Source: Spizellomyces punctatus DAOM BR117
Lineage: Eukaryota
Length of the DNA stretch: 64,000 nucleotides
Direction: 5' to 3' (one strand)
Assembly: GCA_000182565.2 (NCBI GenBank)
Contig: KQ257457.1
In this document: one piece after another, positions 1-64,000 of the stretch
How positions within the stretch are numbered: the first letter of the stretch is position 1
How the letters are laid out: each line of letters opens with the position of its first letter
The notes under the pieces: generated by a model
Databases searched by the model: none
Told to the model about the DNA's origin: nothing
Seen by the model: only the letters and a program-made list of their open reading frames with translations
Made by a program: the position numbers and the translations under genes

Positions 1-14
1 CCCCTTCCCCACGC

Positions 15-1247
15 ATGGCATCCGCTTGCACGACAGCTCCCGACAGCAAGATATACCTTTTTGGTGGTTACGCTTTAAAGGTCGATAACAACACGCAAGG
101 CCAGACGTTTGGCCCAATTGGAGATTTGTGGATGTTTTCAGGGAAGGATTGGTCATTACTGGCAGTTGAAAAAACAAACTCTACCACGGCTGGGACGAAC
201 ACACATCAGCCATCTGCTCGATATTTCTCGGCAGTAATATTTCCTGAATCTAGCAACTTTTTATTCGTCTATGGAGGGCTGGGCAAAGATTCTGTGATAG
301 CGACGGACGACCAGCTGTACACTTTTGATACCAGGCAGATTGGATTTGCAGATCCGGGTGGGACCTCGCCGCCAGGGGTTGGATGGGTGGATCCTCCTCC
401 GAATATTGTAATTCAAAAAGAGGATCAACAAAATGTTGCGTTACTCGTTGGATGTGTTGTAGGGGGTGCAGCAGCTTTAGCATTATGTGTGATGGGCATA
501 ACATCTTGCATCCTGATTCGAAAGAAGAAGAACCAGAAGAAAATGCTAAAACGACACGAGCATACACGAATGGCCTTGGACCAGGGAAGCCCGTCCATTG
601 AGAGAAGCCATTCTTGGATCTCTTCGGATCATTCGACTCCGAATCCGACTCTTTCCCGAGAGGAAAGACCACATGTGTTGGATGTCGACCTTGCACGTAC
701 TTACCGTGGAGCGACAGATGTTTTGCCACCTCCGGCGTACTCGGACGTTATCGATCCCGTCAGCACATCCACTGAGCGTGCTACCCCGCCGAGACATCTG
801 TCCATACCGTCTCCTTCATCTATCTCAGCAAGTCCAGCTTCTGGATCCACTTCATCTTTAACACAAAGTCGGTCCGTTCTTTCCGGCTTTTCCATTCCGA
901 GCACAGCTTCCAGCGATAGCTCGCCCGGTGATCTGATGATTTCACATGAGAATTACATACCACGTCTCTCTGACGAAATGAAGTTATCCGCTGGTGACTT
1001 TATTTGCGTACGGTAAGTATTATACTCGTTACCTGTTAGAACATAACCAAGGCGCCTCACTTGTGGTCATATGTTTCCCCCTCCGCTTTCCAGAAAGATT
1101 TATGAAGATGGATGGGCAGAAGGTCAGAATATTACGACTGGCGATGAAGGCTTTTTCCCGCATCAATGTCTCGACAAAACAAAAGGATATCATAGCTCAA
1201 GCACCTTGCTTGATAAAGATGCGGGTGCATTTGACGAAAAGATATAA
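15..1247 (+). CDS. Kelch-repeat / single-TM / C-terminal SH3 protein (3' part; likely starts upstream of window)
   Basis: Kelch-like IYLFGG and LFVYGG motifs and a TM helix (VALLVGCVVGGAAALALCVMGITSCILI) followed by a basic stretch. The SH3-like segment ENYIPRLSDEMKL...CVR is joined across a GT-AG intron (1013-1093) to KIYEDGWAEG...GFFP; stop TAA at 1245-1247. Confidence 0.7.
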
Positions 1248-1630
1248 ACGGGGCAAGGTAAAATTGACTGCCCAGAAGCGGATTTGAAGCATGTAGATCA
1301 GGGACCATGAACGGCTGGGCAATGTACAGAAGGCCGCCTTTGTTTCCTGAGGTAAAGGATGGGTCTTTGTTGATCTGCACAGACCCACTGGTGCCGAGCT
1401 TGTATTAAGCGCTTGTGAATTTATTGGTCCATTAATTGGCAACATACAAATATATGGTATATCTATCTACATGAATGTCATGTGAAATGTCATTGAATTT
1501 GGGCTCTGAATTTGGGAGCCGGCTAACTACATCCGACCTCATCCATATCTTCCGTGCGTGCGTTACAAGGCCCCTCCTGGGTCATTGTCCAAGTGATATC
1601 TTTGACGCTCATCCGATGGGTTGCGCTCAG

Positions 1631-4600
1631 TCATGACTGACATTCGGTACGATCAGGTAGCCGATTTGTATATAACCATTTGCCCAACATCCGATCGAGA
1701 TCTCGAGCTTTCACAGGTTTGCCCAAATGATCGGACATACCGCATTCCAGGCATCTGGCCTTATCCGATTCTAGCACATTGGCGCTCATTGCTACTATAG
1801 GAATGCGGGATATTTCAAAGTTTTCGGATGCTCGTATGCAACGCGTTGCTTCAAAACCATCCATTCCTGAACAAAGTTGGGGGTTACAGGTTGTTCGGAC
1901 ACCACCGACGTATCCGAAGCATACCAGGCATTTGACAATCCATTAAAATCAAGTCGAACTTTTCTGAACCTCGGAGAGCCCTCAAGACCGCATGGCCATC
2001 CTCAACCATGGTGAACTAAACAAAGTTAGGTGTTGACTTGGTTTAGAGTGCTGTGTGAAAGGAGCGCAATTACAAGCAGCACCACTGACCTTGATATTCA
2101 GTTTTTGGAGTAGCTTCGATGCTATCACTTGATTGATTGGATTATCTTCTGCGACAAGAACTTGCTTATCGGTAAAACTTCGTTGCGGATTGAATGGTAC
2201 TTGGCTCACTCTGCGAAAAAACAGAAAAAAAAAGGTAAATGATGAGACTGACAAAAGTAAGGCAGAGATCATGATCCCACATACGGTAGTAGATGTTCAC
2301 TCTGAACCGTGGCTGTGGGGAGTGGAAGAACAAAGGAGAACGTGGACCCTTCTCCCTCTGTACTCGAGACTGAGATCGTGCCACCCATGAGCTGAACTAA
2401 GCCTTTTGATATCGACAGGCCCAAGCCTGTTCCACCAAACCTCCGCGCTGTTGACGACTCTGCTTGAGAGAACGGCTGAAATAGTCTCTCCAGTACATCA
2501 GGCGACATCCCAATTCCCGTGTCCTCAACATCAAAGCGATATTGCTGTACGTGTTCACTACTGCTGTCTACTTCTGACAGCCGCACAGATATTCGTCCTT
2601 TGACAGGCGTGAATTTGATCGCATTGCTGTTGAGCCAATTCCAAGTCACTCACAGCAAGCACGGGAGTCAACGGGGCTGTTTGCATTACCTCATCAAATT
2701 GATCAACACTTGCCGAATCCTTGAGGCGTCACCTACAACATTTCCGAATGCTTGTAGCTGAATAATGGTATCCAGCTGAATATCCTTTTTCATAGCTGAC
2801 AGGGACAGAATCTTTATGACATCCGTAACCAGATTCGCGACATTGAATGAAACTGGGTCCATCTCGAGTTTTCCAGCCTCCACTTTTGAAAAATCCAAAA
2901 TATCGTTGATGACAGTTAGAAGACATTCCGCCGATAGGCGAATATTTGAAGCGTACTCTTGCTGCGTGATGTTTAGATCGGATTCGAGAAGTAGGTCAGT
3001 CATGCCGATCACCCCAGATATAGGAGTCCTGTCAAATCAGTGTGAAGTTAGTGGACATTCCAATTCTGAATGTTTTGTGATCCGAACCTGAGCTCATGGC
3101 TTTGTATGGAAGGAAAGAACCACATATTAACGATAAGGATCGCTGTAACCGCGAGTATCAGCAAGGTCATACCTCATCGTCGCTAAGAATTGTGACTTCA
3201 GCTTTGAAGCCTCCTGTGCCGCATTCTCCCTTGCAACCAAAGCATTGCGCTCCGTCAAACTTTTCTCCAAAGTTTTCTCTGCGGTCAGCCGCTCTGTGAT
3301 ATCTGTGCAGATTCCAATGACTCTAGTTTCTTCCCCTGGTGAAGATATATGGCTAAAATGGGTCTCGAACGAATGCCGCCCGACTTCAATGATATGAGTA
3401 AGACTTTCACCAGCGAAGGCACGTCTCACGCAATCATCTAAAGTCGGAACACTCCCAAAGAGGGTGTGGTAATGCTTATGCAGAACCTCTGGAGCTGACG
3501 TCCGCAATACCTGCAGTCCCTTCCCGTCGCACACTGTGATAATTCCTGATGAGGAGATGCACCATATGAACACTCCTAAGAGGCGGTTCAATGTGAGTGG
3601 CACTGCAGCAGAATTAAGTCCGTTTGAATTACATTTCACCTGGAAGGTTGCTGATGACATCTCGTAATCGTTGTTCCTGTTAATGCTAGTGAGTAACAGA
3701 TTTACGTGCAAACGAACATACGCAGAGAGTGTTCCTACCGCTTCTTCCGCTTGTCGACGGAGTCGTATTTGTTCTGTAAGGTCAACCGCAAATGCCACAA
3801 ATTGATCATTACATTCATCAAGTGGCGAAAGACCGATCAGCGTTGGTATTATAACGCCATCGGGTCGTTTCAATTGGTGTTCGAAGGTTCGTTTCGTCTG
3901 CGCTTTCATTGCAAGGGCTTCGGCCAGAATCTTGTCATCCACACTCAAGCGCAGTACATTTGGTTGCTCTTCTTTGGTCGGAAGTCCAGCATCGGACACG
4001 TCCCTGGGCTGTAAGCCCAACATCTCCAAGTATGCTTCGTTAACGTCAAGGCATTCCCCACTCGTACTGAATGTCATGACCCCAATGGGGCTCGACTGTA
4101 TGAGACGCTTGGCACGCCTTTCGCTTGCAGCCAAGGCTTGCTGAGCCAACTTTGTCGATGTAATGTCTGTACTAACCCCAACACATCCAGCAATTGTGCC
4201 TTTGTCATCCCGAAGGGGTGCCCAGCTATTGTAGAAAAAAAGGTCCATGACTGTCGTTTCTTCGCATATCTTTTCACCATGGTAAATGACCCTTTCTATG
4301 AGTTCCAATACTTTTGGATAGTCTTTGTAAACTTCCCACACTGACTGTCCAACGATTTCTCCCGGGCGAAGCCCAAGTGCTTGTAGGCCCTGACCATCAG
4401 AGAAGGTGAAATACCCCTGTGCATCCACTGCCCACACGATAACCATGGAATTCGATATGTATCTTTGAAGCTGCTCGTGAACTTCTTTTGCAATACGGAG
4501 GCTCTCTTTCTGCGCATGGATGTCTGTAAGTGTTCCGAACCATTTCTCTACCTGCCCAGTGTGATGGTTGATCACCGGAATACTCCGGCTCAGGTGCCAG

Positions 4601-6141
4601 CGCCATTGCCCTTCTTTGCTTTTCAGCCTCACCTCCGCTTCAAAACGTGTGCGAGTCTTCAAGCTTTCATTCCACGCGTTCCAAGACCACTTCATATCTG
4701 CTGGATGCGCGATATGACTCCAACCCCCCTTCTCCATCACTTCTTCTAGCGAAACGCCAGTGTTGGTCGACCAAGCACCGTTGGCAAATAGACAGCGACC
4801 TTCAGCGTCAGATACATATATGAGTTGCGGCAAAGCCTCGGCAAGCTGAAGGAAATCCGCATTATTTTCTTGCATATAACGGAATTTTTGGCGCCCTTCT
4901 TCGAGTAGAATGATTTCTGCATGAATGCAAGAATGAAATTCTATTCTGGATCAAGGAACAAACTTTGCCAAGTACTTACCCGTCACATTATGAACTATCA
5001 TTGTTGCTCCAATTGTATCTCCGCTTGAATCGACGTTAGGGGCCGCAACTAGCCAAAGATGCTTTCCAGCAATTGTCATCTTATAATCTCTAACGGTTTC
5101 ACCATGTAATGCTCGGGCGAGGGGAAATCCGGCAAGAGTCGGGCAAGGTTGGGCACCAACGGCTGCGAAGCTCTGCACTCTGTGGGGGTAACAATGGTGG
5201 CAACAGTACGCAGGTGCCCATCTTCGGATTGCCCCAACTATATGTAAACGGACACTTACAGCTGTTCTAGTGAGGACGGTACCATTGTCGTTTCAGATAT
5301 GCCACATAGTTCTTCTGTTTCTTTACTCATATATATGATTCCGTCCAAGTCACACGTCATCGCAGTTCTATTAAGTTCGGGTGGAAGTGCCGAGGCGAAG
5401 TAAGGGTTCGCCCGATCTATCCTCTCAGGACTCGGATTCATATCACCGGGCACTGTTGATTGATCATGCGTACAGGACTCATTCGATATCAAAGGGCGAA
5501 CCACCGCGTCAACCGGCGCTTCTTTGGTCTCCACGGCGGACCCGTCTCCGATTATGTCTTCCCGTAAGCCGGCCAGTTGCCGTGACAGCTTTCCAATAGA
5601 TATATATCCACTCAAGAGCAAGCCAACATGTTGAACGAAATGTGTTGCACGCGCGAGGTTTCGGCGACCCGGCCGAAACGCTTGTATGATCACCGTCCCC
5701 TCGACATCCGGTTGTACAAGTGCTAAAGTCGATGATAGCGGAAGAGCAGCTTGCCGCTTACGATCGCGTCCGTGTGCAAGCTGTCGAACGGTTCGCTTAG
5801 CCTCCGCTACAATCTCTCTCTGGCAGCCAAAGGTTTTCAACCGAACCGTTACAAGACTAGCTGTGGCTAAAAATCGAACGTGTTTGGCGAGCGTATCGGC
5901 TGTGTCCTGCAAGACCTGAGTGCATCTCGACGGGTCAAATGGCCGTGAGAAAAGGAAGTCTGCTACCGTGCTGGCCATAAACTCTCACCGTGTCCACTCT
6001 GGTAAAAGTAGACTTATCAGCAAAAGCATGTCCCAACCCCCTATGTATTTTCCAAAGGCGAGCCCAACAAATCCAAAGGTTCCGGGAGTTGCTTACCAAT
6101 GCACTGGTCACGAGATGCTCCAACGCCACGGGTCCGTTCAT
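1631..6141 (-). CDS. Hybrid sensor histidine kinase with multiple PAS domains, HisKA, HATPase and receiver domain (multi-exon)
   Basis: PAS/PAC repeats (HPAD...WFGTLTDI, VGVSTDIT), spliced H-box FLATMSHELRTP, N-box INL..NAIKFT, G-boxes DTGIGM and GGTGLGL, receiver LVAEDNPINQ...MDCQMP/MDGFEAT...KP. The 5' start is uncertain. Confidence 0.9.
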
Positions 6142-6317
6142 TGCACCAGCAGAGTGGAATAAGCTGTAGAACTGCAGTTGCCAGGTGATTGGGAATAACA
6201 ATGACAGTTTGAACAAACGGACTTGAACACTAGGATTTTTAACAAAGATCTGGAGATGATGGCTCCTGGGTGATAAACATGTACTGACATAAATACAAAA
6301 TACATAAAACATTAGAT

Positions 6318-7958
6318 TTACGAGGACTCGACTGGAATTTGGGGAAGGTCTTTGGCTTCAAGTTTATCTACGGGTTCTTCCACAGTGGAAGGTACAACTT
6401 TTGATTCGTTTATTTCTTTTGCTGGGACGGCGGGAACAGCGTCGGCGGTAGCCTCAACATCAGCGGCTGGCTTTTTCGTAGCATCCGCATCGACGTCTGG
6501 GGATTTCGTATCAACATCTGTACTCACAGGTGTAACTACAGTTTCCTGTGTGACGACTTCAACAGTGGCAGGGAGAGCTCCTGCGGGTGTTTTTGCGGGC
6601 AGAGGCGGAGTAGCTGTGGATCGAGCAAGAATCCATTCAGCATAGTCTGTCGCGATCTGATCACGCAACTCCGATTCAAAATGAACTATCAAGAGTAGAA
6701 ATATGTCAATTACGTATGAGATGACAAGACGACACAGATGAATAGCTTACGTTCATGGCGTGCATTATCGAAGAATTTGACAGTTTTATCGTCTGCAATA
6801 GAGTTTTTGATGAACAGCTCGCTAGCTTCGCAGCTAGTCAACTTATCAGTCCGCGAGTGATACAGCAATAGCGGATGGCTAAAGGTGGATGCCGTGTCCT
6901 CCACTTTCCTCCCATAAGTAATAAAGTCACGGAGTAGACGTATGGTCATAAAGTTGTGGTTATACGGGTCCTTTGAATACTCTTCGTGTAAACTGTGAGG
7001 ATTGTCAGCACCATTGGGCAAAGCGCATGGTCTTGGGGAAAAGGTGTTACCTGGGGTCCAAGATGTTATTCAATTCCATCGCGCCAGAAGGTGCTTGATA
7101 TCGTGGAAAGAATGAGGTACCCAGAGTGCTAATCGTACTAGAGACAAGAGATGGGAAGGATCTGGCCGTTCGAATGCAAGGGGCTGTTGACCATCAATCA
7201 GTCGCGGGAAAAAACGGAATTGAAGATGATCGCCCTACCTTGGACAACAATCCCTCTAAAATTTGGAATGCGTTGAGCGTGTAAATTGACCAAAGAGAGA
7301 GAAATCAAGCCACCCATGCTATGTCCAAACTACGGATGGTTGGGTTAATTCTTAGCGACCGAAATCGACGGGAATACGACTCACTTACAACAAATGTTGG
7401 AACTTCTCCTTTCTTGGGCAGTCCACCAATATCCATTTCGTTCAGCTGGAGCAGGTCTTCAAAGGTATTTTTAAACGTGCCCATGTATCCTTGCAGGGAT
7501 CCTCTTTCCAAATTTTTAAAGTGTGTCCTTCCATGTCCTCTTCAGAATTGCAAAAATATGAGACCTTTGTCATTAATGGTTCAGACCTGACAGCGCGCAC
7601 CTTTGGTCAATTCCACGAACCGCAATGCCCTTTGAAGCAAAAAAAGAGAAGAGTGGGTCGTATCGATTGATGTGTTCACCGAAGCCATGGACGGCGATGA
7701 CATTGGCGACGACAGTGGTTTCAGGCTGAACAAAGTGACAAAGAAAAAGTGACGCAAGCTGAGAAATGCATGGTTCAAGTAAGTGCAGACATTATTCAGC
7801 GGCAGTCTCACCTTCCAGGCTTTCCAATATATTTCCCATCCATCACGAGCTGTAAACCAGTTTCCACCACGCAAATCGGTGAGGTCAGGCAAGTCCTTCT
7901 TTCCAAGCGTAAGGTTCGCAGGACGCTCGCTAGTTGACTTTCGAGGAAGCGTCGACAT
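6318..7958 (-). CDS. Alpha/beta-hydrolase, monoglyceride lipase/lysophospholipase-like (multi-exon)
   Basis: Exonic HGFGEH...RY motif, nucleophile motif GHSMGG near 7305-7330, PLLLYHS..DKLT and ..ARHE catalytic Asp/His region. Confidence 0.8.
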
Positions 7959-8635
7959 GTTTTGACGACGAGAATGCCAGTGGAAATGCGACAGAGAATC
8001 CGATAGATAAAAGTGTCTATGATCGAAAAGTGTGATGAACCATCTAAAAAGAGTAAAGGGCACGCCTTTTGGATAGACTTGGGGATATGTTTGAAATGTT
8101 TGTGCTATTCTTGAAATAAAGTCAAAATGTCATACGGGGAATACAAAAACCGCTTTTCTCTTTTGGATAAGTGTTACTCGGCTATCGAGATCTTCCAAGT
8201 TTCCTACTGATAGTAAACAGACTGAGCGCCAATGGCCCAGAGTGGTACTAAAATTATTTACCCATTGGGGCGACCCGCAGCTGGGCACGCGCTGGCTGAG
8301 ACGACGTTTCCTATTCCATTCGCTCGCTTCAAAGCCGCGACTTGCACCCAATCCCATGCAGTTCCCATGTGACAACCCACAAAGGGCATTGTCTTTATTT
8401 AACACTTGCTTTTTGGATACGCGGTGTCCCGAAAGACGAAATCAGGATATGTGGATGGACGTCGACCGAAATATCGGTACGATACAAACAGCTCAGAGAC
8501 ACGCACACATACATGATCAACTTTCGAGTAAAAAATCATTATAGATGCTATCTATCATTCTGGAAAAGCATTAAACAACTATATGATACCTGTGGGCTTG
8601 CTTCAGATCTCCAATCAAAATCTTACAACTACTCC

Positions 8636-10214
8636 TCAAAGTCTGCCTAATAGAATTTCGCGTGGCTCCAAAGAAAACACTTTACCTGGGTTTAAAATGC
8701 CATTTGGGTCCAAGGATTTTTTCATCTTCCTCATGACTTCTACTGCCTGTGCACCAACCTCTAACGGTAGCAGCCCGATTTTGCCTGTACCAATTCCATG
8801 CTCGCCTGTGCAAGTTCCATCCATTTCTATCGCCATCCGAGCGTTTCGCTCCCGAAAGGCTTCCGCTGCCCGGACCTCCTCCGGATCATCGGGATCAATC
8901 ACAAGTAGCACATGAAAATTGCCATCACCGACATGTGCTAGAATAGTGGCATGCAACTTCGCCGCTGCTAAATCCTTACGGGTATTATGCAAGGCTTCGC
9001 GGATGCGAGAGATTGGAACGGCTACATCTGTGGTAAGAATTCGAAACTCTTTGTCTTTGTCGGTTCGTAAATGTCGAGCAGCAAAATAAGCTTGCTTGCG
9101 TATATTCCACAAACGGTCAGCCTCAGCTTTGTCCTCGGCAAACTTGAAGCTGCTTGCGCCTAAATTCTGACACAGCGATTTTATCTCTCCAGACTGGTCT
9201 TTGAGTGTGGTTTGGGACGAGGTGGCAAACTCGAAAAGGAGAGTAGTTTCCTCCCGCAACTGTTCATCTATGGGCCGTCCCATGTTGACCGATCTGATGG
9301 CAAATGTATCCATCAATTCTAACCGATGAAGAAGAATTCCGCTTTGCACAATTTGTTGAACTGCCTGAGCTGCAGCTTCCAGTTCTCCAAACTGACTCAT
9401 GGCCACGGCCATTACCTTTGGCACTCTTCTCAATCGCAGGGTTATCTGTGTAATCACACCCAATGTCCCCTCACTTCCAACAAATATACGAGTGAGATCA
9501 TATCCCGCACTGCTCTTCGTGGCGCGCCGTCGAGTACGTATCACTGTACCATCCGCCAAAACGACCCGCAACGAAAGAACATTTGCAGACATTGTTCCGT
9601 ACCTAGTAGCAGCGGCTGAGTATTCCGGAATAGAATCCGACCTAGGAGAGCACCAACCTCCACGCCAAAGTTCCGGAGCAGTTCGTCCCACACATGCCAC
9701 CGACGCAGGCAGCCGCGCCCGGATCAGGCGGGAAGAAAAGGCCCAAAGGTTCCAAGGCATGCTTTAGCTCCATCCAGCCCACTCCCGGTTCCACAACGCA
9801 ATCTAAATCATCTTCATGGATAGATACAATCGTATCCATGCGGGATACATCCAAGACAACACCCCCGGACCGTCCGGGAATGGTAGCCCCTTCCAAAGAA
9901 GTCTTGCCTGCGATCGGAATGACGGGGACTCCATATCTGTAAAAGAGTTCCAGTAAGATTACTTTAAGAACATGCTAAGTATAGGTTCAGATAATGTCAG
10001 ACGTAACGTACTTGTTACAAGTTTTCAGTACCATAGCCACATCGTCCTCCCCGTCCGCGTAACAGACGGCATACGGACGGCGGGGGGTGTGGTACGATAC
10101 ATCTTTCGATGCATAAACCAAGTCTCTCTCTTTTGAGCTGTACTTTTCCGTTCCAAGAAGACGAGTCAAGTCTGCCAGGCAGGATTCTACATTCGGAGAT
10201 CTCGGCGAGGACAT
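8636..10214 (-). CDS. FAD-linked oxidase, D-lactate dehydrogenase (cytochrome)-like
   Basis: FPPDPG, GYDLTRIFVGSEGTLG, HVGDGNFH, GTCTGEHGIG, DPNGILNPGK motifs of the FAD_binding_4/FAD-oxidase_C family; 2-3 introns. Confidence 0.9.
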
Positions 10215-10760
10215 GGTGTCCTGTGCAGATCCACAAACCAGGGGAATACATGAAGCCGAAGCCACGGTCCAAGGTCAGGTATGATCACGTGCATTGCTTG
10301 GTAATCTGAGCTCCGACAACGCATCCCGGAGGGTAGTGCCCACGTTTGCGTTCTGATGCAGCAACGTTTGTCAGCCAAATACTAGACGAGCTTTGCCATC
10401 TCGAGCACCAATTAGTATCGTATTGTTTATTGTTCAATATATATCCCATTTTTAGTGCATGCTCGAGACCATTATGTAAGCAGCGCAAATGTCCGATGGT
10501 TCTTGGTCGAAGTCGTCGTTGCATAAGGATCGAGTAGCTATTTATGGCTCAAATCATGATCCTTACTGGATATCTGCGCCTACCAGTTCAATCGTCTGGA
10601 ACGTGCCAATTTTACCGATCTGTAATGCTCCTATAGACACGGTCACACATATTGCTCTTGCCTCCCTCCACGACATCCATCGAGGTCATGCGAGATCGCC
10701 GTTCTCAGATTTTATTTGACACTTTACCGATAAAGCGATACACATAGTCCTGCTTTCTCC

Positions 10761-13280
10761 ATGGAGCTTTTAGAATCTGACACCCTTTGGGACCCATTGC
10801 TGGCACTCCAAAAGTTTCCGCGCTACGATTCCGAATACTCTGCTTCAGGCCGGAGCGATTCGCCTAGTCCGACGCATGTCAGTCCAACATTTTCGCCAAG
10901 CTATGAGCCACGAACACCTGTGGACTGTGTTGGAGTCTTACCGTTGATCTTGCCTCCTGCAACGATGTGTTTGTCTAGATCGTCCGCCGCCCGAGGAGAG
11001 GAGCAGGAGGGGCATTTGTTAGCTGACGGAGGCACCCGAACGTCATTGGGCACGATTGAAGAGGTGGAGAAGGAAACCGCTAATGGTACAGTTGATACGA
11101 ATGGCGGAAGCGCTGGAACGTCTGATGCGGTGAACATCGGCCAAAATACAGAAATCGAGAGACAAATGCAAAAATTAGATTCCAGCCTGCATGATTCGCA
11201 TCGCATGCCCCCCGTACCTGAACCGTCTACCTATATCTTTAGCCCCGCGTTTTCAACAACAGGTAGAAAGCATACCCTCCTCCAACGTCTTTTCCACCGA
11301 CATGATGCACTCGAGGTGCCAGACGAAATTGTGGTTGGGCGGACCTCATCGTCTGGGGACTTTCTCACGTTCAATCACCATGGATTGCCAAAACGAGAGG
11401 GAGACATGCTCTGCAAGGATGATGTTGACACCACCCGTAAAGAGGATTCAGATGACGGTGACAAGGATAAAGAAAAAGAACATGAAAAAGAAAAGGAAAA
11501 AGATAAAGAGGAAGTTCAAGAATTTATCCATCTTCTCCATTATCCGGGTTCCATTCACAGCGATCACGTCCTTCCACCCCCACCACAACGCACGCCAAGT
11601 AAAGCAGAGCAACTCATTGGTAAGCTCTTTCATCTGAAATCTAGTATGGACGAGGACCGCGATAAAGAGCGTGGAAGAGGAAGGGATAGAAACCGAGAGA
11701 GCAATCCAACATCCCCACAAGACCAAAATGGTTTCTTTCTTCCTGTCTCCGTTGACGAGAAGGATATTATTACCAAATCCAGCTCAACATCACCGCCACA
11801 AGACCGTACCATTTCCCGAGGCAACAGCTTTACGCGGGCCCGTCGGTCCAATTCTTCGAGTTCACGTACAGCAGCACCGGTCGGTGATGATGCAAGCTCG
11901 ACGACGCCCGGTGGTTTATTCAAGGATCTGATTTCAACCAGACATCGGCGTGCGACATCAGCGACGTCACCACAACGGGGCAACGTTTCTGATCTTTCCG
12001 ACAATGAGGCTCCAAATCCAACGTCGGGAGGAGCAACACCTACACGGCAATCATCCATTAAACTCAGTCGAAGTCAATCCGATGCATCCATGGCAGAAAA
12101 GTATGGAAGGGTGGCCAGGAACGAGGTACTGGGGAAAGGCGCCAATGCAACAGTGAGACTGGTAAGTCACTACTTCACATGGTGTCGTTACGAATGTATT
12201 CTAACCGTTTTTTCTGAAATTCGCTTTAGGCACATAAAACGACAGATTCCCCAAACCAATCGCAGCCTGCTGAAGTACTCTACGCGGTCAAAGAGTTTAG
12301 AAAGCGCAGAAAAGATGAAACGCAACGAGAGTACATCAAAAAGGTCATAGCCGAGTTCTGCATTAGGTGGGTACCACATCTTTTGATCGTATTGATCGAC
12401 ACCGGCGTGGCTAATGCGACAAGGTGCTGTAGTTCAAACATGCACCATGAAAACGTGATACAAACGGTTGATCTAATTCAGGACGAGGTAATGGGACAAC
12501 GGTGTACTTCCATGCGTTCTGTGCGCTAAAGTTCATTCGCTTCAATCTCACCGTAGCGTGATCGATGGTGCGAAGTGATGGAATACATGCCCGGCGGAGA
12601 TCTGTATACTCTCTTGTCATCGGGGACTCTCACCGACCCCGATGAAATACATTGCTTCTTCAAACAGCTCATGAATGGCGTTGCGTACCTACATTCGGTC
12701 GGGGTCGCTCACAGGGACTTGAAGCCGGAAAATCTGTTGCTGGACGGAGATCTGAGAGTGCTTAAAATCACAGATTTCGGTGGGTAATTCATTCCACACA
12801 GAGATATGATGGATCTGCCTTTTTACTCAATTCGAATCAAATGTAGGTGTGTCAGAAGTCTTTCGAACGTGCTTTGAAAAAAACCCTCGAAAGGCTACGG
12901 GTGTTCACGGTTCAGAACCGTATATTGCTCCGGAGGAATGGTCATCCGTTCTTTACGACTCCTCGAAAGCCGATATTTGGGCTTGTGGCATTATCTTCTA
13001 TACGCTACTACACACATCCATTCCCTGGCGAGTGGCAAAACCTCCAGACCCACATTTCTGCAAATACCAAGCATTCTTAAAAGGGCGGAATAGGCCCAAT
13101 CACGGATATCCCCCCTTCGATCGCACTGCACCCGGACCCCGAACAGCCCTGTACAGAATGTTGGACCCCGATCCTAACGAAAGATGGGCGGTTAACGACG
13201 TTCTGGAGGATGAATGGTTCAAGGGAGTTGAAGCCTGTAAAGAGGGAGTGCCGAAGCATCGACACGGAGCAAAAGACTAG
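10761..13280 (+). CDS. Ser/Thr protein kinase, fungal HAL/NPR (Hrk1/Sat4-like) family
   Basis: Long S-rich N-terminus, then [22 protein letters not shown](V)SEVF and GSEPYIAPE across introns. Confidence 0.88.
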
Positions 13281-13429
13281 GGATGTTATAAGCGTCTCTT
13301 TGTACAGTAATTCAATCTATTTACAATAGCACAAATCGATGTTCTGCGCATTAATCTAAACCTAGACGTAACCTATAGTCATACATACAGATGACTCGAA
13401 TACGCATGTCATGAATTTCAGCCCATATG

Positions 13430-15172
13430 CTATCCTATATTTAACTCTTCCAAAGCCATTCTAACAATATCTTCATCGGGAAACCACTCCTCTGCTTCTT
13501 CATCACCCACATCGTTCCACTCATCCTGAGCATGAAATCCTCCGGTAACATCATCAAACAAAGCCCGAAAACACGTCGACTTCACATCATTAAAATGGGC
13601 ATACGGCCGCTGGCGGTCCAAGTGGATGCCACAAAGGTAGCAGAAGTGAGTATGGCATACTCGACAGGTCATATGGTTGCAGCCCTCATTCTTTTGCACC
13701 GCGGCTGTGCACGTCTATGAAGTTGCAACGTGTTAGGAATTTTAAAAGAAACAGATCGATTATGACAACATACCGGACACTGCTGTGAGTTTTCTTCTTT
13801 CCATTTTCTGGTTTCACGCTCTTCCTCCCATTCCCTTGCCAATTTTTCCAAAGTCTTCCTTCCGTACCTAACCTCCAAGCCCCTTGTCCGTGACACATCT
13901 TCAGAAGCCCTAGCCTCAATGTAATCCACAACTATCTGCTCCATGTTGTTCAGTCGACAGTATTCAGCGGCACCATGCCAGCATTTTTGACAGTAGAAGC
14001 AGAATGCAAAGTTACAGATAGGGCAGATACACAGCTTTTCTTGCTTCGGATCGCGTACCACTGGTGACTGGCAGGCAGGCCGTGGACAGTAAGTGATATC
14101 CGTACGCAAGGAAAGCGAGTGTGCTTCTAGGAGGTTGGCATAACGATCTAAAAGGGTGCTAGGAAGTAGCGCTGCCAGGTCTTCCATACGAATCTGACCA
14201 TTGGCATCGATCGGCGTTGCACCAGACTCTTCATTCAATGTTGATCGTTTGCTTTGTTTACTACATCGAGAATCTGGACATCGTACCAACAACACTGATC
14301 CTTCGGTTATAAGGGCGGTGAAGTAATTGGTAACACATTCCCGACAAAAGATGTGCTTGCAAGCGGTTAGCCGAAAGCACTGGCTTCCAGGCTTAGTCTC
14401 CAAACATACACCGCAGTGGAACGAGCAATTTTCAAACGCTTCTTGAATCATTCGGCGATCGTAGTCCATAATCCAATCTACCAATTCTCGGACCTCCGTT
14501 TCAGCTCGATCTGGTACGTTAATAGATAATCTAGTTCTGCTGCCCCTCGCCGTGGCGTGAGTGTCAACTTGCAGTTGTTCCATCCCTTTTTGCAATAGAA
14601 GCTCCGCAAAGTTGTACAAGCACACATCCTTCTCCTGTTCCCAAATCTGAAGCAGTTCGCTTTCGAGCCCCGCAAGTTGCTGCGGTAGCAGCCATTGACA
14701 TACGAGTGCAAATTGCGGCGGACTTTGGGATGGGTATGTGGCCGGTAAGCTGAAGTGTATGATTATCGGAGGGAGGAAGCGAACGACCACATTGTGGCGA
14801 AGTGAACAAGATTGTGGTTGTGCAGGTACGGCATCATTCCGCCGCACACCTTCAGTTTCTTCAGAGGGGAGTTGAGTGATGACAACTTCTACTTCGTCAC
14901 CCAAATCCAATCGTATGGACAAGCTCCCGTAGATATTTCCGGTATGCGAGTGCTCGAAAGTGAAGTCCTTATCATAGATCGCCTTATGACGGAAGAAATT
15001 GAAAGCTGTTAGGAACTCATGGGCCATTATCGTGGATACGAATTGGTATTCTCGCTTCCTAACTCACCTTCAAAGCCACCACTTCATTCTCTTGTCTCTC
15101 CTTGTTCTCTTCACGCTCTTCTTCCGGTAGGTGAGCAGCCAGATCTCCTGACATTGCTGCGGGAGTCCTCAT
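13430..15172 (-). CDS. RWD-domain RBR E3 ubiquitin ligase (RNF14/Itt1-like)
   Basis: RWD (ERQENEVVALK...LPATYPSQSPP), RING1 CGVC...CKHIFCREC, IBR CPRPAC...CFYCQKCWH, RING2 EGCNHMTC...FCYLC. Confidence 0.88.
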
Positions 15173-15269
15173 TTGCCGTGAGTCGCTTCTTCCTTTACAA
15201 ATCGACTAAGCTGATGAGGTAAGCGTCCCACTGTAGTCAGCGCACGATGGAATCAGTCCAGCCGCAAAG

Positions 15270-16214
15270 ATGCCTTCTTTTGCAGCAGCCAGGGCCTATA
15301 ATGCTACTGTCAACCTCGCTAACAAACGGTTCCTCGTTGTAGGTGGAACATCTGGAATCGGACAGGCAACCGCCTTAAAATTGGCATCTTTGCACGCTTC
15401 GATTTCCGTTGCAGGAAGAAATGCTACCGCGGGCTCTACACTTGTTGCCCAACTTTCCGATCTTAATCCCAAAGGCCATCATGAATTCCTGCCTATTGAC
15501 ATGACTCTCATGAAGGATATTCGTCGGTTTGCCGCTGCGTATCGAAACACGTATACTGAGTTGAATGGACTTGTCATCTCGGCTGGCTTTATGACCATGA
15601 AGGGACGAACTGAGACCGTAGAAGGAATTGATCAAAAGATGGCCGTACACTATTATGGAAGGGCGCTACTGATCAAAGAGCTGTTGCCGCTGTTGGAGGC
15701 AGCATCAGAAAAAGGCGAAGATAGCCGGGTTCTATCAATTTTCGCGGCTGGACTGGGAGGGCCAATCCATTTCGAAGACTTGGATCTCAAGACGACGTAC
15801 AACTTGAAAACTACCGCAGAAGCCACCTCTGGATATAACGATCTTTTGGTTAATGTAAGAATCTTGCTGTGCACATGGCTGACGCGTTCATGAGTTGACG
15901 TAGGCGGTTTCCAGGAGCTTTCCATCCGACATCCGTCTATCAGCTTCATGCACATTGCACCGGGCGTTATAGAAACACCTCTCACGAAGAATCTCCCGCT
16001 TTATCTACGAGTACCCGCGAAGATCCTCGCAAAACTTATGGCCAATTCACCAGACGAATGTGCAGAAATCATGACATATGTACTGACAAGTGACCAGTAC
16101 AAAAGAGGTTGGTGGTTACTGAGCGACAAAGGTGAACCATTGAAGCCTCAAAAGTACCATACTGACGAGGCAAGGGAAGCCGTGTGGAAACACACCAATT
16201 CGTTAATTGGGTAG
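15270..16214 (+). CDS. Short-chain dehydrogenase/reductase
   Basis: VVGGTSGIG Rossmann motif, HIAPGVIET; one intron near 15855-15915. Confidence 0.85.
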
Positions 16215-16494
16215 GGTACTTTAGACTTGGTGACGGCATCATTTGTTGAGATCCTGCACTTTTTGGAGGGCCCTTAAAGAGTTGGGACATTCTCACAGAG
16301 GGAACGACCTTAGTAACCATCAGCCTTACGAACATCACTCTATGTACTAAAGTAGTAGCACCATGTTATGTTTCATATTGTGTACAGAAGCCGGTAATAA
16401 GAAAATTATGTACAGAATTAGTATCGCCAATGTCCCTTTTCGCAGCAACCATGGCCCAGCCATCTCCGCCTTTGAAGCCTATTGGGTTTCGACA

Positions 16495-17067
16495 CTACAA
16501 ACTACCGCCAAACAAACTGCCTAACCTCCATATTTCCTTTTTTCCAGCTTTCTTTTTCTCTTTTCTGTATCCTTTCAATTGTTTTATCCATTCATCATGG
16601 GCATGGACGGAGACGGATGCTGAGAAACTCACAGACTTTTGTAAACGTCTGCAGGACGAAGGATTATCGTCGTCTGTTTCGGATGACGGCTTGGCGTCAC
16701 TGGCAGAGTATGTGTGGCGACGGAGGACGCGTGGGCGAGAGGGTTTTGCAGTTGAAACAGGCGTGGCCGATGTCTGAGGGAGAGAAGTCGCGAGGTCGTT
16801 CGGTGTGAGCATGGCCTCCAGGTAAAAGTCGTTGCCGCTTGTGAAGGGATCGTCAACAGATTCCGCGTCCGGTTCAGGTTCAGCTTTCAGGCTCTCGTCG
16901 TTGAACACCACGTCTGCCTCAAATGTGGCGGATCCTGGTATAGCGGCAGCAGTCAACATATCGCGTTGCTGCGGTTGGACGATGCCTTGTTTGGTGTTCT
17001 CCCCAGTATTTAAGATCTTTGCTTCCAGCAATGGGCTTTGACGTGTCGTGTCCAGAATGGAAGGCAT
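16495..17067 (-). CDS. Hypothetical low-complexity protein
   Basis: 190-aa ORF, convergent with the SDR gene; no recognisable domain. Confidence 0.45.
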   Translation of the reverse strand: MPSILDTTRQSPLLEAKILNTGENTKQGIVQPQQRDMLTAAAIPGSATFEADVVFNDESLKAEPEPDAESVDDPFTSGNDFYLEAMLTPNDLATSLPQTSATPVSTAKPSRPRVLRRHTYSASDAKPSSETDDDNPSSCRRLQKSVSFSASVSVHAHDEWIKQLKGYRKEKKKAGKKEIWRLGSLFGGSL

Positions 17068-18529
17068 TCTGGAGTTGAGTTCACGTTAAAGAACTTTCTA
17101 CCAGGGAGTCACCTAGTCGCAGACAGTATCGTCGTCCTCGTTAATCTGCGCTACGATATTTAGCAACCTTGGAAGCATTTTGCTTTGCAAAATGGACTAG
17201 TTGTTTGAAACATCACACACCCAGCCGGAAAATCACGCGGTGATCAAAACTCCCAACTTTTCATTTCAAGAATTGTGTTCCAGTATTTTCTGGATTTGGT
17301 TGACGGAATTTTTGTGATGGGTGATCGGAGTTGCGTTTTCCTTGAAGACCAAGTGCTGAGCGAGCAAAAGCTGAGCTGCTGCTGAACGGGGATATGGCGG
17401 TCGTCTTACTATTGTGGCTCTCTAACTGTGCCGACGGTTATGGATAGTAACATTGGCACGATGGGTCGATCTATATGCCGCTGGGCCATCTCCAAGTTCG
17501 TCGCACGAGTAGATTATAGGGGATGGAGGGTCCAGCGTTACCCTAAAGCGGCGTACTTGTATCGTCTGCTTGAGCACACTGAGGAAGTCATCTACCATTC
17601 ATGGGCAGAGAGCATAACGCATTCATTCGGTAAATAGCCTGGTATTTTTAAACACATGATGACGTCTTTACATCAAGGTCAGTCAAAACAAAGGAATGAT
17701 AAAGAAGGGGATGCTGCATTGGGGTGTGCCGATTCTGGCAGCAACAAGTCGTTTGACGGCCCTCGCCGTTATTATCATACTTTGTCCCTATTCTGTTACG
17801 GTATGGGATAAATATATGAACATTTCTAGTCTCCGATGAATATTTTACTTGCACCAGAAGGGATGCGCACATCCAACATAGTTGTCCTTGAATACAATTC
17901 AGAACAGTACCAGAAGCAAAAGACCGATGCTTAGAGTAGATTAGGGCATAAGTCAGGATGGAAGAAGCAAGCCCTCAAGGGCTGAGTTGCTTTTGGCAGT
18001 GCCTGGCATTGGAACGTTTACCAATGGAATTTAGGCAACTGCACAGATTGCATTCAGATCTGGCTGAGCTTTCACATGTTGTTCCGGCTGCAAAGCTCCG
18101 ATTCCGCTCCGTCGAGTTTGAACATTGCCAGATGAATAGAGTAAACTCGCTTGCAGGAGGGTACAAAGCCTTGGATAAACTCTTACTCGAATGTATTTAA
18201 GCAGAAGACAATGTACAGTTACAAGCGCACAATGGCTAGTTACGTCCAGGAACTTGTGAAGCCCGTCTGAAAGCACAAACCTGGTCCTATCCACATTTCC
18301 ACAGAATGTTGTTACTTGAGCAGTGAATGTGAGACAAGCTCTTGGGAAGAAGGACTACCGACCTCCATCGTAGACAAAGGAGAAAGAAAGTAAGCATCTC
18401 GAGATAGAAAAGTCAGCGAAGCATGGTGGCTGTGAAATCAATTTATATAAAATAGGCACTGTGGATAAGCAAGGCCTTTGTTGAAAGCGATTCATTTCTT
18501 GTTGCAAGCACAATCTTGAGCTCTCAGAC

Positions 18530-19216
18530 GTGATGACAAATAACACCATCTACATTCTATCGGCCTGTCTCCTCGTGCCGGCCACAGGAGTCCTTTACTT
18601 GGTCCACCTGCACAAGAAATTGTCCAAAAAGGTCACCCGAAAATATCTTCATGTCGGCGAGTATGACCTCACACTTGGACGGCCCGTCAACTTCCCGGAC
18701 GCAGGCACCGAGCCCGGTACCAAGGTTTTCACAGATTGCTTCGAAGCTAAAGTACCAACAAAGAGCTTGCCTCCTCTCGGTTACAAGGACTTGCACACCA
18801 AGTTCCTTCGATATAATATGGCAAGATTCTCGCGTATGCTGCAAGGTTATCTCCTGCGGCTTGTGAATCGTGACAAGGCAGATACAGAGGGATACCATTA
18901 TGATTCTATTCTGAATTTGGATTTTAAAGTCGGGGATCTAGTCATGGGAACTTACCGTGTCACTCGCAGGGACGATGCAACTGGGCTGGTGGAGCTGGGC
19001 TTTGAGCAGGACAAACACGTTGCGGGTGTTATGGTATTTCGCATCGAACGAGACGACGAGTTCACAAGCTTCTCGACTCAGACAGTTATGTGGGATCCTA
19101 CCGATTATTCAGTAGCCCGACTGCCGCTTTCGAAGCCACTTGTACGATATTGGCATGAGGTGACCGCCATGTGGCTTATTGACACTGGAATAAAGCACCT
19201 GCAAAATAGAGACTAA
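18530..19216 (+). CDS. Hypothetical protein with N-terminal membrane anchor
   Basis: 228-aa uninterrupted ORF with a hydrophobic N-terminus (YILSACLLVPATGVLYLV) and a globular-looking remainder. Confidence 0.65.
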   Translation: MMTNNTIYILSACLLVPATGVLYLVHLHKKLSKKVTRKYLHVGEYDLTLGRPVNFPDAGTEPGTKVFTDCFEAKVPTKSLPPLGYKDLHTKFLRYNMARFSRMLQGYLLRLVNRDKADTEGYHYDSILNLDFKVGDLVMGTYRVTRRDDATGLVELGFEQDKHVAGVMVFRIERDDEFTSFSTQTVMWDPTDYSVARLPLSKPLVRYWHEVTAMWLIDTGIKHLQNRD

Positions 19217-19616
19217 AGGAATATAGGCAATGAACGCTAGTCTGTTTTGGATCAATGGCATCTGTTAGCAGTTCAAAGGGTTATTTTTCCCGTCGCCTAT
19301 CTAGAATGGACAGAAGGTTATTTAAACTGCAGTCTTCCAGCCAACGTGCCCACCGTTTCAAACCGCTATAATCAGACTCTGCGGAAACCGGGGTCTGACG
19401 TTGACTTTCATGCATTAATTAAATTAAGTTTCTTATGATATTCAAAGAGGTGCGGTTTAGATCAAATAATGAGCATCTATTGCTGTTGTAGTAATGTGAA
19501 CAATGAGTTTCCCTAACGGCTAATACAGGAACTAGCATTGCAAGAAATATTAGATTTTAAACTGCCTCATTTCCATATTACTGGACAGCTGCACATACAA
19601 TGTTGATCAGGTTGAT

Positions 19617-21249
19617 TCATACTTCCGTAGTGGCTCCGTGTTCAGACGTTCGTGGTATCGATTTCGTCCCAGCCTGTGATTTGCTTCCACTCATGCTGTG
19701 AGCTGTACCACTTCTTCCTGTGGTTCCAGTTCCCGTAGTCGTGCCACTTTCAGTTGATTTGTTGATGCTATAGAAAGGGAATGTGGTGAATTTATAACTC
19801 GTTTGTACTGCATTCTTCCGATGACGCACCTGTAGGTCATGTACAGATACAGTGGGGCCAGGCTGAGAGGGGCGGACAGCAACCAAAAGAAGGCTATAAG
19901 GATTGATACTCCTAGGATAGTCTGAATGCGTTCCCGGAATATCCCGTAGAAAAATAGAACGGCTGCAAATCCGGATGTGAGGAATACAATAACGGACAGA
20001 GTGATGATCAGCTGTTTTGAAATGGCACATGTGAGTATGATAGGGAGATGAAGGTGTGGATCATGATGATATAGCACACGAGCAGTACCGTGGTGATCGC
20101 CCTTTTGAACGCCTCATTTCTGCCTTCAGTTAACTTCATGGCCTGCGCGGCTCTGAGGATCCTCACAAGCTGCAGCCCGTAAATAGCTGCCAAAGCGCAT
20201 AATGCGACGTCATGCACCGCCCAGGCGAGATAGTGGATCATATTGTAGACTTGGGCTTGCTCAAAATTGCCTGCGTCTCTAGCCTGTCCGTCAAGAATCG
20301 CGAAAAGATGGTGCAGAACCAATGGCGAAATGATATATATGTAGGTCAAAGTGTTGATTGTCCGCGGGGAGGGCAGCGAGATTTCCACTATTTGAGTAAT
20401 GTTTGCTGATGCACCCTTGCTATCTGTAATATTACGGGGCGTAGCGTGGATCCTTGAAAGTGCCGTGTCAGATTGTGTTGCAACTAGTACAAGACAACAT
20501 TCAGCCAGTCGATAAACTTACAGCCCCATCGTCAGCAGGACACCTCCGATATAGATTGCACACCATGGCCATTCATGCTATGTTATAAACCATGATAAAA
20601 CCGGATCAGTACCTAGGCAGACGCAATGCCTGAACGCTCATTTTAGACGTCTTGTACTTACGAAAAGCTCGGTAACAATGCTGTTTTTGAATCCACCCGA
20701 AAGCACGACAATGCCGTACAATCCTCTGCCTATTGCCAGGGAAATGAAATAGGTTAAATTCGTTGAACTCGTTTGCAGGCCAAGGTTGTTCCATCCGCCA
20801 ACTAACCGAAGAGGAATATAGTGGACCCAATGACCCAGGCTTCGGTAGCCTTAGGTCTCAAAATACCCTCATTGAACTCGATAACCGAGAGCTTTTTTTT
20901 CCAAAGATTTTGATATACTTTTTTGTAGCACACATAAAGACCGATCACTTATAAGGGATAAGTACATAACATCAGTTTGAGCACTGGGATTCGAATTTGG
21001 GCGAAATAACGGAACGTTGAAATACTTACAAAAGGAGACGAAACTAACAACGATATACGTAATATAGAACCCAACCCAAATCGAGCTGTTCTCACAATCA
21101 TAGATGCGAACTGATATTGGAAAAGGAAGAATGCAAAAAGAGCGTCAGAATATCTTTGATGTGAACCTGATACCCGATGCTTTACTTACATCTCCAATCG
21201 CACCACTCGGCACTATAGAACTGGTGCCAAGATATGGATGAGTTATCAT
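19617..21249 (-). CDS. Multi-pass membrane protein, possibly 7TM/GPCR-like (multi-exon)
   Basis: Several hydrophobic exons (SIWVGFYITYIVVSFVSF; YLAWAVHDVALCALAAIYG; VIVFLTSGFAAVLFFYG; SILIAFFWLLSAPL) and an S/T/G-rich tail; exon structure not fully resolved. Confidence 0.55.
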
Positions 21250-22092
21250 TGCCCGAAATGCTGCGCCGAAATATGAATGATCGAGCATACCAGGTCCCAC
21301 CTCACCAACGACGAAGTCATTTTTGCAACTTTGAGTGGAGTTAAAATAGAGCTAGTTCTTCACGATGTGATGGATTGGGGAAAAAGGTAGTTATGTATTT
21401 AAAGGGTGGATTGCAGGGTCGGGTAAAAAAGTAAATCTTGAGGTGAAATTCACCCGGATAAGCTTAAGCTTGTTATTGTGTATGATTCCGTTAACAACTT
21501 GGCGTATTTGGTCAATATTCAATGGATGTCAACAATGCGCTGGGGAACCCTCATCTTGTGTCCAAAAATTAGTAATTTGAATGAACATTTAAGGGTGCAC
21601 ACATCAGGCTGTTTGAATGTTTGTTGATGCAGGTATGGTACAGAAGATGGTAACCAAGCAAAAAAGTTGAAAGTACCTCAAGTTAGCTCCATATGGCAGG
21701 CATCGAGAACATGCCGCTTTGGTGTTCCAGAAATACAGAATCAGGTAAATAAATGTTATCCAGAGTGTCACAGGTTAATGCAGACGACAGAAAATAGTAA
21801 AATGTCCACAAGTTAATGCGAAAACCTATTCAGTTAAGTCCGCGGGTGCCAGTCAACTTGGTCATCGAAGCAGGGACAAACCCCGATTCTTTACAGACAA
21901 TATTTGACGAACCCACATGTTGAAGTTCCGCATACTCCCCCGGGATAACCCCCGAGGAGGAAACGGCTTGTAGAGCTCTCCAAGATGAGCGCATCCGTCC
22001 TGCGTGTTTCTGTTGAGCAGAATGAACATACTTGGTAATGATTGACGTTGGGTACTAAACTGATAGCGAGACCTGGCGAAGAGATTACAATG

Positions 22093-22350
22093 GACCACAA
22101 CAGCCCCTCGTTTGTTCATTAAAACTGAGTAGCATGGTTGCTCACATGAATTGGTACAATTTCATATCACAGCACACTATTCATAAACGAGATTGGCGCT
22201 GCAGACATGTGCGGAGTAACAGACCACAGCAGGCCATCGTTTGTTCATCAAAACCTGAGTAGCATGCTTGCTCACAAGAATTAGTTCAATTTGAAATCAC
22301 ATCACACTATTCATAAAAGAGATTGGCGCTCCAGCCATGCGCGGAGTAAC
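22093..22350. repeat. Two-copy tandem duplication, ~129-bp unit, intergenic
   Basis: 22093-22220 and 22222-22350 align throughout (gaccac...cgtttgttcat...gagtagcatg...cacactattcataa..gagattggcgct...gcggagtaac) with scattered substitutions. Confidence 0.9.
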
Positions 22351-22480
22351 CTTTCCATTTGTCATCAGAAGACCCGCGTTCCAACATAAAATGGGACATG
22401 TTCCATTGCTTTCTCCTACGTGAATTCGTCTTGTTCTCACCCACCTCAACTCACCTTCTGCATCAACGCACTCTCAGAAA

Positions 22481-23638
22481 ATGTCGAACATCCTTGTCAT
22501 TGGGTAACAATCTCATGTGCGTTAGGATCATCCCATGGTCAAGTTCTAATAACTTGCAGAGCTACTGGTTTCATTGGTCTCCCAGTAGCGTTGGCATTGC
22601 GGCGCTCTGGCTACCATGTATACGGTCTGACAAGGTCATCCGAAAAGGCGCGCCTGCTGGCCAGGAGTGAGATACTGCCGGTCATAGGCGAGGTCAAGGA
22701 TCTCTCCAAAATTGTGCCGCCCAATATTGAAGTAATCATTGACGTCAGCGCTGCATATTACGATGTTGCGACAATCTTGGAGGAGGTCAAGACAATTGGT
22801 TCTGGAAGGAAAGCGACTGACCCAAAGTTGAGCTTTATCTATACTAGTGGAACTTGGGTGAGTTCTGCGACCTGGTGCAATTGCAAAGAAGAATATTGTA
22901 CCTCTCCGCTCAGGAGAAGATGGTATCATTCAGCGCTGGTCACCACGACTCACGAACGCGTTATCTGTAGAATTATGGTACCAGTTCCGAGTATTTCAGC
23001 GAATCTACCCCACTTGGTCGTGTCGCTCCGCCCCCCGACATGATCGCTTGGCGTCCAGATTTTGAAAGAAAGATATTGGAAAGCCGCGATATACTCGACG
23101 TTGCTATTGTCCGTCCATCGATGCTGTATGGCGGGAATGGTAGCATCTGGTCCGTATTCTTTGATCCAATTATCCGCGCCAAGAAGGCGGGCAGTAATAT
23201 TGCCACGGTTCTTGGTGCGGCTGACTTGAAAGTCACCTCGATCCACAAGGACGATTTGGCAGATTTATATGTCAAAATTGTTGAAAAGGTTTATTATTCC
23301 GGAAGCCAGTTTTAACTTTTATTGCAAATACTAAAGGCTATTTCATTCATGCAATATTACAGTTGCCGTTCGTAGCTGCAACAACCTATCCAGTTATCAA
23401 TGGCATTGCAACGAAGGAATCTCTCGGCAACATTCTGTCGGCCTTTGCCAAAGAAGTTGGGTTCAGCGGGACCTTTGAATTTAAGCAACCAGAAGATGTC
23501 CTGCAAAAGGCAATTGTGACCACGTCAAACGCCAGCAACGATAAAGCGAAGGCTCTTTTGGGATGGTATCCAAAGCAAGAAGGGGTCGAGCAAGGGATGA
23601 AAAGTTGGGCGGCTGCGTATTTAGCTTGGGCAGACTAG
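22481..23638 (+). CDS. NAD(P)-dependent epimerase/dehydratase-family protein
   Basis: Spliced N-terminus MSNILVIG/ATGFIG, FIYTSGTWV, IVRPSMLYGG, IHKDDLADLY, KAKALLGW. Confidence 0.85.
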
Positions 23639-24104
23639 GCTTACTAGGACTATTGTGATAACTGTCGGGGTTCATGGGGTATATACGTAACATCCATCCA
23701 TATACATGTCTTAACTTTTCTCTCATACGCATGCTACATTGATAACCTGGTGGATTTGCCTGGGTTAGCATGGTGAGCTAAGGGATCCAGACCAGGTGTC
23801 GTGATAAACTCTGACGATAGGACATTTGTTCGTCTAGATAAAGCGTTTGCTGTAGTCGCCACAAAAGACTGCATTTCAAAGCTGTCCAGGTCTCAGTCCA
23901 CCAAAGAGAGTGCCCGGGAACTCTTTGTAGGACGTGGGCTGGGGATGACTTTTAGAGAATTGCCATTTCTTTTACTCTGCTTCCTCTGGAGTACCACTGT
24001 ACAGCTCGTCAAGTAAGCGATTATATAAGCGACGCGCATATGTCTCTACCATCCTGCTTTTGCAGACGTTCATTTGCTCAACGAAACGATAGCAGCTATT
24101 CAAA

Positions 24105-27100
24105 ATGCTTAGCGTGGAAGATAACCAACATGCGCACTCGCTACCGCCTTTTGCCAATGCTCAGAATAAGGCGTTGAGTAATGATGTAAGTCTATGAAAT
24201 TCTTACACTTTGAGACGCAGAAAGGACCAACTGGACAGAAACTTTCCTAGATCCGAAATTTGGAAAGCAGATTAAGCTCATTACTCGCAAGTCTTGATGA
24301 CAATGTATCCAGAACAGATACAATGTCCGCTCACATGAAGAATGTGCAGCAAGAGCTAGCGCACACGCAGGTATAACAGCATCCATGCTAGGATATGCCA
24401 CGAAACACTAATACTAACGCCGAGATCAGGCATTGGCTGATGCAAAAAGTCGACAGATTGATACAGAGGATCACTTCAAACAACTTGCAGAGCGGGAGGC
24501 TGGGCGACTAGCAATAGAAATCCGGCAATTGGATAAAGAGATTGCGCAAATTACCGACTACGTAAGGTTTGCCCGATGACTGTTTCTCCTTACCTTAACC
24601 TTACCTGTCTTCTTCTACACTCATAACAAAGCTCAATGGAATCCAAAACAATATATACCGTGGAAATGAGCGAATCGAAAGCATTCGCAGCGAGCTAAAG
24701 CTAGAAAAGGACGAGTTGGACGAATGGTTGCGAGTTCAGGCCGAGAAAGAAGAGGACAACATTGCTCTATTGAAGTATACAAAAGAGGATGATATGAAAG
24801 TCAAGGAACTGAGCTTGGGAATCGAGAAGATGATGCACGAAGTTAACAAGAAAAAAGCCATTTTAAGCGCAGAGGTGATGTCCTGTGCAGACTAGAGTTA
24901 CGTTTTCAAAAATTCTCAAGCCCAGCTCTTTTCATCCAGGTCACCGAAACACAGGTTGCCCAGATCGAGCTAGACAAAACAACAGAAGCGTTCAAAAAGC
25001 TTCATCAGGAGCGGCAGGAACTAATACAGCAGTGGGAGAGCGCGATCGAAAACATGCACAAAAGAGACCAAGACATTATAAATGCACAAAATGATTATCA
25101 GGCTCTTAAGGTACATCGAGATTTGAATAGGCATCAGAAGAGGTTGGTTTCTGGTTAAACTAATCTGTGAACTAATAGCTGCGAACCCAATCACATAGGA
25201 TGAAATACGGAACAAGCAGAAAATAATTGACGAAAAACAGGCGTTCCTGGATCAGCAGCATCAAAATAACGCTGAAACCGAAAAAAGGATTGGCCTTACC
25301 GAGCGGCAAGTCAGCAAGTCAAGGTACGTGATGCTTGAGCCTAGTGTAAACATTTTGGACCTAACCTGTGTGTTCTCGTGCAGGTTGGAACAGCATCAGG
25401 CAAAGGCAAGCCTGGTGCAATTCCAGGATGAAGTAGACGTCCTTCGCAATACATTAAATAAAAGTAAATTGGCTAGCCGTTCTGTAATGATAAATGACAT
25501 GATTCCTAATATGCCGCTCTTCAACCACAGCTGCAACGGATCTGGTCAACAGGCGAGGGGAGATTGTGAATCTCAAAGGAGATTTACAGGAGAGGCGCGC
25601 AAAGTTAGAAAACGAAAAGCAGAACCGTGAGGATATGAAAGCGAAGCTTGTCATGGTCACTGACAAGACAATGTCACTGGAGGCGAAGGCACAGGAGGTA
25701 TGTTTCCCTGTTTTTGATTTCTGCGCTAGTTGCCAGCTTGACGCCCTGTTCTGCATGTAGCTTCAAGAGATACTGAAGCAAGAGGAGCTCCGAAGCAAAG
25801 AACTTGATCGGGAGCTTAAAATGTTGCGGGAATCACGTAAGACGACGTCGTAAGGTTTGGATAGTTTGCGTTGGAACAAGTGTGTTCACTATGTTCCCTG
25901 TCGCAGAATTCAAACGGAACCAAGAAGTATTCCGGCTGAAGCAAGAGGAAAAAAATCTCAGCGCAGAAATTGCTGGCGGAGAAGCTGCCTTACGCAACTT
26001 GAAGAGTAAAATCCACAGCCTTGATCAGGAAGCCTTGAAGCAACAAGCCCTTCTGTATGCACAGGAATTCCAAATTCAGCAGTTGGAGCGAAAGTTGAGG
26101 CGCGCTCAGGGGGAGCGAACAGACGAGGAAAAAGAAGTTCTTATGAAACGCATCGACGACCTTAACCAACAATTGGGGGCTGCTACACTGAAGTGGAATT
26201 TATTGAACGCCCAGTTAAAGAAGTCGCAAGATGACGTGCGGTGAGTAATAAAGCCTTCTTTTCTTGCTCTCTGATCGCTCATTCAAAGTGCTCTCTTGTA
26301 CCAGGGCCTCGCAAAGGAACCTTGAGACATTAGAGAAAGAGAAAATGAATGTGAAAGAAAACATCGATGAGCTCAACCTGTATAATGAAAGCGCCGTAAG
26401 CACAATATTTACGTACGAAAGAATCCCTGGAATGCGTCAACCTAATCATTATCAAAGTCAAAGCAGCTAGCGGGTAAAATTCGCGAAAAAGAGGATTTAA
26501 TGGTTGAGGAAAACATCCTTCGGCTGGAGCTTCGAAAGCTTCGTGGGTTTTTGAACGCACGTGCCGATCAAGTCTTTACCCTGGGAACTCGTCAAGTACA
26601 TCTCCAGCTGGCACTGGAGGAGCGCACAAAGGAAATCTCCATTCACAAAGATATGCTGAAACTGGCGCTAAAGAATGCCGAGGAAGAAAGACATTCAGCT
26701 GCTGCAGAGCTTCGTGACAGAGTCTCAAAGGTGGAGAAACTTAAAAGGCGGTATGAGATCGTGATGACCCACTTTGGGTCGAGCGAAGACGGAGACGGGG
26801 AAGAAGAGCACTCCCAGGCGTACTATGTCATCAAAGCAGCGCAACATCGGGAGGAACTACAACGGGAGGGTGACGAGCTAGATGCTAGAATCAGAAAAGC
26901 GGAAAAGGAAATCAAAGCGCTTGAGAATACCCTCAAAATGATGAATGACCGGAATGAAGAGTATAGAATGAAGTACGTCTGGAAGTGGATTTTGGCAAGG
27001 CCTGCGAAGAGCACTAAGATGGGCTTTAAGTTTATACAAAGCAGAACAGAACAGCAAAGATATCCAGCACCGCGAGATGTTAGAGCAGGTAAAATGGGGA

Positions 27101-28058
27101 TCTTATCAATTTCATTCCACAATTTATAATAACCGAAAACACCTGACAAATCTAGCAATACCGCCACACTATGGAACGCTACAAAGAGAAGCGAGATGAA
27201 ATCCAATCCCTTCAAACAGCCTTACTGAACTCCGAGAAGACACTATCGACGCTTACAAACGCCGAATCATCACGGCTCCAAACAATATCTCTCCTAGAGC
27301 AGAAATTCAATGCGCTGCAGAAGGACGTTGCAGAACAACAAGCTAAACGGGAGCGGGCAGTCAAAACAGTGCAGAGAAGCGCAAAGGAAGTAGGAACGAA
27401 GGCTGACGAGGTCGAGTTGGATTTTAAAGTTCGAGAGTTGAAAGAATTAGGAAACCTGGCCATCGAAGCTATTGGGAAAGTTGTGGAAAGGAGACCAGAA
27501 ATTGGCGAAAGGGTCAATCAACTCTTGGCAGAGGTAACATGAGGTGATTTCTGATTAACTTTGCTGTTTGCTGAACCCCATCCATCTGTTCACTCCTTTG
27601 AAAAATAGAACGGGGTGCAACCACCGTCACGACCGATCTCTCGTATTCCCTCCCGTGCGTCCTCTCGCGCATCCATTACATCGGATGCTCCCTCCGAAGC
27701 CTCCAATACATCCCGAAGAAGTGTTATTGGACGGCACACATCTCCGCGAGCTTCGCAGTCTCTTCGATCATCTAGTGGTAGAGTTACTCCAACCAGAGTG
27801 TCGACGACCAATCTGAATGGTAGGGCAGTCAAGTACGCAGTGTTTCAACAGTGCCATTTCTGATCCCATATCTTGTTGTGTACCGCAGCAACAATAACGT
27901 TACCAACTGTTGCTGCACAGCAGCATTTGACTACCAGCCCCATTCCAAGGGCACCCATTACAGGAGCGGGAAGGATTCGTGCTCCAGCCCGACCGGGGTC
28001 TGCAAGTAGCGTTGCCTCATCTAGACGCTCCAGTGCAAACTCTACGGCAGAAAGATAG
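24105..28058 (+). CDS. CCDC39: Coiled-coil domain-containing protein 39 (axonemal ruler)
   Basis: N-terminal [25 protein letters not shown], and the diagnostic [40 protein letters not shown]; many short introns. Confidence 0.9.
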
Positions 28059-29440
28059 ATAATGGCTAATTGCGTGGTGTATAAATTGGTATTGTGCGTC
28101 TTCAAAGTATGCTGTAAAAATTGTAAAATGAAAGACTCGGACAGTGGTTACACTTCACCGTCCAACTTGAATTGAAGATTAAGAAAGATATCACTATATC
28201 ATGAACCACCTGTTGTAGCCAGCATTCAGCGAGCTTGTTTTAAACCCGTGCTCGTAACCTGAAGATCTTCAGCGAGGACTCTGATGATTACTTTCACTTT
28301 AAAAGGACACAGCAACAGCACTTTAGCTGACTGCGAAACTGAATACTACGGTGCACAGACGGTAAAACAGTGCACCACTATCGGCCAGCGGAATTATGGA
28401 TTTGGAAAGGCAAAACCACCAAAGAAAATCTCTAGAGTGTGATCGGAATCGGGCCATGAAGAAGATGCGTCAGCAGGCATACTGGAAAACAATGAGTTCG
28501 GCGGCCAGTTTTCACAGAGGAAGCCCATCAGAGAAGAATGGAACAGCCATCAAAGGAGACGAGCTCAACACGGCCTAAAGATTATGGAGAACGTAAAAGC
28601 CGACGATGGAAGGTCGATATCTGGTTGCAGATGGCCAGAGATTATTACCTGTTCTGCAGGTTCTGCAAGCGTCCGACCCCTGCCAATCACACAGTTTGCA
28701 CCAACGAGTATTTCTGAAAAGCGGGAGTTCGATGTCTGCGAACTATGGCACTATAGGCAAACACTGGCTCTGTCCGTCGTGTCAGCAAATTCTCACTTAA
28801 ATAAGGTGAGATTGGATATCGTCTGAAGTACACTATCTCATATGAGCTTGTGTGGGCACTCAATTTGACGAATAATTATACAGAATATGTGAATGTGAAT
28901 ATTGAAAATTGCCATTCAAGGTTGTTACTTTTTGTGCGATATGTCAAGCTAACGAGACTGTCGTTCTACAGTGGCATTTTTCGGACAAATATTTGCGACA
29001 ACGTTCTGAGTTTCCGCTCTTGTACAGATGGATGAATATATCGAGCTTGAGCTTCGAAAGCGATACGAAACTTAAGAAAGTATAAGTGGCTGGAGCGTCT
29101 GGCAGCCTAACCACCTCGGGCCATGCTATGCACCCGTCTGATCAAGGCACGATTGCACCCGACACTAAAATGCATCATGGTGACCCCTTCTATTGAACAC
29201 TTAAAAGTTTCCGGGAAGGAAAACGCCAGGTGAAAATGCTTGTACAAAATACTCAACAGCTTTCCATAAACTGGGAAAATTACAGAAAATGGTCTGAGAA
29301 CATCCGTTATATAATTCAGAGATATAACCAAAAAGACTGTCGATATACTCGCTAACATTGCTTGCAGGTTTAGGACCAATCCGCGTAGCTAAGCACTTGT
29401 TTGGGAGACAGCACGCAAAAAGGCCTATAACTCCTACATA

Positions 29441-29468
29441 GTGCGGAGCCGGTGGGTATTGGCACTAG
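29441..29468 (+). repeat. Left TIR of Fanzor element
   Basis: GTGCGGAGCCGGTGGGTATTGGCACTAG, the exact reverse complement of 47174-47201; preceded by CATA (29437-29440). Confidence 0.97.
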
Positions 29469-29662
29469 TACAGTGATTCCAACCAATTGAATCATAATTT
29501 TACTCGATTTAGACTCATGAACTATGATTTGATAATGGTTCGATGCACAAACGATGCTCCACCATTAAAAATGGGTCCAATATGTGCGGCAATGAACGGA
29601 TTGAATATTCTGCAGTTGCTCCACCATTGAAAAACGGGTCCAATGTGCAGTTGTCATATCTC

Positions 29663-29670
29663 TATATAAA
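29663..29670 (+). promoter_or_regulatory. Putative TATA box of Fanzor gene
   Basis: TATATAAA ~110 bp upstream of ATG 29779, followed by a pyrimidine-rich leader. Confidence 0.45.
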
Positions 29671-29778
29671 CCCGCCTTCTCTGCCCATTTCCCAGGTTTT
29701 CATCATTCTCTGCCGATAGGCTTTCATCATTCTCTGCCCATTTTCCAGGCTTTCATCCATTTTTCTATTCCAATCATC

Positions 29779-31146
29779 ATGCTGCCAAAGAAAAAGCAAA
29801 AGCTTGAAAAACCTACTTGCTTACATACCTGTAACAAGACTTCCTTTGCAAAAGCTTTCTTGCCAAACGAGATCTATCGCCAATGGCTTCTAGATTACAT
29901 CGCCATCATCCATCAACTCGCCGACCATGCTTCCCACGCTCTCAAATTCTACATCCTATCTGCACCAACCTTCACCATGAACGAGGAGACCATCGAAGCA
30001 ATTCTCTATCTTCTCAACAAGGGGGAGGCTTGGCATCCAAGAAAGGAAGCAAAGAAGGCATGGCGGGATTGTTTGCTGCCATATGTTCAACGGTACTGCC
30101 AAATCATCAGCTTCGTTCACCCAAATCTATGAGGTGAGCAGCAATCAGTCAATTACCTGACAGCGAGTATGATGGCGAACCTGAAAGTCAACGTTCAAGA
30201 GCATTTCATGCAGATGCTCCTTCAGTATATCAATCTGCGGCTCGATGTGAAGGGACAGAAGCAGCGACTGCCACCGAAAAGCGATGCACGAAAGGCTTTC
30301 TTTGCTTGGCTACGCTACATGAAGTCAATTTTCCTTTTTGATATCATGCCCGAGTCGCTTGATGACTTGACTGCTGAAGAGAATGAACTTCTAGAAGAGA
30401 TTTGGTCCCTTAACATTCCCCTTTCTGATGACCAGCCACTCGCATATTCCGTTGCTGTAGACCCTCTCGCATTCTTTCCTGCATACTGCAAACTCTCTGG
30501 GCTGTATGAACGACATGGCTTCCGTCGGTTCAGTGCCATTCCACTACGTCAATCCCTCATCCAAAGCCATGTGCGGATCGACACCATCATCCTCTACTCT
30601 CACCTTCTTTGCATCACGCGACGAGAAGCGGAAACTGTTGAAAAGGTCGATTTATGGTTGCGCGTCTGTAATCTGCGGAACAAGGCTTTTAGATCTCGTC
30701 GTGGAATGTGTTTTGAAGGCTCGATCACCACGGATGGAACCTCGGTGTCTGTATACCTAAAGCACCCAGAAGCAGCAGACAAGTATGGAAAGCGCGGAGT
30801 GAGAAAGTCAGCAAAGAGTTTAGAGGACGAAGTTAAAGCGCAATACATGGAGAAAAACTTACCTGCTTGTCGAGCAGCAGAGAATGTTGTCGTTATCGAC
30901 CCAAACAAGCGCGATCTTCTCTACTGCCAAGACAGCCTTGGTACTACATTCCGTTACACCGCAAACCAGCGAGCCATGGAGACAGGTAGCCGCCGAATTG
31001 CAAGGGAGTGGGAAGCAATGAAAGCCGGCGGTATTGACCTCATAGAATCACGAATACCATCTCACAAGACGATGAACCTCATGGACTTTACTCGCTACCT
31101 TCTTGTTTGCCGCGCTGATTGGGATCATCGCAAGGAGTTCTACTCC
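29779..31146 (+). pseudogene. Fanzor1 (TnpB-like RNA-guided nuclease), 5' part
   Basis: NLS-like PKKKQK. ORFs 29779-30132 and 30169+ are in the same frame, separated only by TGA at 30130-30132. Contains GSITTDGTSVSV and RuvC-I VVIDPN (Asp codon 30898-30900). Closely resembles SpuFz1 as recalled. Interrupted at EFYS| by an LTR. Confidence 0.95.
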
Positions 31147-31718
31147 TGTAGCGAACGACTCTGATAAACCGGTTCGCTCAAAGGCATCAGGTGACCACGA
31201 TTGAGGTTTCCGCAATTGTAACCTAAGCTTCGAAACCCCTAAGATCAAACTCGGTTCTGGGCTACACCAGCGCAGCATGAAGGATACATTATGCAGCCAT
31301 GATCGATCATGGCGATGGTCCGAGATGGGAAGATTGGACGCCGCCACCCTAATGAAGGCTATGGAAACTAGTGTAGATGTTACCGTAGCATATTCTTGTA
31401 TAAAAAGAGGAATTCAATAAAATAAGTCAGTGGCCAGAAGCCGTAGCGACAAAAAATCCCCACAACTAGCTTCTCAACCCCAATCCTAGGTTAACAGGAA
31501 CCTAACAGAGCGCTTCAATGGCCTGATCACCTGCACTGAAGCCTCTAAATCCTGCTCGGTTCACAACTAACCGACTCTCCTTGCCTCTCGCCCTCAAGTT
31601 GCTACTGACGCCCAAAGAAAGGATTTGGAGACTACGATTCCTAGTACGGACACCCACACAACCTGCTAGGAGACCCAAGTTGTCTTTACCGTAGTCTACC
31701 AACAAAAAATCCATTACA
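31147..31718 (+). repeat. 5' LTR of element A
   Basis: TGTAGCGAAC...CCATTACA; collinear with 46030-46601. Confidence 0.96.
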
Positions 31719-31872
31719 TGGTGGAGAAGCGCGATGAACTGCCTTCCCCTCTCAAATTCAGCTGAAAACCTTATTCGGTCATACCGAAACTCTTGCGCAA
31801 ACCGAGATCCGCTCAGGTAGCTACTCGGAAACCTTTTCTCTCGTTTCAGAAACAGACTTCACGAAACCGAGA

Positions 31873-34800
31873 ATGATGCTGGTCGAACGCTCTCCAACGC
31901 GAGGCCGCTCACCTGTGATCCAGACTCGTAGTCAGGGTCCTGCGGAGGACATCGAAGTCCCTCCTGCAACACGCCCAAGGCATTCAGGGACCACTTCTGT
32001 CGAACCGGAAGCCCCTAACTTGGCCACGATGGCCTCTGAAGTGGCAGCGTTAAAAGAAGACATTGCCAGCTCGACTGCTGCAATGCAGTTGGCAACTCAA
32101 AATCTTACGGAACAGCTTCATAGGCTTTCCGAACATCAGACAGTGGTGGATGAGCACCTCGCACGAGCCTTAGAAGCCCTAGCGCATCGCCCGCTGCCTG
32201 AACAACCTCTCATAGCACGAGCTACAAGAGAATGGTCCGCAACCCCGTGGGAAACGTCGCACACACCAAGGGAGTGTACCGAACCAAGTTTTTCAGGTCC
32301 AGTGCCTCCAATCCAAGTGCCAGCGGCCCCGTGGGCCAGCGACACCAAGGTCGATTCCTTGAAAGCAAAGGACGTACCCAAGTTTACAGGCAAAAGAAAC
32401 CAAGACATTGAAGAATGGCTCAACAAAGTCCAACTTCTTCAAAACGTTAGCGCAACGTCAGATGCCAGGATGGTACAGCTCCTACCAGCCATGATAGCCG
32501 AGAAAACCCCTGCCGATGCTTGGTTTTACACTCTGGAAGCCCAGGAAACTTGCTCGTGGACCTGGAAAAGGTGGAAAGAAGAACTGCTTCGAGAGTTCCG
32601 AGATCCCCTAACCGAGTCCAAGTGCAAAACCGAATATGTGCACTGCCACGTGAACCCCAAAGAATTTTGCAGCTTTCTCGCATTCATTGACCACAAAACT
32701 CATCTCCAGCGCCTCGCATACGGCGACCGGGCAAACATAGAATGTCCCGCTGACCAGCATTTTGACCTAATAGTTGAACAATTGCCCAGCGACATCCAAA
32801 TCATGGTCAAATCCTGTAACGTCACGAACCTGACCAAATTAAAAGACTTCCTGCGCCTTTATTTTGGCTCTGATGACACCAGAAAATGAGACCCTTGCTA
32901 CAGCGGTGCTGCTGAAGCTCAGAAGAAGTCACAAAAGACCGGAACTGACAAAGGCCCTAAGCAGATGGCTCAACATAAAACCGGAAACCCCGAAAAGGGT
33001 TGCGACGGTCCTCAGAAGATGGTTCCGGACCCCAACAAGGAACCACCAACACCCTGCAAATTCTGTCAGAAAAAGCATTGGAATGTTTTCTGCTGGCAGA
33101 ACCCGAACCGAAAAGATCCTGAAGATGGAAAGAAAGGACCATACAGAGCACCCACGCCCGCAGGTTGGAAACCCAAACAGGAGTCCAAGAAGTCTTACAT
33201 AGTGGAGCTGGACTCGATGTCCGCTACCACCGAGACTCTTTTTTTGGCTTCGGAACTGGAAAGGACAGCTGCCGCTAATCAAGGATTCCACACCATTGGA
33301 TTCTTTCATTCACCCAAGCACTTGGAATCAACAATTTTGATGACCGCACCTCTTTCCGAGGTCATGGAGACTAAGGAAGAGGACCCCCGCATGCCCATGC
33401 AGGGCTGGGACCAAGTCTGGAACAACATAGCCATCATCTGGGGCACCCTGCAAGTGGCTCTGATGATGGGCAACAACCCCCGCGCGCTCAGCTTCTTTGC
33501 CAAAGAACTGAAGCAAGGCGCCGGGCACCTCGGGAACGACCCCTACGCAGTCGCGTGGAGTTCCCACCACCTCTACATTGCTGCCGCAGCCGAAGCTGAC
33601 AAGGATCGAATCCTGCGAAAAGTCCGAGAAGATGGTACCCCTCATTTGATCCTCCTTGCCTGGATAAGGCTCGATGAGCATGAGAAATTCTTGATGTGGA
33701 GCTCCGAAGATCCTGTTATCTTTGATTCTTACACCAACCTGCAACTGGTGGCATTTCTCCTGACAGGCAATATCATTCGCTCAGACTATTATTATCATCG
33801 CAGAAACCCCAAATTTCTGCACATTAAAGACCATCCACGTCTCCAAAGACACGAAGAGAGTGAATGGACGCGTATAGTCATGCTGGCTATCGAACAAGTT
33901 GCTCGCCAGAATAAAACAACAAAACCACAAAACAACAAATCTAGAGAGCACTTTGAGAGTGCGATCAAGGCTATGGAAGCAACAATTAACGACATTGCGC
34001 CCCATTTCGAGGTCGCGGTGCCTTCCATCAACGCCTTCTACTTGGTAGATTTAGGCAATGTACTCAAAAGCCAGACCAAGACCCAAACGCAGCCTTGCTG
34101 GATGCTAGCCATCATCGCTCAGCTCTGGGCACCTGTGGTACTAGACACAGGAGCCTGCGAGTCTCTGGTTTCTGACACATACCAGGGCCTTCTGTTCTCC
34201 GAAACCAATTTGCAGGATGCAGAAACGATGGCTTTCAAAGGCATTGGTGGATGTATCTCATCTACCAAGACAGTATGCCTCGAAACTTCCCTCAGAGGCC
34301 GCGGAGGAGAATACCTGACTTTCCGCGCCTATTTCCGAGTCATTGCATATGGGAAACCTCTCATCATCCTAGCCAACAATGTTCTGGGACATTTGAAACT
34401 CCAAACCTTGGTTCAGGAACCCCCGTTACCCAGTTTCATGGTGATGCTCAAGAATCCGGACATCCTTATCCCTTGCTCCATAACAGATGAGCTGGACACT
34501 GATCACATGCGCGGCACGCCATACAAGACCAAGCAGGGTGAATTCATGAAGGATGTGTCAATGCCACAGCTGACCAAAGCCAAAGCTCAGAAGTCTAGAT
34601 TAACCATGTTAATCACGGGACAGACGCGTGTGGCAGCCCAAACTTTTCTCATCGAAAACCCTCTTGAGGCCACCGCTGCTAGCTCAACGGCCCTGTTAGG
34701 CCTCAAACTGTCCACCGCGACCCATAATTCGGTTGCGGACCCCGAAGAGAACATTTCCAAAGAAGAATGGCAGACACTTCGGAACAAATGGAACCTTGAC

Positions 34801-37800
34801 TCTACGGAGAGGGCTCCAGGGGCCTTCAAAGCCCAATTAAAAGACACGGAACATTTCCACGTCAATCTCAAGCAACCCAAACCCGTGGTCTGGGCCCTAA
34901 TCAACATTCTACGACACTTCCATCAAGCCTTCAGCTATGAGGGTCATCTCATAGGGAACTACACCAAGATTCCTTATGCACCTCGATTTATCTCGGCTCC
35001 GCCACCCCTTTCGAGGCCACGGTCGTACTCTCCGTTGGAGCGGACAGCCCTTGAGACGGAGCGAGACACCATGATGGGGCTTCAGAGGTGGAAACGAACC
35101 ACCAAAGTAACCTTCGCCAGCGATCCTGTTATCATTCGCTATGCAGACAAACCCCCGCGGGTAGCCTTCGACTATCGCCGAGCCAATGACTGCATGGCCT
35201 GGGACCCATATCCCTTTCCCATCATGCTCGACATCCTGAACTGGATCGTTGCAGTCCCATTCCGATACATATCGGGAGGTGACGCAAACAAAGGATTTTA
35301 CCAAATCGCCATCACCGATGCATCGGTACGCAAATGGCTCGTGATCAGACTCCATGACGGCATCTACGAACCACTCTTTATGCCCTTCGGACCCAAGACT
35401 GCCCCTTCGCACTTCTGTCAGGTGATGGACGACACCTTGGGTCCCTCCAAATGGTGAAATATCAACAACTTTGTCGATGATATCCACACACGAGCGGAGA
35501 CAGCCGCGGAAGCCCTAGATGCCATCGCGGACTGGCTCAACTGCTTTTCCAGAGCCAAACTCACCCTAAGACTCGACAAGTGTCAATGGCTCTTTCACCA
35601 GCTCACGGCTCTCGGTTTCGTTGCCTCCTCTCAGGGTCTCGCTACCGATCCAGACAAGGTCGCAACCATAGTCGATTGGCCACGACCCAAATTCATAGGT
35701 GACCTATGGTCCTTTGTGGGTCTCCTAGGGTTCTACGCCCAATTCATCCCCCGCTACGCGGAACTCGTCCGACCCCTGCAAGACACTATCCAAGAGGGCG
35801 TTCGCGAATACTGAGACCTTAAAAAGGGTCGCGCTGACCCAAAGAAAGGTGCTGAAAAGCTCAATTCACCATCCATGCTCGACACGGCGGTGGCCCCTAC
35901 AATCACAGCCACTGGAGCCCGATTTGAGGTTTCGCAACATCCGAAATCTAGCTCCTCAGACCTACCGGCAGTCAATCTATGCCAATCATCGTTGGCGGAC
36001 TTGCCCATTGACCCCTTTTGTGTCAGATGCCTTGCTCGCAAGCGCCCCGACCAAGGTCTGCGCAGATTTATCGCGAAGCGTGAAGTTTCATGGACCGATT
36101 CCCGAAACTCTGCCTTTGCAGCTGCCAAGCAGGCTCTGACAACAGCTCCAGTGCTTGTGGCACCCAGAAAAGGGTTCCCCTACACCCTTCACAGTGACGC
36201 TTCCTACACAGCATTTAATGTCACGCTCAAACAGTTACAGCCAGATGCTTCTAAACGCCCACTGTGCTACCATTCCCGAGGCACCACCACCTCGGAAAAG
36301 AAGGCCCCCCCCCGTCAAACTCAAGGCCGGATGCCTCATTTGGGGCCTCGGAAAACTCCGCCCATACCTCGAAGGCCTGCCTTTCACGGTCATTACCGAT
36401 CACCGAGCTCTTTTGTGGCTCGCTAAATACAAAGGCGAGAACCGTAAGCTTCTCCGCTGGGCCCTCGATCTTAGTTACTGGTCCGAATGGATGACAATCA
36501 TTCACAAACCAGGACGTTTTCACATTGTCGCTGATACACTTTCACGGCTACTAGGAGCGGAAACCCTCCTCTGCTCCACCGCGACCCAAATATGGGTGGC
36601 GGAACACGGAAGACGACGGCTGCGCACCACACCAGCGGCTCTCGCACCTTCCTCAACACTGGCAGATGCCGCCTTCCGTCTGGCATTACAGCCTGCACTC
36701 ATTGCCGCCATCCGTGCTGGCCTCACCGGCCAGCTCCACCCCATAGCCCAACAGGCCTGCACGCTCCTATGGGAGACCAGCCCCAACACCTACACTACAG
36801 CCGACGCGCGCTTTCTTCAGGACTGGCAACGTGCAGATAACCTGCTGTGGCACCATTTTTCAGTCTCCGAAGACCTTTGGCGCCTCTACGTGCCCCCTGC
36901 TTGCACCCCCAAGGTGCGCAAGCTTTTTCACGAGGGGGGAGGACACTTCAGATTCGAAAGAACCTATGCCAGAGCCGCAGCGCAAGTCTGGTGGCCAAAG
37001 ATGGCACAAGATTTCAGAAAACACTGCGCAGGATGTGAAATCTGTCAACACTCAAAAAGGGTACCGCAACTGATTCCGGGGTTGCTGAAACCCATACCAC
37101 CAGCTCCGGGACACTGGACAGTCATCACGACTGACTTTGTAACCAAGCTCCCACTTACTTCCAGAGGGTACGACGCCTTTTGGCTAATAGCATGTAAATG
37201 CTCAAAGAGGATCCATGTATGGCCCCTCAAGAGCACCGCGACAGCTATTCAGGTCGCGGAACTCTTTATAGAATGCTATGTCCCATTGCACGGCATTCCA
37301 GAGACTATTATCTCGGACCGCGACCCCAAGTTTACGAGTCAATTTTGGCAGGAGGTCTGCAAAAACCTAAAGATTAATCAAGAGCTCACCACAGCCTACC
37401 ACCCTCAAGGTGATGGACAATCAGAGAGAGACAACGCAACGGTCTTGCAGGTCCTTACCACAGTGGTCAACACCCAATTAGACGACTGGGACACCTTTCT
37501 TCCGGTTGCGGAATTCATTATCAACGATACGGTACACGAGGCGACAAAAATGACGCGATTCAGAATGGACCTAGGCTATGAGCCCCACAATCCACTGGCG
37601 GATATTGTCAAAAGGCCATCAGAAACCAGAAATGCAGATGCGGAAGAGCTCTGTAAACACCTCGGTGACCTAAACATCCTTATCCAAGATCTGATGATCG
37701 AAGCCCAGGATTCGCAGAAAAGATATTATGATTTATCGCGACGACATTTGGAGTTCCGGAGAGGAGATAAGGTGCTTCTGAGCACAAAAAACCTAGCAGG

Positions 37801-38087
37801 GTATGAGTCCAAGATCGCTCCGAAATGGCTGGGACCAGTCACAGTGACTGACTGTAACCCTCTCCGTGACAACTACAAGTTAAAACTGCCAGACAAGATG
37901 AGACGACTTCATCCATGGTTTCACATATTGAAATTACATCCGTACCAGAAGCCTGTCGACGCCAAAACTGAGGAAAAGGTCGCGGAAGCACAAGCGGAGG
38001 ATTCCGATGCTTCAGAGGGCGAGTTTGAAGTGGAAGTGATAGTAGACCATCGAACCAGGTGCGGAAAATGTCAATTTCGAATACATT
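31873..38087 (+). pseudogene. gag-pol of element A (premature stops and one frameshift)
   Basis: One frame broken by TGA at 32887, 35455 and 35812 and by a shift at the C9 run 36305-36313. Gag VPKFTG..DIEEWL, protease VLDTGA, RT FDYRRAN...MPFG...FVDD, RNase H DAS...ITDH, integrase HHCC/TDFV/ISDRD/GQSE, start of chromodomain EFEVEVIVDH. Confidence 0.92.
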
Positions 38088-38641
38088 TGTGACAGAATTC
38101 TTCTGTCAGTGCTATGGTTATACTGGTTAGATGTGGTTCCAAACTAGTGGTCACATGACTTTGCTGATGGTGTCAGCATTCATTTGACCAGAATTAGATA
38201 AATAAGCAGATTTAGCCATTTCTGGCTAAATTAGATGAGTATCCTGACACACTAGCATCTGCCCCTTTTAATCAAGTGGCACAGTGTATTTAGGATGACT
38301 TCTCTCACTTGTGATTGGCCATAAATGGTGCAATAGGCTGACAAATAGTTTAGGATGACATGTACAAGATCTGATTGGTTGCAAATGGTGCAATAGGCTG
38401 ACAAATAGTTTAGGATGACATGTATGAGTTCTGATTGGTTGCAAATGGTGCAATAGGCTGACAAATAGTTTAGGATGACATGTATGAGTTCTGATTGGGT
38501 AGTTAGGATATAGCATTTGTCAGCCCCTTTTGTCTATAAAAAGAGGACCTCTCTGAGGCCCCTCAAAGGAAAAAAATAACAAGTAGTAACCAAGTCTTCC
38601 CTAGTTTTCTGTTGTCTTCTTGTCCCTGCTAGCCTGTTACA
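38088..38641 (+). repeat. 5' LTR of element B (contains ~3.5 copies of a 60-bp tandem repeat at ~38289-38500)
   Basis: Appears identical to 44149-44702; the unit tttaggatgacatgta...caaatggtgcaataggctgacaaatag recurs with period 60. Confidence 0.96.
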
Positions 38642-39048
38642 TGGTAGCACCACCTTAGACAACAACCCCAGACTCTTAGACCTTCTGTGAGAGATCAGAA
38701 GCTAAGATCCCCAGACCCCCAGACCCTGCCCTAGACCTTCTGAGTAATATCAGAAGACCAACAGACCCCAGACCCCAGACCCTGCCCTAGTCCTTCTGAG
38801 TAATATCAGAAGACCCCTGCCTCTTATCCCAGGCCCAACTTATGCCCAGAACCCCCCCTCAAGGACTCCTACAGACCAGCCCACACCACCCCATACCACA
38901 AACCTACCCCCAGCACAACCTCCAGAACTACCACCAGACACACCACTTGGTTAGCATCAGAAGCTCTGATAAAACAGATAGAGCTTTTCTATTGTGGGAT
39001 TGTGAAGAAGCTGTAGTGTCCCCCTGTATCCTCCCCACCAGTTGTACT

Positions 39049-39235
39049 TGCAAGTAACATTGCATAGTTTGGGCCTGTGACCCACCCTGTCTTGACTGCA
39101 AGTAACATTGCATCTCTTGGGCCTGTGACCCACCCTATCTTGACTGCAAGTAACATTGCATCTCTTGGGCCTGTGACCCACCCTATCTTGACTGCAAGTA
39201 ACATTGCATCTCTTGGGCCTGTGACCCACCCTATT
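39049..39235 (+). repeat. 48-bp tandem repeat x4 in leader of element B
   Basis: tgcaagtaacattgcatctcttgggcctgtgacccaccctatcttgac at 39049, 39097, 39145 and 39193. Confidence 0.93.
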
Positions 39236-39288
39236 GTTATTGTTACAAGTTATATTGTAACTACCCAAGACTCCATCCCATTACCACC

Positions 39289-40200
39289 ATGGCCAGCCAG
39301 GAAGAGATTCTCTTCAACACCATTGCTGAGCTTGACATAGACCAGGTCAGGCAGGAGCTTTATCAAGCAAAGCTCCAGCAGCTGAACTCCACCACACCAG
39401 CCCCTGCTCAGTACCAACCCAGAGTAGATAAATCCCTGGTAAAAGTCCTCCAAAGCAAGTTGAAGCCCTACAAAGGCAACAGGAATGTCGAAGAGATTAG
39501 GACATACCTCCTCAGACTTGAAGAGTACTTCCAGGCAGCTGCAGATCTATCACCAGAAGGCCAACTGTTAGTAGCCACCACCTACTTGGAACTCCATGCT
39601 GAAGTCTGGTGGCAAAGCCATGTCAAGAACCACCCAGTAGGATCCCCTCTCAGAATCCAGTCTTGGGACCAGTTCAAGAGAGCCCTTCAAGAGAACTTCC
39701 TCCCAGCAAATGCCACCAGAGCAGCAAGAGACCAGTTGGCCAGGCTCAAACAACAAGGCTCAGTAAAAGAGTACCTAAACCAGTTCAATACTTTATGCCT
39801 TCAGGTGGATGACTTGTCAGAAGCTGAAAAGTTAGACAAGTTTATCAGAGGGCTTAAACCCAGGGTTCAGGAACAACTGGAGCTCAACCCCACCAGTACC
39901 ATCAACTTAGCCACAGCTGCAGCAACAGCTGATAGGATTGACCAGATCCAGTTCAGCTACCAGAGAAGAAGCCAGGCCACCAGCTACTACTCCCCCAAGA
40001 CTGAGAACTCTGGAGTAGTCCCTATGGAGATAGATAGTATATCCACCAACTCTGGGAAGCCTCTCTCCAAACTCACTGAGGCTGAGAAGACTGAGCTCAG
40101 AAAGAAGGGAGCCTGTTTCAGGTGCAGAAAACCAGGCCATATTGCCCCCCTATGCCCCTTGAAGACCAAGCAGCAGGGAAATGGCAAGCAGACTCAGTAG
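39289..40200 (+). CDS. gag: Gag of element B
   Basis: Retrotransposon gag core (AEVWW...SWDQFKRAL...[10 protein letters not shown]) and CCHC knuckle [14 protein letters not shown]. Confidence 0.95.
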
Positions 40201-43200
40201 AAGATAGAGGTTCTGCCTCTACTGGGGAAGATATCAAGAACCACCACCCTGACACCCACCACCTGGTACACTCTCCTGTTATTCAACCCTTGGACCTATT
40301 GGACCCACCTGAAACCACCCCTGAGACTTTAACTATCCATGGACTTTACCTGGAACCCCAGAGAACCCCAGCATCCCAGAGAACCCCAGAAACCCAGAGA
40401 ATCCCAGAATCCCAGAGAACCCCAGAAACCCAGAAAATCCCAGGACCCCTGAGAACCCCAGAATCCCAGAGAACCCCAGAAACCCAGAGAACCCCAGAAC
40501 CCCAGAGAACCCCAGAAACCCAGAGAACCCCAGAACCCCAGAGAACCCTAGAACCCCAGAAAACCCAGGAACCCCAGAGAACCCCAGAACCCCAGACCAC
40601 CCAGGCCACCTACCAAGAAAGCAAGATCCATGTAGTAGAGGTGGCTCCATACTCTTTAAGTACCCCCAAAGGGCCAAGGATTCCCCAGAGTCACTTGCTG
40701 ACTGTGCAAGGTAGAATCCAAGGAATCCCAGTAACCATTCTCCTGGATAATGGGGCAAACCAACTCTATGTGTCACAGTCCTTTGTCAAGAAGGCACAAC
40801 TGGTGACTCATTCTCTCCCTGGAGCAGAAATCTCTATGGCTGATGACAGAAAGCACCAAGAAATAGGCTTTGTCAAAGGTCTTCAGTACTCAGTAGGAAC
40901 CTACACAGAACAGTCAGACTTTATAGTAGCCCCAATCAAGTTTGACTTGATCTTGGGTATACCTTGGTTTGCCTGGAGGAATCCCAGTATCAACTACAAC
41001 AAGAACACTGTGACCTTCACCACTTCCCAGTACCCCAGAGTCAGATGGTTTGTTAAGCAGGCCAGCTCTTCCAACAAATCCCAGAAGTCCAATCTTATCA
41101 CCATGGTATCAGCAAAGATGTTGGCCAGAACACTGAAGAAGAGGACAGCAACAGCTTTTGCTGTGTATCTCAAGAACCCTCAAGATACCAGCACCCCTCC
41201 AGACACCATGGATTCCAAAGTCACCAAGCTTCTTGAAAACTATCAAGATGTCTTTGCTGAAGAGCTTCCCCCAGGACTTCCCCCTGAGAGATCAGTAGAT
41301 CACAGAATTGAACTCAGTGACCCCAACCAGACCCCCTGGAGACCAACCTACCACCTCTCTTCTTTGGAGTTGGAAGAACTGAGGAAGCAGCTTTCAGAGC
41401 TTCTGGAGGCAGGCCACATCAGACCATCGAAGAGCCCATTTGGAGCACCTATCCTCTTTGTTAAGAAGAAAGAAGGTTCTTTGAGGATGTGTGTGGACTA
41501 CAGGGCTCTGAATAAAATCACCATCAAGAACAGATATCCCCTCCCTAGGATTGATGAGCTGATGGATAGGCTGAATGGAGCCCAGGTGTTTACCAAGCTA
41601 GATCTGAAGTCAGGCTATTACCAGATCAGAGTCCACCCAGAAGACATCCCCAAGACAGCCTTCAGAACCAGATATGGTCACTTTGAGTTCCTGGTCATGT
41701 CCTTTGGAATGACCAATGCCCCAGCCACTTTCATGACTTTGATGAATGATGTCCTTAGACCCTTCTTGGACATCTTTGTTATTGTCTACCTAGATGACAT
41801 CCTCATCTACTCCAAGACCCCAGAAGATCACCTGGACCACCTCAAGCAGGTTCTGCAAGCCCTCAGGCAGAACAAGCTGTATGCCAACCCCAGCAAGTGC
41901 CAGTTCTTCAAGCAAGAAGTAGAGTTTCTTGGCTATGTAGTCTCACATGAAGGAGTCAAGCTTGATCCCAAGAAAGTGCAGACTGTTCAAGAATGGCCCA
42001 CCCCTCAGAGTGTCACTGAAGTCAGACAGTTCATGGGCCTGGTGAACTACTTCCATAGCTTTCTGAAGGACCTGGCAGAGCAAGCTGCACCATTGACAGA
42101 CCTGTTGAGAAATGACAAGCCTTGGACCTGGTCTGAACCTCAGGAGAAAGCTTTTCAGCAGCTGAAGGATATGGTCACCAAAGCCCCTGTACTCAGACCC
42201 TTTGACCCAGCCTTGCCTACCACTGTCTTCCCTGATGCCTCAGGCTATGCAGTTGGTGCATGGCTTGGACAGGATGATGGGAAAGGCATGAGACCAGTTG
42301 CCTACCACTCCAGGAAGATGGCCCCAGCAGAGACCAGATATGACACCAGAGAACAAGAGCTGTTAGCCATCCATGATGCCCTCAGAGTTTGGAGGCCCTA
42401 CCTGCAAGGAACCCCCTTCAAAGTTATCTCAGACCACCAGTCCCTCAAGTGGCTACAGAACCAGCCCTTCTTGACCAGAAGACAAGCCAGATGGGTCATG
42501 AATTTCCAATCTTTTGACTTTGAGATTGGCTATGGCCCAGGAAGACTCCACACAGTGGCAGACATCCTGTCTAGAAGACCAGACCTGGCCCCAAGATGCA
42601 TCAAGTGCAAGGCCTTGGTGACAGCAGAGTTGAATGCTGTGACCCACACCACCAGCACCCTTCAAGAGAGATTGAAGACCAGTACCACAGAAGACCCAGA
42701 ACTTCAAGAGCTCATCCAAGCTTTGGATGACCCCAGGAGACCAGAAGACCAGCAACAAAGGCTCAAGTACCTCAGCCATCAAGATGGGTTACTCTATTTC
42801 CAGGACAGGATCTTTGTTCCTAGTGACCCAGACCTAAGGTTGAGCCTACTCCAAGAAACCCATGACACTCAGTATGCTGGACACTTTGGCATCACCAAGA
42901 CCCATGATGCCCTAGCAAGGCATTACTACTGGCCAAGGATGTACAAGGACATTAAGAAGTATGTCAAGTCTTGTGATTCCTGCCAGAGAAGCAAACCTAG
43001 TCAGCAACCACCAGCAGGCTTGCTGCAGCCCCTCCCAGTACCCAAGACCAGATGGAGCCAGATCTCCATTGACCTGATCCCTGACCTACCCATGACTTCC
43101 TCTGGTCACAATGCCATCTTTGTCATTGTTGACAGATTGTCAAAGAGAGGCCACTTCATCCCTACCACCACCAAAGCCTCAGCCAAGGACCTGGCCCTGC

Positions 43201-44132
43201 TCTTCTTGAAGCACATCTTCAAGCACCATGGCCTCCCAGAAGTGATTGTATCAGACAGAGACACCAAGTTCACCAGTTCATTCTGGTCCAACTTGATGCA
43301 ACTCTTAGGCTGCAACACCCTCCTAGCCACTGCAAGACACCAGCAGACCAATGGACAGGCAGAGAGAACCATCAAGACTTTGAAGATCTACCTGAGAGCT
43401 TTCCTGGAGTACAACATGAAGAATTGGGAAGATCTTCTCCCCTTTGCTGAGTTTGCCTACAACAACAGCATCTCAGAAACCACAGGCTTCACCCCATTCT
43501 ACTTGGAGAATGGCCAGCATCCCAGGACCCCAGCAACACCACCAGGAGAAAGCAATGATCCTGAAGCAACAGACTTCCACCAGTATATTCAGCAACTGCT
43601 TCAAGTAGCCAAGGATAACATGATACTGGCCCAAGAAAGACAAGTTCAGCAAGCCAACAAGTCTCTCAGCAAGGCCCCAAGCTACCCCCTAGGCTCCAAA
43701 GTTTGGCTGTCTAGAGAAGGTATCACCCCAGAAGAAGAAGCCCAGAGGCCAGCCCAGAAACTTCTTCACCCCTGGCTTGGACCTTACAGAATCAAGGCCA
43801 AGGATGAATTTCAGAATTACACCCTGGAGCTCCCCAGCACCATGAAGATTCATCCAGTGTTCCATGTGAGACTCCTCAAGCCTTACCTGGACCCCACAGA
43901 GGACTTCCCTACCAGACCAGTACCCCCTGAGCCTGAGCCAATTATCCAGCAAGGAGAAGAGTTTTGGGAAGTTGAGAAGATTCTGGACCACAAGATCAGA
44001 AGGAAGAAGAATCTCTACCTCATCAAGTGGAAAGGATATCCCTCCTCTCAGAACACCTGGGAACCAGAAGAAAACCTCCTACCCCATGGCAGAGAAATCT
44101 TGAAGGAGTTCCTAGCCCAGAAGGGAGCTTAA
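40122..44132 (+). CDS. pol: Pol of element B (PR-RT-RNaseH-IN-chromodomain), -1 frame relative to gag
   Basis: [39 protein letters not shown]...[19 protein letters not shown]...YLIKWKGY...NTWEPEENL; no stops. Confidence 0.97.
40351..40600 (+). repeat. 18-bp coding minisatellite (TP[E/A][T/P/S]QR)n at N-terminus of Pol B
   Basis: accccagaaacccagaga-like unit repeated ~13 times. Confidence 0.9.
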
Positions 44133-44148
44133 TCTTAAAGTGGGGGAG

Positions 44149-44702
44149 TGTGACAGAATTCTTCTGTCAGTGCTATGGTTATACTGGTTAGATGTGGTTC
44201 CAAACTAGTGGTCACATGACTTTGCTGATGGTGTCAGCATTCATTTGACCAGAATTAGATAAATAAGCAGATTTAGCCATTTCTGGCTAAATTAGATGAG
44301 TATCCTGACACACTAGCATCTGCCCCTTTTAATCAAGTGGCACAGTGTATTTAGGATGACTTCTCTCACTTGTGATTGGCCATAAATGGTGCAATAGGCT
44401 GACAAATAGTTTAGGATGACATGTACAAGATCTGATTGGTTGCAAATGGTGCAATAGGCTGACAAATAGTTTAGGATGACATGTATGAGTTCTGATTGGT
44501 TGCAAATGGTGCAATAGGCTGACAAATAGTTTAGGATGACATGTATGAGTTCTGATTGGGTAGTTAGGATATAGCATTTGTCAGCCCCTTTTGTCTATAA
44601 AAAGAGGACCTCTCTGAGGCCCCTCAAAGGAAAAAAATAACAAGTAGTAACCAAGTCTTCCCTAGTTTTCTGTTGTCTTCTTGTCCCTGCTAGCCTGTTA
44701 CA
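44149..44702 (+). repeat. 3' LTR of element B
   Basis: TGTGACAGAATT...CCTGTTACA, same length and sequence as the 5' LTR. Confidence 0.96.
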
Positions 44703-44706
44703 ACAT

Positions 44707-45972
44707 TGGTCAGGATACCCACCCCATGAGGATACCTGGGAACCAGAGGAAGCCCTAACAGAGGCTTCCGAAGCCTTAGAAGAGTACTGGAGATCCAGAG
44801 CCCCCACTAGCGCACTAGTAGAGGACTCTTTGGTAGTCAGCCTTGCAGGCAACGCCCCGGAAGATACGGCTTACGCTTCCGACCACCAATGCTTCGCGGT
44901 TTATCCGGATGATAGCTCACGTGATAATCACGCCCTCTCTCCAGAAAGAAAACCAGTTTCGCGTGGCTTACCTCACCAGTCGAGAACGCCACACCAAGCC
45001 TCCCGATCATGCTTACGCGCGTCCGAGCTGTCAAAATCAGCCGGCGACGACCTTAAAAGGGCGCCCCTGCTCGCCCCCCCTCTTTTTTCTTCTTCAACTA
45101 CCAACGAACTACTTCCCTTACACACTCACTCTGCTTCGCAAACCCTTTCTATCGACACCGAAACAAAAGCTTTCATTTCCAACACCATGACCACCGATAT
45201 CCGAGGACAACAAGGAGTCAGCATCCTCTCTACCCTTGAGGAAGGCTATCCCTGGTCAGAAGTAAGCGACGCCTTCACTGCCGAGAACTCTATCAAGCGG
45301 CTCGGAGCAGCCATGGCCACCTGGGTCGAAGTTTGGATTCGTGAGTTGTACGAAGACCCAAACAAAACCCTTGAACACTATCGTGGTGAAGATTGGGTGG
45401 TTGACAGGGCTTCAAAGCCTTACGCCACGAGCCAGCCCCTCATGATGCATATCGCGGAGCCCTACAGTAGGGCTTCCGACAGCGGTCAAGCTGCTGTCGG
45501 TATCGTCGCCAATGCAAAAAAGATAGGCAAGAGATTACGGGACGTACCCTGCGCTGCCTGGCTTGATGCTGGGGTCCCTCAACATGCGGCCGGAAACCCC
45601 AAAACGGCCTGCTTCACCCTCTGGCCCGATCACGAGGCCCACGATTTCGCGGACATAGCCATCGAAGCCGCGAGAGCAGTGTTGTTAAAGCTAGCCAATG
45701 CAGCTGAAACCACAGAAGAGCAGCTCCGTCCCAAACATCGGGAGCACGCCTATTACCACTTTCGAGTGGTTAACTTGAAAAGGGCCGCAGAGACGTTCAC
45801 AGCCCTCTACGTAACCCGAGCCAACGGTTCCAGGACACCTGGAACCCCGGCTCCGGAAGCCACTGACCAAATTTGGTTCTGCGCGAACGTCATGGGGCGC
45901 GCTACCATAATCTGGACGATCAACGAAGACAGCCTTGAAGCTGACGACGACTATCCAGTTGCGTCATGGTAG
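44707..45972 (+). pseudogene. 3' remainder of element A pol: second half of chromodomain plus long unknown extension or extra ORF
   Basis: Rejoining across the TSD gives FRIH/WSGYPPHEDTWEPEEAL. The frame stays open to 45972, with an internal ACCATG at 45187. Confidence 0.85.
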
Positions 45973-46029
45973 AAGCGAGGTTCAGGCACTCACAGACGAG
46001 TCGCCGAACCTTCTTTTTCGAAGGGGGGA

Positions 46030-46601
46030 TGTAGCGAATGACTCTGATAAACCGGTTCGCTCAAAGGCATCAGGTGACCACGATTGAGGTTTCTGCAATT
46101 GTAACCTAAGCTTCGAAACCCCTAAGATCAAACTCGGTTCTGGGCTACACCAGCGCAGCGTGAAGGATACGTTACGCAGCCATGATCGATCATGGCGATG
46201 GTCCGAGATGGGAAGATCAGACGCCGCCACCCTAATGAAGGCTACGGAAACTAGTGTAGACGTTACCATAGCATATTCTTGTATAAAAAGAGGAATTCAA
46301 TAAAATAAGTTGGCAGCCAGAAGCCGTAGTGACAAAAAATCCCCACAACTAGCTTCTCAACCCCAATCCTAGGTTAACAGGAACCTAACAGAGCGCTTCA
46401 ACGGCCTGATCACCCGCACTGAAGCCTCTAAATCCTGCTCGGTTCACAACTAACTGACTCTCCTTGCCTCTTGCCCTCAAGTCACTACCGATGCCCAAAG
46501 AAAGGATTTGGAGACTACGATTCCTAGTACGGACACCCACACAACCTGCTAGGAGACCCAAGTTGTCTTTACCATAGTCTACCAACAAAAAATCCGTTAC
46601 A
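46030..46601 (+). repeat. 3' LTR of element A
   Basis: TGTAGCGAAT...CCGTTACA, 572 bp, ~25 transitions versus the 5' LTR. Confidence 0.96.
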
Positions 46602-46605
46602 CTCC

Positions 46606-47115
46606 CATCCTGCTCATACTCGATGGAAATGGCACTCTTTCATCAATCGGCAGCAAAGCGAATCAGACCTCATAAGTAACATGCACAACAAGTATGGTGA
46701 AAACTTTACTGTTGTGATGGGTGATTGGAGTGACGCTGGTCGAACTGCGAGATTTCAGACCTCATCAAAGACAATAGGCTGGTGCACTGTCTTCAAGCAG
46801 AACAGGATCAACTGCTTCCTTCTCGACGAGTACAAGACCTCATCTGTCTGCCCTCACTGTTCATCCGATGACTTCCTTGAAAAAAGCTTCAAAACACGAC
46901 CTCATTCAAGACCTTGGCGACGACGAGAAGGCAAGATTGAAAAAGTCCATGGATTGCTGGGTTGTACCAACCCTAACTGTCAGCAAGCCTGGACGATGCG
47001 CTACTGGAATCGAGATACGCTGAGCACCTGCAATATGCTGATAATCGTGCAATCAATGTTGGATGGACACAGTAGACCAGAAGTGTTCAGCAGGAGTGTT
47101 CCAGCCGTAGCTTAG
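46606..47115 (+). pseudogene. Fanzor1, 3' part (RuvC-II, Zn finger, RuvC-III)
   Basis: Continues in frame as HPAHTRWKWHSFINRQ; VVMGDWS, LLDEYKTS (Glu 46828-46830), CPHC...CTNPNC, WNRD (Asp 47014-47016), stop 47113-47115. Confidence 0.95.
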
Positions 47116-47129
47116 ATTGGTTAGATTAG

Positions 47130-47218
47130 GTTTTCCGAGCCGGTTGTCGCCGGTTCAATCCCTGGTGCGGGTGCTAGTGCCAATACCCACCGGCTCCGCA
47201 CTACCTTTCCTGGACTTG
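47130..47218 (+). ncRNA. Fanzor omegaRNA (scaffold ~47130-47203 plus ~15-nt flanking guide)
   Basis: Lies between the Fanzor stop and the right end. GAGCCGGT (47137-47144) can pair with ACCGGCTC (47189-47196), GTGCGG (47165-47170) with CCGCAC (47196-47201), and GGGTG with TACCC. Position matches known TnpB/Fanzor omegaRNAs; ends are inferred. Confidence 0.85.
47174..47201 (-). repeat. Right TIR of Fanzor element
   Basis: CTAGTGCCAATACCCACCGGCTCCGCAC followed by TA. Confidence 0.97.
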
Positions 47219-49311
47219 AATATAAGATGGGGTCGCTCTGAATCCTATTCGCATATCTATCTAGCTTCAACACACGCTAGTGGTAGTGGTCTATTCTCCT
47301 CGTCTTGCATCTGAAGAACATCATGAGCGACGGAATTTCGGTTAGCTTTGAAATCCTACATTACTTTACTAAACCTGTATGAACTCCATGACGACAGGTT
47401 TCTACTCCTATTTTGGCTATTGTTAACGATAATATCGAACAGTTTCCTTACAGAAATTTTTATTAATGGAGAGTTTGTTCCATTGTTGTCTGGCAAGACA
47501 TTTCCAACCATCGATCCGACGTGAGTCCTTGCCAACGGCCGCCAGCTTTGTATGCCCAGTCATATGTGAGCAGCTACACAAGACTGGAGCCTTTGTGAGT
47601 TGTTGGACAGATGTACGCTGGGATTATCCGCCATCATTCTGCTATCTTACTTTCCATACCAGGTCGTCCCATGGAACTTCCCTTTGATGATGCTGAGATG
47701 GAAGTTGGGCCCTGCATTGGCACAGGCAATACAATTGTTTTAAAGGCATATATGTTACAGATAATTACATATCCCAAAATTCCTTCGGAAGAAACTGGCA
47801 GACATCAAAAAAAAATCCTCTCTTTCCGCGCTCAAAGTCGGCCAATTGACTGCTGAAGCAGAATTCCCACCAGGCGTTATTAATGTACTCTCTGGTTTCG
47901 GGTCCACGGCTGGGTATGCCATTACTCAACATCCTGGTATCAGCAAAGCTCCTTTCACTGGCTCCACAGCTCCACCAGCGGCTGGTTGAAAGGTGCTGAT
48001 GGTAGCCGCCGCGATCAACTCAAGAAGATAGGCTTGAAGCTCGGGGACAGATGCCCCAATATTGTTTTTCGACGATGCAACTTGGAAGAACCGTGCATGC
48101 TGTCTCTACCGCTGACTTTCAAATCATGGACAGGTGTGCTATTCGGGCACTCGCTTGTACATCCAGAATGGACATCTATGAAAGATTTGTCGAGCAATTC
48201 AAATAAAAGATAGCATTATAGCAGATCATATGAGTCAAGAGTTTTGTAGTCTCAACTTCGACTCATATCAGATGGAAATAATAAACCTGGGAAATTGTTT
48301 CCACCCAGAAAACGAACCGTGGATCCGTGGTAGACGCTCTCTAGTATAATCGTGTGCATCGATTTGGGAAAAGAAGTCGCCAAGTGTGGGTATGGAGGGC
48401 ATACTGTTGGCAAACAAGGCTACTTCATCATCTCATATTATCACAGGCGTTAAATATCATATGATTGTCGCCAGAAAGGAGGGTTTTGGCCCTATCGTCG
48501 CTGCCATTCGCTTCAGACCGAGGAAGAGGTCATGCATGAAGCAAATGAAACGAATTACAGGTTGGCAGCTGCAGTCCATTCCCGAGATTTGGTAGGGTAT
48601 TCGGGTGATGGAAATTGTGAAAGAAGGAATAGTGTGGGGTTAATTGTATAGGAAGTATGCAGATGCTCGACGTACCCAATGTTTCCAGTTACGTAGAGGT
48701 AAGTCTTACCTGGGTTTTCTTCGCATAGTTTTTCTATCCCAGCTACTATTGGCAAATTACAAAAACTCGGATGTCGGACGCAAACTGGATGAACAGGTTC
48801 TTCGCGAGTACAGCTTGAATGTACTCCTACGGATTCACACCACTGTTGGCATGTCTAGGTGTAATAAGTCTGTCCTTTTGCTGACCGAGGTGAAATCGGT
48901 CGTCATAAAAGTGAACACTTTGGACCTGGCAACAACCATGCTAGCATTGACAGAAAATGCGGCACTTCACTCCCCTGTCGTTGTCACTTCTTGGCAGAAC
49001 AGTCCGGCGCTTGAATGTGATTATAGTAATGAGAGGTACTGCAATGGACGAATTGAATACGCAGCTCATATGCACACGGATAAGAAGAAAGGGTTATAAA
49101 AGTTGTGAACAGATGCTATGGGTTGGTAAGTTAATGCCAAAGGACGCAGAAACCCCAGCAGAAACCCCAGCAGCGTACCTGCCTTTCCGATCGCTGATGT
49201 AAGCAAGTACCACTGAACTATTGGCTGAACCGCTGTGCGGATGACACGAACGTTTGCATTACGGGCATTGACTGCTAATACCTCATTTTTAACACTTTTT
49301 CAGCCAACGTA

Positions 49312-50826
49312 ATGTCGGATTCCTCACCAAGTACACCACCGTCCAAGTGGCGATATCGTCTATATGTCCTTGCCGGCCTTCCATTTCTTCTTTCTCCCGT
49401 GTCCCTGTTCTCCCTAGCGGTTCTCTACGTATCCCTTCTCTGTGCAGTTCTCCTCTATGCGGCTTATATAGCCATGAAGGACTTTGTTGTGGATGAACTT
49501 CAACAACGAGGATGGCTAACGCAAGAGGTGGTCGATTCTCCTCAAAGGGATGAAGCCATAGGGGCGGATAACACCAAACTTGAGGAAGACTTCCCGATTC
49601 TTTCGTACCCAATTGTTGGCCAACTATTTATGGGCCCTCCGTTGGTTGTCTACGTATCAACAAGAGGAACTGTGCAAGGATGGCTGTATAGTTCAAAATG
49701 GGTCGTTCGGAAGAGCGTCCAGGGAATTCCCATTGTCTGGAGAGCATCCCTTTCCCTTGGTCAACGGGTCCTCAACGGCTGCAAAATACTTTGGGACGTG
49801 GGAGTGACTATATGGCGCACGGTCGAAACTCCGGTCGTGGCGGTCTTCTCCAGTGTGTATAGGACAACTGCTGACGTGTTCCTTGCTGTATGGCACTACA
49901 CTACAGTTGTACTCCCGACGCTCACTGAACAGGTCCTGTCGAGCATGTGGAAAGTCGCTATCTATTTTGCCGAAGGAACAAAGTGGATAGGGAGGAAGAT
50001 ATATAACTTAGGGGCATTTCTTGGCAGACCTTTCGGGAAGGTCATGTACGGCATATACGAGTTCCTTTCCATTCAGTTCCTCCGAGGAATGCGTCTGGCA
50101 CTCAACATTCTGACAACAGTAGAAGCAAAACTTCGGCCTCTTTTTTTGACAGTCGTTGAAACTCTTACTGTCACTTTCCGCTCAGTGATAGTAATTGTGT
50201 TTCGGGCTACCTCATCTCTTGCCCAATCCGTGGTCACACTCGGCCAGGCACTCTTCGTTCCTCCCCTCCGCTTCCTTTTCCGTACCACTACCGCTGCTCT
50301 TAGAATCACTCGCAATGTCAGCATTAAAACGACAGATCTGCTTGTACGGAGCGCCCGCCCTGTTCTCAGTGTGTCATTTCAGCTATTTCATTATCTTCAG
50401 GGCATCCTTGCCACCAGTGGAGCATACACTTTTGTTTTATCCCTTCCCGACCGCATAGTAAACCTCATAGACGCACTGTGCTACGCCTTTGAGGCATCGC
50501 TTTCGATGATCGTCAAGCATACATATGCGCAAACCTTGTATATTCACCAAATAGCCTCGCCTGTCTTCCTTAAACTCCTTGAGATACTTCAACCGTTGTT
50601 GGACGTGGGATTTAGTGCCTTAGGATTGGTGCAAAAAGCTGGTGGCATTTATCTTGTGTATGCTGTGCAGGTGACAAGGCGAGTGGGATCTGCTGGAGCC
50701 AGAATATCGCTGTACATTGCTTTGGAAGTGAAAAGGGCCGCTGAGCGAGCCCGTCGTGCTGGTGATGCGATAGGTAAACAGGTTGCTAAAGTGGTGAGCA
50801 CCGGGATTGCTAGGACCTCAAAGTGA
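49312..50826 (+). CDS. Hypothetical hydrophobic/amphipathic membrane protein
   Basis: 504-aa intronless ORF with an N-terminal TM hairpin and long hydrophobic-basic helical segments; no family recognised. Confidence 0.7.
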   Translation: MSDSSPSTPPSKWRYRLYVLAGLPFLLSPVSLFSLAVLYVSLLCAVLLYAAYIAMKDFVVDELQQRGWLTQEVVDSPQRDEAIGADNTKLEEDFPILSYPIVGQLFMGPPLVVYVSTRGTVQGWLYSSKWVVRKSVQGIPIVWRASLSLGQRVLNGCKILWDVGVTIWRTVETPVVAVFSSVYRTTADVFLAVWHYTTVVLPTLTEQVLSSMWKVAIYFAEGTKWIGRKIYNLGAFLGRPFGKVMYGIYEFLSIQFLRGMRLALNILTTVEAKLRPLFLTVVETLTVTFRSVIVIVFRATSSLAQSVVTLGQALFVPPLRFLFRTTTAALRITRNVSIKTTDLLVRSARPVLSVSFQLFHYLQGILATSGAYTFVLSLPDRIVNLIDALCYAFEASLSMIVKHTYAQTLYIHQIASPVFLKLLEILQPLLDVGFSALGLVQKAGGIYLVYAVQVTRRVGSAGARISLYIALEVKRAAERARRAGDAIGKQVAKVVSTGIARTSK

Positions 50827-50986
50827 GGAGATTGGTTAAGGGTGTAGGTGGTCTCTGGAGGCAAATATTTATTTTGATGTCATTTGTAATATTATGAAGA
50901 TACCCATTTGCATTGACCGCTGTTTCCGTCCAGAACCTGTGGAAGGTATTTACACTTGATGAATGGTGAAAGCGCCCTTACAATAT

Positions 50987-53900
50987 TCACCATCTCTTCC
51001 GACTTTTAATGGGAGTGTCAGCTACCCCGCCAATTTCCTCCCCCAGTTCATCCCAGTCGAACCCCGCAAATCCCTCCAACATCATCTGCAAGCGCTTGCA
51101 AGAACCCGGTGTTGCACTCGGTGTTTGTCTAACTTTGCTAGGCGTTCCAGCAGTCTTCCGGGGGGTGGCATTCGGGGTTCGTTTCAATTTGATCGGCGTC
51201 TCAACAGTTTTCCGGGGAGTGGTAATCAATGTTTGTTTGATCTTGCTAGGTGTGTCAACAGCCTCCCGGGCGGTCGCACTGGGTGCTCGCTTCGTTTTGC
51301 TCGGTGTACCAAGTGCGTCCCGGTGGGGTGTTCTCGGTGTTCGTCTCGTTTTGGTAGGGGTACCAGTGGTATCTTTAGGCGCCCTCCGTTGTTTACTTGG
51401 TGTTCGCGGCTCCGCCCAAGTGTTTGCATGGGAACGTTCGGGTATATCGGACGTTGTCGCTTTCGGGTCACCACCGGCGGAGAGCATTGGAGGTTTGGGC
51501 AACGGAAGGGTGGAAGAAAGATCTAGAAACGGATTATCGTCGATTCTGTCCAAGGATCCAGTTTGTAACGGCTTTGAGGGTAGACCAAAGGTATCTTGGG
51601 CGCTGGTAGATCGTCGCTTGAGAATTACTGTTCTGTTCTCCTGATCAGAAGTCCGCCGTAGTGATGAAGCGGTTGCTGCACTAGTACTTTTGGACCTCTC
51701 CAGAGGAGCTGCGTTCGTGCTATTGTCTTTGAGGGCTTTTCGATTCGCTTCTTTACTTCTCGCCTTGCGAAGAGCAATCTGCCGCCTTCCTAGTCCTTTC
51801 AAGAATTCAGGCAACTTTCTTGTCGCTCTAGGTTTGTCTGTTTCATCGGTATTGAGAATGTCCTCGTGGGGTATGATTTTGTCCTTGGGTTTAGCTTTAT
51901 CGGTGGATTTTGCTGAACTACCATGCTTCTTGTGTCCTGCCATTCCGCTGCCTCGCTTCCGACCTCCAGTGCTTTTTTGTTTGAAGAAGGGAGAGGGGGG
52001 CACCGGCTTTTGCTGATTTGGATCCCCGCCTGCTTTGACATACAACGATTTGACAACATCCGGTAGATGGGAAGCATAGCTAACGAACGCGGAATTTAAT
52101 ATAAAGATCCCTCGGATATAAATCCAAGAACCTATATGGAGACTTACTACTTCACAATGATGGGTTCAACAAAAGATTTGAGAAGGCGAGTTTCTTCTGA
52201 TTCGAGCTCTAAACCTGCCACCGCGTGCCAAATGCATATGCGGTCCATCAATTCGTCAATGGCGCGAGTAAAGAGCGTCCTCCCCGATTCATGTGCGCTT
52301 TGACCATTATGGTCGACATTGTTGGGTTCAGGCATCTCGTCAACTCCTGCGACTTGTTTTCTATCTACCTTACGCTTTTTACGAAACCCGGGCACTGTTG
52401 CGTCTGGCAAACAAAGGGACTTGCGTTTTTTGCGCTTGAGATTTCCTTCGGCTTCAGCCTCATCAGGTTCTGGCCGTTTGAACCAGGCTGCTAATGAGGG
52501 TAGGTCTTGGCCTGTCTGATCATGAATCTTGAGGCACTCCAGAAGCATTGTGAGCTGAAGCTTGGCTCTAGACAGTGACATATGGCGTGAGCCAAACATC
52601 GGATGCCATCTAGGCAACACCCTTTCACCCCCTTACTCTGAAATTTTCAATTTAGAAATTGCGTCCTTCAAGATCCGCCTCCCATTTGACGACTCCATCG
52701 GGATTGTCGAGTTGGAAACGAGTTGACTCTTCCACGCCAGTAGGGCCTCCAGTTCCAGCGTATCCACAGTTTTCCCCAGTGAAGGCGATGCGTCAGCTGT
52801 GTCATCGAGGATATCTAATCCATCCATGAATGCCCTATATTTCTGTTCCAGCCGAGCAACTGACAGGAGTATATGGTCGCAGATATAGGTTAGCAGAACC
52901 TTTGTCTACATAATGATAGCGATAAATACATTTCCTAAGAGCCAAATGACAATACCAACATACCGGTGTTCTGCCAACTCCTCTTGGACTTTTGGGCTTC
53001 AGTGGAGATGCAAGCGAGTTCGAGATATTGGTCGCAATTTTTTCCATTGATTGGTACACATGGGGAAGCCAGACTTCTATAAAGTCTGGAACTGCACTCT
53101 GTGGGTTTGTATCACCGATTTAGACCCGGTAGAGCTATGTATGGCTCTGTGGGCAACCAACCTTGACACAGTACAGGGTGTCCAAATATGCGCGCCTCAA
53201 AGCATCTGTAACATCTCCCATACGGCGCAACTCCCGACTCAGTTCAGGATTTCTTTTCGGCTTACGAGGAGTATCTCTGGGGGGAAGCGGGGAAGTAGCC
53301 TTTGGAGATGTGACCAAGCTGCGGCAAACGAGCGTAAATAAAAACTCGCAATCAAATGCAAATTCCTTCATCGTGCACCTTTTTCGCTCATCGCATTTTC
53401 CCCGCAGTCGCTCGTCCTCCATTTGGGGATCCCAGATATTCAGAGTCATATCACCGAGAAAATCCCTTATCTCCCGACTAGACTTGCCGCTAAAAAAGAA
53501 TGCTTGAATTTCATCCTCGAGGGAGTTTGAGAACCACTGCTGTAGCAGAGTCTCGTCTACGTCTTGGGCTGAAGCTAATCATTCAGATCAATAAGGGACG
53601 ACGCATATAGGACGTTTGGCCACGTACACACGCGAGCTGAAATCAAGGAAGAATTGCAGTCGTCCAGTACGGTCTCCTCACTTCCACAGGAAACAACTCT
53701 CAATAAAGCGCAGCCCGGAAAAACAGGAAAGAGAATTGCCAATCGCGCCTGTTCCTCATAATTGGCTGGCAAAGGACTTGCCACCTCAAATGGGTTGTCA
53801 TCTTCAGCACCTATACCGGCTGTTTCAGCGCTGCTTTCCTCAGCCACCTTCTTGTTCTCATTAGCATCATTGCTCCCCTCTGGTCTATTGCGCAGGCACC

Positions 53901-55640
53901 GCAGATGGACTTCTACCACCAAAGCACGGCTCTCGCTTCGCAACAGCGTCATCAGACTTTCAAAGCTCAGAAATGCCGTTCCGAACTCGCCAGCTGAAAA
54001 GGGTGCGCAAATAAACATTTCCCGCTCTTGCCACGATGGATCTATACGATGAAAGGGAATGCGGCCCTTCTCTTTCATAGCAACGCCCGAATTTGGGAAG
54101 AGCATTCGCGATGGCGTAGGGTCAGCATTGCTCGTGTGACTCCCTACGCTGAAACGTTTCTTCCCGCGTGTGTTGCTCGATTTCTCGGGAGGAGCCGTCG
54201 CTCTGAAAATCCAACATTTTTTAGCTGATTTATCCCTTTGTGGATGCAGATGAGCGCTCCAAGAGGTGATTGAAATAACGAGTTTACCTTACGCAAGCGC
54301 TGATAACTATATGATATATACCACCACTTTGTTTGCGTGCTTCTGTACGAAATAATATGTGTTGGGTCCTCAATTGGTTGTGGGACAAACGACCACATCC
54401 AGCAGCATACCAGTGTTTGCAGTAGTAAAAATATTTCCCGTCCACATTTCGTTATTCTGAGTAGGTAGACTCCTGCCGAGTGACCGTTGTAGGTCCTTCA
54501 TGCGATTATTACAACCAACTGAAAGATAATGGTGTCCGTGCTTCGGATCTAGCGTCTTCTTGCGAAACAGTCGGAATAGTTGGGCGAAAGGCAAAGCTGT
54601 GGGCGGCGTAATGAGGACTGATCGAGGTATCATGTTTCCGCCATATGCGCTAAGCATTGATGTCAGGGAACATTCGATATATGATGCCTAGGCACGAGGC
54701 CACTGATTAGAATACAATGGCAAGTCATTGTACGATAGCAATAGTGCATACTTCTAGGGTATGGGCGCTTTGCGCGGATGTTTCACAGAAACTGAGCGGA
54801 AGCTCGACCCAAGAGATTGCCGTTCGCTTCTCTAAGTATCCATTAAGCATACCCTCCGTTAGCATCTCCCTTTGCATAACGTCGAGTGCCTCGTCGATTC
54901 TCGCAATCGTGGACTTGCTCAATGTGCTGTCATTCCGTGAACAATGCGTTTCACCTTCTGGACTACGGGACATGATTCCAGCGTACGCGTCCAGCTCTTG
55001 CGCTGTTTGGGGAAATGGTGACAGTAAGAATAAATAATTTCGCAACTTGACTGGCACTGAGGAGTTCATGTCACGACGTGGGGGTTTCGCTGGTGATGGC
55101 ATGACTGCAGAAGCAGAAACCCAGTTCCACCGAAAATCCGTCAAAGCCTTCCGTAGAATCATCGATATTCGTTTTATCGGCGGAGTGTGGGGTAAACTTG
55201 GCCGAGGATTTATGGCCTCATCAACACGTCGCTTGTTCAGTTCGCGTTTTAGCACAGTGTTAAAGGCATCCAAGGTCAGAGGGTTGAAATCCTGAGAGTG
55301 GCATATGCTTCCTTTGGTTGCTTGTAACGTTGATATTGAATTAAGGTCAACTAGCTGGTAAGTGCACTGGAGTCAAGGACAACACGTAAACAAAGACACG
55401 AATAATATAGCAAAACGGCAAAGGATATCTCCATGAGAAACGTGTATCCACATGAATGTAGAAGAAGAGTAGCAAGCGGAGGACTGCAATCTTTATATTC
55501 CTTTCAAATGCGTCCATGTCGAGCACGCCTTCGCTGTCTGGAATGAAACATGGACCAGTGTCGATGATAAAAGCGATATTCGGGGCAGGGCGTCTTGCAG
55601 CAGAAGGTGAGCCGAAGGCGGCTAGAGATTTAGACGCCAT
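50987..55640 (-). CDS. Treslin/TICRR (Sld3)-like replication initiation factor (multi-exon)
   Basis: N-terminal IAFIIDT...IAVLRLLLFF...FSW and LRKALTDFRWN resemble the Treslin N-terminal vWA-like domain. KLKISE/AKLQLTMLLECL...MDRICIW...FVEPIIVK resembles the Sld3/Treslin domain. The C-terminus is rich in TP CDK motifs. Confidence 0.7.
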
Positions 55641-56349
55641 GGTAAGTCATAAAACAAGCTGGCGTGTACTCAATAAGTTTCTTCAAGGCAGGGCAATTTG
55701 TTATTGGGATGTGTGCGCGAAAAGGTCGCCAGACTAGAAGCTGACGTCGAGATTGGAGTCCGACAATGTCACGTGCCTCGGACATCTTCCCGTTACACAC
55801 GTGAGGTGGAAGAATGGATATGCAATGCCAGGGACAATACAGGACGGATATTTCGTCATATTGTGTATCGTCAGACTTTGGTTTTTGGGACAATACTTGG
55901 TGCATTTATCTTGCGTTTCGTTCTCGCTCAAAGGCCGCTTTAAGCTTGCACTTGTGCTGCTTCGGTCGTCGTTTTTCGATGATCGTTGTGGCTGGCCGCT
56001 TGTTTATGCTTACGCAATAGGAATCGTGACTGTGCCATATGCACATTGCCAGTATTAGTCTTCCAGAATCCCCACAACCAACTTTGAACGCTGTTGACAA
56101 GCTTCTTGCATTTTTTGTGTTGGTTGGCATGGACGCTTTAGACAAGATACACCAAAACTTACTCCAAGGTTCGTCGGAGAGGTCCTGTTGTTTTTGCAAT
56201 ACTTATGGCTTACTCACGAGTCCGTTCACTTCCAGGTTTGTCATTTGCAGACCAGACCGATTTCAAAGGTAGGTCAATGGGAGTCGTCTAGGATAGGCGG
56301 ACCTTACCACCGTCAAGTGCACTAGCACCGGTGCTTTCCGACGTAAAGT

Positions 56350-57139
56350 ATGGTCTCGTGTGCTTGGTGGGCGTACAACTGACCGCGGCGCTTTAAAGGC
56401 CATTGCGAAAAATGTGACAAGCCAGTACTGAACGACACGGGCCCTGGTCTATCATATACTCAAGACGGTATTCAGCACGCTTACCATCGCAAGTGCTTCA
56501 CCTGTGCGGAATGTCGAAAACCTATTGATGATACATCCTTTTACTTACACCTTGAAAAGCCACATTGTAAAGTGTGCTATGAGGAACGTATATTGGGTCG
56601 ATGTGCCGCGTGTGATGAAAGCTTGTCTGGCACGGCGACCATGAAAGCGGGGTCGAAGAAATTCCATCCCAAGGTATTTGGCTGTACTCATATTAGGATG
56701 TTCCATGTGGTTTGACTGTGTAATGTGACTCTCTGTTTTTGGCACAAAGTGCTTTGTTTGCGAAAAATGTAAGGCCGAATTGCAAGGGCGTTATTTTGAA
56801 AAGGATGATGCCTTTTGGTGCCGGTCGTGCTACGAAGTAAATTATCTGCCGGACTGTGATGCATGTGGGAAGAAGATCCAACCTGACGAGACAACCTCGA
56901 AAATTACAATGGTGCAGTGCAAAGACAAAAAGTATCATCAAGGATGCTTTGCATGCAAGGTAACATACTTTCCGTTCCGTTCGGTCGAACACAAAGAATG
57001 TCTTACGCGAACAATTACAAATTGTCAGGATTGCCGAAAACCGTTTGATGAATTGAAAGCTTTGCATCATAAAGATGAACTTTATTGTCAGGATTGTTAC
57101 TTTGCGGTAATTAAAGCAATGGAAGAGGCGGCAGCTTGA
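56350..57139 (+). CDS. Multi-LIM-domain protein
   Basis: Repeated CxxC...H..CF.C..C motifs (CEKCDKP..YHRKCFTCAEC; CAACDE..FHP; CDACGKKI..YHQGCFAC..C) across introns. Confidence 0.85.
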
Positions 57140-57435
57140 GACCTGTGCTTGCGCGGTAGGATAGGTGACAAAATATTATAAGAATATCCTAGATAGAATA
57201 GTACTATTTTCTTCTGCTACGAATCATGAAATTTCCGCGAGTATTGTGGTGTTCCACTTCCGGGTCTGATTGATTACCCAACGCGACGCTCCGCTGGTCG
57301 TTCCATATTTGTTTGGCTGTAGACGTACCATCCTTTACCGTGGCAATTTGCGATCGCAAACAATGTCGTATTGTACCTGTTTCCCTATTCAGTTACCACC
57401 TTTAGCTTGAGGGTTCTCGGGCGAGTCCGAGTCGT

Positions 57436-58785
57436 ATGTATGGAACCCGATAGCACGGCTGGCAAACTTTCGATGAAAGAAGAATACCGGCGGTATTTGC
57501 TGTGGAGCGGCCAGGGAATTAAACCCCGAAAAACCTCCGTCTCGTGAGAAGTTCCCAAAAATAACACTAGTGCATTGACATATCAAGATTTGAGTACGAG
57601 CCTTCCGATTGACTTTCTCACTAGCATCATTTAAGCGTCTGCTTTTTTGTGATTCCCTGCTACTCTGGTTTCCGCCCCCTACGTCGTCATGAAAGCTTTC
57701 CACATCAGGTGAGTGGGATTAATCCCAAAATTTCTTACCTGCATGAATTTAGCCCTAACATCATTGACAAATCTGTATTCAACAGCCGGAAGCGTGCCAG
57801 TTCGGAGCCAGGTGCCCCTGTGATTGAGAGGAAGCCTTTGGCTTCTTGTGAGGTTTCAACTAGCGGTACGAGATCTACTGCTGTAAAGATCTCAGTTCAG
57901 AGTGTCTTGAACGATGAATTTCTACCTCCATACGGGTTGGCCGGTGCGTATGCGCTGTGATACGTGTTTTATGTGCTGGTTTTTGACAATACTTCAAAAT
58001 AGACTTTTATGCATTCTTGCAAAAAGAGGTAAACATTTGACGTGATACAGTTTGCCTTAGCAGTTTGATTTCTTCCATGCCCATCTCCTTAACAGCATAG
58101 CGAGGAAAACATTGAGTTTTACCAAGACATCCAACGGTATCGCCAACGCGCCTTGCCCATCTTCAATGCTCTGAAACAACGAAACGCAAGTCGAGCTAAC
58201 CTTCGACCCTCCATGGATGAGCTCAGAAAGAGTCGGGCGAGTCTCCGCCGATCCGTTGACAGCGTGCATACCTCGAAAGCAGCTGAGCGTACTCTGGTTA
58301 ACACGCCCACCGAGGAGACAACCCCAAATCCCACTGCCGAAAGTTCCGACAGCATTGTAGCACCTGCACCACTTGTTGCCAAGGATAAGGAACCGTCTTT
58401 GCCAGACCTAAAGCCCATTCTCGCATCGCTTCGGGAAGACTTGGAGACTCTCATTAAAACATACATGACGGAGGGAGCCGACAAAGAGATCAATCTCCCG
58501 CAGAGTATCCATCGCAGAATCTTGGTCGAAATTCGGGATAAACACAACTACCACCCAGACTTGTTTAAAGGGGCTTTAGAGAATGTGACAACCATGATGC
58601 GGCTGAGCAGTTTCCCTAACTTTATTAAGGCGGCTTCGGCAGCTGGTGGAGAGGGGCCTGTAAGTAAGATGAAGGAGACTCCGGAAGAGGATGGCGATTA
58701 TACCACAGCAAAGACCTCTAAACACGGTTTGGGAGGAGATAGACTGGGGTCCTCTGTTGCCCCTAAGAGAGCCATTGTCACTTGA
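57436..58785 (+). CDS. RGS-domain protein
   Basis: HSEENIEFYQDIQRY and IKTYMTEGADKEINLPQSI...LF..A...V..MM...SFPNF; start approximate. Confidence 0.8.
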
Positions 58786-58993
58786 GTCAATACTAGAGAC
58801 TATACGAGGCATTCTCATTCTGTAATGTTGTTGTCCTTGTTAAGGAATACTATATATCTCATCGCATGTTGTCTCCACCGTTGTCACGAAACCCTACTAA
58901 TATTCTTCGGCAATGCTCTCAGTTACACTACGCTAACCCTCGTCACGGGGAGGAATTTTCACAGGCAGCTATGGCAGCTATAGATTGTACCTA

Positions 58994-60422
58994 TTAGCGT
59001 GAACTTTTTACCAAGCCTCGAATTTCAACGACTGGAGTAAAAAGGCCTCCAATCAAGGTAATATTAGTTGCAGGGTCAACGGCAGCGATCGTTGCACCAG
59101 ATATAATGCCTCCATCATCGGACACTATTGTCTCCACCTTCCATTCGTCTGACTGCGTCGATGTATTGAAGGACCGATATACCCGTACAACTCGGGATGG
59201 TGAAGGTTTGTTTGTATCGCCAACGTGGTCAAAGAATTTTAAGGCATGGGTGTGACCTAGAAACCATCTGTTAATGACCGTTTACTAATTAATGACAGCC
59301 ATTTGCCACCAACCGGTGATGTACAAATCTCCCGATACTGGATCCACAGCAATATTGTCGTTCAAAAATCCAGTCTTGACCGTATCCAGAAGCTGCAATG
59401 CGTATCCATCATCCCGCAAGATCTTGTAAACCTGCAATTCTGCACCTATCACTGCATCATTGTACAAAAATTGTTCATCTGGACTGATGGCGAGCCCGTT
59501 TGAACCGCGAATGCCTTTCGCAACAATTTTCGCTTTCCCTTCGTTCCAAAGCACAATCGTGGACCACGGTCTACGTGTAAAATCTTCAAAAACCCGCCAG
59601 GCTCCCTTTCGAAAATGGTGGTCGTTACTGACATAGAATGTGCGGGGGCCAATTGGAACGATGTCGTTGGGTGTAAGGATGAGAGGATGGGACACAGTTT
59701 CGATGTGGTTCAGAACATCGGTCCCAAGTTCATGAGTAAAGATTTCGACAACCGAGCCACTTGGTCGGTGATTAATGAAGAAGAGGTAAATGCTGGAGGA
59801 ATCGGCGGGATCTTGCCACAAACCGACACCGTGGGTATGAAGTTCATGAGGGAAACCTTTAAGAGTCAAACGCTTGACGGATTTTTTCTGTACAAGTGGA
59901 TATTTAAAGACATTTCGTCAGAATTGATAAAAGCAACCCATCATATCTCACAATTTTGTTACCTTTATGTCATACACATAAACGGGTTCCGTAGTCTCCT
60001 TCTCCTCACCGAAATGTGCCAGAGGAGGAAAGAAGCTTTGTCTGCCTTCCACGCTGGAACACGGCATGAAAGCGAGCCCAGTTTTGTGATGTATGACAAT
60101 GTCCTCACAGCCGATGGGACCTGTGATGGGGGATCAGGGCTCTGATTCACGTCCGGGACCATGGCTCCCATAGTAGCTTACCATCTATCCGTTGGTAACC
60201 TGTGAGGCCCACATTGGGATCAGGAGGATTCCAACCACACAGGCCAGCATACTCTGTTATATTCTCAACGGCGCCGGCAAAAGGCTGCTGGTAGTAGTTC
60301 ACGACAGCAAGGAGACCAACCACCAAAGACCAACCAAATAGGTTTCCAAAGATAGACTTTGGCTTCTGAGCTGTCCTTGCCGTTGGCTGTTTTGCATTTC
60401 TGTGCGTCGTTCCGTGGGACAT
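58994..60422 (-). CDS. Paraoxonase/arylesterase-like beta-propeller (calcium-dependent phosphotriesterase family)
   Basis: N-terminal anchor, then CEDIV, HTHGVG, INHR, TPNDIV...FYVSNDH, SNGLAIS and DNIAVD motifs. Confidence 0.87.
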
Positions 60423-61351
60423 GGCTGTCGTGGAGTTTGCAAGGAGGGAAGGAACAACTGACGGGCTGATAAAAATAGCTTTTGCGGGCAGGGGAAACAA
60501 AGGAAGGTGTTCCAAAAAGCGGAGTTGAGCATCGCGTAAGTCTCCATCAAGATGAAGCGTCTGTGGGACATTTAGCCGTCACGCGAATGAATGAATTTAA
60601 CCATATATGGATATATTGCAATTGACGCTTATTTAAACAGCCGATACTCATTTCGCATAAGTGTTCTTTCTTGGGCATTGGTAATAACAATGTTCAAACA
60701 TGTTTGTGATGGCAGAGTTTAGTCATGATAAATGTTGCAGACTTGCCAAGGTGCATTGCATTGACGGAGGATGTCATTCAAAGTCATTGCTGATGGATGT
60801 CAAATGACGAGTGCATCTTAAGATTGAAACGAACCGTTTCCCCACATCGTCAGCATTTTGTGTGCCATAGGATGGACAGTTCTGGAAATGCCCGATAGTG
60901 TCCTCAATGTACCATACAGACAAAGTGTTGATTTACAACGCCAAGTGCGCTCTACATTCTGCACAAATGGAATTTCCGTTCAAAAACAGCGAGCCAAGCA
61001 TATCAACAATGTATGATATCGAATATTATGAACTCACGCCAATTCTTGGATGCGGCCTATATGAGATCTTATCTTATAATACTAGAAAATGACCCAGCCC
61101 CGTCATCTGTTGCTGGACTTGTCTCATCAGGATTAGAACATCGTTTTTGCCACAATAAAGACCTTTACTGGGATATATACATTATAAAGTATATAGCAAA
61201 GTGCTTGCGTACTGTAGCTGTATTTGCTTTCTTATTATTTTTTGAGGTTGTCTGCAATGCTTGATGTCAGGTGCCACGAGAGTGGCGCAGCATGTGGCTT
61301 GCACCGCTTGCCAAACTCCGCCTGTTGCTCTGAACAGCAGGTCGACTGATC

Positions 61352-63043
61352 ATGGCTGAAGTAGGAGTCGAGCGACCACCTCCCCTTGGGAATGAGAGTG
61401 ACGTGGATAAGGGAGTTGGTCAAGATGCAGACATGGAAGGCTTTCAGCAAACCATGGCCAACATTTACCGAGCATCATTTCCCACATCTGCGTCCCCACC
61501 GATAGAAAAGTTCAAAAACCCAGCTCCCATACCAGAGAACCCGCCGCAAGTCACCCAGCAATTCCACGATAGCCCAAGCGTCTCACGAAGAGCTCCAAAA
61601 AACAACCTTACATGGAATTGGCGACATCCAACACTATCAAGAATCCTGCCCATTTTCTCATCGTCTGCCAAGGATGTATCCACTGCTGCTGAGCGTGAAG
61701 GGCTATCCCGAACTCCATCTGTCACTCTGTCTCCCGGCACGGAGGGTGAGAAAGCACACTCTTCAAAAGTGGGACAGGCGATCAGAGCAAAGCTTGGTTT
61801 CAAAAGGAAGAGCCAAACCTCTACCTCTGAATTGCCAGAGAAAGAAAGCGGCCAGCGCAATAATGTAGCCGATCCGCAGAGTGCTCCCCAATCATCATTA
61901 CCGGATGCTGCTCAGTATCAAACGTCAGCCTTTGACCTGCGTCAGCCTCCAGCAGGTTGGACGGACCCAGCGACCCGATTTGCTGGGGGAAATAATGTAG
62001 CCCCCGGAGAAGTGGCATCTCCACAACAACCAACTGCCTCTTCAATCTCTTCCCATCCCCCCGCGGGGTGGAATCCAAGTTTAGTTGAAGGAGTATCGTC
62101 GCCAGATGTGCGTCAGTTATTGGAAGAAAACACCAGGCTTAAACATGACCTCCAAGCGCTCCGACAGGTAGATGATGCGAAAGAAGCTGCTCTGCACCGC
62201 ATTCAATTGGCAAACCAAGGCTTTGCTCACGAAGCATCTGTTCTGAGACGTCAGCTGTCGTCCGTCCAGCAACTGCAATCTGATATGGACAATCTGACCG
62301 GAAAATATGCGACCCATTCCGAACACATGAAAGATCTGGAGCAGAAGTACGCCTCATTAAATGTCAAATACGCGGAGCTGAAAGCGTCTCACACAGAAAC
62401 GCTCTCACAAAAGAGCGAATTGGAACGACAGGTATCCAACATGCAAAGTGCCCACAACACATTAGTTGAACAAAAGGTGGAAGCGCAAAGCAAGGCGTAT
62501 GCTCTTGAACGGTCTCAATTTGACGCTCACAACCTTCGTGAGCAAGTAACACATCTTGAGCGGGAAGCAGATGACCAGCGTCGCATCATCGCCCTTCAAC
62601 TTGAAACCATATCCCAGTTGAATAACCAAATTGCCGAGTTCAACAGCACTATAGCACAGCTTAACAGTCAGATCACTGAGCTTAACAAAGCCATCCAGTA
62701 TCGAGACGCTATTGCTCAGGAGAGTGTGGTGCGGATACAAAGTAGCCAAAAACGAATGAGGGAGCTACAGCGGTTACTACATGAGAAAGATAAGATGCTT
62801 GCCGAAGTTTTGAGCTCCTCGGACTGGAACCAAGAGGAAGCCGTGCGCCCTGCAGCAGTGTTCGGGAAAGATGATTTTTCGTTCGCGATGGGAAACATCT
62901 ATCAAGATAAACCCCTCAAAGGGTCGCAACAAGTGCATCATCCAGCCGGAGGTATGGCGCAAGTGCCTTGTGAAGCGGATCATCCGATGGATATTGGCCA
63001 AACGATGGCATCTGTCTATGGAGGGTATCAATCTCAGACATGA
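61352..63043 (+). CDS. Hypothetical protein, disordered N-terminus plus long coiled coil
   Basis: 563-aa uninterrupted ORF with heptad-rich central and C-terminal region. Confidence 0.75.
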   Translation: MAEVGVERPPPLGNESDVDKGVGQDADMEGFQQTMANIYRASFPTSASPPIEKFKNPAPIPENPPQVTQQFHDSPSVSRRAPKNNLTWNWRHPTLSRILPIFSSSAKDVSTAAEREGLSRTPSVTLSPGTEGEKAHSSKVGQAIRAKLGFKRKSQTSTSELPEKESGQRNNVADPQSAPQSSLPDAAQYQTSAFDLRQPPAGWTDPATRFAGGNNVAPGEVASPQQPTASSISSHPPAGWNPSLVEGVSSPDVRQLLEENTRLKHDLQALRQVDDAKEAALHRIQLANQGFAHEASVLRRQLSSVQQLQSDMDNLTGKYATHSEHMKDLEQKYASLNVKYAELKASHTETLSQKSELERQVSNMQSAHNTLVEQKVEAQSKAYALERSQFDAHNLREQVTHLEREADDQRRIIALQLETISQLNNQIAEFNSTIAQLNSQITELNKAIQYRDAIAQESVVRIQSSQKRMRELQRLLHEKDKMLAEVLSSSDWNQEEAVRPAAVFGKDDFSFAMGNIYQDKPLKGSQQVHHPAGGMAQVPCEADHPMDIGQTMASVYGGYQSQT

Positions 63044-63448
63044 ATTTGTGGATGGATGAAGCTTTAATATTTTGTAACTATATAATAACTTAATCATACT
63101 TGTATTCTCCACAGTCTAATGTAGGACAAACATAACAACCAAGTTGGTCGTTCGCTATGATGTGTATCCAAAAAAAATCAAGAAACAAAAAGAACAGTAT
63201 GCCTTTTTGTTTACAGTCTGTGGTTACCAAACAAAGGCATGTTCCCTGCAGGGACTTGCTGGGTTGGATGACCAGACCAGCAGCTCGCGAGTCCTCGTGG
63301 CTTGTTGAGCTGACTCATACGTAGCATGACCTAAAAGCTAAAAGACATGGTACTTGTTCTTTTCGAAAGGGACATATCCAACCGGCAACATCTTCTAACT
63401 GACGATAGATGTCCATGTCGTACCGACAGAATTTTATGAACGCACGGA

Positions 63449-64000
63449 TGATGTCAAAAATTGCTTTTGTCTCTCGCATGTCAACGGTGGCAGTTCACCG
63501 GACCCTCTTTCGGCCATTGTTTGCTGTTCGCAGCTATGCACCTTTCGGGTCGCAAATGAGCGATAACGATCCTCATGTGTTGGAAAGGGAGAAGCGCCGC
63601 ATCTTGGAAGGTGTGTATCTATGCTGTGCGTGTTGATGTACATCAGTGGTATTGATCATTTGCGCTTTGCTTAATTCCAAGGTCATGTTAAGGGAGTCCT
63701 TCCTGATGTACCCCATTGGGACGAAAAGCTCGCAACTGATTCTGAAGCCATAGTAAGTCATCCCATATCGCGAGTTGGAAAGGGGGGGGGGGGGGGGGAC
63801 AAATCTGTCCATTCGACAGCATTGACGTCTCTGTACCTCTCATCATATTATAGGTCAAAGCAGACCGATCCTTTGTCGGCGCACCCCCGGAACAGCTCCA
63901 ATACATAAGCTTGGACATTCTCGAAGAAGAGCTGATCGAAGAAACTACCGCGGACACGGAGGCTCAATCGACTGGAAAACATGGAACGGTTGCAGGTGGT
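63449..64000 (+). CDS. Small putative mitochondrial protein (runs off window)
   Basis: Presequence-like R/S-rich N-terminus, then SDNDPHVLEREKRR/..VPHWDEKLATDSEAI/VKADR over two introns. Confidence 0.65.

What the first reader, a model, noticed from the sequence alone, without database searches (positions are those of the whole stretch)
29437..47218. Complete Fanzor locus (eukaryotic RNA-guided nuclease, omegaRNA and TIR transposon) split across 17.8 kb
Seen: removing element A and one CTCC copy rejoins ...EFYS|HPAHT... into a 625-codon reading frame (29779-31146 plus 46606-47115). It has an NLS-like start, the RuvC triad D(VVIDPN)/E(LLDEYK)/D(WNRD) and a CxxC...CxxxxC Zn finger. It is enclosed by 28-bp TIRs with TA duplication, and a structured non-coding stretch lies between the stop and the right end. 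Established: this is the architecture of TnpB/Fanzor (OMEGA) systems related to Cas12, and from memory it is very close to Spizellomyces punctatus Fz1. Inference: this copy is dead (stop plus insertion), but its catalytic residues, ends and RNA scaffold are intact. ORF-level annotation would miss it because it appears as three unrelated short ORFs.
Basis: partly seen in the sequence, partly recalled or inferred. Interest (0 to 1): 0.95.

Follow-up and report, generated by a model that had tools for sequence, protein, structure and literature searches.

The report
Dead SpuFz1 Fanzor transposon copy

Summary
33-nt inverted repeats (29439-29471 / 47171-47203) enclose two coding pieces. Piece 29779-31146 aligns to residues 1-466 of SpuFz1 and piece 46606-47115 to residues 467-638, so they abut exactly. 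SpuFz1 is the solved Fanzor1 of Spizellomyces punctatus (PDB 8GKH). All metal-binding, zinc-finger and TAM-reading residues are kept. The 74 nt before the right end fold like the published omegaRNA scaffold.

The copy is dead. TGA at 30130 replaces Arg126, and a 15,455-bp insert with a CTCC duplication splits codons 456 and 457. The insert is a Ty3/gypsy element (31147-46601) that carries a second one (38088-44702).

The kind is already in print. Bao and Jurka 2013 described SPu-1 with 33-bp TIRs and a putative TA duplication. Saito et al. 2023 reported 42 Fz loci, 134 ghost loci, and loci with Gypsy/Ty3 inserted in the Fz gene.

Corrections: the TIR is 33 nt (30 perfect), not 28; the locus is not "complete"; part of it is already held as a called protein.

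Side finding: the inner retrotransposon has almost no CpG, and every LTR difference of the outer one lies at a CpG.

The parts
29437..29438 (+). CA dinucleotide just outside the left inverted repeat; with the following TA it spells CATA, the published SpuFz1 TAM
   Evidence: Sequence. Saito 2023 section 7 reports a conserved CA upstream of the 5' IR and passages give the TAM as 5'-CATA.
29439..29471 (+). Left terminal inverted repeat (33 nt, the first 30 perfect)
29472..29778 (+). 5' non-coding part of the element, with about 3 copies of a 24-nt tandem repeat at 29677-29757
29779..31146 (+). Fanzor1 coding piece 1, codons 1-456 (SpuFz1 residues 1-466). In-frame TGA at 30130-30132 stands where SpuFz1 has Arg126. 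Holds D383/N385.
31143..31146 (.). CTCC, left copy of the target-site duplication of the outer LTR element
31147..46601 (+). Outer Ty3/gypsy LTR retrotransposon (15,455 bp including its own insert). LTRs 31147-31718 and 46030-46601 are 572 bp each and differ at 25 bases. Ends are TG..CA, with a TGG primer-binding-like start after the 5' LTR and a purine tract before the 3' LTR. The coding region is broken into several frames.
38088..44702 (+). Inner Ty3/gypsy chromovirus (6,615 bp) inserted in the chromodomain coding part of the outer element. LTRs 38088-38641 and 44149-44702 are 554/554 identical. ACATT duplication at 38083-38087 and 44703-44707. Open gag frame 39202-40200 and pol frame 40095-44132. 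Only 2 CpG.
46602..46605 (.). CTCC, right copy of the target-site duplication
46606..47115 (+). Fanzor1 coding piece 2, 169 codons plus TAG (SpuFz1 residues 467-638). Holds E541, D606 and the CCCC zinc finger.
47130..47203 (+). omegaRNA scaffold (74 nt): UUCC, stem-loop 1 (47137-47156), a linker, then a long stem 2 with an 8-nt loop whose 3' strand is the right inverted repeat
   Evidence: Fold. Bases fit the nucleotide numbers named in Saito 2023 if one base is missing after 47150; that variant with an extra G is seen in other copies (table 4). Stem-loop 1 covaries in relatives.
47171..47203 (-). Right terminal inverted repeat
   Evidence: Other copies in two public runs diverge right after 47203 (table 7).
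47204..47218 (+). Flanking 15 nt that would be read out as the guide of this copy's omegaRNA
   Evidence: Inferred from Saito 2023 (guide 14-15 nt beyond the scaffold). The 15-mer is unique in the window.

Best explanation
The locus is a decayed copy of SPu-1, the prototype Fanzor1 transposon of Spizellomyces punctatus, whose protein is SpuFz1.

How an intact copy works (published): the element is about 2.1 kb. Between 30-33-nt inverted repeats it holds one gene for a TnpB-like nuclease with a RuvC active site and a zinc finger. Just after the stop codon it encodes a 75-nt omegaRNA scaffold that ends at the right repeat and reads 14-15 nt into the flank as guide. The protein-RNA complex cuts double-stranded DNA that carries 5'-CATA next to a match to the guide.

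What this copy shows: CA (flank) plus TA (first two bases) spell CATA at the left junction, and the right flank supplies the guide. I infer that an empty copy of this site (CATA + CCTTTCCTGGACTTG) would be the natural target, as in TnpB homing. The filled site escapes because ACTA, not CATA, precedes the guide match.

History of this copy (order inferred): SPu-1 inserted between a CCDC39-like gene and a spliced downstream gene. A Ty3/gypsy element then landed in codon 456/457, making a CTCC duplication. A second chromovirus landed in the first one's chromodomain, making an ACATT duplication. Codon 118 became TGA.

The protein can no longer be made. The ends, the CA, the scaffold and the guide are untouched, so the locus could at most still give a guide RNA for the intact paralogues, like the published 'ghost' loci.
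For: Protein identity:
- Both pieces hit 8gkh_P (SpuFz1) at E 1.9e-249 and 1.1e-103 and abut at chain residues 860/861.
- Blastp gives 80.3% and 89.0% identity to P0011 residues 1-466 and 467-638. In the multiple alignment it is 85.2% over 622 residues.

Key residues, with residue names taken from passages of PMC10432273:
- D383, N385, E541, D606 are kept.
- C548, C551, C586, C591 are kept.
- TAM readers R96, Q129, Q130, N133, R291, Y345 are kept.

Organism: of the 63 homologues, most of the best-scoring rows are named S. punctatus DAOM BR117.

Ends: the TIR is.

RNA:
- The two-stem fold has z -3.3.
- Stem-loop 1 is 87% paired in 5 sequences, with 5 of 7 pairs changed on both sides; 4 of 500 shuffles reached the covariation score.
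- A metagenome relative folds alike, z -4.2.

Insert: LTRs, duplications and TG..CA ends are.

Other copies (table 7):
- Contigs run straight through the join, with loose ends at 46601 and 46606 that continue with Fz coding sequence like 31117-31146.
- Contigs diverge after 47203.

Literature:
- SPu-1: about 2,100 bp, 33-bp TIRs, putative TA duplication, 17 full copies (PMC3627910 passages).
- 42 Fz loci, 134 ghost loci, and 11 loci with extra genes including Gypsy/Ty3 in the Fz gene (PMC10432273 section 7).
Against: - No whole genome is held for this window. The organism therefore rests on protein names and an equal contig length, not on a direct look-up.
- I could not check whether this locus is one of the 42 published loci, because supplements are closed.
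- No listed contig bridges the LTR/Fz junction at 46601/46602, or the right end with 31 letters on both sides, for this very locus (table 8). The insertion therefore rests on the assembly plus its clean duplications.
- Pfam gave no significant hit to either piece: 0 families for the N piece, and Cas12f1-like TNB at only E 0.57 for the C piece.
- Four nucleic-acid-contact residues differ from SpuFz1: R268Q, R419E, R420W, K483Q. R268 is invariant in all 14 paralogues aligned.
- The net element is 2,306 bp against the published figure of about 2,100 bp.
- The exact TIR word found nothing in JGI metagenomes.
- The homing role is inferred. Saito 2023 states in its Discussion that the biological role of Fz is unknown and that no transposase lies within Spu-1.
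Confidence: 0.95

Rival explanations
1. The locus is still a working guide-RNA gene. The protein gene is dead, but the omegaRNA is transcribed, perhaps by read-out from the same-strand 3' LTR 500 bp upstream. Intact SpuFz1 paralogues would load it in trans, so the locus behaves like a published 'ghost' locus.
For: - Scaffold, right repeat, CA/TA and guide are intact.
- Saito 2023 shows that ghost omegaRNAs work with SpuFz1 and suggests action in trans.
- Both LTR elements point the same way as Fz.
- In run X6, summed word depth at 47122-47172 is about 22,000, against 11 on the neighbouring gene (table 2). One X6 contig carries a 66-nt GT..AG skip, so the run probably holds RNA.
Against: - That depth sums all copies at least 90% alike and cannot be assigned to this locus.
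- No listed X6 contig crosses 47203/47204 with this locus's flank (table 8).
- X6 depth on the LTR at 46000-46560 is about 0.
- Contigs cannot show the starts, ends or levels of an RNA.
Confidence: 0.3
2. The split is an assembly artefact: repeats were stitched wrongly, and the real locus is an intact SPu-1 copy.
For: No listed contig of the four runs bridges 46601/46602 for this locus (table 8). LTR elements are multi-copy and hard to assemble.
Against: - The insert has matched LTRs and a perfect 4-bp duplication, and removing it restores the frame to the residue.
- The inner element likewise has its own 5-bp duplication.
- Chance misjoins would not give these.
- Saito 2023 reports Ty3 inside Fz genes in this genome.
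Confidence: 0.03
3. The copy belongs to a different, not yet described Fanzor family or species and only resembles SpuFz1.
For: - It is no more than 88% identical to any listed paralogue.
- It has a longer 5' region, giving 2,306 bp.
Against: - Saito 2023 gives about 82% identity among SpuFz1 proteins of one genome, and this copy lies within that range (76.5-88.3% to 14 paralogues).
- Relatives from other named genera (Clydaea, Gaertneriomyces, Fimicolochytrium) are at 27-58%; a Spizellomyces sp. 'palustris' row is 74%.
Confidence: 0.02

Closest known systems
SpuFz1 (SPPG_07727, 638 aa; PDB 8GKH) and its SPu-1 element in Spizellomyces punctatus DAOM BR117
   Same: - Collinear over the whole protein, about 85% identical.
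- Same RuvC residues, zinc finger and TAM-reading residues.
- Same 30-33-nt repeats with CA upstream.
- Same position and two-stem shape of the omegaRNA scaffold.

   Different: - Gene broken by TGA at Arg126 and by a 15.5-kb nested LTR insert.
- 10 of 309 otherwise invariant columns are changed, against 1.0-2.9% in the four full-length paralogues P0011, P0006, P0009 and P0010.
- Contact residues R268Q and K483Q are private to this copy.
- The scaffold is one base shorter, by my count from the paper's numbering.
- The element is about 200 bp longer at the 5' side.
Ghost Spu-1 elements (Saito et al. 2023)
   Same: An omegaRNA-bearing right end and repeats without a working Fz gene. If transcribed, this locus would act in the same way.
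   Different: - Ghosts are elements of about 550 nt whose repeats differ at seven positions and whose stem 2 has a 3-nt bulge.
- This copy has the Fz-type repeat and an 8-nt stem-2 loop, and it lost its gene by mutation, not deletion.
Parasitella parasitica Fanzor 1 (PDB 9CF0)
   Same: Both pieces align (E 7.5e-21 and 6.4e-21) with the same order of motifs.
   Different: A distant relative: a much longer protein with low identity.
ISDra2 TnpB / OMEGA systems (IS200/IS605)
   Same: - A RuvC plus zinc-finger nuclease.
- Guide RNA encoded at the right end, reading into the flank.
- TAM at the left junction.
- Presumed cutting of the empty site.
(Saito 2023 Discussion)
   Different: - SPu-1 has inverted repeats and a possible TA duplication, and no TnpA.
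- Per Saito 2023, its omegaRNA lacks the pseudoknot.
- The Pfam TnpB-type models do not reach significance here.
Ty3/gypsy chromoviruses (the insert)
   Same: - LTRs with TG..CA ends and 4-5-bp duplications.
- Gag, protease, RT, RNase H and integrase in order, with a C-terminal chromodomain.

   Different: The inner copy is almost free of CpG: 2 in 6,615 bp.

Membership tests
Fanzor1 / SPu-1 (SpuFz1) family | Full-length sequence similarity to SpuFz1 | tested here: met
   E 1.9e-249 and 1.1e-103 to 8gkh_P; the pieces cover residues 1-466 and 467-638.
Fanzor1 / SPu-1 (SpuFz1) family | RuvC metal-binding residues D383, N385, E541, D606 | tested here: met
   All four are present in the alignment with P0011. 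Residue names come from PMC10432273 passages.
Fanzor1 / SPu-1 (SpuFz1) family | CCCC zinc finger in the NUC domain | tested here: met
   C548, C551, C586 and C591 are kept.
Fanzor1 / SPu-1 (SpuFz1) family | 30-33-nt terminal inverted repeats with CA upstream of the left one | tested here: met
   33 nt with 1 mismatch; CA at 29437-29438. Published description.
Fanzor1 / SPu-1 (SpuFz1) family | TA target-site duplication | tested here: inconclusive
   TA is terminal at both ends and in other copies' right ends. It cannot be told apart from the repeat itself without an empty site.
Fanzor1 / SPu-1 (SpuFz1) family | [quoted passage not shown] | tested here: met
   Fold. Bases agree with U5, C6, C7, U16, G17, G20, C32, C34, U35, G37, A72 and A75 of the paper if one base is missing after 47150. 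Stem-loop 1 covaries.
Fanzor1 / SPu-1 (SpuFz1) family | Single open reading frame (a working gene) | tested here: not met
   TGA at 30130 and a 15,455-bp insert. This is a pseudogene member.
Fanzor1 / SPu-1 (SpuFz1) family | RNA-guided cleavage of double-stranded DNA next to CATA | not testable with these tools
   Shown for SpuFz1 in PMC10432273. Not testable for this copy.
TnpB / Cas12f-like (Pfam OrfB_Zn_ribbon, Cas12f1-like TNB) | A hit above Pfam's gathering score | tested here: not met
   PF07282 scored 10.8 bits against a cut-off of 26.3, E 0.57. The tie to TnpB is by structure and literature, not by this profile.
Ty3/gypsy chromovirus (insert) | LTR pair, TG..CA ends, target duplication, RT-RNase H-integrase order, chromodomain | tested here: met

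The most novel reading that the evidence does not exclude
The dead copy is a 'ghost in the making'. Its omegaRNA, with the guide CCTTTCCTGGACTTG, would still be made and loaded by intact SpuFz1 paralogues. It might even be driven by the retrotransposon LTR that now lies 500 bp upstream. In that case a retrotransposon insertion would have turned an autonomous Fanzor element into a guide-only locus. Together with the 567-bp mini-element seen in a metagenome relative (L008), this would show two natural routes from Fz elements to guide-only loci.
Probability: 0.25. Interest if true: 0.35.

Novelty: already known. Interest (0 to 1): 0.15.

Why it matters
For Fanzor biology it adds little. The element family, protein structure, guide RNA, TAM, copy census and Ty3-disrupted copies are all published. 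Its use is as a well-dissected example:
- exact coordinates of a nested-insertion pseudogene;
- a left junction that spells the CATA TAM;
- an untouched guide-RNA end that could be tested for expression in trans.

The side observations may deserve more attention than the finding itself. One retrotransposon has essentially no CpG. Its host retrotransposon shows LTR divergence made up wholly of CpG changes. These bear on how 5mC shapes transposons in an early-diverging fungus, and on dating by LTR identity.

Tried and rejected
- The first protein search used lengths 'longer' by mistake and found nothing. The 'near' search gave 63 relatives.
- Pfam on the two Fz pieces gave nothing significant, although the protein collection lists PF26935 for relatives. 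The local Pfam copy gave no such hit.
- Rfam on 46600-47500 gave only a sub-threshold SNORD35 match (22.5 bits against a gathering score of 36). I took it as chance.
- ARAGORN found no tRNA in the window. This rules out my passing idea that stem-loop 1 and the linker are tRNA-derived.
- The exact 20-nt TIR word found 0 hits in JGI metagenome contigs.
- Of the 8 metagenome loci, I searched 5 for inverted repeats and 7 with a script. Only L008 showed SPu-1-like ends. L002, L003, L005 and L006 have stops in frame and no clear repeats. L001, L004 and L007 are cut by contig ends. L003 is the same sequence as L002 and was left out of the stem-loop alignment.
- The bacterial promoter/terminator scan of 47000-47350 found nothing and does not apply to a eukaryote.
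- Read laying: no listed contig bridges this locus's own junctions. A part without cover is no finding. The high X6 depth cannot be assigned to this copy.
- Pfam on 10 neighbouring ORFs named only CCDC39-like exons.
- The search for relatives of the inner Pol found no close named relative, so horizontal transfer can be neither shown nor excluded.
- Structure prediction and complex prediction were not run. An 85% identical solved structure makes them needless.

Full report
**Observation**

The window holds two 33-nt arms, 29439-29471 and 47171-47203, that are 97% complementary. Their first 30 nt are identical and occur nowhere else in the 64 kb. No match was seen in 100 shuffles.

Inside them, 29779-31146 reads as 456 codons with a single in-frame TGA at 30130. 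46606-47112 reads as 169 codons ending in TAG at 47113-47115. Between the two pieces lie 15,455 bp with TG..CA ends, flanked by CTCC on both sides at 31143-31146 and 46602-46605. The repeat is longer than the 28 bp they gave.

**Identity of the protein**

Each piece was searched against the sequences of solved structures.
- The N piece matches chain P of 8GKH, the Spizellomyces punctatus Fanzor (a fusion with MBP), at residues 405-860, E 1.9e-249.
- The C piece matches residues 861-1032, E 1.1e-103.

The 638-aa protein P0011 (named SPPG_07727 of S. punctatus DAOM BR117 by its source) reads the same as the Fanzor part of the 8GKH alignment where the two are printed. The pieces cover its residues 1-466 (80.3% identity) and 467-638 (89.0%).

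I aligned the pieces with 14 paralogues, adding them as fragments. The window's copy keeps:
- the metal ligands D383, N385, E541 and D606;
- the zinc-finger cysteines C548, C551, C586 and C591;
- the TAM-reading residues R96, Q129, Q130, N133, R291 and Y345.

These residues are named in passages of Saito et al. 2023 (PMC10432273). The TGA stands where SpuFz1 and 11 of the 12 paralogues covering that column have Arg126.

Against the reading, four residues that the paper lists as nucleic-acid contacts differ: R268Q, R419E, R420W and K483Q. R268 is invariant in all 14 paralogues.

The copy has 10 private changes in 309 otherwise invariant columns (3.2%). The four full-length paralogues P0011, P0006, P0009 and P0010 have 1.0-2.9%. 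Three of the shorter gene models aligned have 4.4-6.4%. That is a mild excess, as expected of a copy no longer under selection.

**Organism**

No genome is held for the window. In the protein search, most of the best-scoring of the 63 relatives are named S. punctatus DAOM BR117. One row is the window's own 330-aa product (100% identical, no source name).

That product, P0016, runs from ATG 30172 into the LTR and ends ...EFYSCSERL. I infer that the window is from that genome. This is not a direct look-up.

**The RNA end**

Here 47130-47218 folds into stem-loop 1, a linker and a long stem 2 with an 8-nt loop. The energy is -34.4 kcal/mol, z -3.3, and 0 of 200 shuffles fold as well. The paper says the canonical scaffold has an 8-nt hairpin loop and the ghost type a 3-nt bulge.

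Counting from 47130, the bases agree with the nucleotides named in the paper (U5, C6, C7, U16, G17, G20, then C32, C34, U35, G37, A72, A75) if this copy lacks one base after 47150. This is my inference from the text. (table 4) shows one contig each in runs X1 and X6 with a G put in behind 47150, so both variants exist.

In five sequences (the window and four metagenome relatives, A2), stem-loop 1 is 87% paired. Five of 7 pairs have changes on both sides. Between 3 and 7 of 500 shuffles reach the observed measures, and slid registers score lower. Five sequences is a small sample, and the L002 row is misregistered by one or two columns.

**Ends and target logic**

- CA lies just outside the left repeat, as published. 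With the terminal TA it spells CATA, the TAM found for SpuFz1.
- The right flank CCTTTCCTGGACTTG is unique in the window.
- If TA is a target duplication (Bao and Jurka 2013 call it putative), the empty site would read CATA + that flank. That is exactly a TAM plus a guide match.
- The filled site has ACTA before the flank. The paper reports that changing any TAM base abolishes cutting.

This is the TnpB-like homing logic. It is inferred. Saito's Discussion (read whole) says the biological role of Fz is unknown and that no transposase lies in Spu-1. I did not see the CA + TA = CATA link stated in the parts I read. I did not search other papers for it and make no claim that it is new.

**Other copies**

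Four public runs were laid on 46000-47500.
- Contigs of other copies align from 46602 or 46606 onward. Upstream they carry loose ends that read like the Fz sequence at 31117-31146, so uninterrupted copies run straight across the join.
- Other contigs match up to 47201-47204 and then continue with different flanks (X6, X10). This puts the element's right end at 47203.
- No listed contig bridges this locus's own junctions.

The exact repeat word found nothing in JGI metagenomes.

A profile search there gave 8 loci at 40-59% identity.
- Most are decayed or cut.
- L008 carries a 567-bp mini-element (2849-3415). It has SPu-1-like ends (left junction CATAG|GTGCG, right end CGCACTA) and only the last 150 or so Fz codons.
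- Its 3' end folds into the same two-stem shape, z -4.2.

**The insert**

The outer element is 31147-46601.
- Its 572-bp LTRs differ at 25 bases.
- A TGG-led primer-binding-like site follows the 5' LTR, and a purine tract precedes the 3' LTR.
- It has RNase H and integrase domains at 36140-38092 and a chromodomain remnant at 44641-45972.
- Its upstream frames (31738-35814) gave no Pfam hit at E 0.001, and its coding region is split over several frames.

The inner element is 38088-44702.
- It sits in the outer element's chromodomain, with an ACATT duplication.
- Its 554-bp LTRs are identical.
- Gag is open, and so is a 1,345-codon pol carrying protease, RT, RNase H, integrase and chromodomain.

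Both elements lie on the same strand as Fz. [quoted passage not shown] This kind of locus is therefore already in print. Whether this very locus is on their list sits in supplements that I could not open.

**Verdict on the finding**

The thing itself is a known element in the genome where it was first described (Bao and Jurka 2013), later dissected biochemically and structurally (Saito et al. 2023). It is a pseudogene copy. I score it low for novelty and interest.

**Side observations**

- The inner chromovirus has 2 CpG in 6,615 bp (observed/expected 0.01). TpG is at 1.45 and CpA at 1.21. Every other 2-kb bin of the window lies at 0.68-1.10.
- In the outer element's LTR pair, all 25 differing bases are transitions. 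Seventeen are single CpG to TpG/CpA differences. The other eight form four TG-versus-CA dinucleotides, which is what an ancestral CpG gives when each LTR lost it on a different strand. No difference lies outside a CpG.
- Passages of PMC12695648 state that in Spizellomyces 5mC is confined to transposons.
- I infer methylation-driven CpG decay of the outer element. I also infer that the identical LTRs of the CpG-free inner element say little about its age.
- The best relative of the inner Pol is 67% identical (an unnamed contig). The rest of the best 120 are at 36-52%, among them green algae. No S. punctatus row appears in the best 120 of 5,850, and only 8,000 candidates were scored. Its origin therefore stays open.

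Noticed in passing
window 38088-44702: The inner Ty3/gypsy chromovirus has only 2 CpG in 6,615 bp (o/e 0.01; TpG 1.45, CpA 1.21). Its gag and pol frames are nevertheless open and its LTRs identical. The rest of the window has CpG o/e 0.68-1.10. It may be a lineage that has lost, or avoids, every methylatable CpG. The best protein relative is only 67% identical and unnamed.
   Followed up: partly
window 31147-31718 versus 46030-46601: All 25 differences between the outer element's LTRs are transitions at CpG sites: 17 single CpG-to-TpG/CpA changes and four TG/CA dinucleotide pairs. None lies at a non-CpG site. This fits 5mC deamination on transposons (PMC12695648 passages). It also means LTR-identity dating is biased by CpG content here.
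   Followed up: partly
L008 2849-3415 (metagenome contig): A 567-bp mini-element with SPu-1-like inverted repeats. It has CATAG at the left junction and CACTA at the right end, only the last 150 or so Fanzor codons (52% identical), and an omegaRNA-like two-stem 3' end. It looks like a deletion-derived guide-only element in a relative.
   Followed up: partly
window 47122-47172, run X6: Summed word depth is about 22,000 in the bin and 34,000 at 47150, against 11 on the neighbouring gene. Short contigs match only 47126-47167 (stem-loop 1 plus linker) with unlike sequence on both sides. This is probably the core shared by all Fz and ghost omegaRNA loci, possibly very abundant as RNA. It cannot be assigned to this locus.
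   Followed up: no
window 47377-47442: One contig of run X6 skips 66 nt with GT..AG ends, an intron of the + strand gene that starts about 120 bp downstream of the element (ATG at 47324). The run is labelled 'DNA?' but so probably holds cDNA. Pfam did not name the gene from the ORFs tried.
   Followed up: no
window 47258-47347 (-): Sub-threshold Rfam match to SNORD35 (22.5 bits against a gathering score of 36, E 0.022). Probably chance.
   Followed up: no
window 25777-27129 (+): Two ORFs match Pfam CCDC39 (E 1e-23 and 5e-41). They are exons of a flagellar coiled-coil gene upstream of the element.
   Followed up: no
window 40300-40640: A run of 18-nt (6-codon) repeats encodes [12 protein letters not shown]-like units near the start of the inner element's pol frame.
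   Followed up: no
window 38229-38558 and 44290-44619; 39049-39282: There are 60-nt tandem repeats inside both inner LTRs and a 48-nt tandem array just downstream of the 5' LTR.
   Followed up: no

Follow-up and report, generated by a model that had tools for sequence, protein, structure and literature searches.

The question raised by this locus of the chytrid Spizellomyces punctatus DAOM BR117 is how an intact retrotransposon, with nearly balanced base composition, came to contain almost no CpG dinucleotides. The element, here called B, lies in a stretch of 64,000 nucleotides of contig KQ257457.1 (assembly GCA_000182565.2), which is referred to below as the 64-kb window; all coordinates are counted from its first base. 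B is an insertion nested inside an older chromovirus, element A, and its parts are as follows.

38083–38087, + strand: left target-site duplication (TSD) ACATT; ACATT adjoins both LTR ends directly
38088–38641, + strand: 5' LTR of B, 554 bp, TG...CA, no CpG, 100% identical to 44149–44702
38323–38498, + strand: 60-bp repeat, 2.9 copies, within the 5' LTR (tandem-repeat search)
near 38535, + strand: TATAAAAAG box in the 5' LTR (from sequence)
38642–38653, + strand: putative primer-binding site (PBS) TGGTAGCACCAC, immediately 3' of the 5' LTR (from sequence)
38654–39288, + strand: untranslated leader, with tandem repeats of 56 bp (38677–38815) and 48 bp (39049–39234)
39289–40200, + strand: gag, with capsid domain, CCHC knuckle and a CpG at 39489 (translation; PF03732, 3e-20; PF19259, 1.3e-13)
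40095–44132, + strand: pol open frame, -1 relative to gag, with a CpG at 41428 (translation, domain matches)
40176–40182, + strand: heptamer GGGAAAT, read as G GGA AAT in gag, where gag and pol overlap; candidate site of -1 frameshifting (from sequence and frames)
40353–40596, + strand: 18-bp repeat region in pol, ahead of the protease (tandem-repeat search)
44137–44148, + strand: polypurine tract (PPT) AAAGTGGGGGAG, abutting the 3' LTR (from sequence)
44149–44702, + strand: 3' LTR of B, identical to the 5' LTR
44703–44707, + strand: right TSD ACATT (from sequence)

B is a complete, intact and autonomous Ty3/Gypsy chromovirus. Gag and pol are fully open, as had been claimed for them, both frames being intact on translation, and a profile search places the pol domains in the order protease, reverse transcriptase (RT), RNase H, integrase and C-terminal chromodomain. 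The matches are to RVP_2 (residues 207–311, 1e-6), RVT_1 (456–615, 2.2e-43), RT_RNaseH (704–807, 4.7e-32), Integrase_H2C2 (911–969, 8e-25), rve (990–1075, at 24 bits under its cut-off of 32.6) and Chromo, PF00385 (1291–1340, E 6.5e-19, 68 bits against a cut-off of 25.1). It is this domain order, together with the C-terminal chromodomain, the layout of LTR, TSD, PBS and PPT and the Ty3-type gag capsid, that places B among the chromoviruses (Ty3/Gypsy, Metaviridae), with which it also has in common a CCHC gag, TG...CA LTRs and a 5-bp TSD. Where B differs from them is in composition, its pol having one CpG against 245 expected, while 91 related pol genes have observed/expected (o/e) ratios of 0.18–1.21. 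Self-BLAST of the 64-kb window returned two LTR pairs only, with no further copies or solo LTRs of B therein; a loose end in sequencing run X9, in which the start of the B LTR is joined to a different flank, indicates at least one other insertion.

The original prediction, that CpG is nearly absent from B where hundreds would be expected, is borne out by the counts. The 6615 bp from 38088 to 44702 (GC 0.482) contain exactly two CG, at 39489 and 41428, giving an o/e of 0.005; some 380 are expected from base composition, summed over the parts, and 336 from the o/e of the flanks. In a sliding-window calculation B does not resemble its surroundings, the remaining 1-kb windows of the 64-kb window having o/e values of 0.63–1.13 and the flanking DNA 0.87–0.90, and element A, at 0.78–0.91, is as rich in CpG as the neighbouring DNA had been said to be. 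The depletion extends over every part of the element, with none against 21.4 expected in each LTR, none against 36.1 in the PBS and leader, one against 56.3 in gag and one against 245.4 in pol. Moreover, the CpG-free stretch coincides with B's own borders: the nearest outside CpGs lie 10 bp ahead of the LTR start (38078) and 67 bp past the LTR end (44769). Within these borders the CpG-free gaps are 1411, 1939 and 3341 bp long, the longest elsewhere in the 64-kb window being 166 bp. Low GC or amino-acid composition can be set aside as a cause, with GC at 48% and third-position C at 34%.

The manner in which the proteins of B are encoded is informative about how such a state could be maintained. 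Arginine had been thought to be encoded by AGA and AGG only, and indeed CGN accounts for none of the 18 Arg codons of gag and none of the 78 of pol; the CGN share is 0/95 for B as a whole, 95/149 (64%) for A and 94/129 (73%) for four host ORFs. Host-like codon usage is thus rejected as the cause, since the host ORFs favour CGN. C-ending codons are favoured in B except ahead of G. At four-fold sites C stands at 58% where the next codon does not begin with G (n=509) and at 1% where it does (n=192), and at two-fold C/T sites the figures are 78% without a following G (n=273) and 0% before G (n=72). In all, there is one C|G codon junction against about 144 expected, and a single one of 264 synonymous-site C|G opportunities is used. 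Ahead of G, C gives way to A (58%) or T (29%). The proteins themselves have kept their arginines, 32 of 40 conserved Arg columns being retained by B (27–37 in nine relatives), with two of the 40 turned to Q, H, C or W. In other words, B is recoded around CpG, not broken.

From this codon pattern the CpG-null state of B looks old and equilibrated, since before G it is chiefly A that stands in place of C, where recent deamination would have left T for the most part. The earlier wording, that the lineage had 'purged' its CpGs, implies a deamination footprint and is not upheld by these data. A single recent burst of hypermutation is likewise rejected: some 60–70% of the Arg codons would then be Cys, Trp, His, Gln or stop, and what is found is conserved Arg in 32 of 40 columns and C replaced mostly by A.

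What a CpG-directed process does to a transposon in this genome can be read from element A, whose parts surround B.

31147–31718, + strand: 5' LTR of A, 572 bp, 95.6% identical to 46030–46601
31719–38087, + strand: interior of A left of B, CpG o/e 0.78, with TGA stops at 32887, 35455 and 35812 and a frame change near 36140–36424
44708–46029, + strand: interior of A right of B, the chromodomain end of pol, CpG o/e 0.91 (domain match, composition)
46030–46601, + strand: 3' LTR of A, the pair of 31147–31718

Comparison of the two A LTRs shows 25 differing bases, every one in ancestral CpG, an observation that is new here. The differences fall in 21 sites, all within the 38 ancestral CpG sites and all of the form CG to TG or CA; none of the approximately 496 non-CpG positions differs, and the chance of such a placement is about 1e-22. 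About a third of the CpGs have been lost per LTR. By context, the changed cytosines number 11/36 in ACG, 7/40 in CCG, 3/36 in GCG and 4/40 in TCG. Each of the three in-frame stops of A is a TGA, as a change of CGA to TGA would produce; that at 35455, which alone fell within the alignment to relatives, lies in a variable column. Among 40 of 528 read or contig variants that were listed, 30 lie over A, and 19 of these have CpG in place of this copy's TpG or CpA. Pieces of the B family in other runs lie 0.7–1.6% from B and those of the A family 4.8–7.6% from A (24 of 157 pieces). Element A is shown to lose CpG through C turning to T on one strand or the other, and to do so upwards of some 90 times as fast as its other bases change. 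If the assembly is nanopore-only, some of the CpG differences in A could be artefacts of base calling at 5mCpG.

According to a 2025 paper (PMC12695648), 5mC in S. punctatus is confined to transposons; the link to 5mC at this locus consists of that statement and of the mutation pattern of A. The host accords with this genus at the protein level, one of its ORFs being 89% identical to a Spizellomyces protein. Of the earlier suggestion that B has been freed from a CpG-directed host defence, the part that stands is that transposons are targeted at CpG, as indicated by the A LTRs (25 of 25 differences at CpG), the TGA stops and the statement in PMC12695648.

Taking these observations together, it is fairly probable that the B lineage became CpG-null under pressure from a host that methylates and hypermutates CpG in transposons, and that it therefore no longer decays. 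Integrated transposon copies in this chytrid would lose CpG as A does, C changing to T on one strand or the other. Copies struck at CGN Arg codons or at other constrained CpGs would die, such that CpG-poorer sublineages alone would leave working descendants and the lineage would drift to zero CpG with its proteins unchanged. A CpG-null copy would then offer no substrate, carrying no CpG methylation and undergoing no decay by that route. Such a copy could therefore stay intact inside methylated repeats; chromodomains direct integration into DNA of this kind, and the chromodomain integrase of B probably sends it there. It follows that the identical LTRs of B cannot be used to date it, there being nothing in them for the fast clock to act on. 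The replacement of C by A, not T, counts against this explanation, being unlike the product of deamination alone.

Element A also bears on where the trait arose. In the same genome A has a CpG o/e of about 0.8 and 64% CGN among its Arg codons, and since it keeps CpG, residence in this host alone does not force CpG loss; B may have become CpG-null elsewhere, or may have had far more time in which to do so. In this regard it might be supposed that the CpG-null composition evolved in another host with far stronger CpG pressure and was then brought in by horizontal transfer, in which case it would tell little of the present host. Besides the lack of CpG depletion in A, such an origin would accord with the isolation of B, whose closest proteins, P0004 (68% pol identity) and P0243 (67% gag identity), are from metagenomes, none among 5.8 billion exceeding these identities. 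A metagenome scan with the B pol found one locus, at 29% identity, and viral contigs scanned with pol, P0004 and P0243 yielded no close match. B-like words do turn up in metagenome runs from soil and rhizosphere, and in runs that bear two other organism labels, mostly in small shares, the small-share runs (soil, root and 'organism B') not being counted as evidence of habitat or host range.

Against import, the codon usage of B and A is alike apart from CpG (RSCU r = 0.74 over 51 codons; third-position C 0.339 in both), and neither resembles that of the four host ORFs (r = -0.05 and -0.15). Moreover, a process able to produce the trait is visible in this host, and the 91 related pol segments, from public contigs, range in CpG o/e from 0.178 to 1.206 (median 0.686), with no organism among them having a pol near 0.005. 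We therefore regard import as improbable. The same range, within which B is an outlier, rejects CpG absence as a general chromovirus trait.

A further source of pressure could lie in the RNA, if a host factor, rather than DNA methylation, recognised CpG in B transcripts. In vertebrates, ZAP recognises CpG in retroviral RNA, and vertebrate viruses such as HIV-1 resemble B in having genomes recoded off CpG with their proteins kept, although there the sensor acts on RNA and the suppression is milder; indeed, known RNA-level suppression is far weaker than an o/e of 0.005. Since all bases of an LTR element are genomic RNA, the finding that LTR, leader and genes are depleted alike cannot separate an RNA cause from a DNA cause. 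The CpG process seen at this locus, however, acts on integrated DNA, the LTRs of A having been identical at insertion and diverged later, and we know of no ZAP-like CpG-RNA factor in fungi. An RNA-level origin is accordingly very improbable.

It is somewhat less doubtful, if still unlikely, that direct selection keeps B free of CpG such that it cannot be silenced by CpG methylation and stays transcribable and mobile, mutational immunity being a side benefit. The near-perfect avoidance at synonymous C|G opportunities (1/264) is what such selection would produce, as are the predominant change of C to A and of CGN to AGR, both transversions, which suggest selection against the dinucleotide over a deamination footprint. 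The LTR promoter region is likewise without CpG, and the LTR start on a different flank in X9 gives B a second insertion at least. Near-perfect avoidance would also result, however, from a very high CpG mutation rate and time, and silencing could work through histone marks or small RNA, for which CpG is not required. Nor does expression favour it: in RNA run X24, of which about 6 in 100 were read and whose strain may lack B, the depth over B's ten bins is 0–0.43, one bin at 2 consisting of mismatched reads of another element, and that over A is 0.13–2.1 in the interior and 77–89 in the LTR bins. The reads at 42358–42429 derive from an element about 92% similar, which has three CpGs where B has none.

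Escape from silencing is not supported by this one RNA run, where the depth of B (about 0–0.4) is not above that of the A interior. The broader claim that B is freed from decay fares better in its mutational part, B being without target sites, with open frames and identical LTRs, than in its silencing part, which RNA depth does not support.

The PBS offers a narrower case of the same question. The letters TGGTAGCACCAC are indeed present at 38642–38653, and they had been read as a yeast-type initiator PBS with its CpGs changed to CpA. The TGGTAGC start fits what we take to be the ...GCUACCA end of the initiator tRNA. As the PBS of a retroelement is recopied from the primer tRNA, it is more likely that the B PBS simply matches the host tRNA. 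The 64-kb window contains no tRNA genes or Rfam matches, and CATGGTAGCNCCNC is absent from all 91 fetched related loci.

Several known systems are comparable in part. RIP-like hypermutation of repeats at TpCpG has been described in Pucciniomycotina (Horns et al. 2012, PMC3318451, abstract), and Gypsy-like elements persist under such hypermutation in Microbotryum (Horns et al. 2017, PMC5381629, abstract). What these abstracts have in common with the present case is C-to-T change limited to one cytosine context in transposon copies, which is the pattern of the A LTRs, and transposons that live on and are selected under the defence. The present host, by contrast, belongs to the chytrids, any base may precede the CpG, and a lineage that has removed nearly all its targets, as that of B has, does not feature in either abstract. 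The decay of methylated transposons by 5mC deamination in vertebrates and plants (PMC13297926, section 1.2) has the same CG to TG or CA change on either strand as A, but the bias is much stronger in the A LTRs (21 of 38 CpG sites against 0 of about 496 others), and with B it is the active element, and not dead copies alone, that lacks CpG. In the literature covered, itself a partial selection, no description was found of a natural CpG-free fungal transposon or of CpG hypermutation in chytrids.

A bolder proposal can be entertained tentatively, at rather less than even weight: that B is a naturally 'unmethylatable' autonomous retrotransposon, its CpG-null genome long kept by selection through context-dependent codon choice and transversion-based recoding, which lives in heterochromatin methylated at CpG, in a chytrid that has DNMT, and is immune to 5mC marking and to hypermutation of CpG alike, as a counter-defence by complete removal of the target. 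On this view the locus would, in addition, give the earliest indication that chytrids possess a hypermutation defence specific to CpG.

For the organism itself, PMC12695648 describes nanopore and RNA data, and it also cites a paper whose title reports the organism as transformable (Medina et al. 2020).

Hosts turn cytosine methylation and the mutation that results from it on transposons, and the usual picture is that the elements decay. This locus pairs two outcomes, A decaying at CpG and its relative B without the target yet with every protein domain kept. If the link between them holds, B would provide a clear example from nature of how a transposon can evolve beyond a sequence-specific genome defence, LTR identity would be unusable as a clock for elements like it, and whether CpG methylation itself silences transposons in early fungi would become directly testable.

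Element B (38088-44702) is a complete LTR retrotransposon and a member of the chromoviruses, inserted at the chromodomain-coding end of A, an older chromovirus which encloses it and with which it shares ca 31% identity in pol. The parts of B, together with the LTRs of A, are as follows.

Features of elements A and B
31147-31718 and 46030-46601: LTRs of A
38088-38641 and 44149-44702: LTRs of B, 554 bp each, 100% identical, with TG...CA ends
either side of B: target duplication of 5 bp, ACATT
directly after the 5' LTR: primer-binding site (PBS) of B, TGGTAGCACCAC
directly before the 3' LTR: polypurine tract of B
38323-38498 and 44384-44559: 60-bp tandem repeat, 2.9 copies, in U3 upstream of the TATA box
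38677-38815 (56 bp) and 39049-39234 (48 bp): leader tandem repeats
39289-40200: gag of B, Ty3-type capsid and CCHC knuckle
40095-44132: pol of B, -1 frame, with protease, RT, RNase H, integrase and C-terminal chromodomain
40176: plausible candidate slip site, heptamer G GGA AAT, judged from the sequence
40353-40596: 18-bp tandem repeat, 13.6 copies, at the start of pol ahead of the protease

The 18-bp unit of pol encodes a six-residue PETQRT-like repeat, and the repeats of U3 and the leader may be enhancer or packaging elements. The PBS reads in the sequence exactly as first reported, when it was regarded as a yeast-type site with its CpGs changed to CpA. Its TGGTAGC start presumably fits the end of an initiator tRNA. 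Since the PBS of a retrotransposon is recopied from the primer tRNA in every cycle, that of B is expected simply to match the host tRNA.

The original prediction held that B is nearly devoid of CpG while the neighbouring DNA has many, and the counts bear this out to an extreme degree. Across its 6615 bp, at a GC content of 48.2%, B holds two CG dinucleotides (39489 and 41428), where ca 380 are expected from base composition and 336 from the observed/expected ratio (o/e) of the flanks. This gives B an o/e of 0.005, unlike the rest of the 64-kb window, in which 1-kb windows span 0.63-1.13. The borders of the element are also those of the CpG-free stretch, the nearest CpGs outside lying at 38078 and 44769, and the CpG-free gaps within it measure 1411, 1939 and 3341 bp, against a maximum of 166 bp elsewhere in the window. 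Every four-letter word without CG is present in B, such that the effect is specific to CpG.

Both remaining CpGs of B (39486-39495 and 41425-41434) lie within one shared octamer, TCGAAGAG, which is read in different frames, as GTC GAA GAG in gag and TCG AAG AGC in pol; the chance of the two sites sharing their six flanking bases is ca 1 in 4096. TCG is among the less mutated contexts in the LTRs of A, whose two TCGA sites are intact in both LTRs.

The coding sequence of B is written around the missing dinucleotide. Arginine had been read as encoded only by AGA and AGG, and indeed none of its 95 arginine codons is CGN, as compared with 95 of 149 in A and 94 of 129 in four host ORFs; likewise, a single NCG codon occurs among the 415 for Ser, Pro, Thr and Ala. 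The same holds across codon boundaries, where one C|G junction is observed against 143.7 expected. Codons ending in C are still preferred, C occupying 58% of four-fold sites and 78% of two-fold C/T sites ahead of a codon that starts with A, C or T, and 1% and 0%, respectively, ahead of one that starts with G. The substitute for C before G is A in 58% of cases and T in 29%, and the largest dinucleotide excess is that of AG (+261), followed by TG (+91) and CA (+30). This preference for A over T argues against fresh C-to-T deamination, which would give mostly T. Moreover, 32 of 40 conserved arginine columns are kept in B (27-37 in nine relatives) and only two of the 40 have become Q, H, C or W. 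In other words, the proteins of B are without any scar of CpG loss, and codon choice, replacement by A and the unscarred arginine columns together point to a CpG-null state that is old and equilibrated. A recent burst of mutation is rejected on the same replacement pattern and the arginine columns retained.

Such a state is unusual for elements of this kind. Among 91 related pol segments, of 28-59% amino-acid identity and taken from contigs of viral, metagenome or mis-binned 'prokaryote' origin, CpG o/e spans 0.178-1.206 (median 0.686); the pol of B has one CpG where 245 are expected. Apart from CpG, the codon usage of B is close to that of A (r = 0.74, with third-position C at 0.339 in both), that of the host ORFs being unlike either. 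The closest proteins to B, at 68% (pol) and 67% (gag) identity, come from metagenomes. The 79 contigs L013-L091, fetched for the pol comparison, are filed as bacterial or archaeal genomes and MAGs and encode chromovirus pol; their source is most likely eukaryotic, through mis-binning or contamination.

Among the host ORFs of the window are PAS, kelch, RBR-ligase and FAD-oxidase genes, the last sharing 89% identity with a Spizellomyces sp. 'palustris' protein and having its next matches all in chytrids, which places the host among Spizellomyces-type chytrids. According to PMC12695648, 5mC in Spizellomyces occurs in transposons only. Four further long ORFs (343-569 aa; 10734-12350, 30133-31164, 49279-50826 and 61334-63043) gave no Pfam family at E 0.001; the three other than 30133-31164 use CGN for arginine much as the host ORFs do.

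The process that could have produced such a state is seen in A. A retrotransposon inserts with two LTRs of the same sequence; those of A now differ by 25 bases in 21 sites, all in ancestral CpG, with no difference in the ca 496 other positions compared (probability of such placement ca 1e-22). At 17 of the 21 sites one LTR has CG and the other TG or CA, and at the remaining four TG faces CA, such that both LTRs have mutated there. Of 38 ancestral CpGs that can be reconstructed, about a third have been lost from each LTR. CpG has mutated whatever the base before it, ACG being modestly favoured (11 of 36 cytosines, against 14 of 116 in the other three contexts), and ACG is scarcer in A than in the flanks (ratio 0.77). 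All three in-frame stops of A (32887, 35455 and 35812) are TGA, which is what CGA would yield; possibly one of the three is simply where gag normally ends. A shift between two overlapping open frames at ca 36140-36424, inside the RNase H/integrase region, cannot be explained by CpG decay. Among the 40 of 528 variants listed, 30 fall over A: 19 have CpG in place of the TpG or CpA of this copy, one is the reverse (CpG only in this copy) and 10 are unrelated to CpG. Had the assembly been built solely on nanopore reads, miscalled bases at 5mCpG could account for part of the pattern of A; the result for B would be unaffected.

Just outside the 3' LTR of A, at 47090-47180, lies a decayed tRNA-like stretch with a D-arm-like GTAGCTTAGATTGGTTAGA and a T-arm-like GGTTCAATCC, in which neither ARAGORN nor Rfam called anything. 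RNA reads pile up at 47126-47167, with T at 47158 in 4585 of 5067 reads and read ends unrelated on both sides; the mismatch and these ends indicate an abundant related RNA from elsewhere.

The public sequencing runs bear on mobility. In run X16 a contig passes directly from 38084 to 44706, and so represents a copy of A with an empty site, while in a contig end of run X9 the LTR start of B (44149) is preceded by a different flank, which would be another insertion of B or a solo LTR. Among the 24 of 157 pieces listed, those of the B family diverge by 0.7-1.6% from B and those of the A family by 4.8-7.6% from A, a difference that would fit slower decay of B and also a younger family. The identical LTRs of B are no proof of youth, since A itself is without LTR differences outside CpG. 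In RNA run X24, of which ca 6 in 100 was read and whose strain may be without B, B gives no indication of increased transcription, depth being 0-0.43 in its bins, 0.13-2.1 in the interior of A and 77-89 in the LTR bins of A. At 42358-42429, in the RNase H region of B, 10-19 X24 reads match at ca 92% identity, their first mate lying on the + strand, opposite to the reads of A; they carry three CpGs absent from B, two of them by transversion, and appear to derive from a sister element that is expressed or from antisense transcription.

The host process appears to work like 5mC-driven CpG decay elsewhere and like the RIP-like hypermutation of Pucciniomycotina at TpCpG (PMC3318451); transposons of Microbotryum are described as persisting under such a defence (PMC5381629). 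The present case differs from what those texts describe in its chytrid host, its plain CpG context and the presence of one lineage, B, that is without essentially all target sites and yet intact. Full-text searches, over a literature that takes in few subscription papers, gave no report of an intact transposon lineage without CpG target sites in a chytrid.

From the 21 of 38 CpG sites that differ, set against an upper bound of ca 3 in 496 for the rest, CpG mutation in integrated transposons of this host would be roughly 90 times faster, at least, than that of other bases. It had been proposed that B, in purging CpG, has escaped both host silencing and host mutagenesis; the mutagenesis part finds good support in the LTR differences of A, all at CpG, and the silencing part finds none, B being nearly unread in X24. 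A lineage copying under CpG mutation and selection on its proteins would be expected to end without CpG, whereupon decay by this route would stop, and B fits such an end state. The three CpGs of the X24 reads at 42358-42429 count against this reading, as does the normal CpG content of A in the same genome, given which the trait of B would need either to have developed here over far longer or to have arisen elsewhere.

Follow-up and report, generated by a model that had tools for sequence, protein, structure and literature searches.

Positions 47130 to 47218 of the window (the whole 64,000-nt stretch of Spizellomyces punctatus DAOM BR117 DNA that was analyzed) very likely represent an omegaRNA gene, composed of a 74-nt scaffold and 15 nt of flanking DNA, at the right end of a Spu-1 Fanzor1 transposon. 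We put the probability of this reading at roughly 0.88, a joint figure for the identification and the sequence logic and not for activity. Both the present locus and its arrangement, with a TAM to the left, a right-flank guide, and a TA included in the scaffold, are already in the literature.

In the sections of Saito et al. (2023) consulted (PMC10432273), the locus is "NW_015971544.55 - Loci with Fz" (21,390 bp) of supplementary file 6, a record that annotates both ends and Fanzor pieces covering amino acids 18 to 466 and 461 to 638, and whose right "end" equals window positions 47174 to 47203. The same sections describe 42 Fanzor and 134 ghost loci with 30-nt ends and a CA ahead of the left end, 11 Spu-1 loci that hold Ty3/gypsy or other genes between their ends, and no transposase in any Spu-1 element. 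They also report a native SpuFz1 RNA of 88 to 90 nt with guides of 14 to 15 nt and a CATA TAM, two omegaRNAs in which a 74- to 75-nt scaffold ending in CGCACTA is followed by 14 variable nucleotides, and SpuFz1 cleavage after bases 16 to 17 and 20 to 21. Two premises of the preliminary description, namely, that the RNA reads through the element end to take flanking DNA as its guide and that the SpuFz1 TAM is 5'-CATA, agree with these data, in which the 88- to 90-nt RNAs extend 14 to 15 nt past the scaffold (PMC10432273). With the other SpuFz1/Spu-1 loci of this strain, the present locus shares the 30-nt ends, the CA, the CATA TAM, and a scaffold (74 to 75 nt) that follows the stop codon and leads into a predicted 14- to 15-nt flank guide. 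Unlike standard SpuFz1 loci, this one carries a nuclease gene broken by a TGA (codon 126) and by a Ty3/gypsy nest, and it is one of the paper's 11 gene-bearing loci. The features of the locus, in window coordinates, are as follows.

29437 to 29440, plus strand: CATA, made up of the conserved CA and the left TA (target-site duplication); equal to the published SpuFz1 TAM.
29441 to 29468, plus strand: left inverted repeat, 28 nt; with the TA at 29439 to 29440 it corresponds to the authors' 30-nt "end".
29779 to 31146, plus strand: 5' piece of the Fanzor1 gene (authors' Fanzor amino acids 18 to 466), with an in-frame TGA at 30130 to 30132 (codon 126).
31147 to 46601, plus strand: Ty3/gypsy LTR retrotransposon 1, within the Fanzor gene; LTRs at 31147 to 31718 and 46030 to 46601.
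38088 to 44702, plus strand: Ty3/gypsy chromovirus 2, nested in retrotransposon 1; LTRs at 38088 to 38641 and 44149 to 44702.
46606 to 47115, plus strand: 3' piece of the Fanzor1 gene (authors' Fanzor amino acids 461 to 638), with RuvC-II/III and the zinc finger; stop codon TAG at 47113 to 47115.
47130 to 47203, plus strand: putative omegaRNA scaffold, 74 nt, with two stems; stem 2 has an 8-nt loop and includes the right repeat and the right TA.
47174 to 47203, minus strand: right inverted repeat (47174 to 47201, 28 nt) and TA (47202 to 47203); the authors' "end" feature.
47204 to 47218, plus strand: flank predicted to serve as the 15-nt guide; also the target of the same RNA in the unoccupied site.

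The ends of the element are sharply defined. The left flank reads CTCCTA-CA-TA up to its last base at 29440 (CATA at 29437 to 29440), and the first letters of the element, GTGCGG, start at 29441; the right end runs through CCGCAC to 47201 and is followed by TA (47202 to 47203) and then by CCTTTCCTGGACTTG (47204 to 47218). The letters and coordinates in the preliminary description were all confirmed in the sequence. The 64-kb window contains exactly two copies of the 28-nt terminal repeat, which match at 28/28 positions in inverted orientation, and 0 of 100 shuffled controls gave even one match to it. A TA lies outside the repeat on both sides, and the arms including the TA span 33 nt with 97% identity. 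Terminal inverted repeats and a TA duplication are traits of the Tc1/mariner/IS630 type, and the Spu-1 element has both. Insertion took place at a TA preceded by CA, a dinucleotide found before 7.3% of the TA sites in the window; its presence at a single locus is not beyond chance. A metagenome scan with the right repeat gave 0 matches.

In the rebuilt unoccupied site, the left flank ending in CTCCTACATA is joined directly to CCTTTCC (that is, CATA followed by CCTTTCC). At the occupied right junction, the target is preceded by ACTA, and the TAM and target are contiguous only without the element. Two readings of the TA, as a target-site duplication or as a right TA that belongs to an element inserted 3' of CATA, lead to an identical rebuilt site. 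Only an arrangement in which the element owns both TAs would give a different empty site, and it would be at odds with the measured TAM. That the guide equals the right flank holds by construction for any read-through RNA, so the match is uninformative alone. Within the 64-kb window, the 15-nt guide has a single site at up to 2 mismatches. In the sections consulted, Yoon et al. (2023; PMC10711439) include the repeat and the duplication in the Fanzor1 RNA scaffold, with the RNA extending about 15 nt beyond the duplication, and a 2026 review (PMC13565253) reads the 5' duplication as part of the TAM and places the 3' duplication in the scaffold. The reRNAs of insect-virus Fanzor1 such as SfAV, from the work of Yoon et al., have this arrangement of repeat and duplication in the scaffold with about 15 nt beyond the duplication, as predicted here, but they belong to another transposon family and host and have an unrelated scaffold sequence.

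The nuclease gene of this copy is dead, broken by the TGA at codon 126 and by a retrotransposon nest after approximately codon 456. Its translated pieces (29779 to 30129, 30133 to 31146, and 46606 to 47112) match SpuFz1 of PDB 8gkh with E values of 9e-61, 5e-181, and 1e-104, respectively, and the RuvC catalytic residues D383, E541, and D606 are retained (numbering offset of 394). Codon 126 encodes arginine in other copies, and because the base after the TGA is G, the stop very probably arose from a CGA-to-TGA change at a CpG. Among the other loci seen in the sections of supplementary file 6 consulted, none shows an insertion that interrupts the Fanzor gene at amino acids 461 to 466; one has a frameshift at 466/467 without an insert. 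No transposase was found between the repeats, where the content consists only of the Fanzor pieces and the two Ty3/gypsy elements; a transposase may be supplied in trans. As a separate observation, the window has A at position 46885, and G was present in 285 of 287 and 273 of 273 X21 DNA reads, across the full depth of the X1 contigs, and in the two RNA reads; the A reflects either a misassembly within a repeat or a difference between strains.

The scaffold agrees with published omegaRNAs in position, sequence, and predicted structure. Its first base, 47130, agrees with their 5' start. In comparisons made by eye, as were all those with the published RNAs and with the consensus of loose read ends, 70 of 74 positions match the published ID19 RNA, with differences at positions 1, 10, 12, and 61. 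By the same procedure, the scaffold is identical (74/74) to 2 of the 17 plus-strand scaffold-bearing right ends sampled in supplementary file 6, and it is the majority sequence of the family. The tested RNAs, ID19 and ID20, differ from the scaffold here at 4 positions; an additional base is inserted in ID20. The predicted fold has a free energy of -35.4 kcal/mol (z = -2.98), and 1 of 200 shuffled sequences folded as well. Stem 1 is predicted at 47137 to 47156, and the 8-nt loop of the second predicted stem agrees with what Saito et al. describe for canonical stem 2. Base pairing in the prediction survives the changes at positions 10, 12, and 61 (G-U for A-U, C-G for U-G, and C-G for U-G, respectively), and a comparison of stem 1 with the ghost scaffolds by eye showed a two-sided change from CCGG/CCGG to CCAG/CTGG. 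At no scaffold position was the window's base in the minority among X21 DNA reads; the variants seen were G to A at 47139 (approximately 20%), A to T at 47158 (approximately 10%), and C to T at 47190 (approximately 49%). The impression given in the preliminary description that the scaffold looks intact is thus backed by its likeness to ID19, by the 74/74 loci, by the fold, and by the DNA reads. All 7 of its CpGs are retained, and the adjacent LTRs have lost 12 to 13 of 38 each (P of approximately 0.05 to 0.07); as a sign of constraint, this intactness is weak.

Several minor observations concern the same region. A search of Rfam matched no omegaRNA family. The minus strand at 47258 to 47347 bears a sub-threshold likeness to SNORD35 (22.5 bits, where the gathering score is 36; E value of 0.012) that is probably due to chance, and RNA depth over this stretch was 0 in X20. 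By eye, GGTTCAATCC at 47152 to 47161 in the scaffold resembles a tRNA-type B box.

Ghost Spu-1 elements are a close parallel to a copy of this kind. They, too, carry an omegaRNA without a working nuclease gene in cis and depend on Fanzor from elsewhere, and they have the same layout of CA and repeat. They differ in being approximately 550 nt long, in having repeats that differ at seven positions, and in a 3-nt bulge in stem 2, and the present copy is canonical, with the 8-nt loop.

Sequencing reads placed on 46800 to 47600 locate the boundary of the repeated family. The depth of X21 DNA reads was 214 to 224 per direction in the bin 47178 to 47204 and 20 to 27 in the next bin, a drop of approximately tenfold, which indicates that the repeated family stops at 47203/47204. 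Two X1 contigs diverge from the window at the same point, and, compared by eye, their further sequence corresponds to the right flanks found at two other loci of supplementary file 6. For RNA, about 6/100 of run X20 (raw 60-nt reads) was used. Plus-strand depth was 48 in the bin 47178 to 47204, a value common to dozens of copies; it fell to 0 in all of the next eight bins (47205 to 47420), in which X21 DNA depth was 20 to 50 per direction. No X20 read ran from the scaffold into the flank CCTTTCCTGGACTT, with only about one read expected from a single locus in this ordinary cDNA library, whose 60-nt reads are ill-suited to a 90-nt RNA. This result weighs slightly against an omegaRNA that crosses the right end here. 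No reads of X24, presumed to be an RNA run, were placed on 46800 to 47600.

The X20 reads also contained a very abundant plus-sense RNA that matches only 41 nt of the window (47127 to 47167), with a depth of approximately 3,255 in the bin 47124 to 47150 and 1,757 in the bin 47151 to 47177. It has T instead of A at 47158 in 2,042 of 2,215 reads (approximately 10% of DNA reads have this T). On both sides it is unlike the window, with 2,640 loose ends before 47126 and 1,175 behind 47167 (0.98 agreement), and its continuation, compared by eye, differs from the canonical scaffold and from each of the four ghost scaffolds listed. This RNA may represent a third, highly expressed omegaRNA-like family.

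If the omegaRNA is made, a route to restoring the element can be proposed. Intact copies could supply the Fanzor that loads RNA from the dead copy, as for ghost RNAs; the loaded complex would cut the unoccupied or scarlessly vacated site 16 to 21 nt beyond the insertion point, on its right side; and the break would be repaired with the occupied copy as template, restoring the whole 17.8 kb. Loading of this RNA in trans is plausible, since SpuFz1 is active with ghost scaffolds in human cells. Transcription of the omegaRNA at the present locus is a possibility that falls somewhat short of even odds, and we regard it as unlikely that Fanzor-driven restoration operates here in nature. The preliminary description proposed that the complex would cut the empty or excised allele and spare the occupied one. 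The empty allele stands as a target, since TAM and target are contiguous only in an unoccupied site; the excised allele would qualify only if excision were scarless. Cut-and-paste elements that duplicate TA normally leave both TAs and a footprint on excision. Such a footprint, with both TAs, would part the TAM from the target, so the vacated site would not be cut, and nothing known creates a vacated Spu-1 site.

Restorative homing by TnpB and omegaRNA has reportedly been demonstrated by experiment for IS200/IS605 elements of the ISDra2 and IS608 types (Karvelis 2021 and Meers 2023). The shared points are an RNA that extends outward past the right end (here by prediction), a TAM that is the motif to the left of the element, and a joining of TAM and target only when the site is vacant. 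IS200/IS605 elements, in contrast, have no inverted repeats and no duplication and are excised scarlessly as single strands by TnpA, whereas Spu-1 has 28-nt inverted repeats with TA, and its homing is proposed here from sequence. In the sections of the 2026 review consulted (PMC13565253), experimental restorative homing is listed only for TnpB and IscB. Among the papers and sections surveyed, we found no primary paper showing Fanzor homing or a Spu-1 transposase, and none of the terms checked on duplication, homing, or biological role appears in Xu et al. (2024). The present locus would be convenient for testing Fanzor homing: the guide is unique in the window, the dead nuclease means that any activity would have to come from Fanzor made elsewhere, and an insert of 17.8 kb would make conversion of the empty allele simple to detect.

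The strongest alternative to an active omegaRNA gene is that the locus is a silent fossil, only the footprint of an old insertion, whose omegaRNA is either not produced or of no consequence and which is undergoing the same decay as its nuclease gene. We give this reading an even chance. The gene has been killed by a stop codon and by a nested insertion of 15.5 kb; because the 3' piece, and with it the gene that would supply the omegaRNA precursor, is severed from its own start by that distance, the precursor transcript has no source. X20 RNA depth is 0 past 47204, methylation-type decay acts on the region (all 25 differences between the LTRs of retrotransposon 1 are CpG transitions), and the repeats and scaffold are not significantly better preserved than expected (P of approximately 0.05 to 0.07). 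Set against a fossil are the lack of any private change in the scaffold or repeats, the activity of ghost scaffolds from nuclease-less loci with SpuFz1 in the sections of PMC10432273 consulted, and the poor suitability of the X20 library for a 90-nt RNA.

A second alternative concerns the TAM. The 8-nt repeat motif and its complement were searched in the sections of supplementary file 6 consulted (PMC10432273), a procedure that takes in only junctions with the motif inside one printed ten-base block. The 5'-CATA on which the preliminary description relied is found at other copies as well: 10 of the 11 left junctions sampled, including the present locus, read CATA, the exception being TATG (binomial P of approximately 4e-11; 9 of 10 and P of approximately 5e-10 without the present locus). 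All 18 right junctions in this sample (17 on the plus strand and 1 reverse-complemented) read TA followed by dissimilar sequence. The mirror motif, TG after the right TA, was present at 4 of 19 right junctions (present locus included) compared with a background of 7.3% (P = 0.045). The difference between CA at 10 of 11 left junctions and TG at 4 of 19 right junctions was significant in this sample (Fisher P = 3.8e-4), although the repeats are identical.

The CA before the left TA may reflect the target choice of the transposase alone, with the nuclease TAM having evolved to match, as in IS200/IS605; it would then be no sign that Fanzor selects which insertions persist. This is a real possibility, but one that we hold to be appreciably less than even. 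In TnpB systems, according to the sections of the review consulted, the TAM equals the target motif of the transposase (PMC13565253), and the slight excess of TG after the right TA hints at a weak palindromic preference. Against such an origin stands the strongly one-sided preference, since a symmetric transposase dimer acting on identical repeats would be expected to choose symmetrically. The converse, that the TAM is retained by selection after insertion and not by the transposase, is suggested by this asymmetry between ends with identical repeats and by a nuclease-dead copy that keeps a consensus scaffold with 7 CpGs beside LTRs missing a third of theirs; we consider it improbable, somewhat more so than restoration at the present locus. 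If it were true, Fanzor provided in trans would be what keeps dead and ghost copies in the genome, and homing at the present locus would take two Ty3/gypsy retrotransposons along as a 15-kb cargo. The one-sided CA and the retained CpGs are the sole hints that go slightly beyond the published papers.

It is also conceivable, with a low probability, that the RNA is made for a role other than homing, such as directing Fanzor in trans to sites or transposons elsewhere. The discussion of Saito et al., as far as consulted (PMC10432273), raises both trans-acting help and a guide repertoire drawn from ghost loci, and no transposase is linked to Spu-1; the guide, however, has no second match with 2 or fewer mismatches in the window.

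The rebuilt empty site presupposes that both ends belong to one insertion. The distance between the repeats, 17.8 kb, is eight times that of the usual Spu-1 element of approximately 2.1 kb. Retrotransposon 1 has 572-nt LTRs with 25 differences and TG..CA ends, a 4-nt duplication (CTCC at 31143 to 31146 and 46602 to 46605), a primer-binding-like site, and a polypurine tract. Chromovirus 2, which splits the chromodomain region of retrotransposon 1, has identical 554-nt LTRs and a 5-nt duplication (ACATT). When retrotransposon 1 and one CTCC are taken out, the reading frame becomes RKEFYS-HPAHTRWKW, exactly as in SpuFz1. Because removal of the nested retrotransposon restores the Fanzor frame, the left and right ends derive from one insertion, and the 17.8 kb is a single Spu-1 element. 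The element-free allele drawn in the preliminary description, CTCCTA-CATA joined to the flank, holds on the same grounds.

That the two ends instead come from different elements, for example, by recombination between copies, so that the rebuilt empty site never existed, is very improbable: a 2-nt TA duplication is insufficient to prove that the ends belong together, the element is eight times the usual length, and the 600 nt on either side hold no gene whose frame could test the contiguity of the flanks (the longest open frame across the rebuilt junction, 98 amino acids, is uninformative on this point), but the extra length is fully explained by the nest of two LTR retrotransposons, both flanked by target duplications of their own, the Fanzor frame is exactly restored across retrotransposon 1, the authors place amino acids 18 to 466 and 461 to 638 between one pair of ends in the record consulted, and both repeats belong to the same subfamily variant. 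An origin from two half elements was rejected on the strength of the restored frame and the authors' annotation.

The two retrotransposons differ in how they have lost CpGs. The 25 differences between the LTRs of retrotransposon 1 consist entirely of CpG-site transitions, with no other substitution in 572 nt, and four CpG sites are mutated in both LTRs; the LTR divergence gauges methylation-type decay and not ordinary age. Chromovirus 2 has 2 CpGs in 6,615 nt (observed/expected ratio of 0.01), and because its LTRs are identical, this loss is older than the insertion and comes from the source copy of the family. Between its gag and protease, at 40317 to 40638, chromovirus 2 carries a run of 18-nt repeats in the polyprotein frame, with spacing that alternates between 8 and 10 nt, encoding peptide repeats of the QRTPE(T/P) type.
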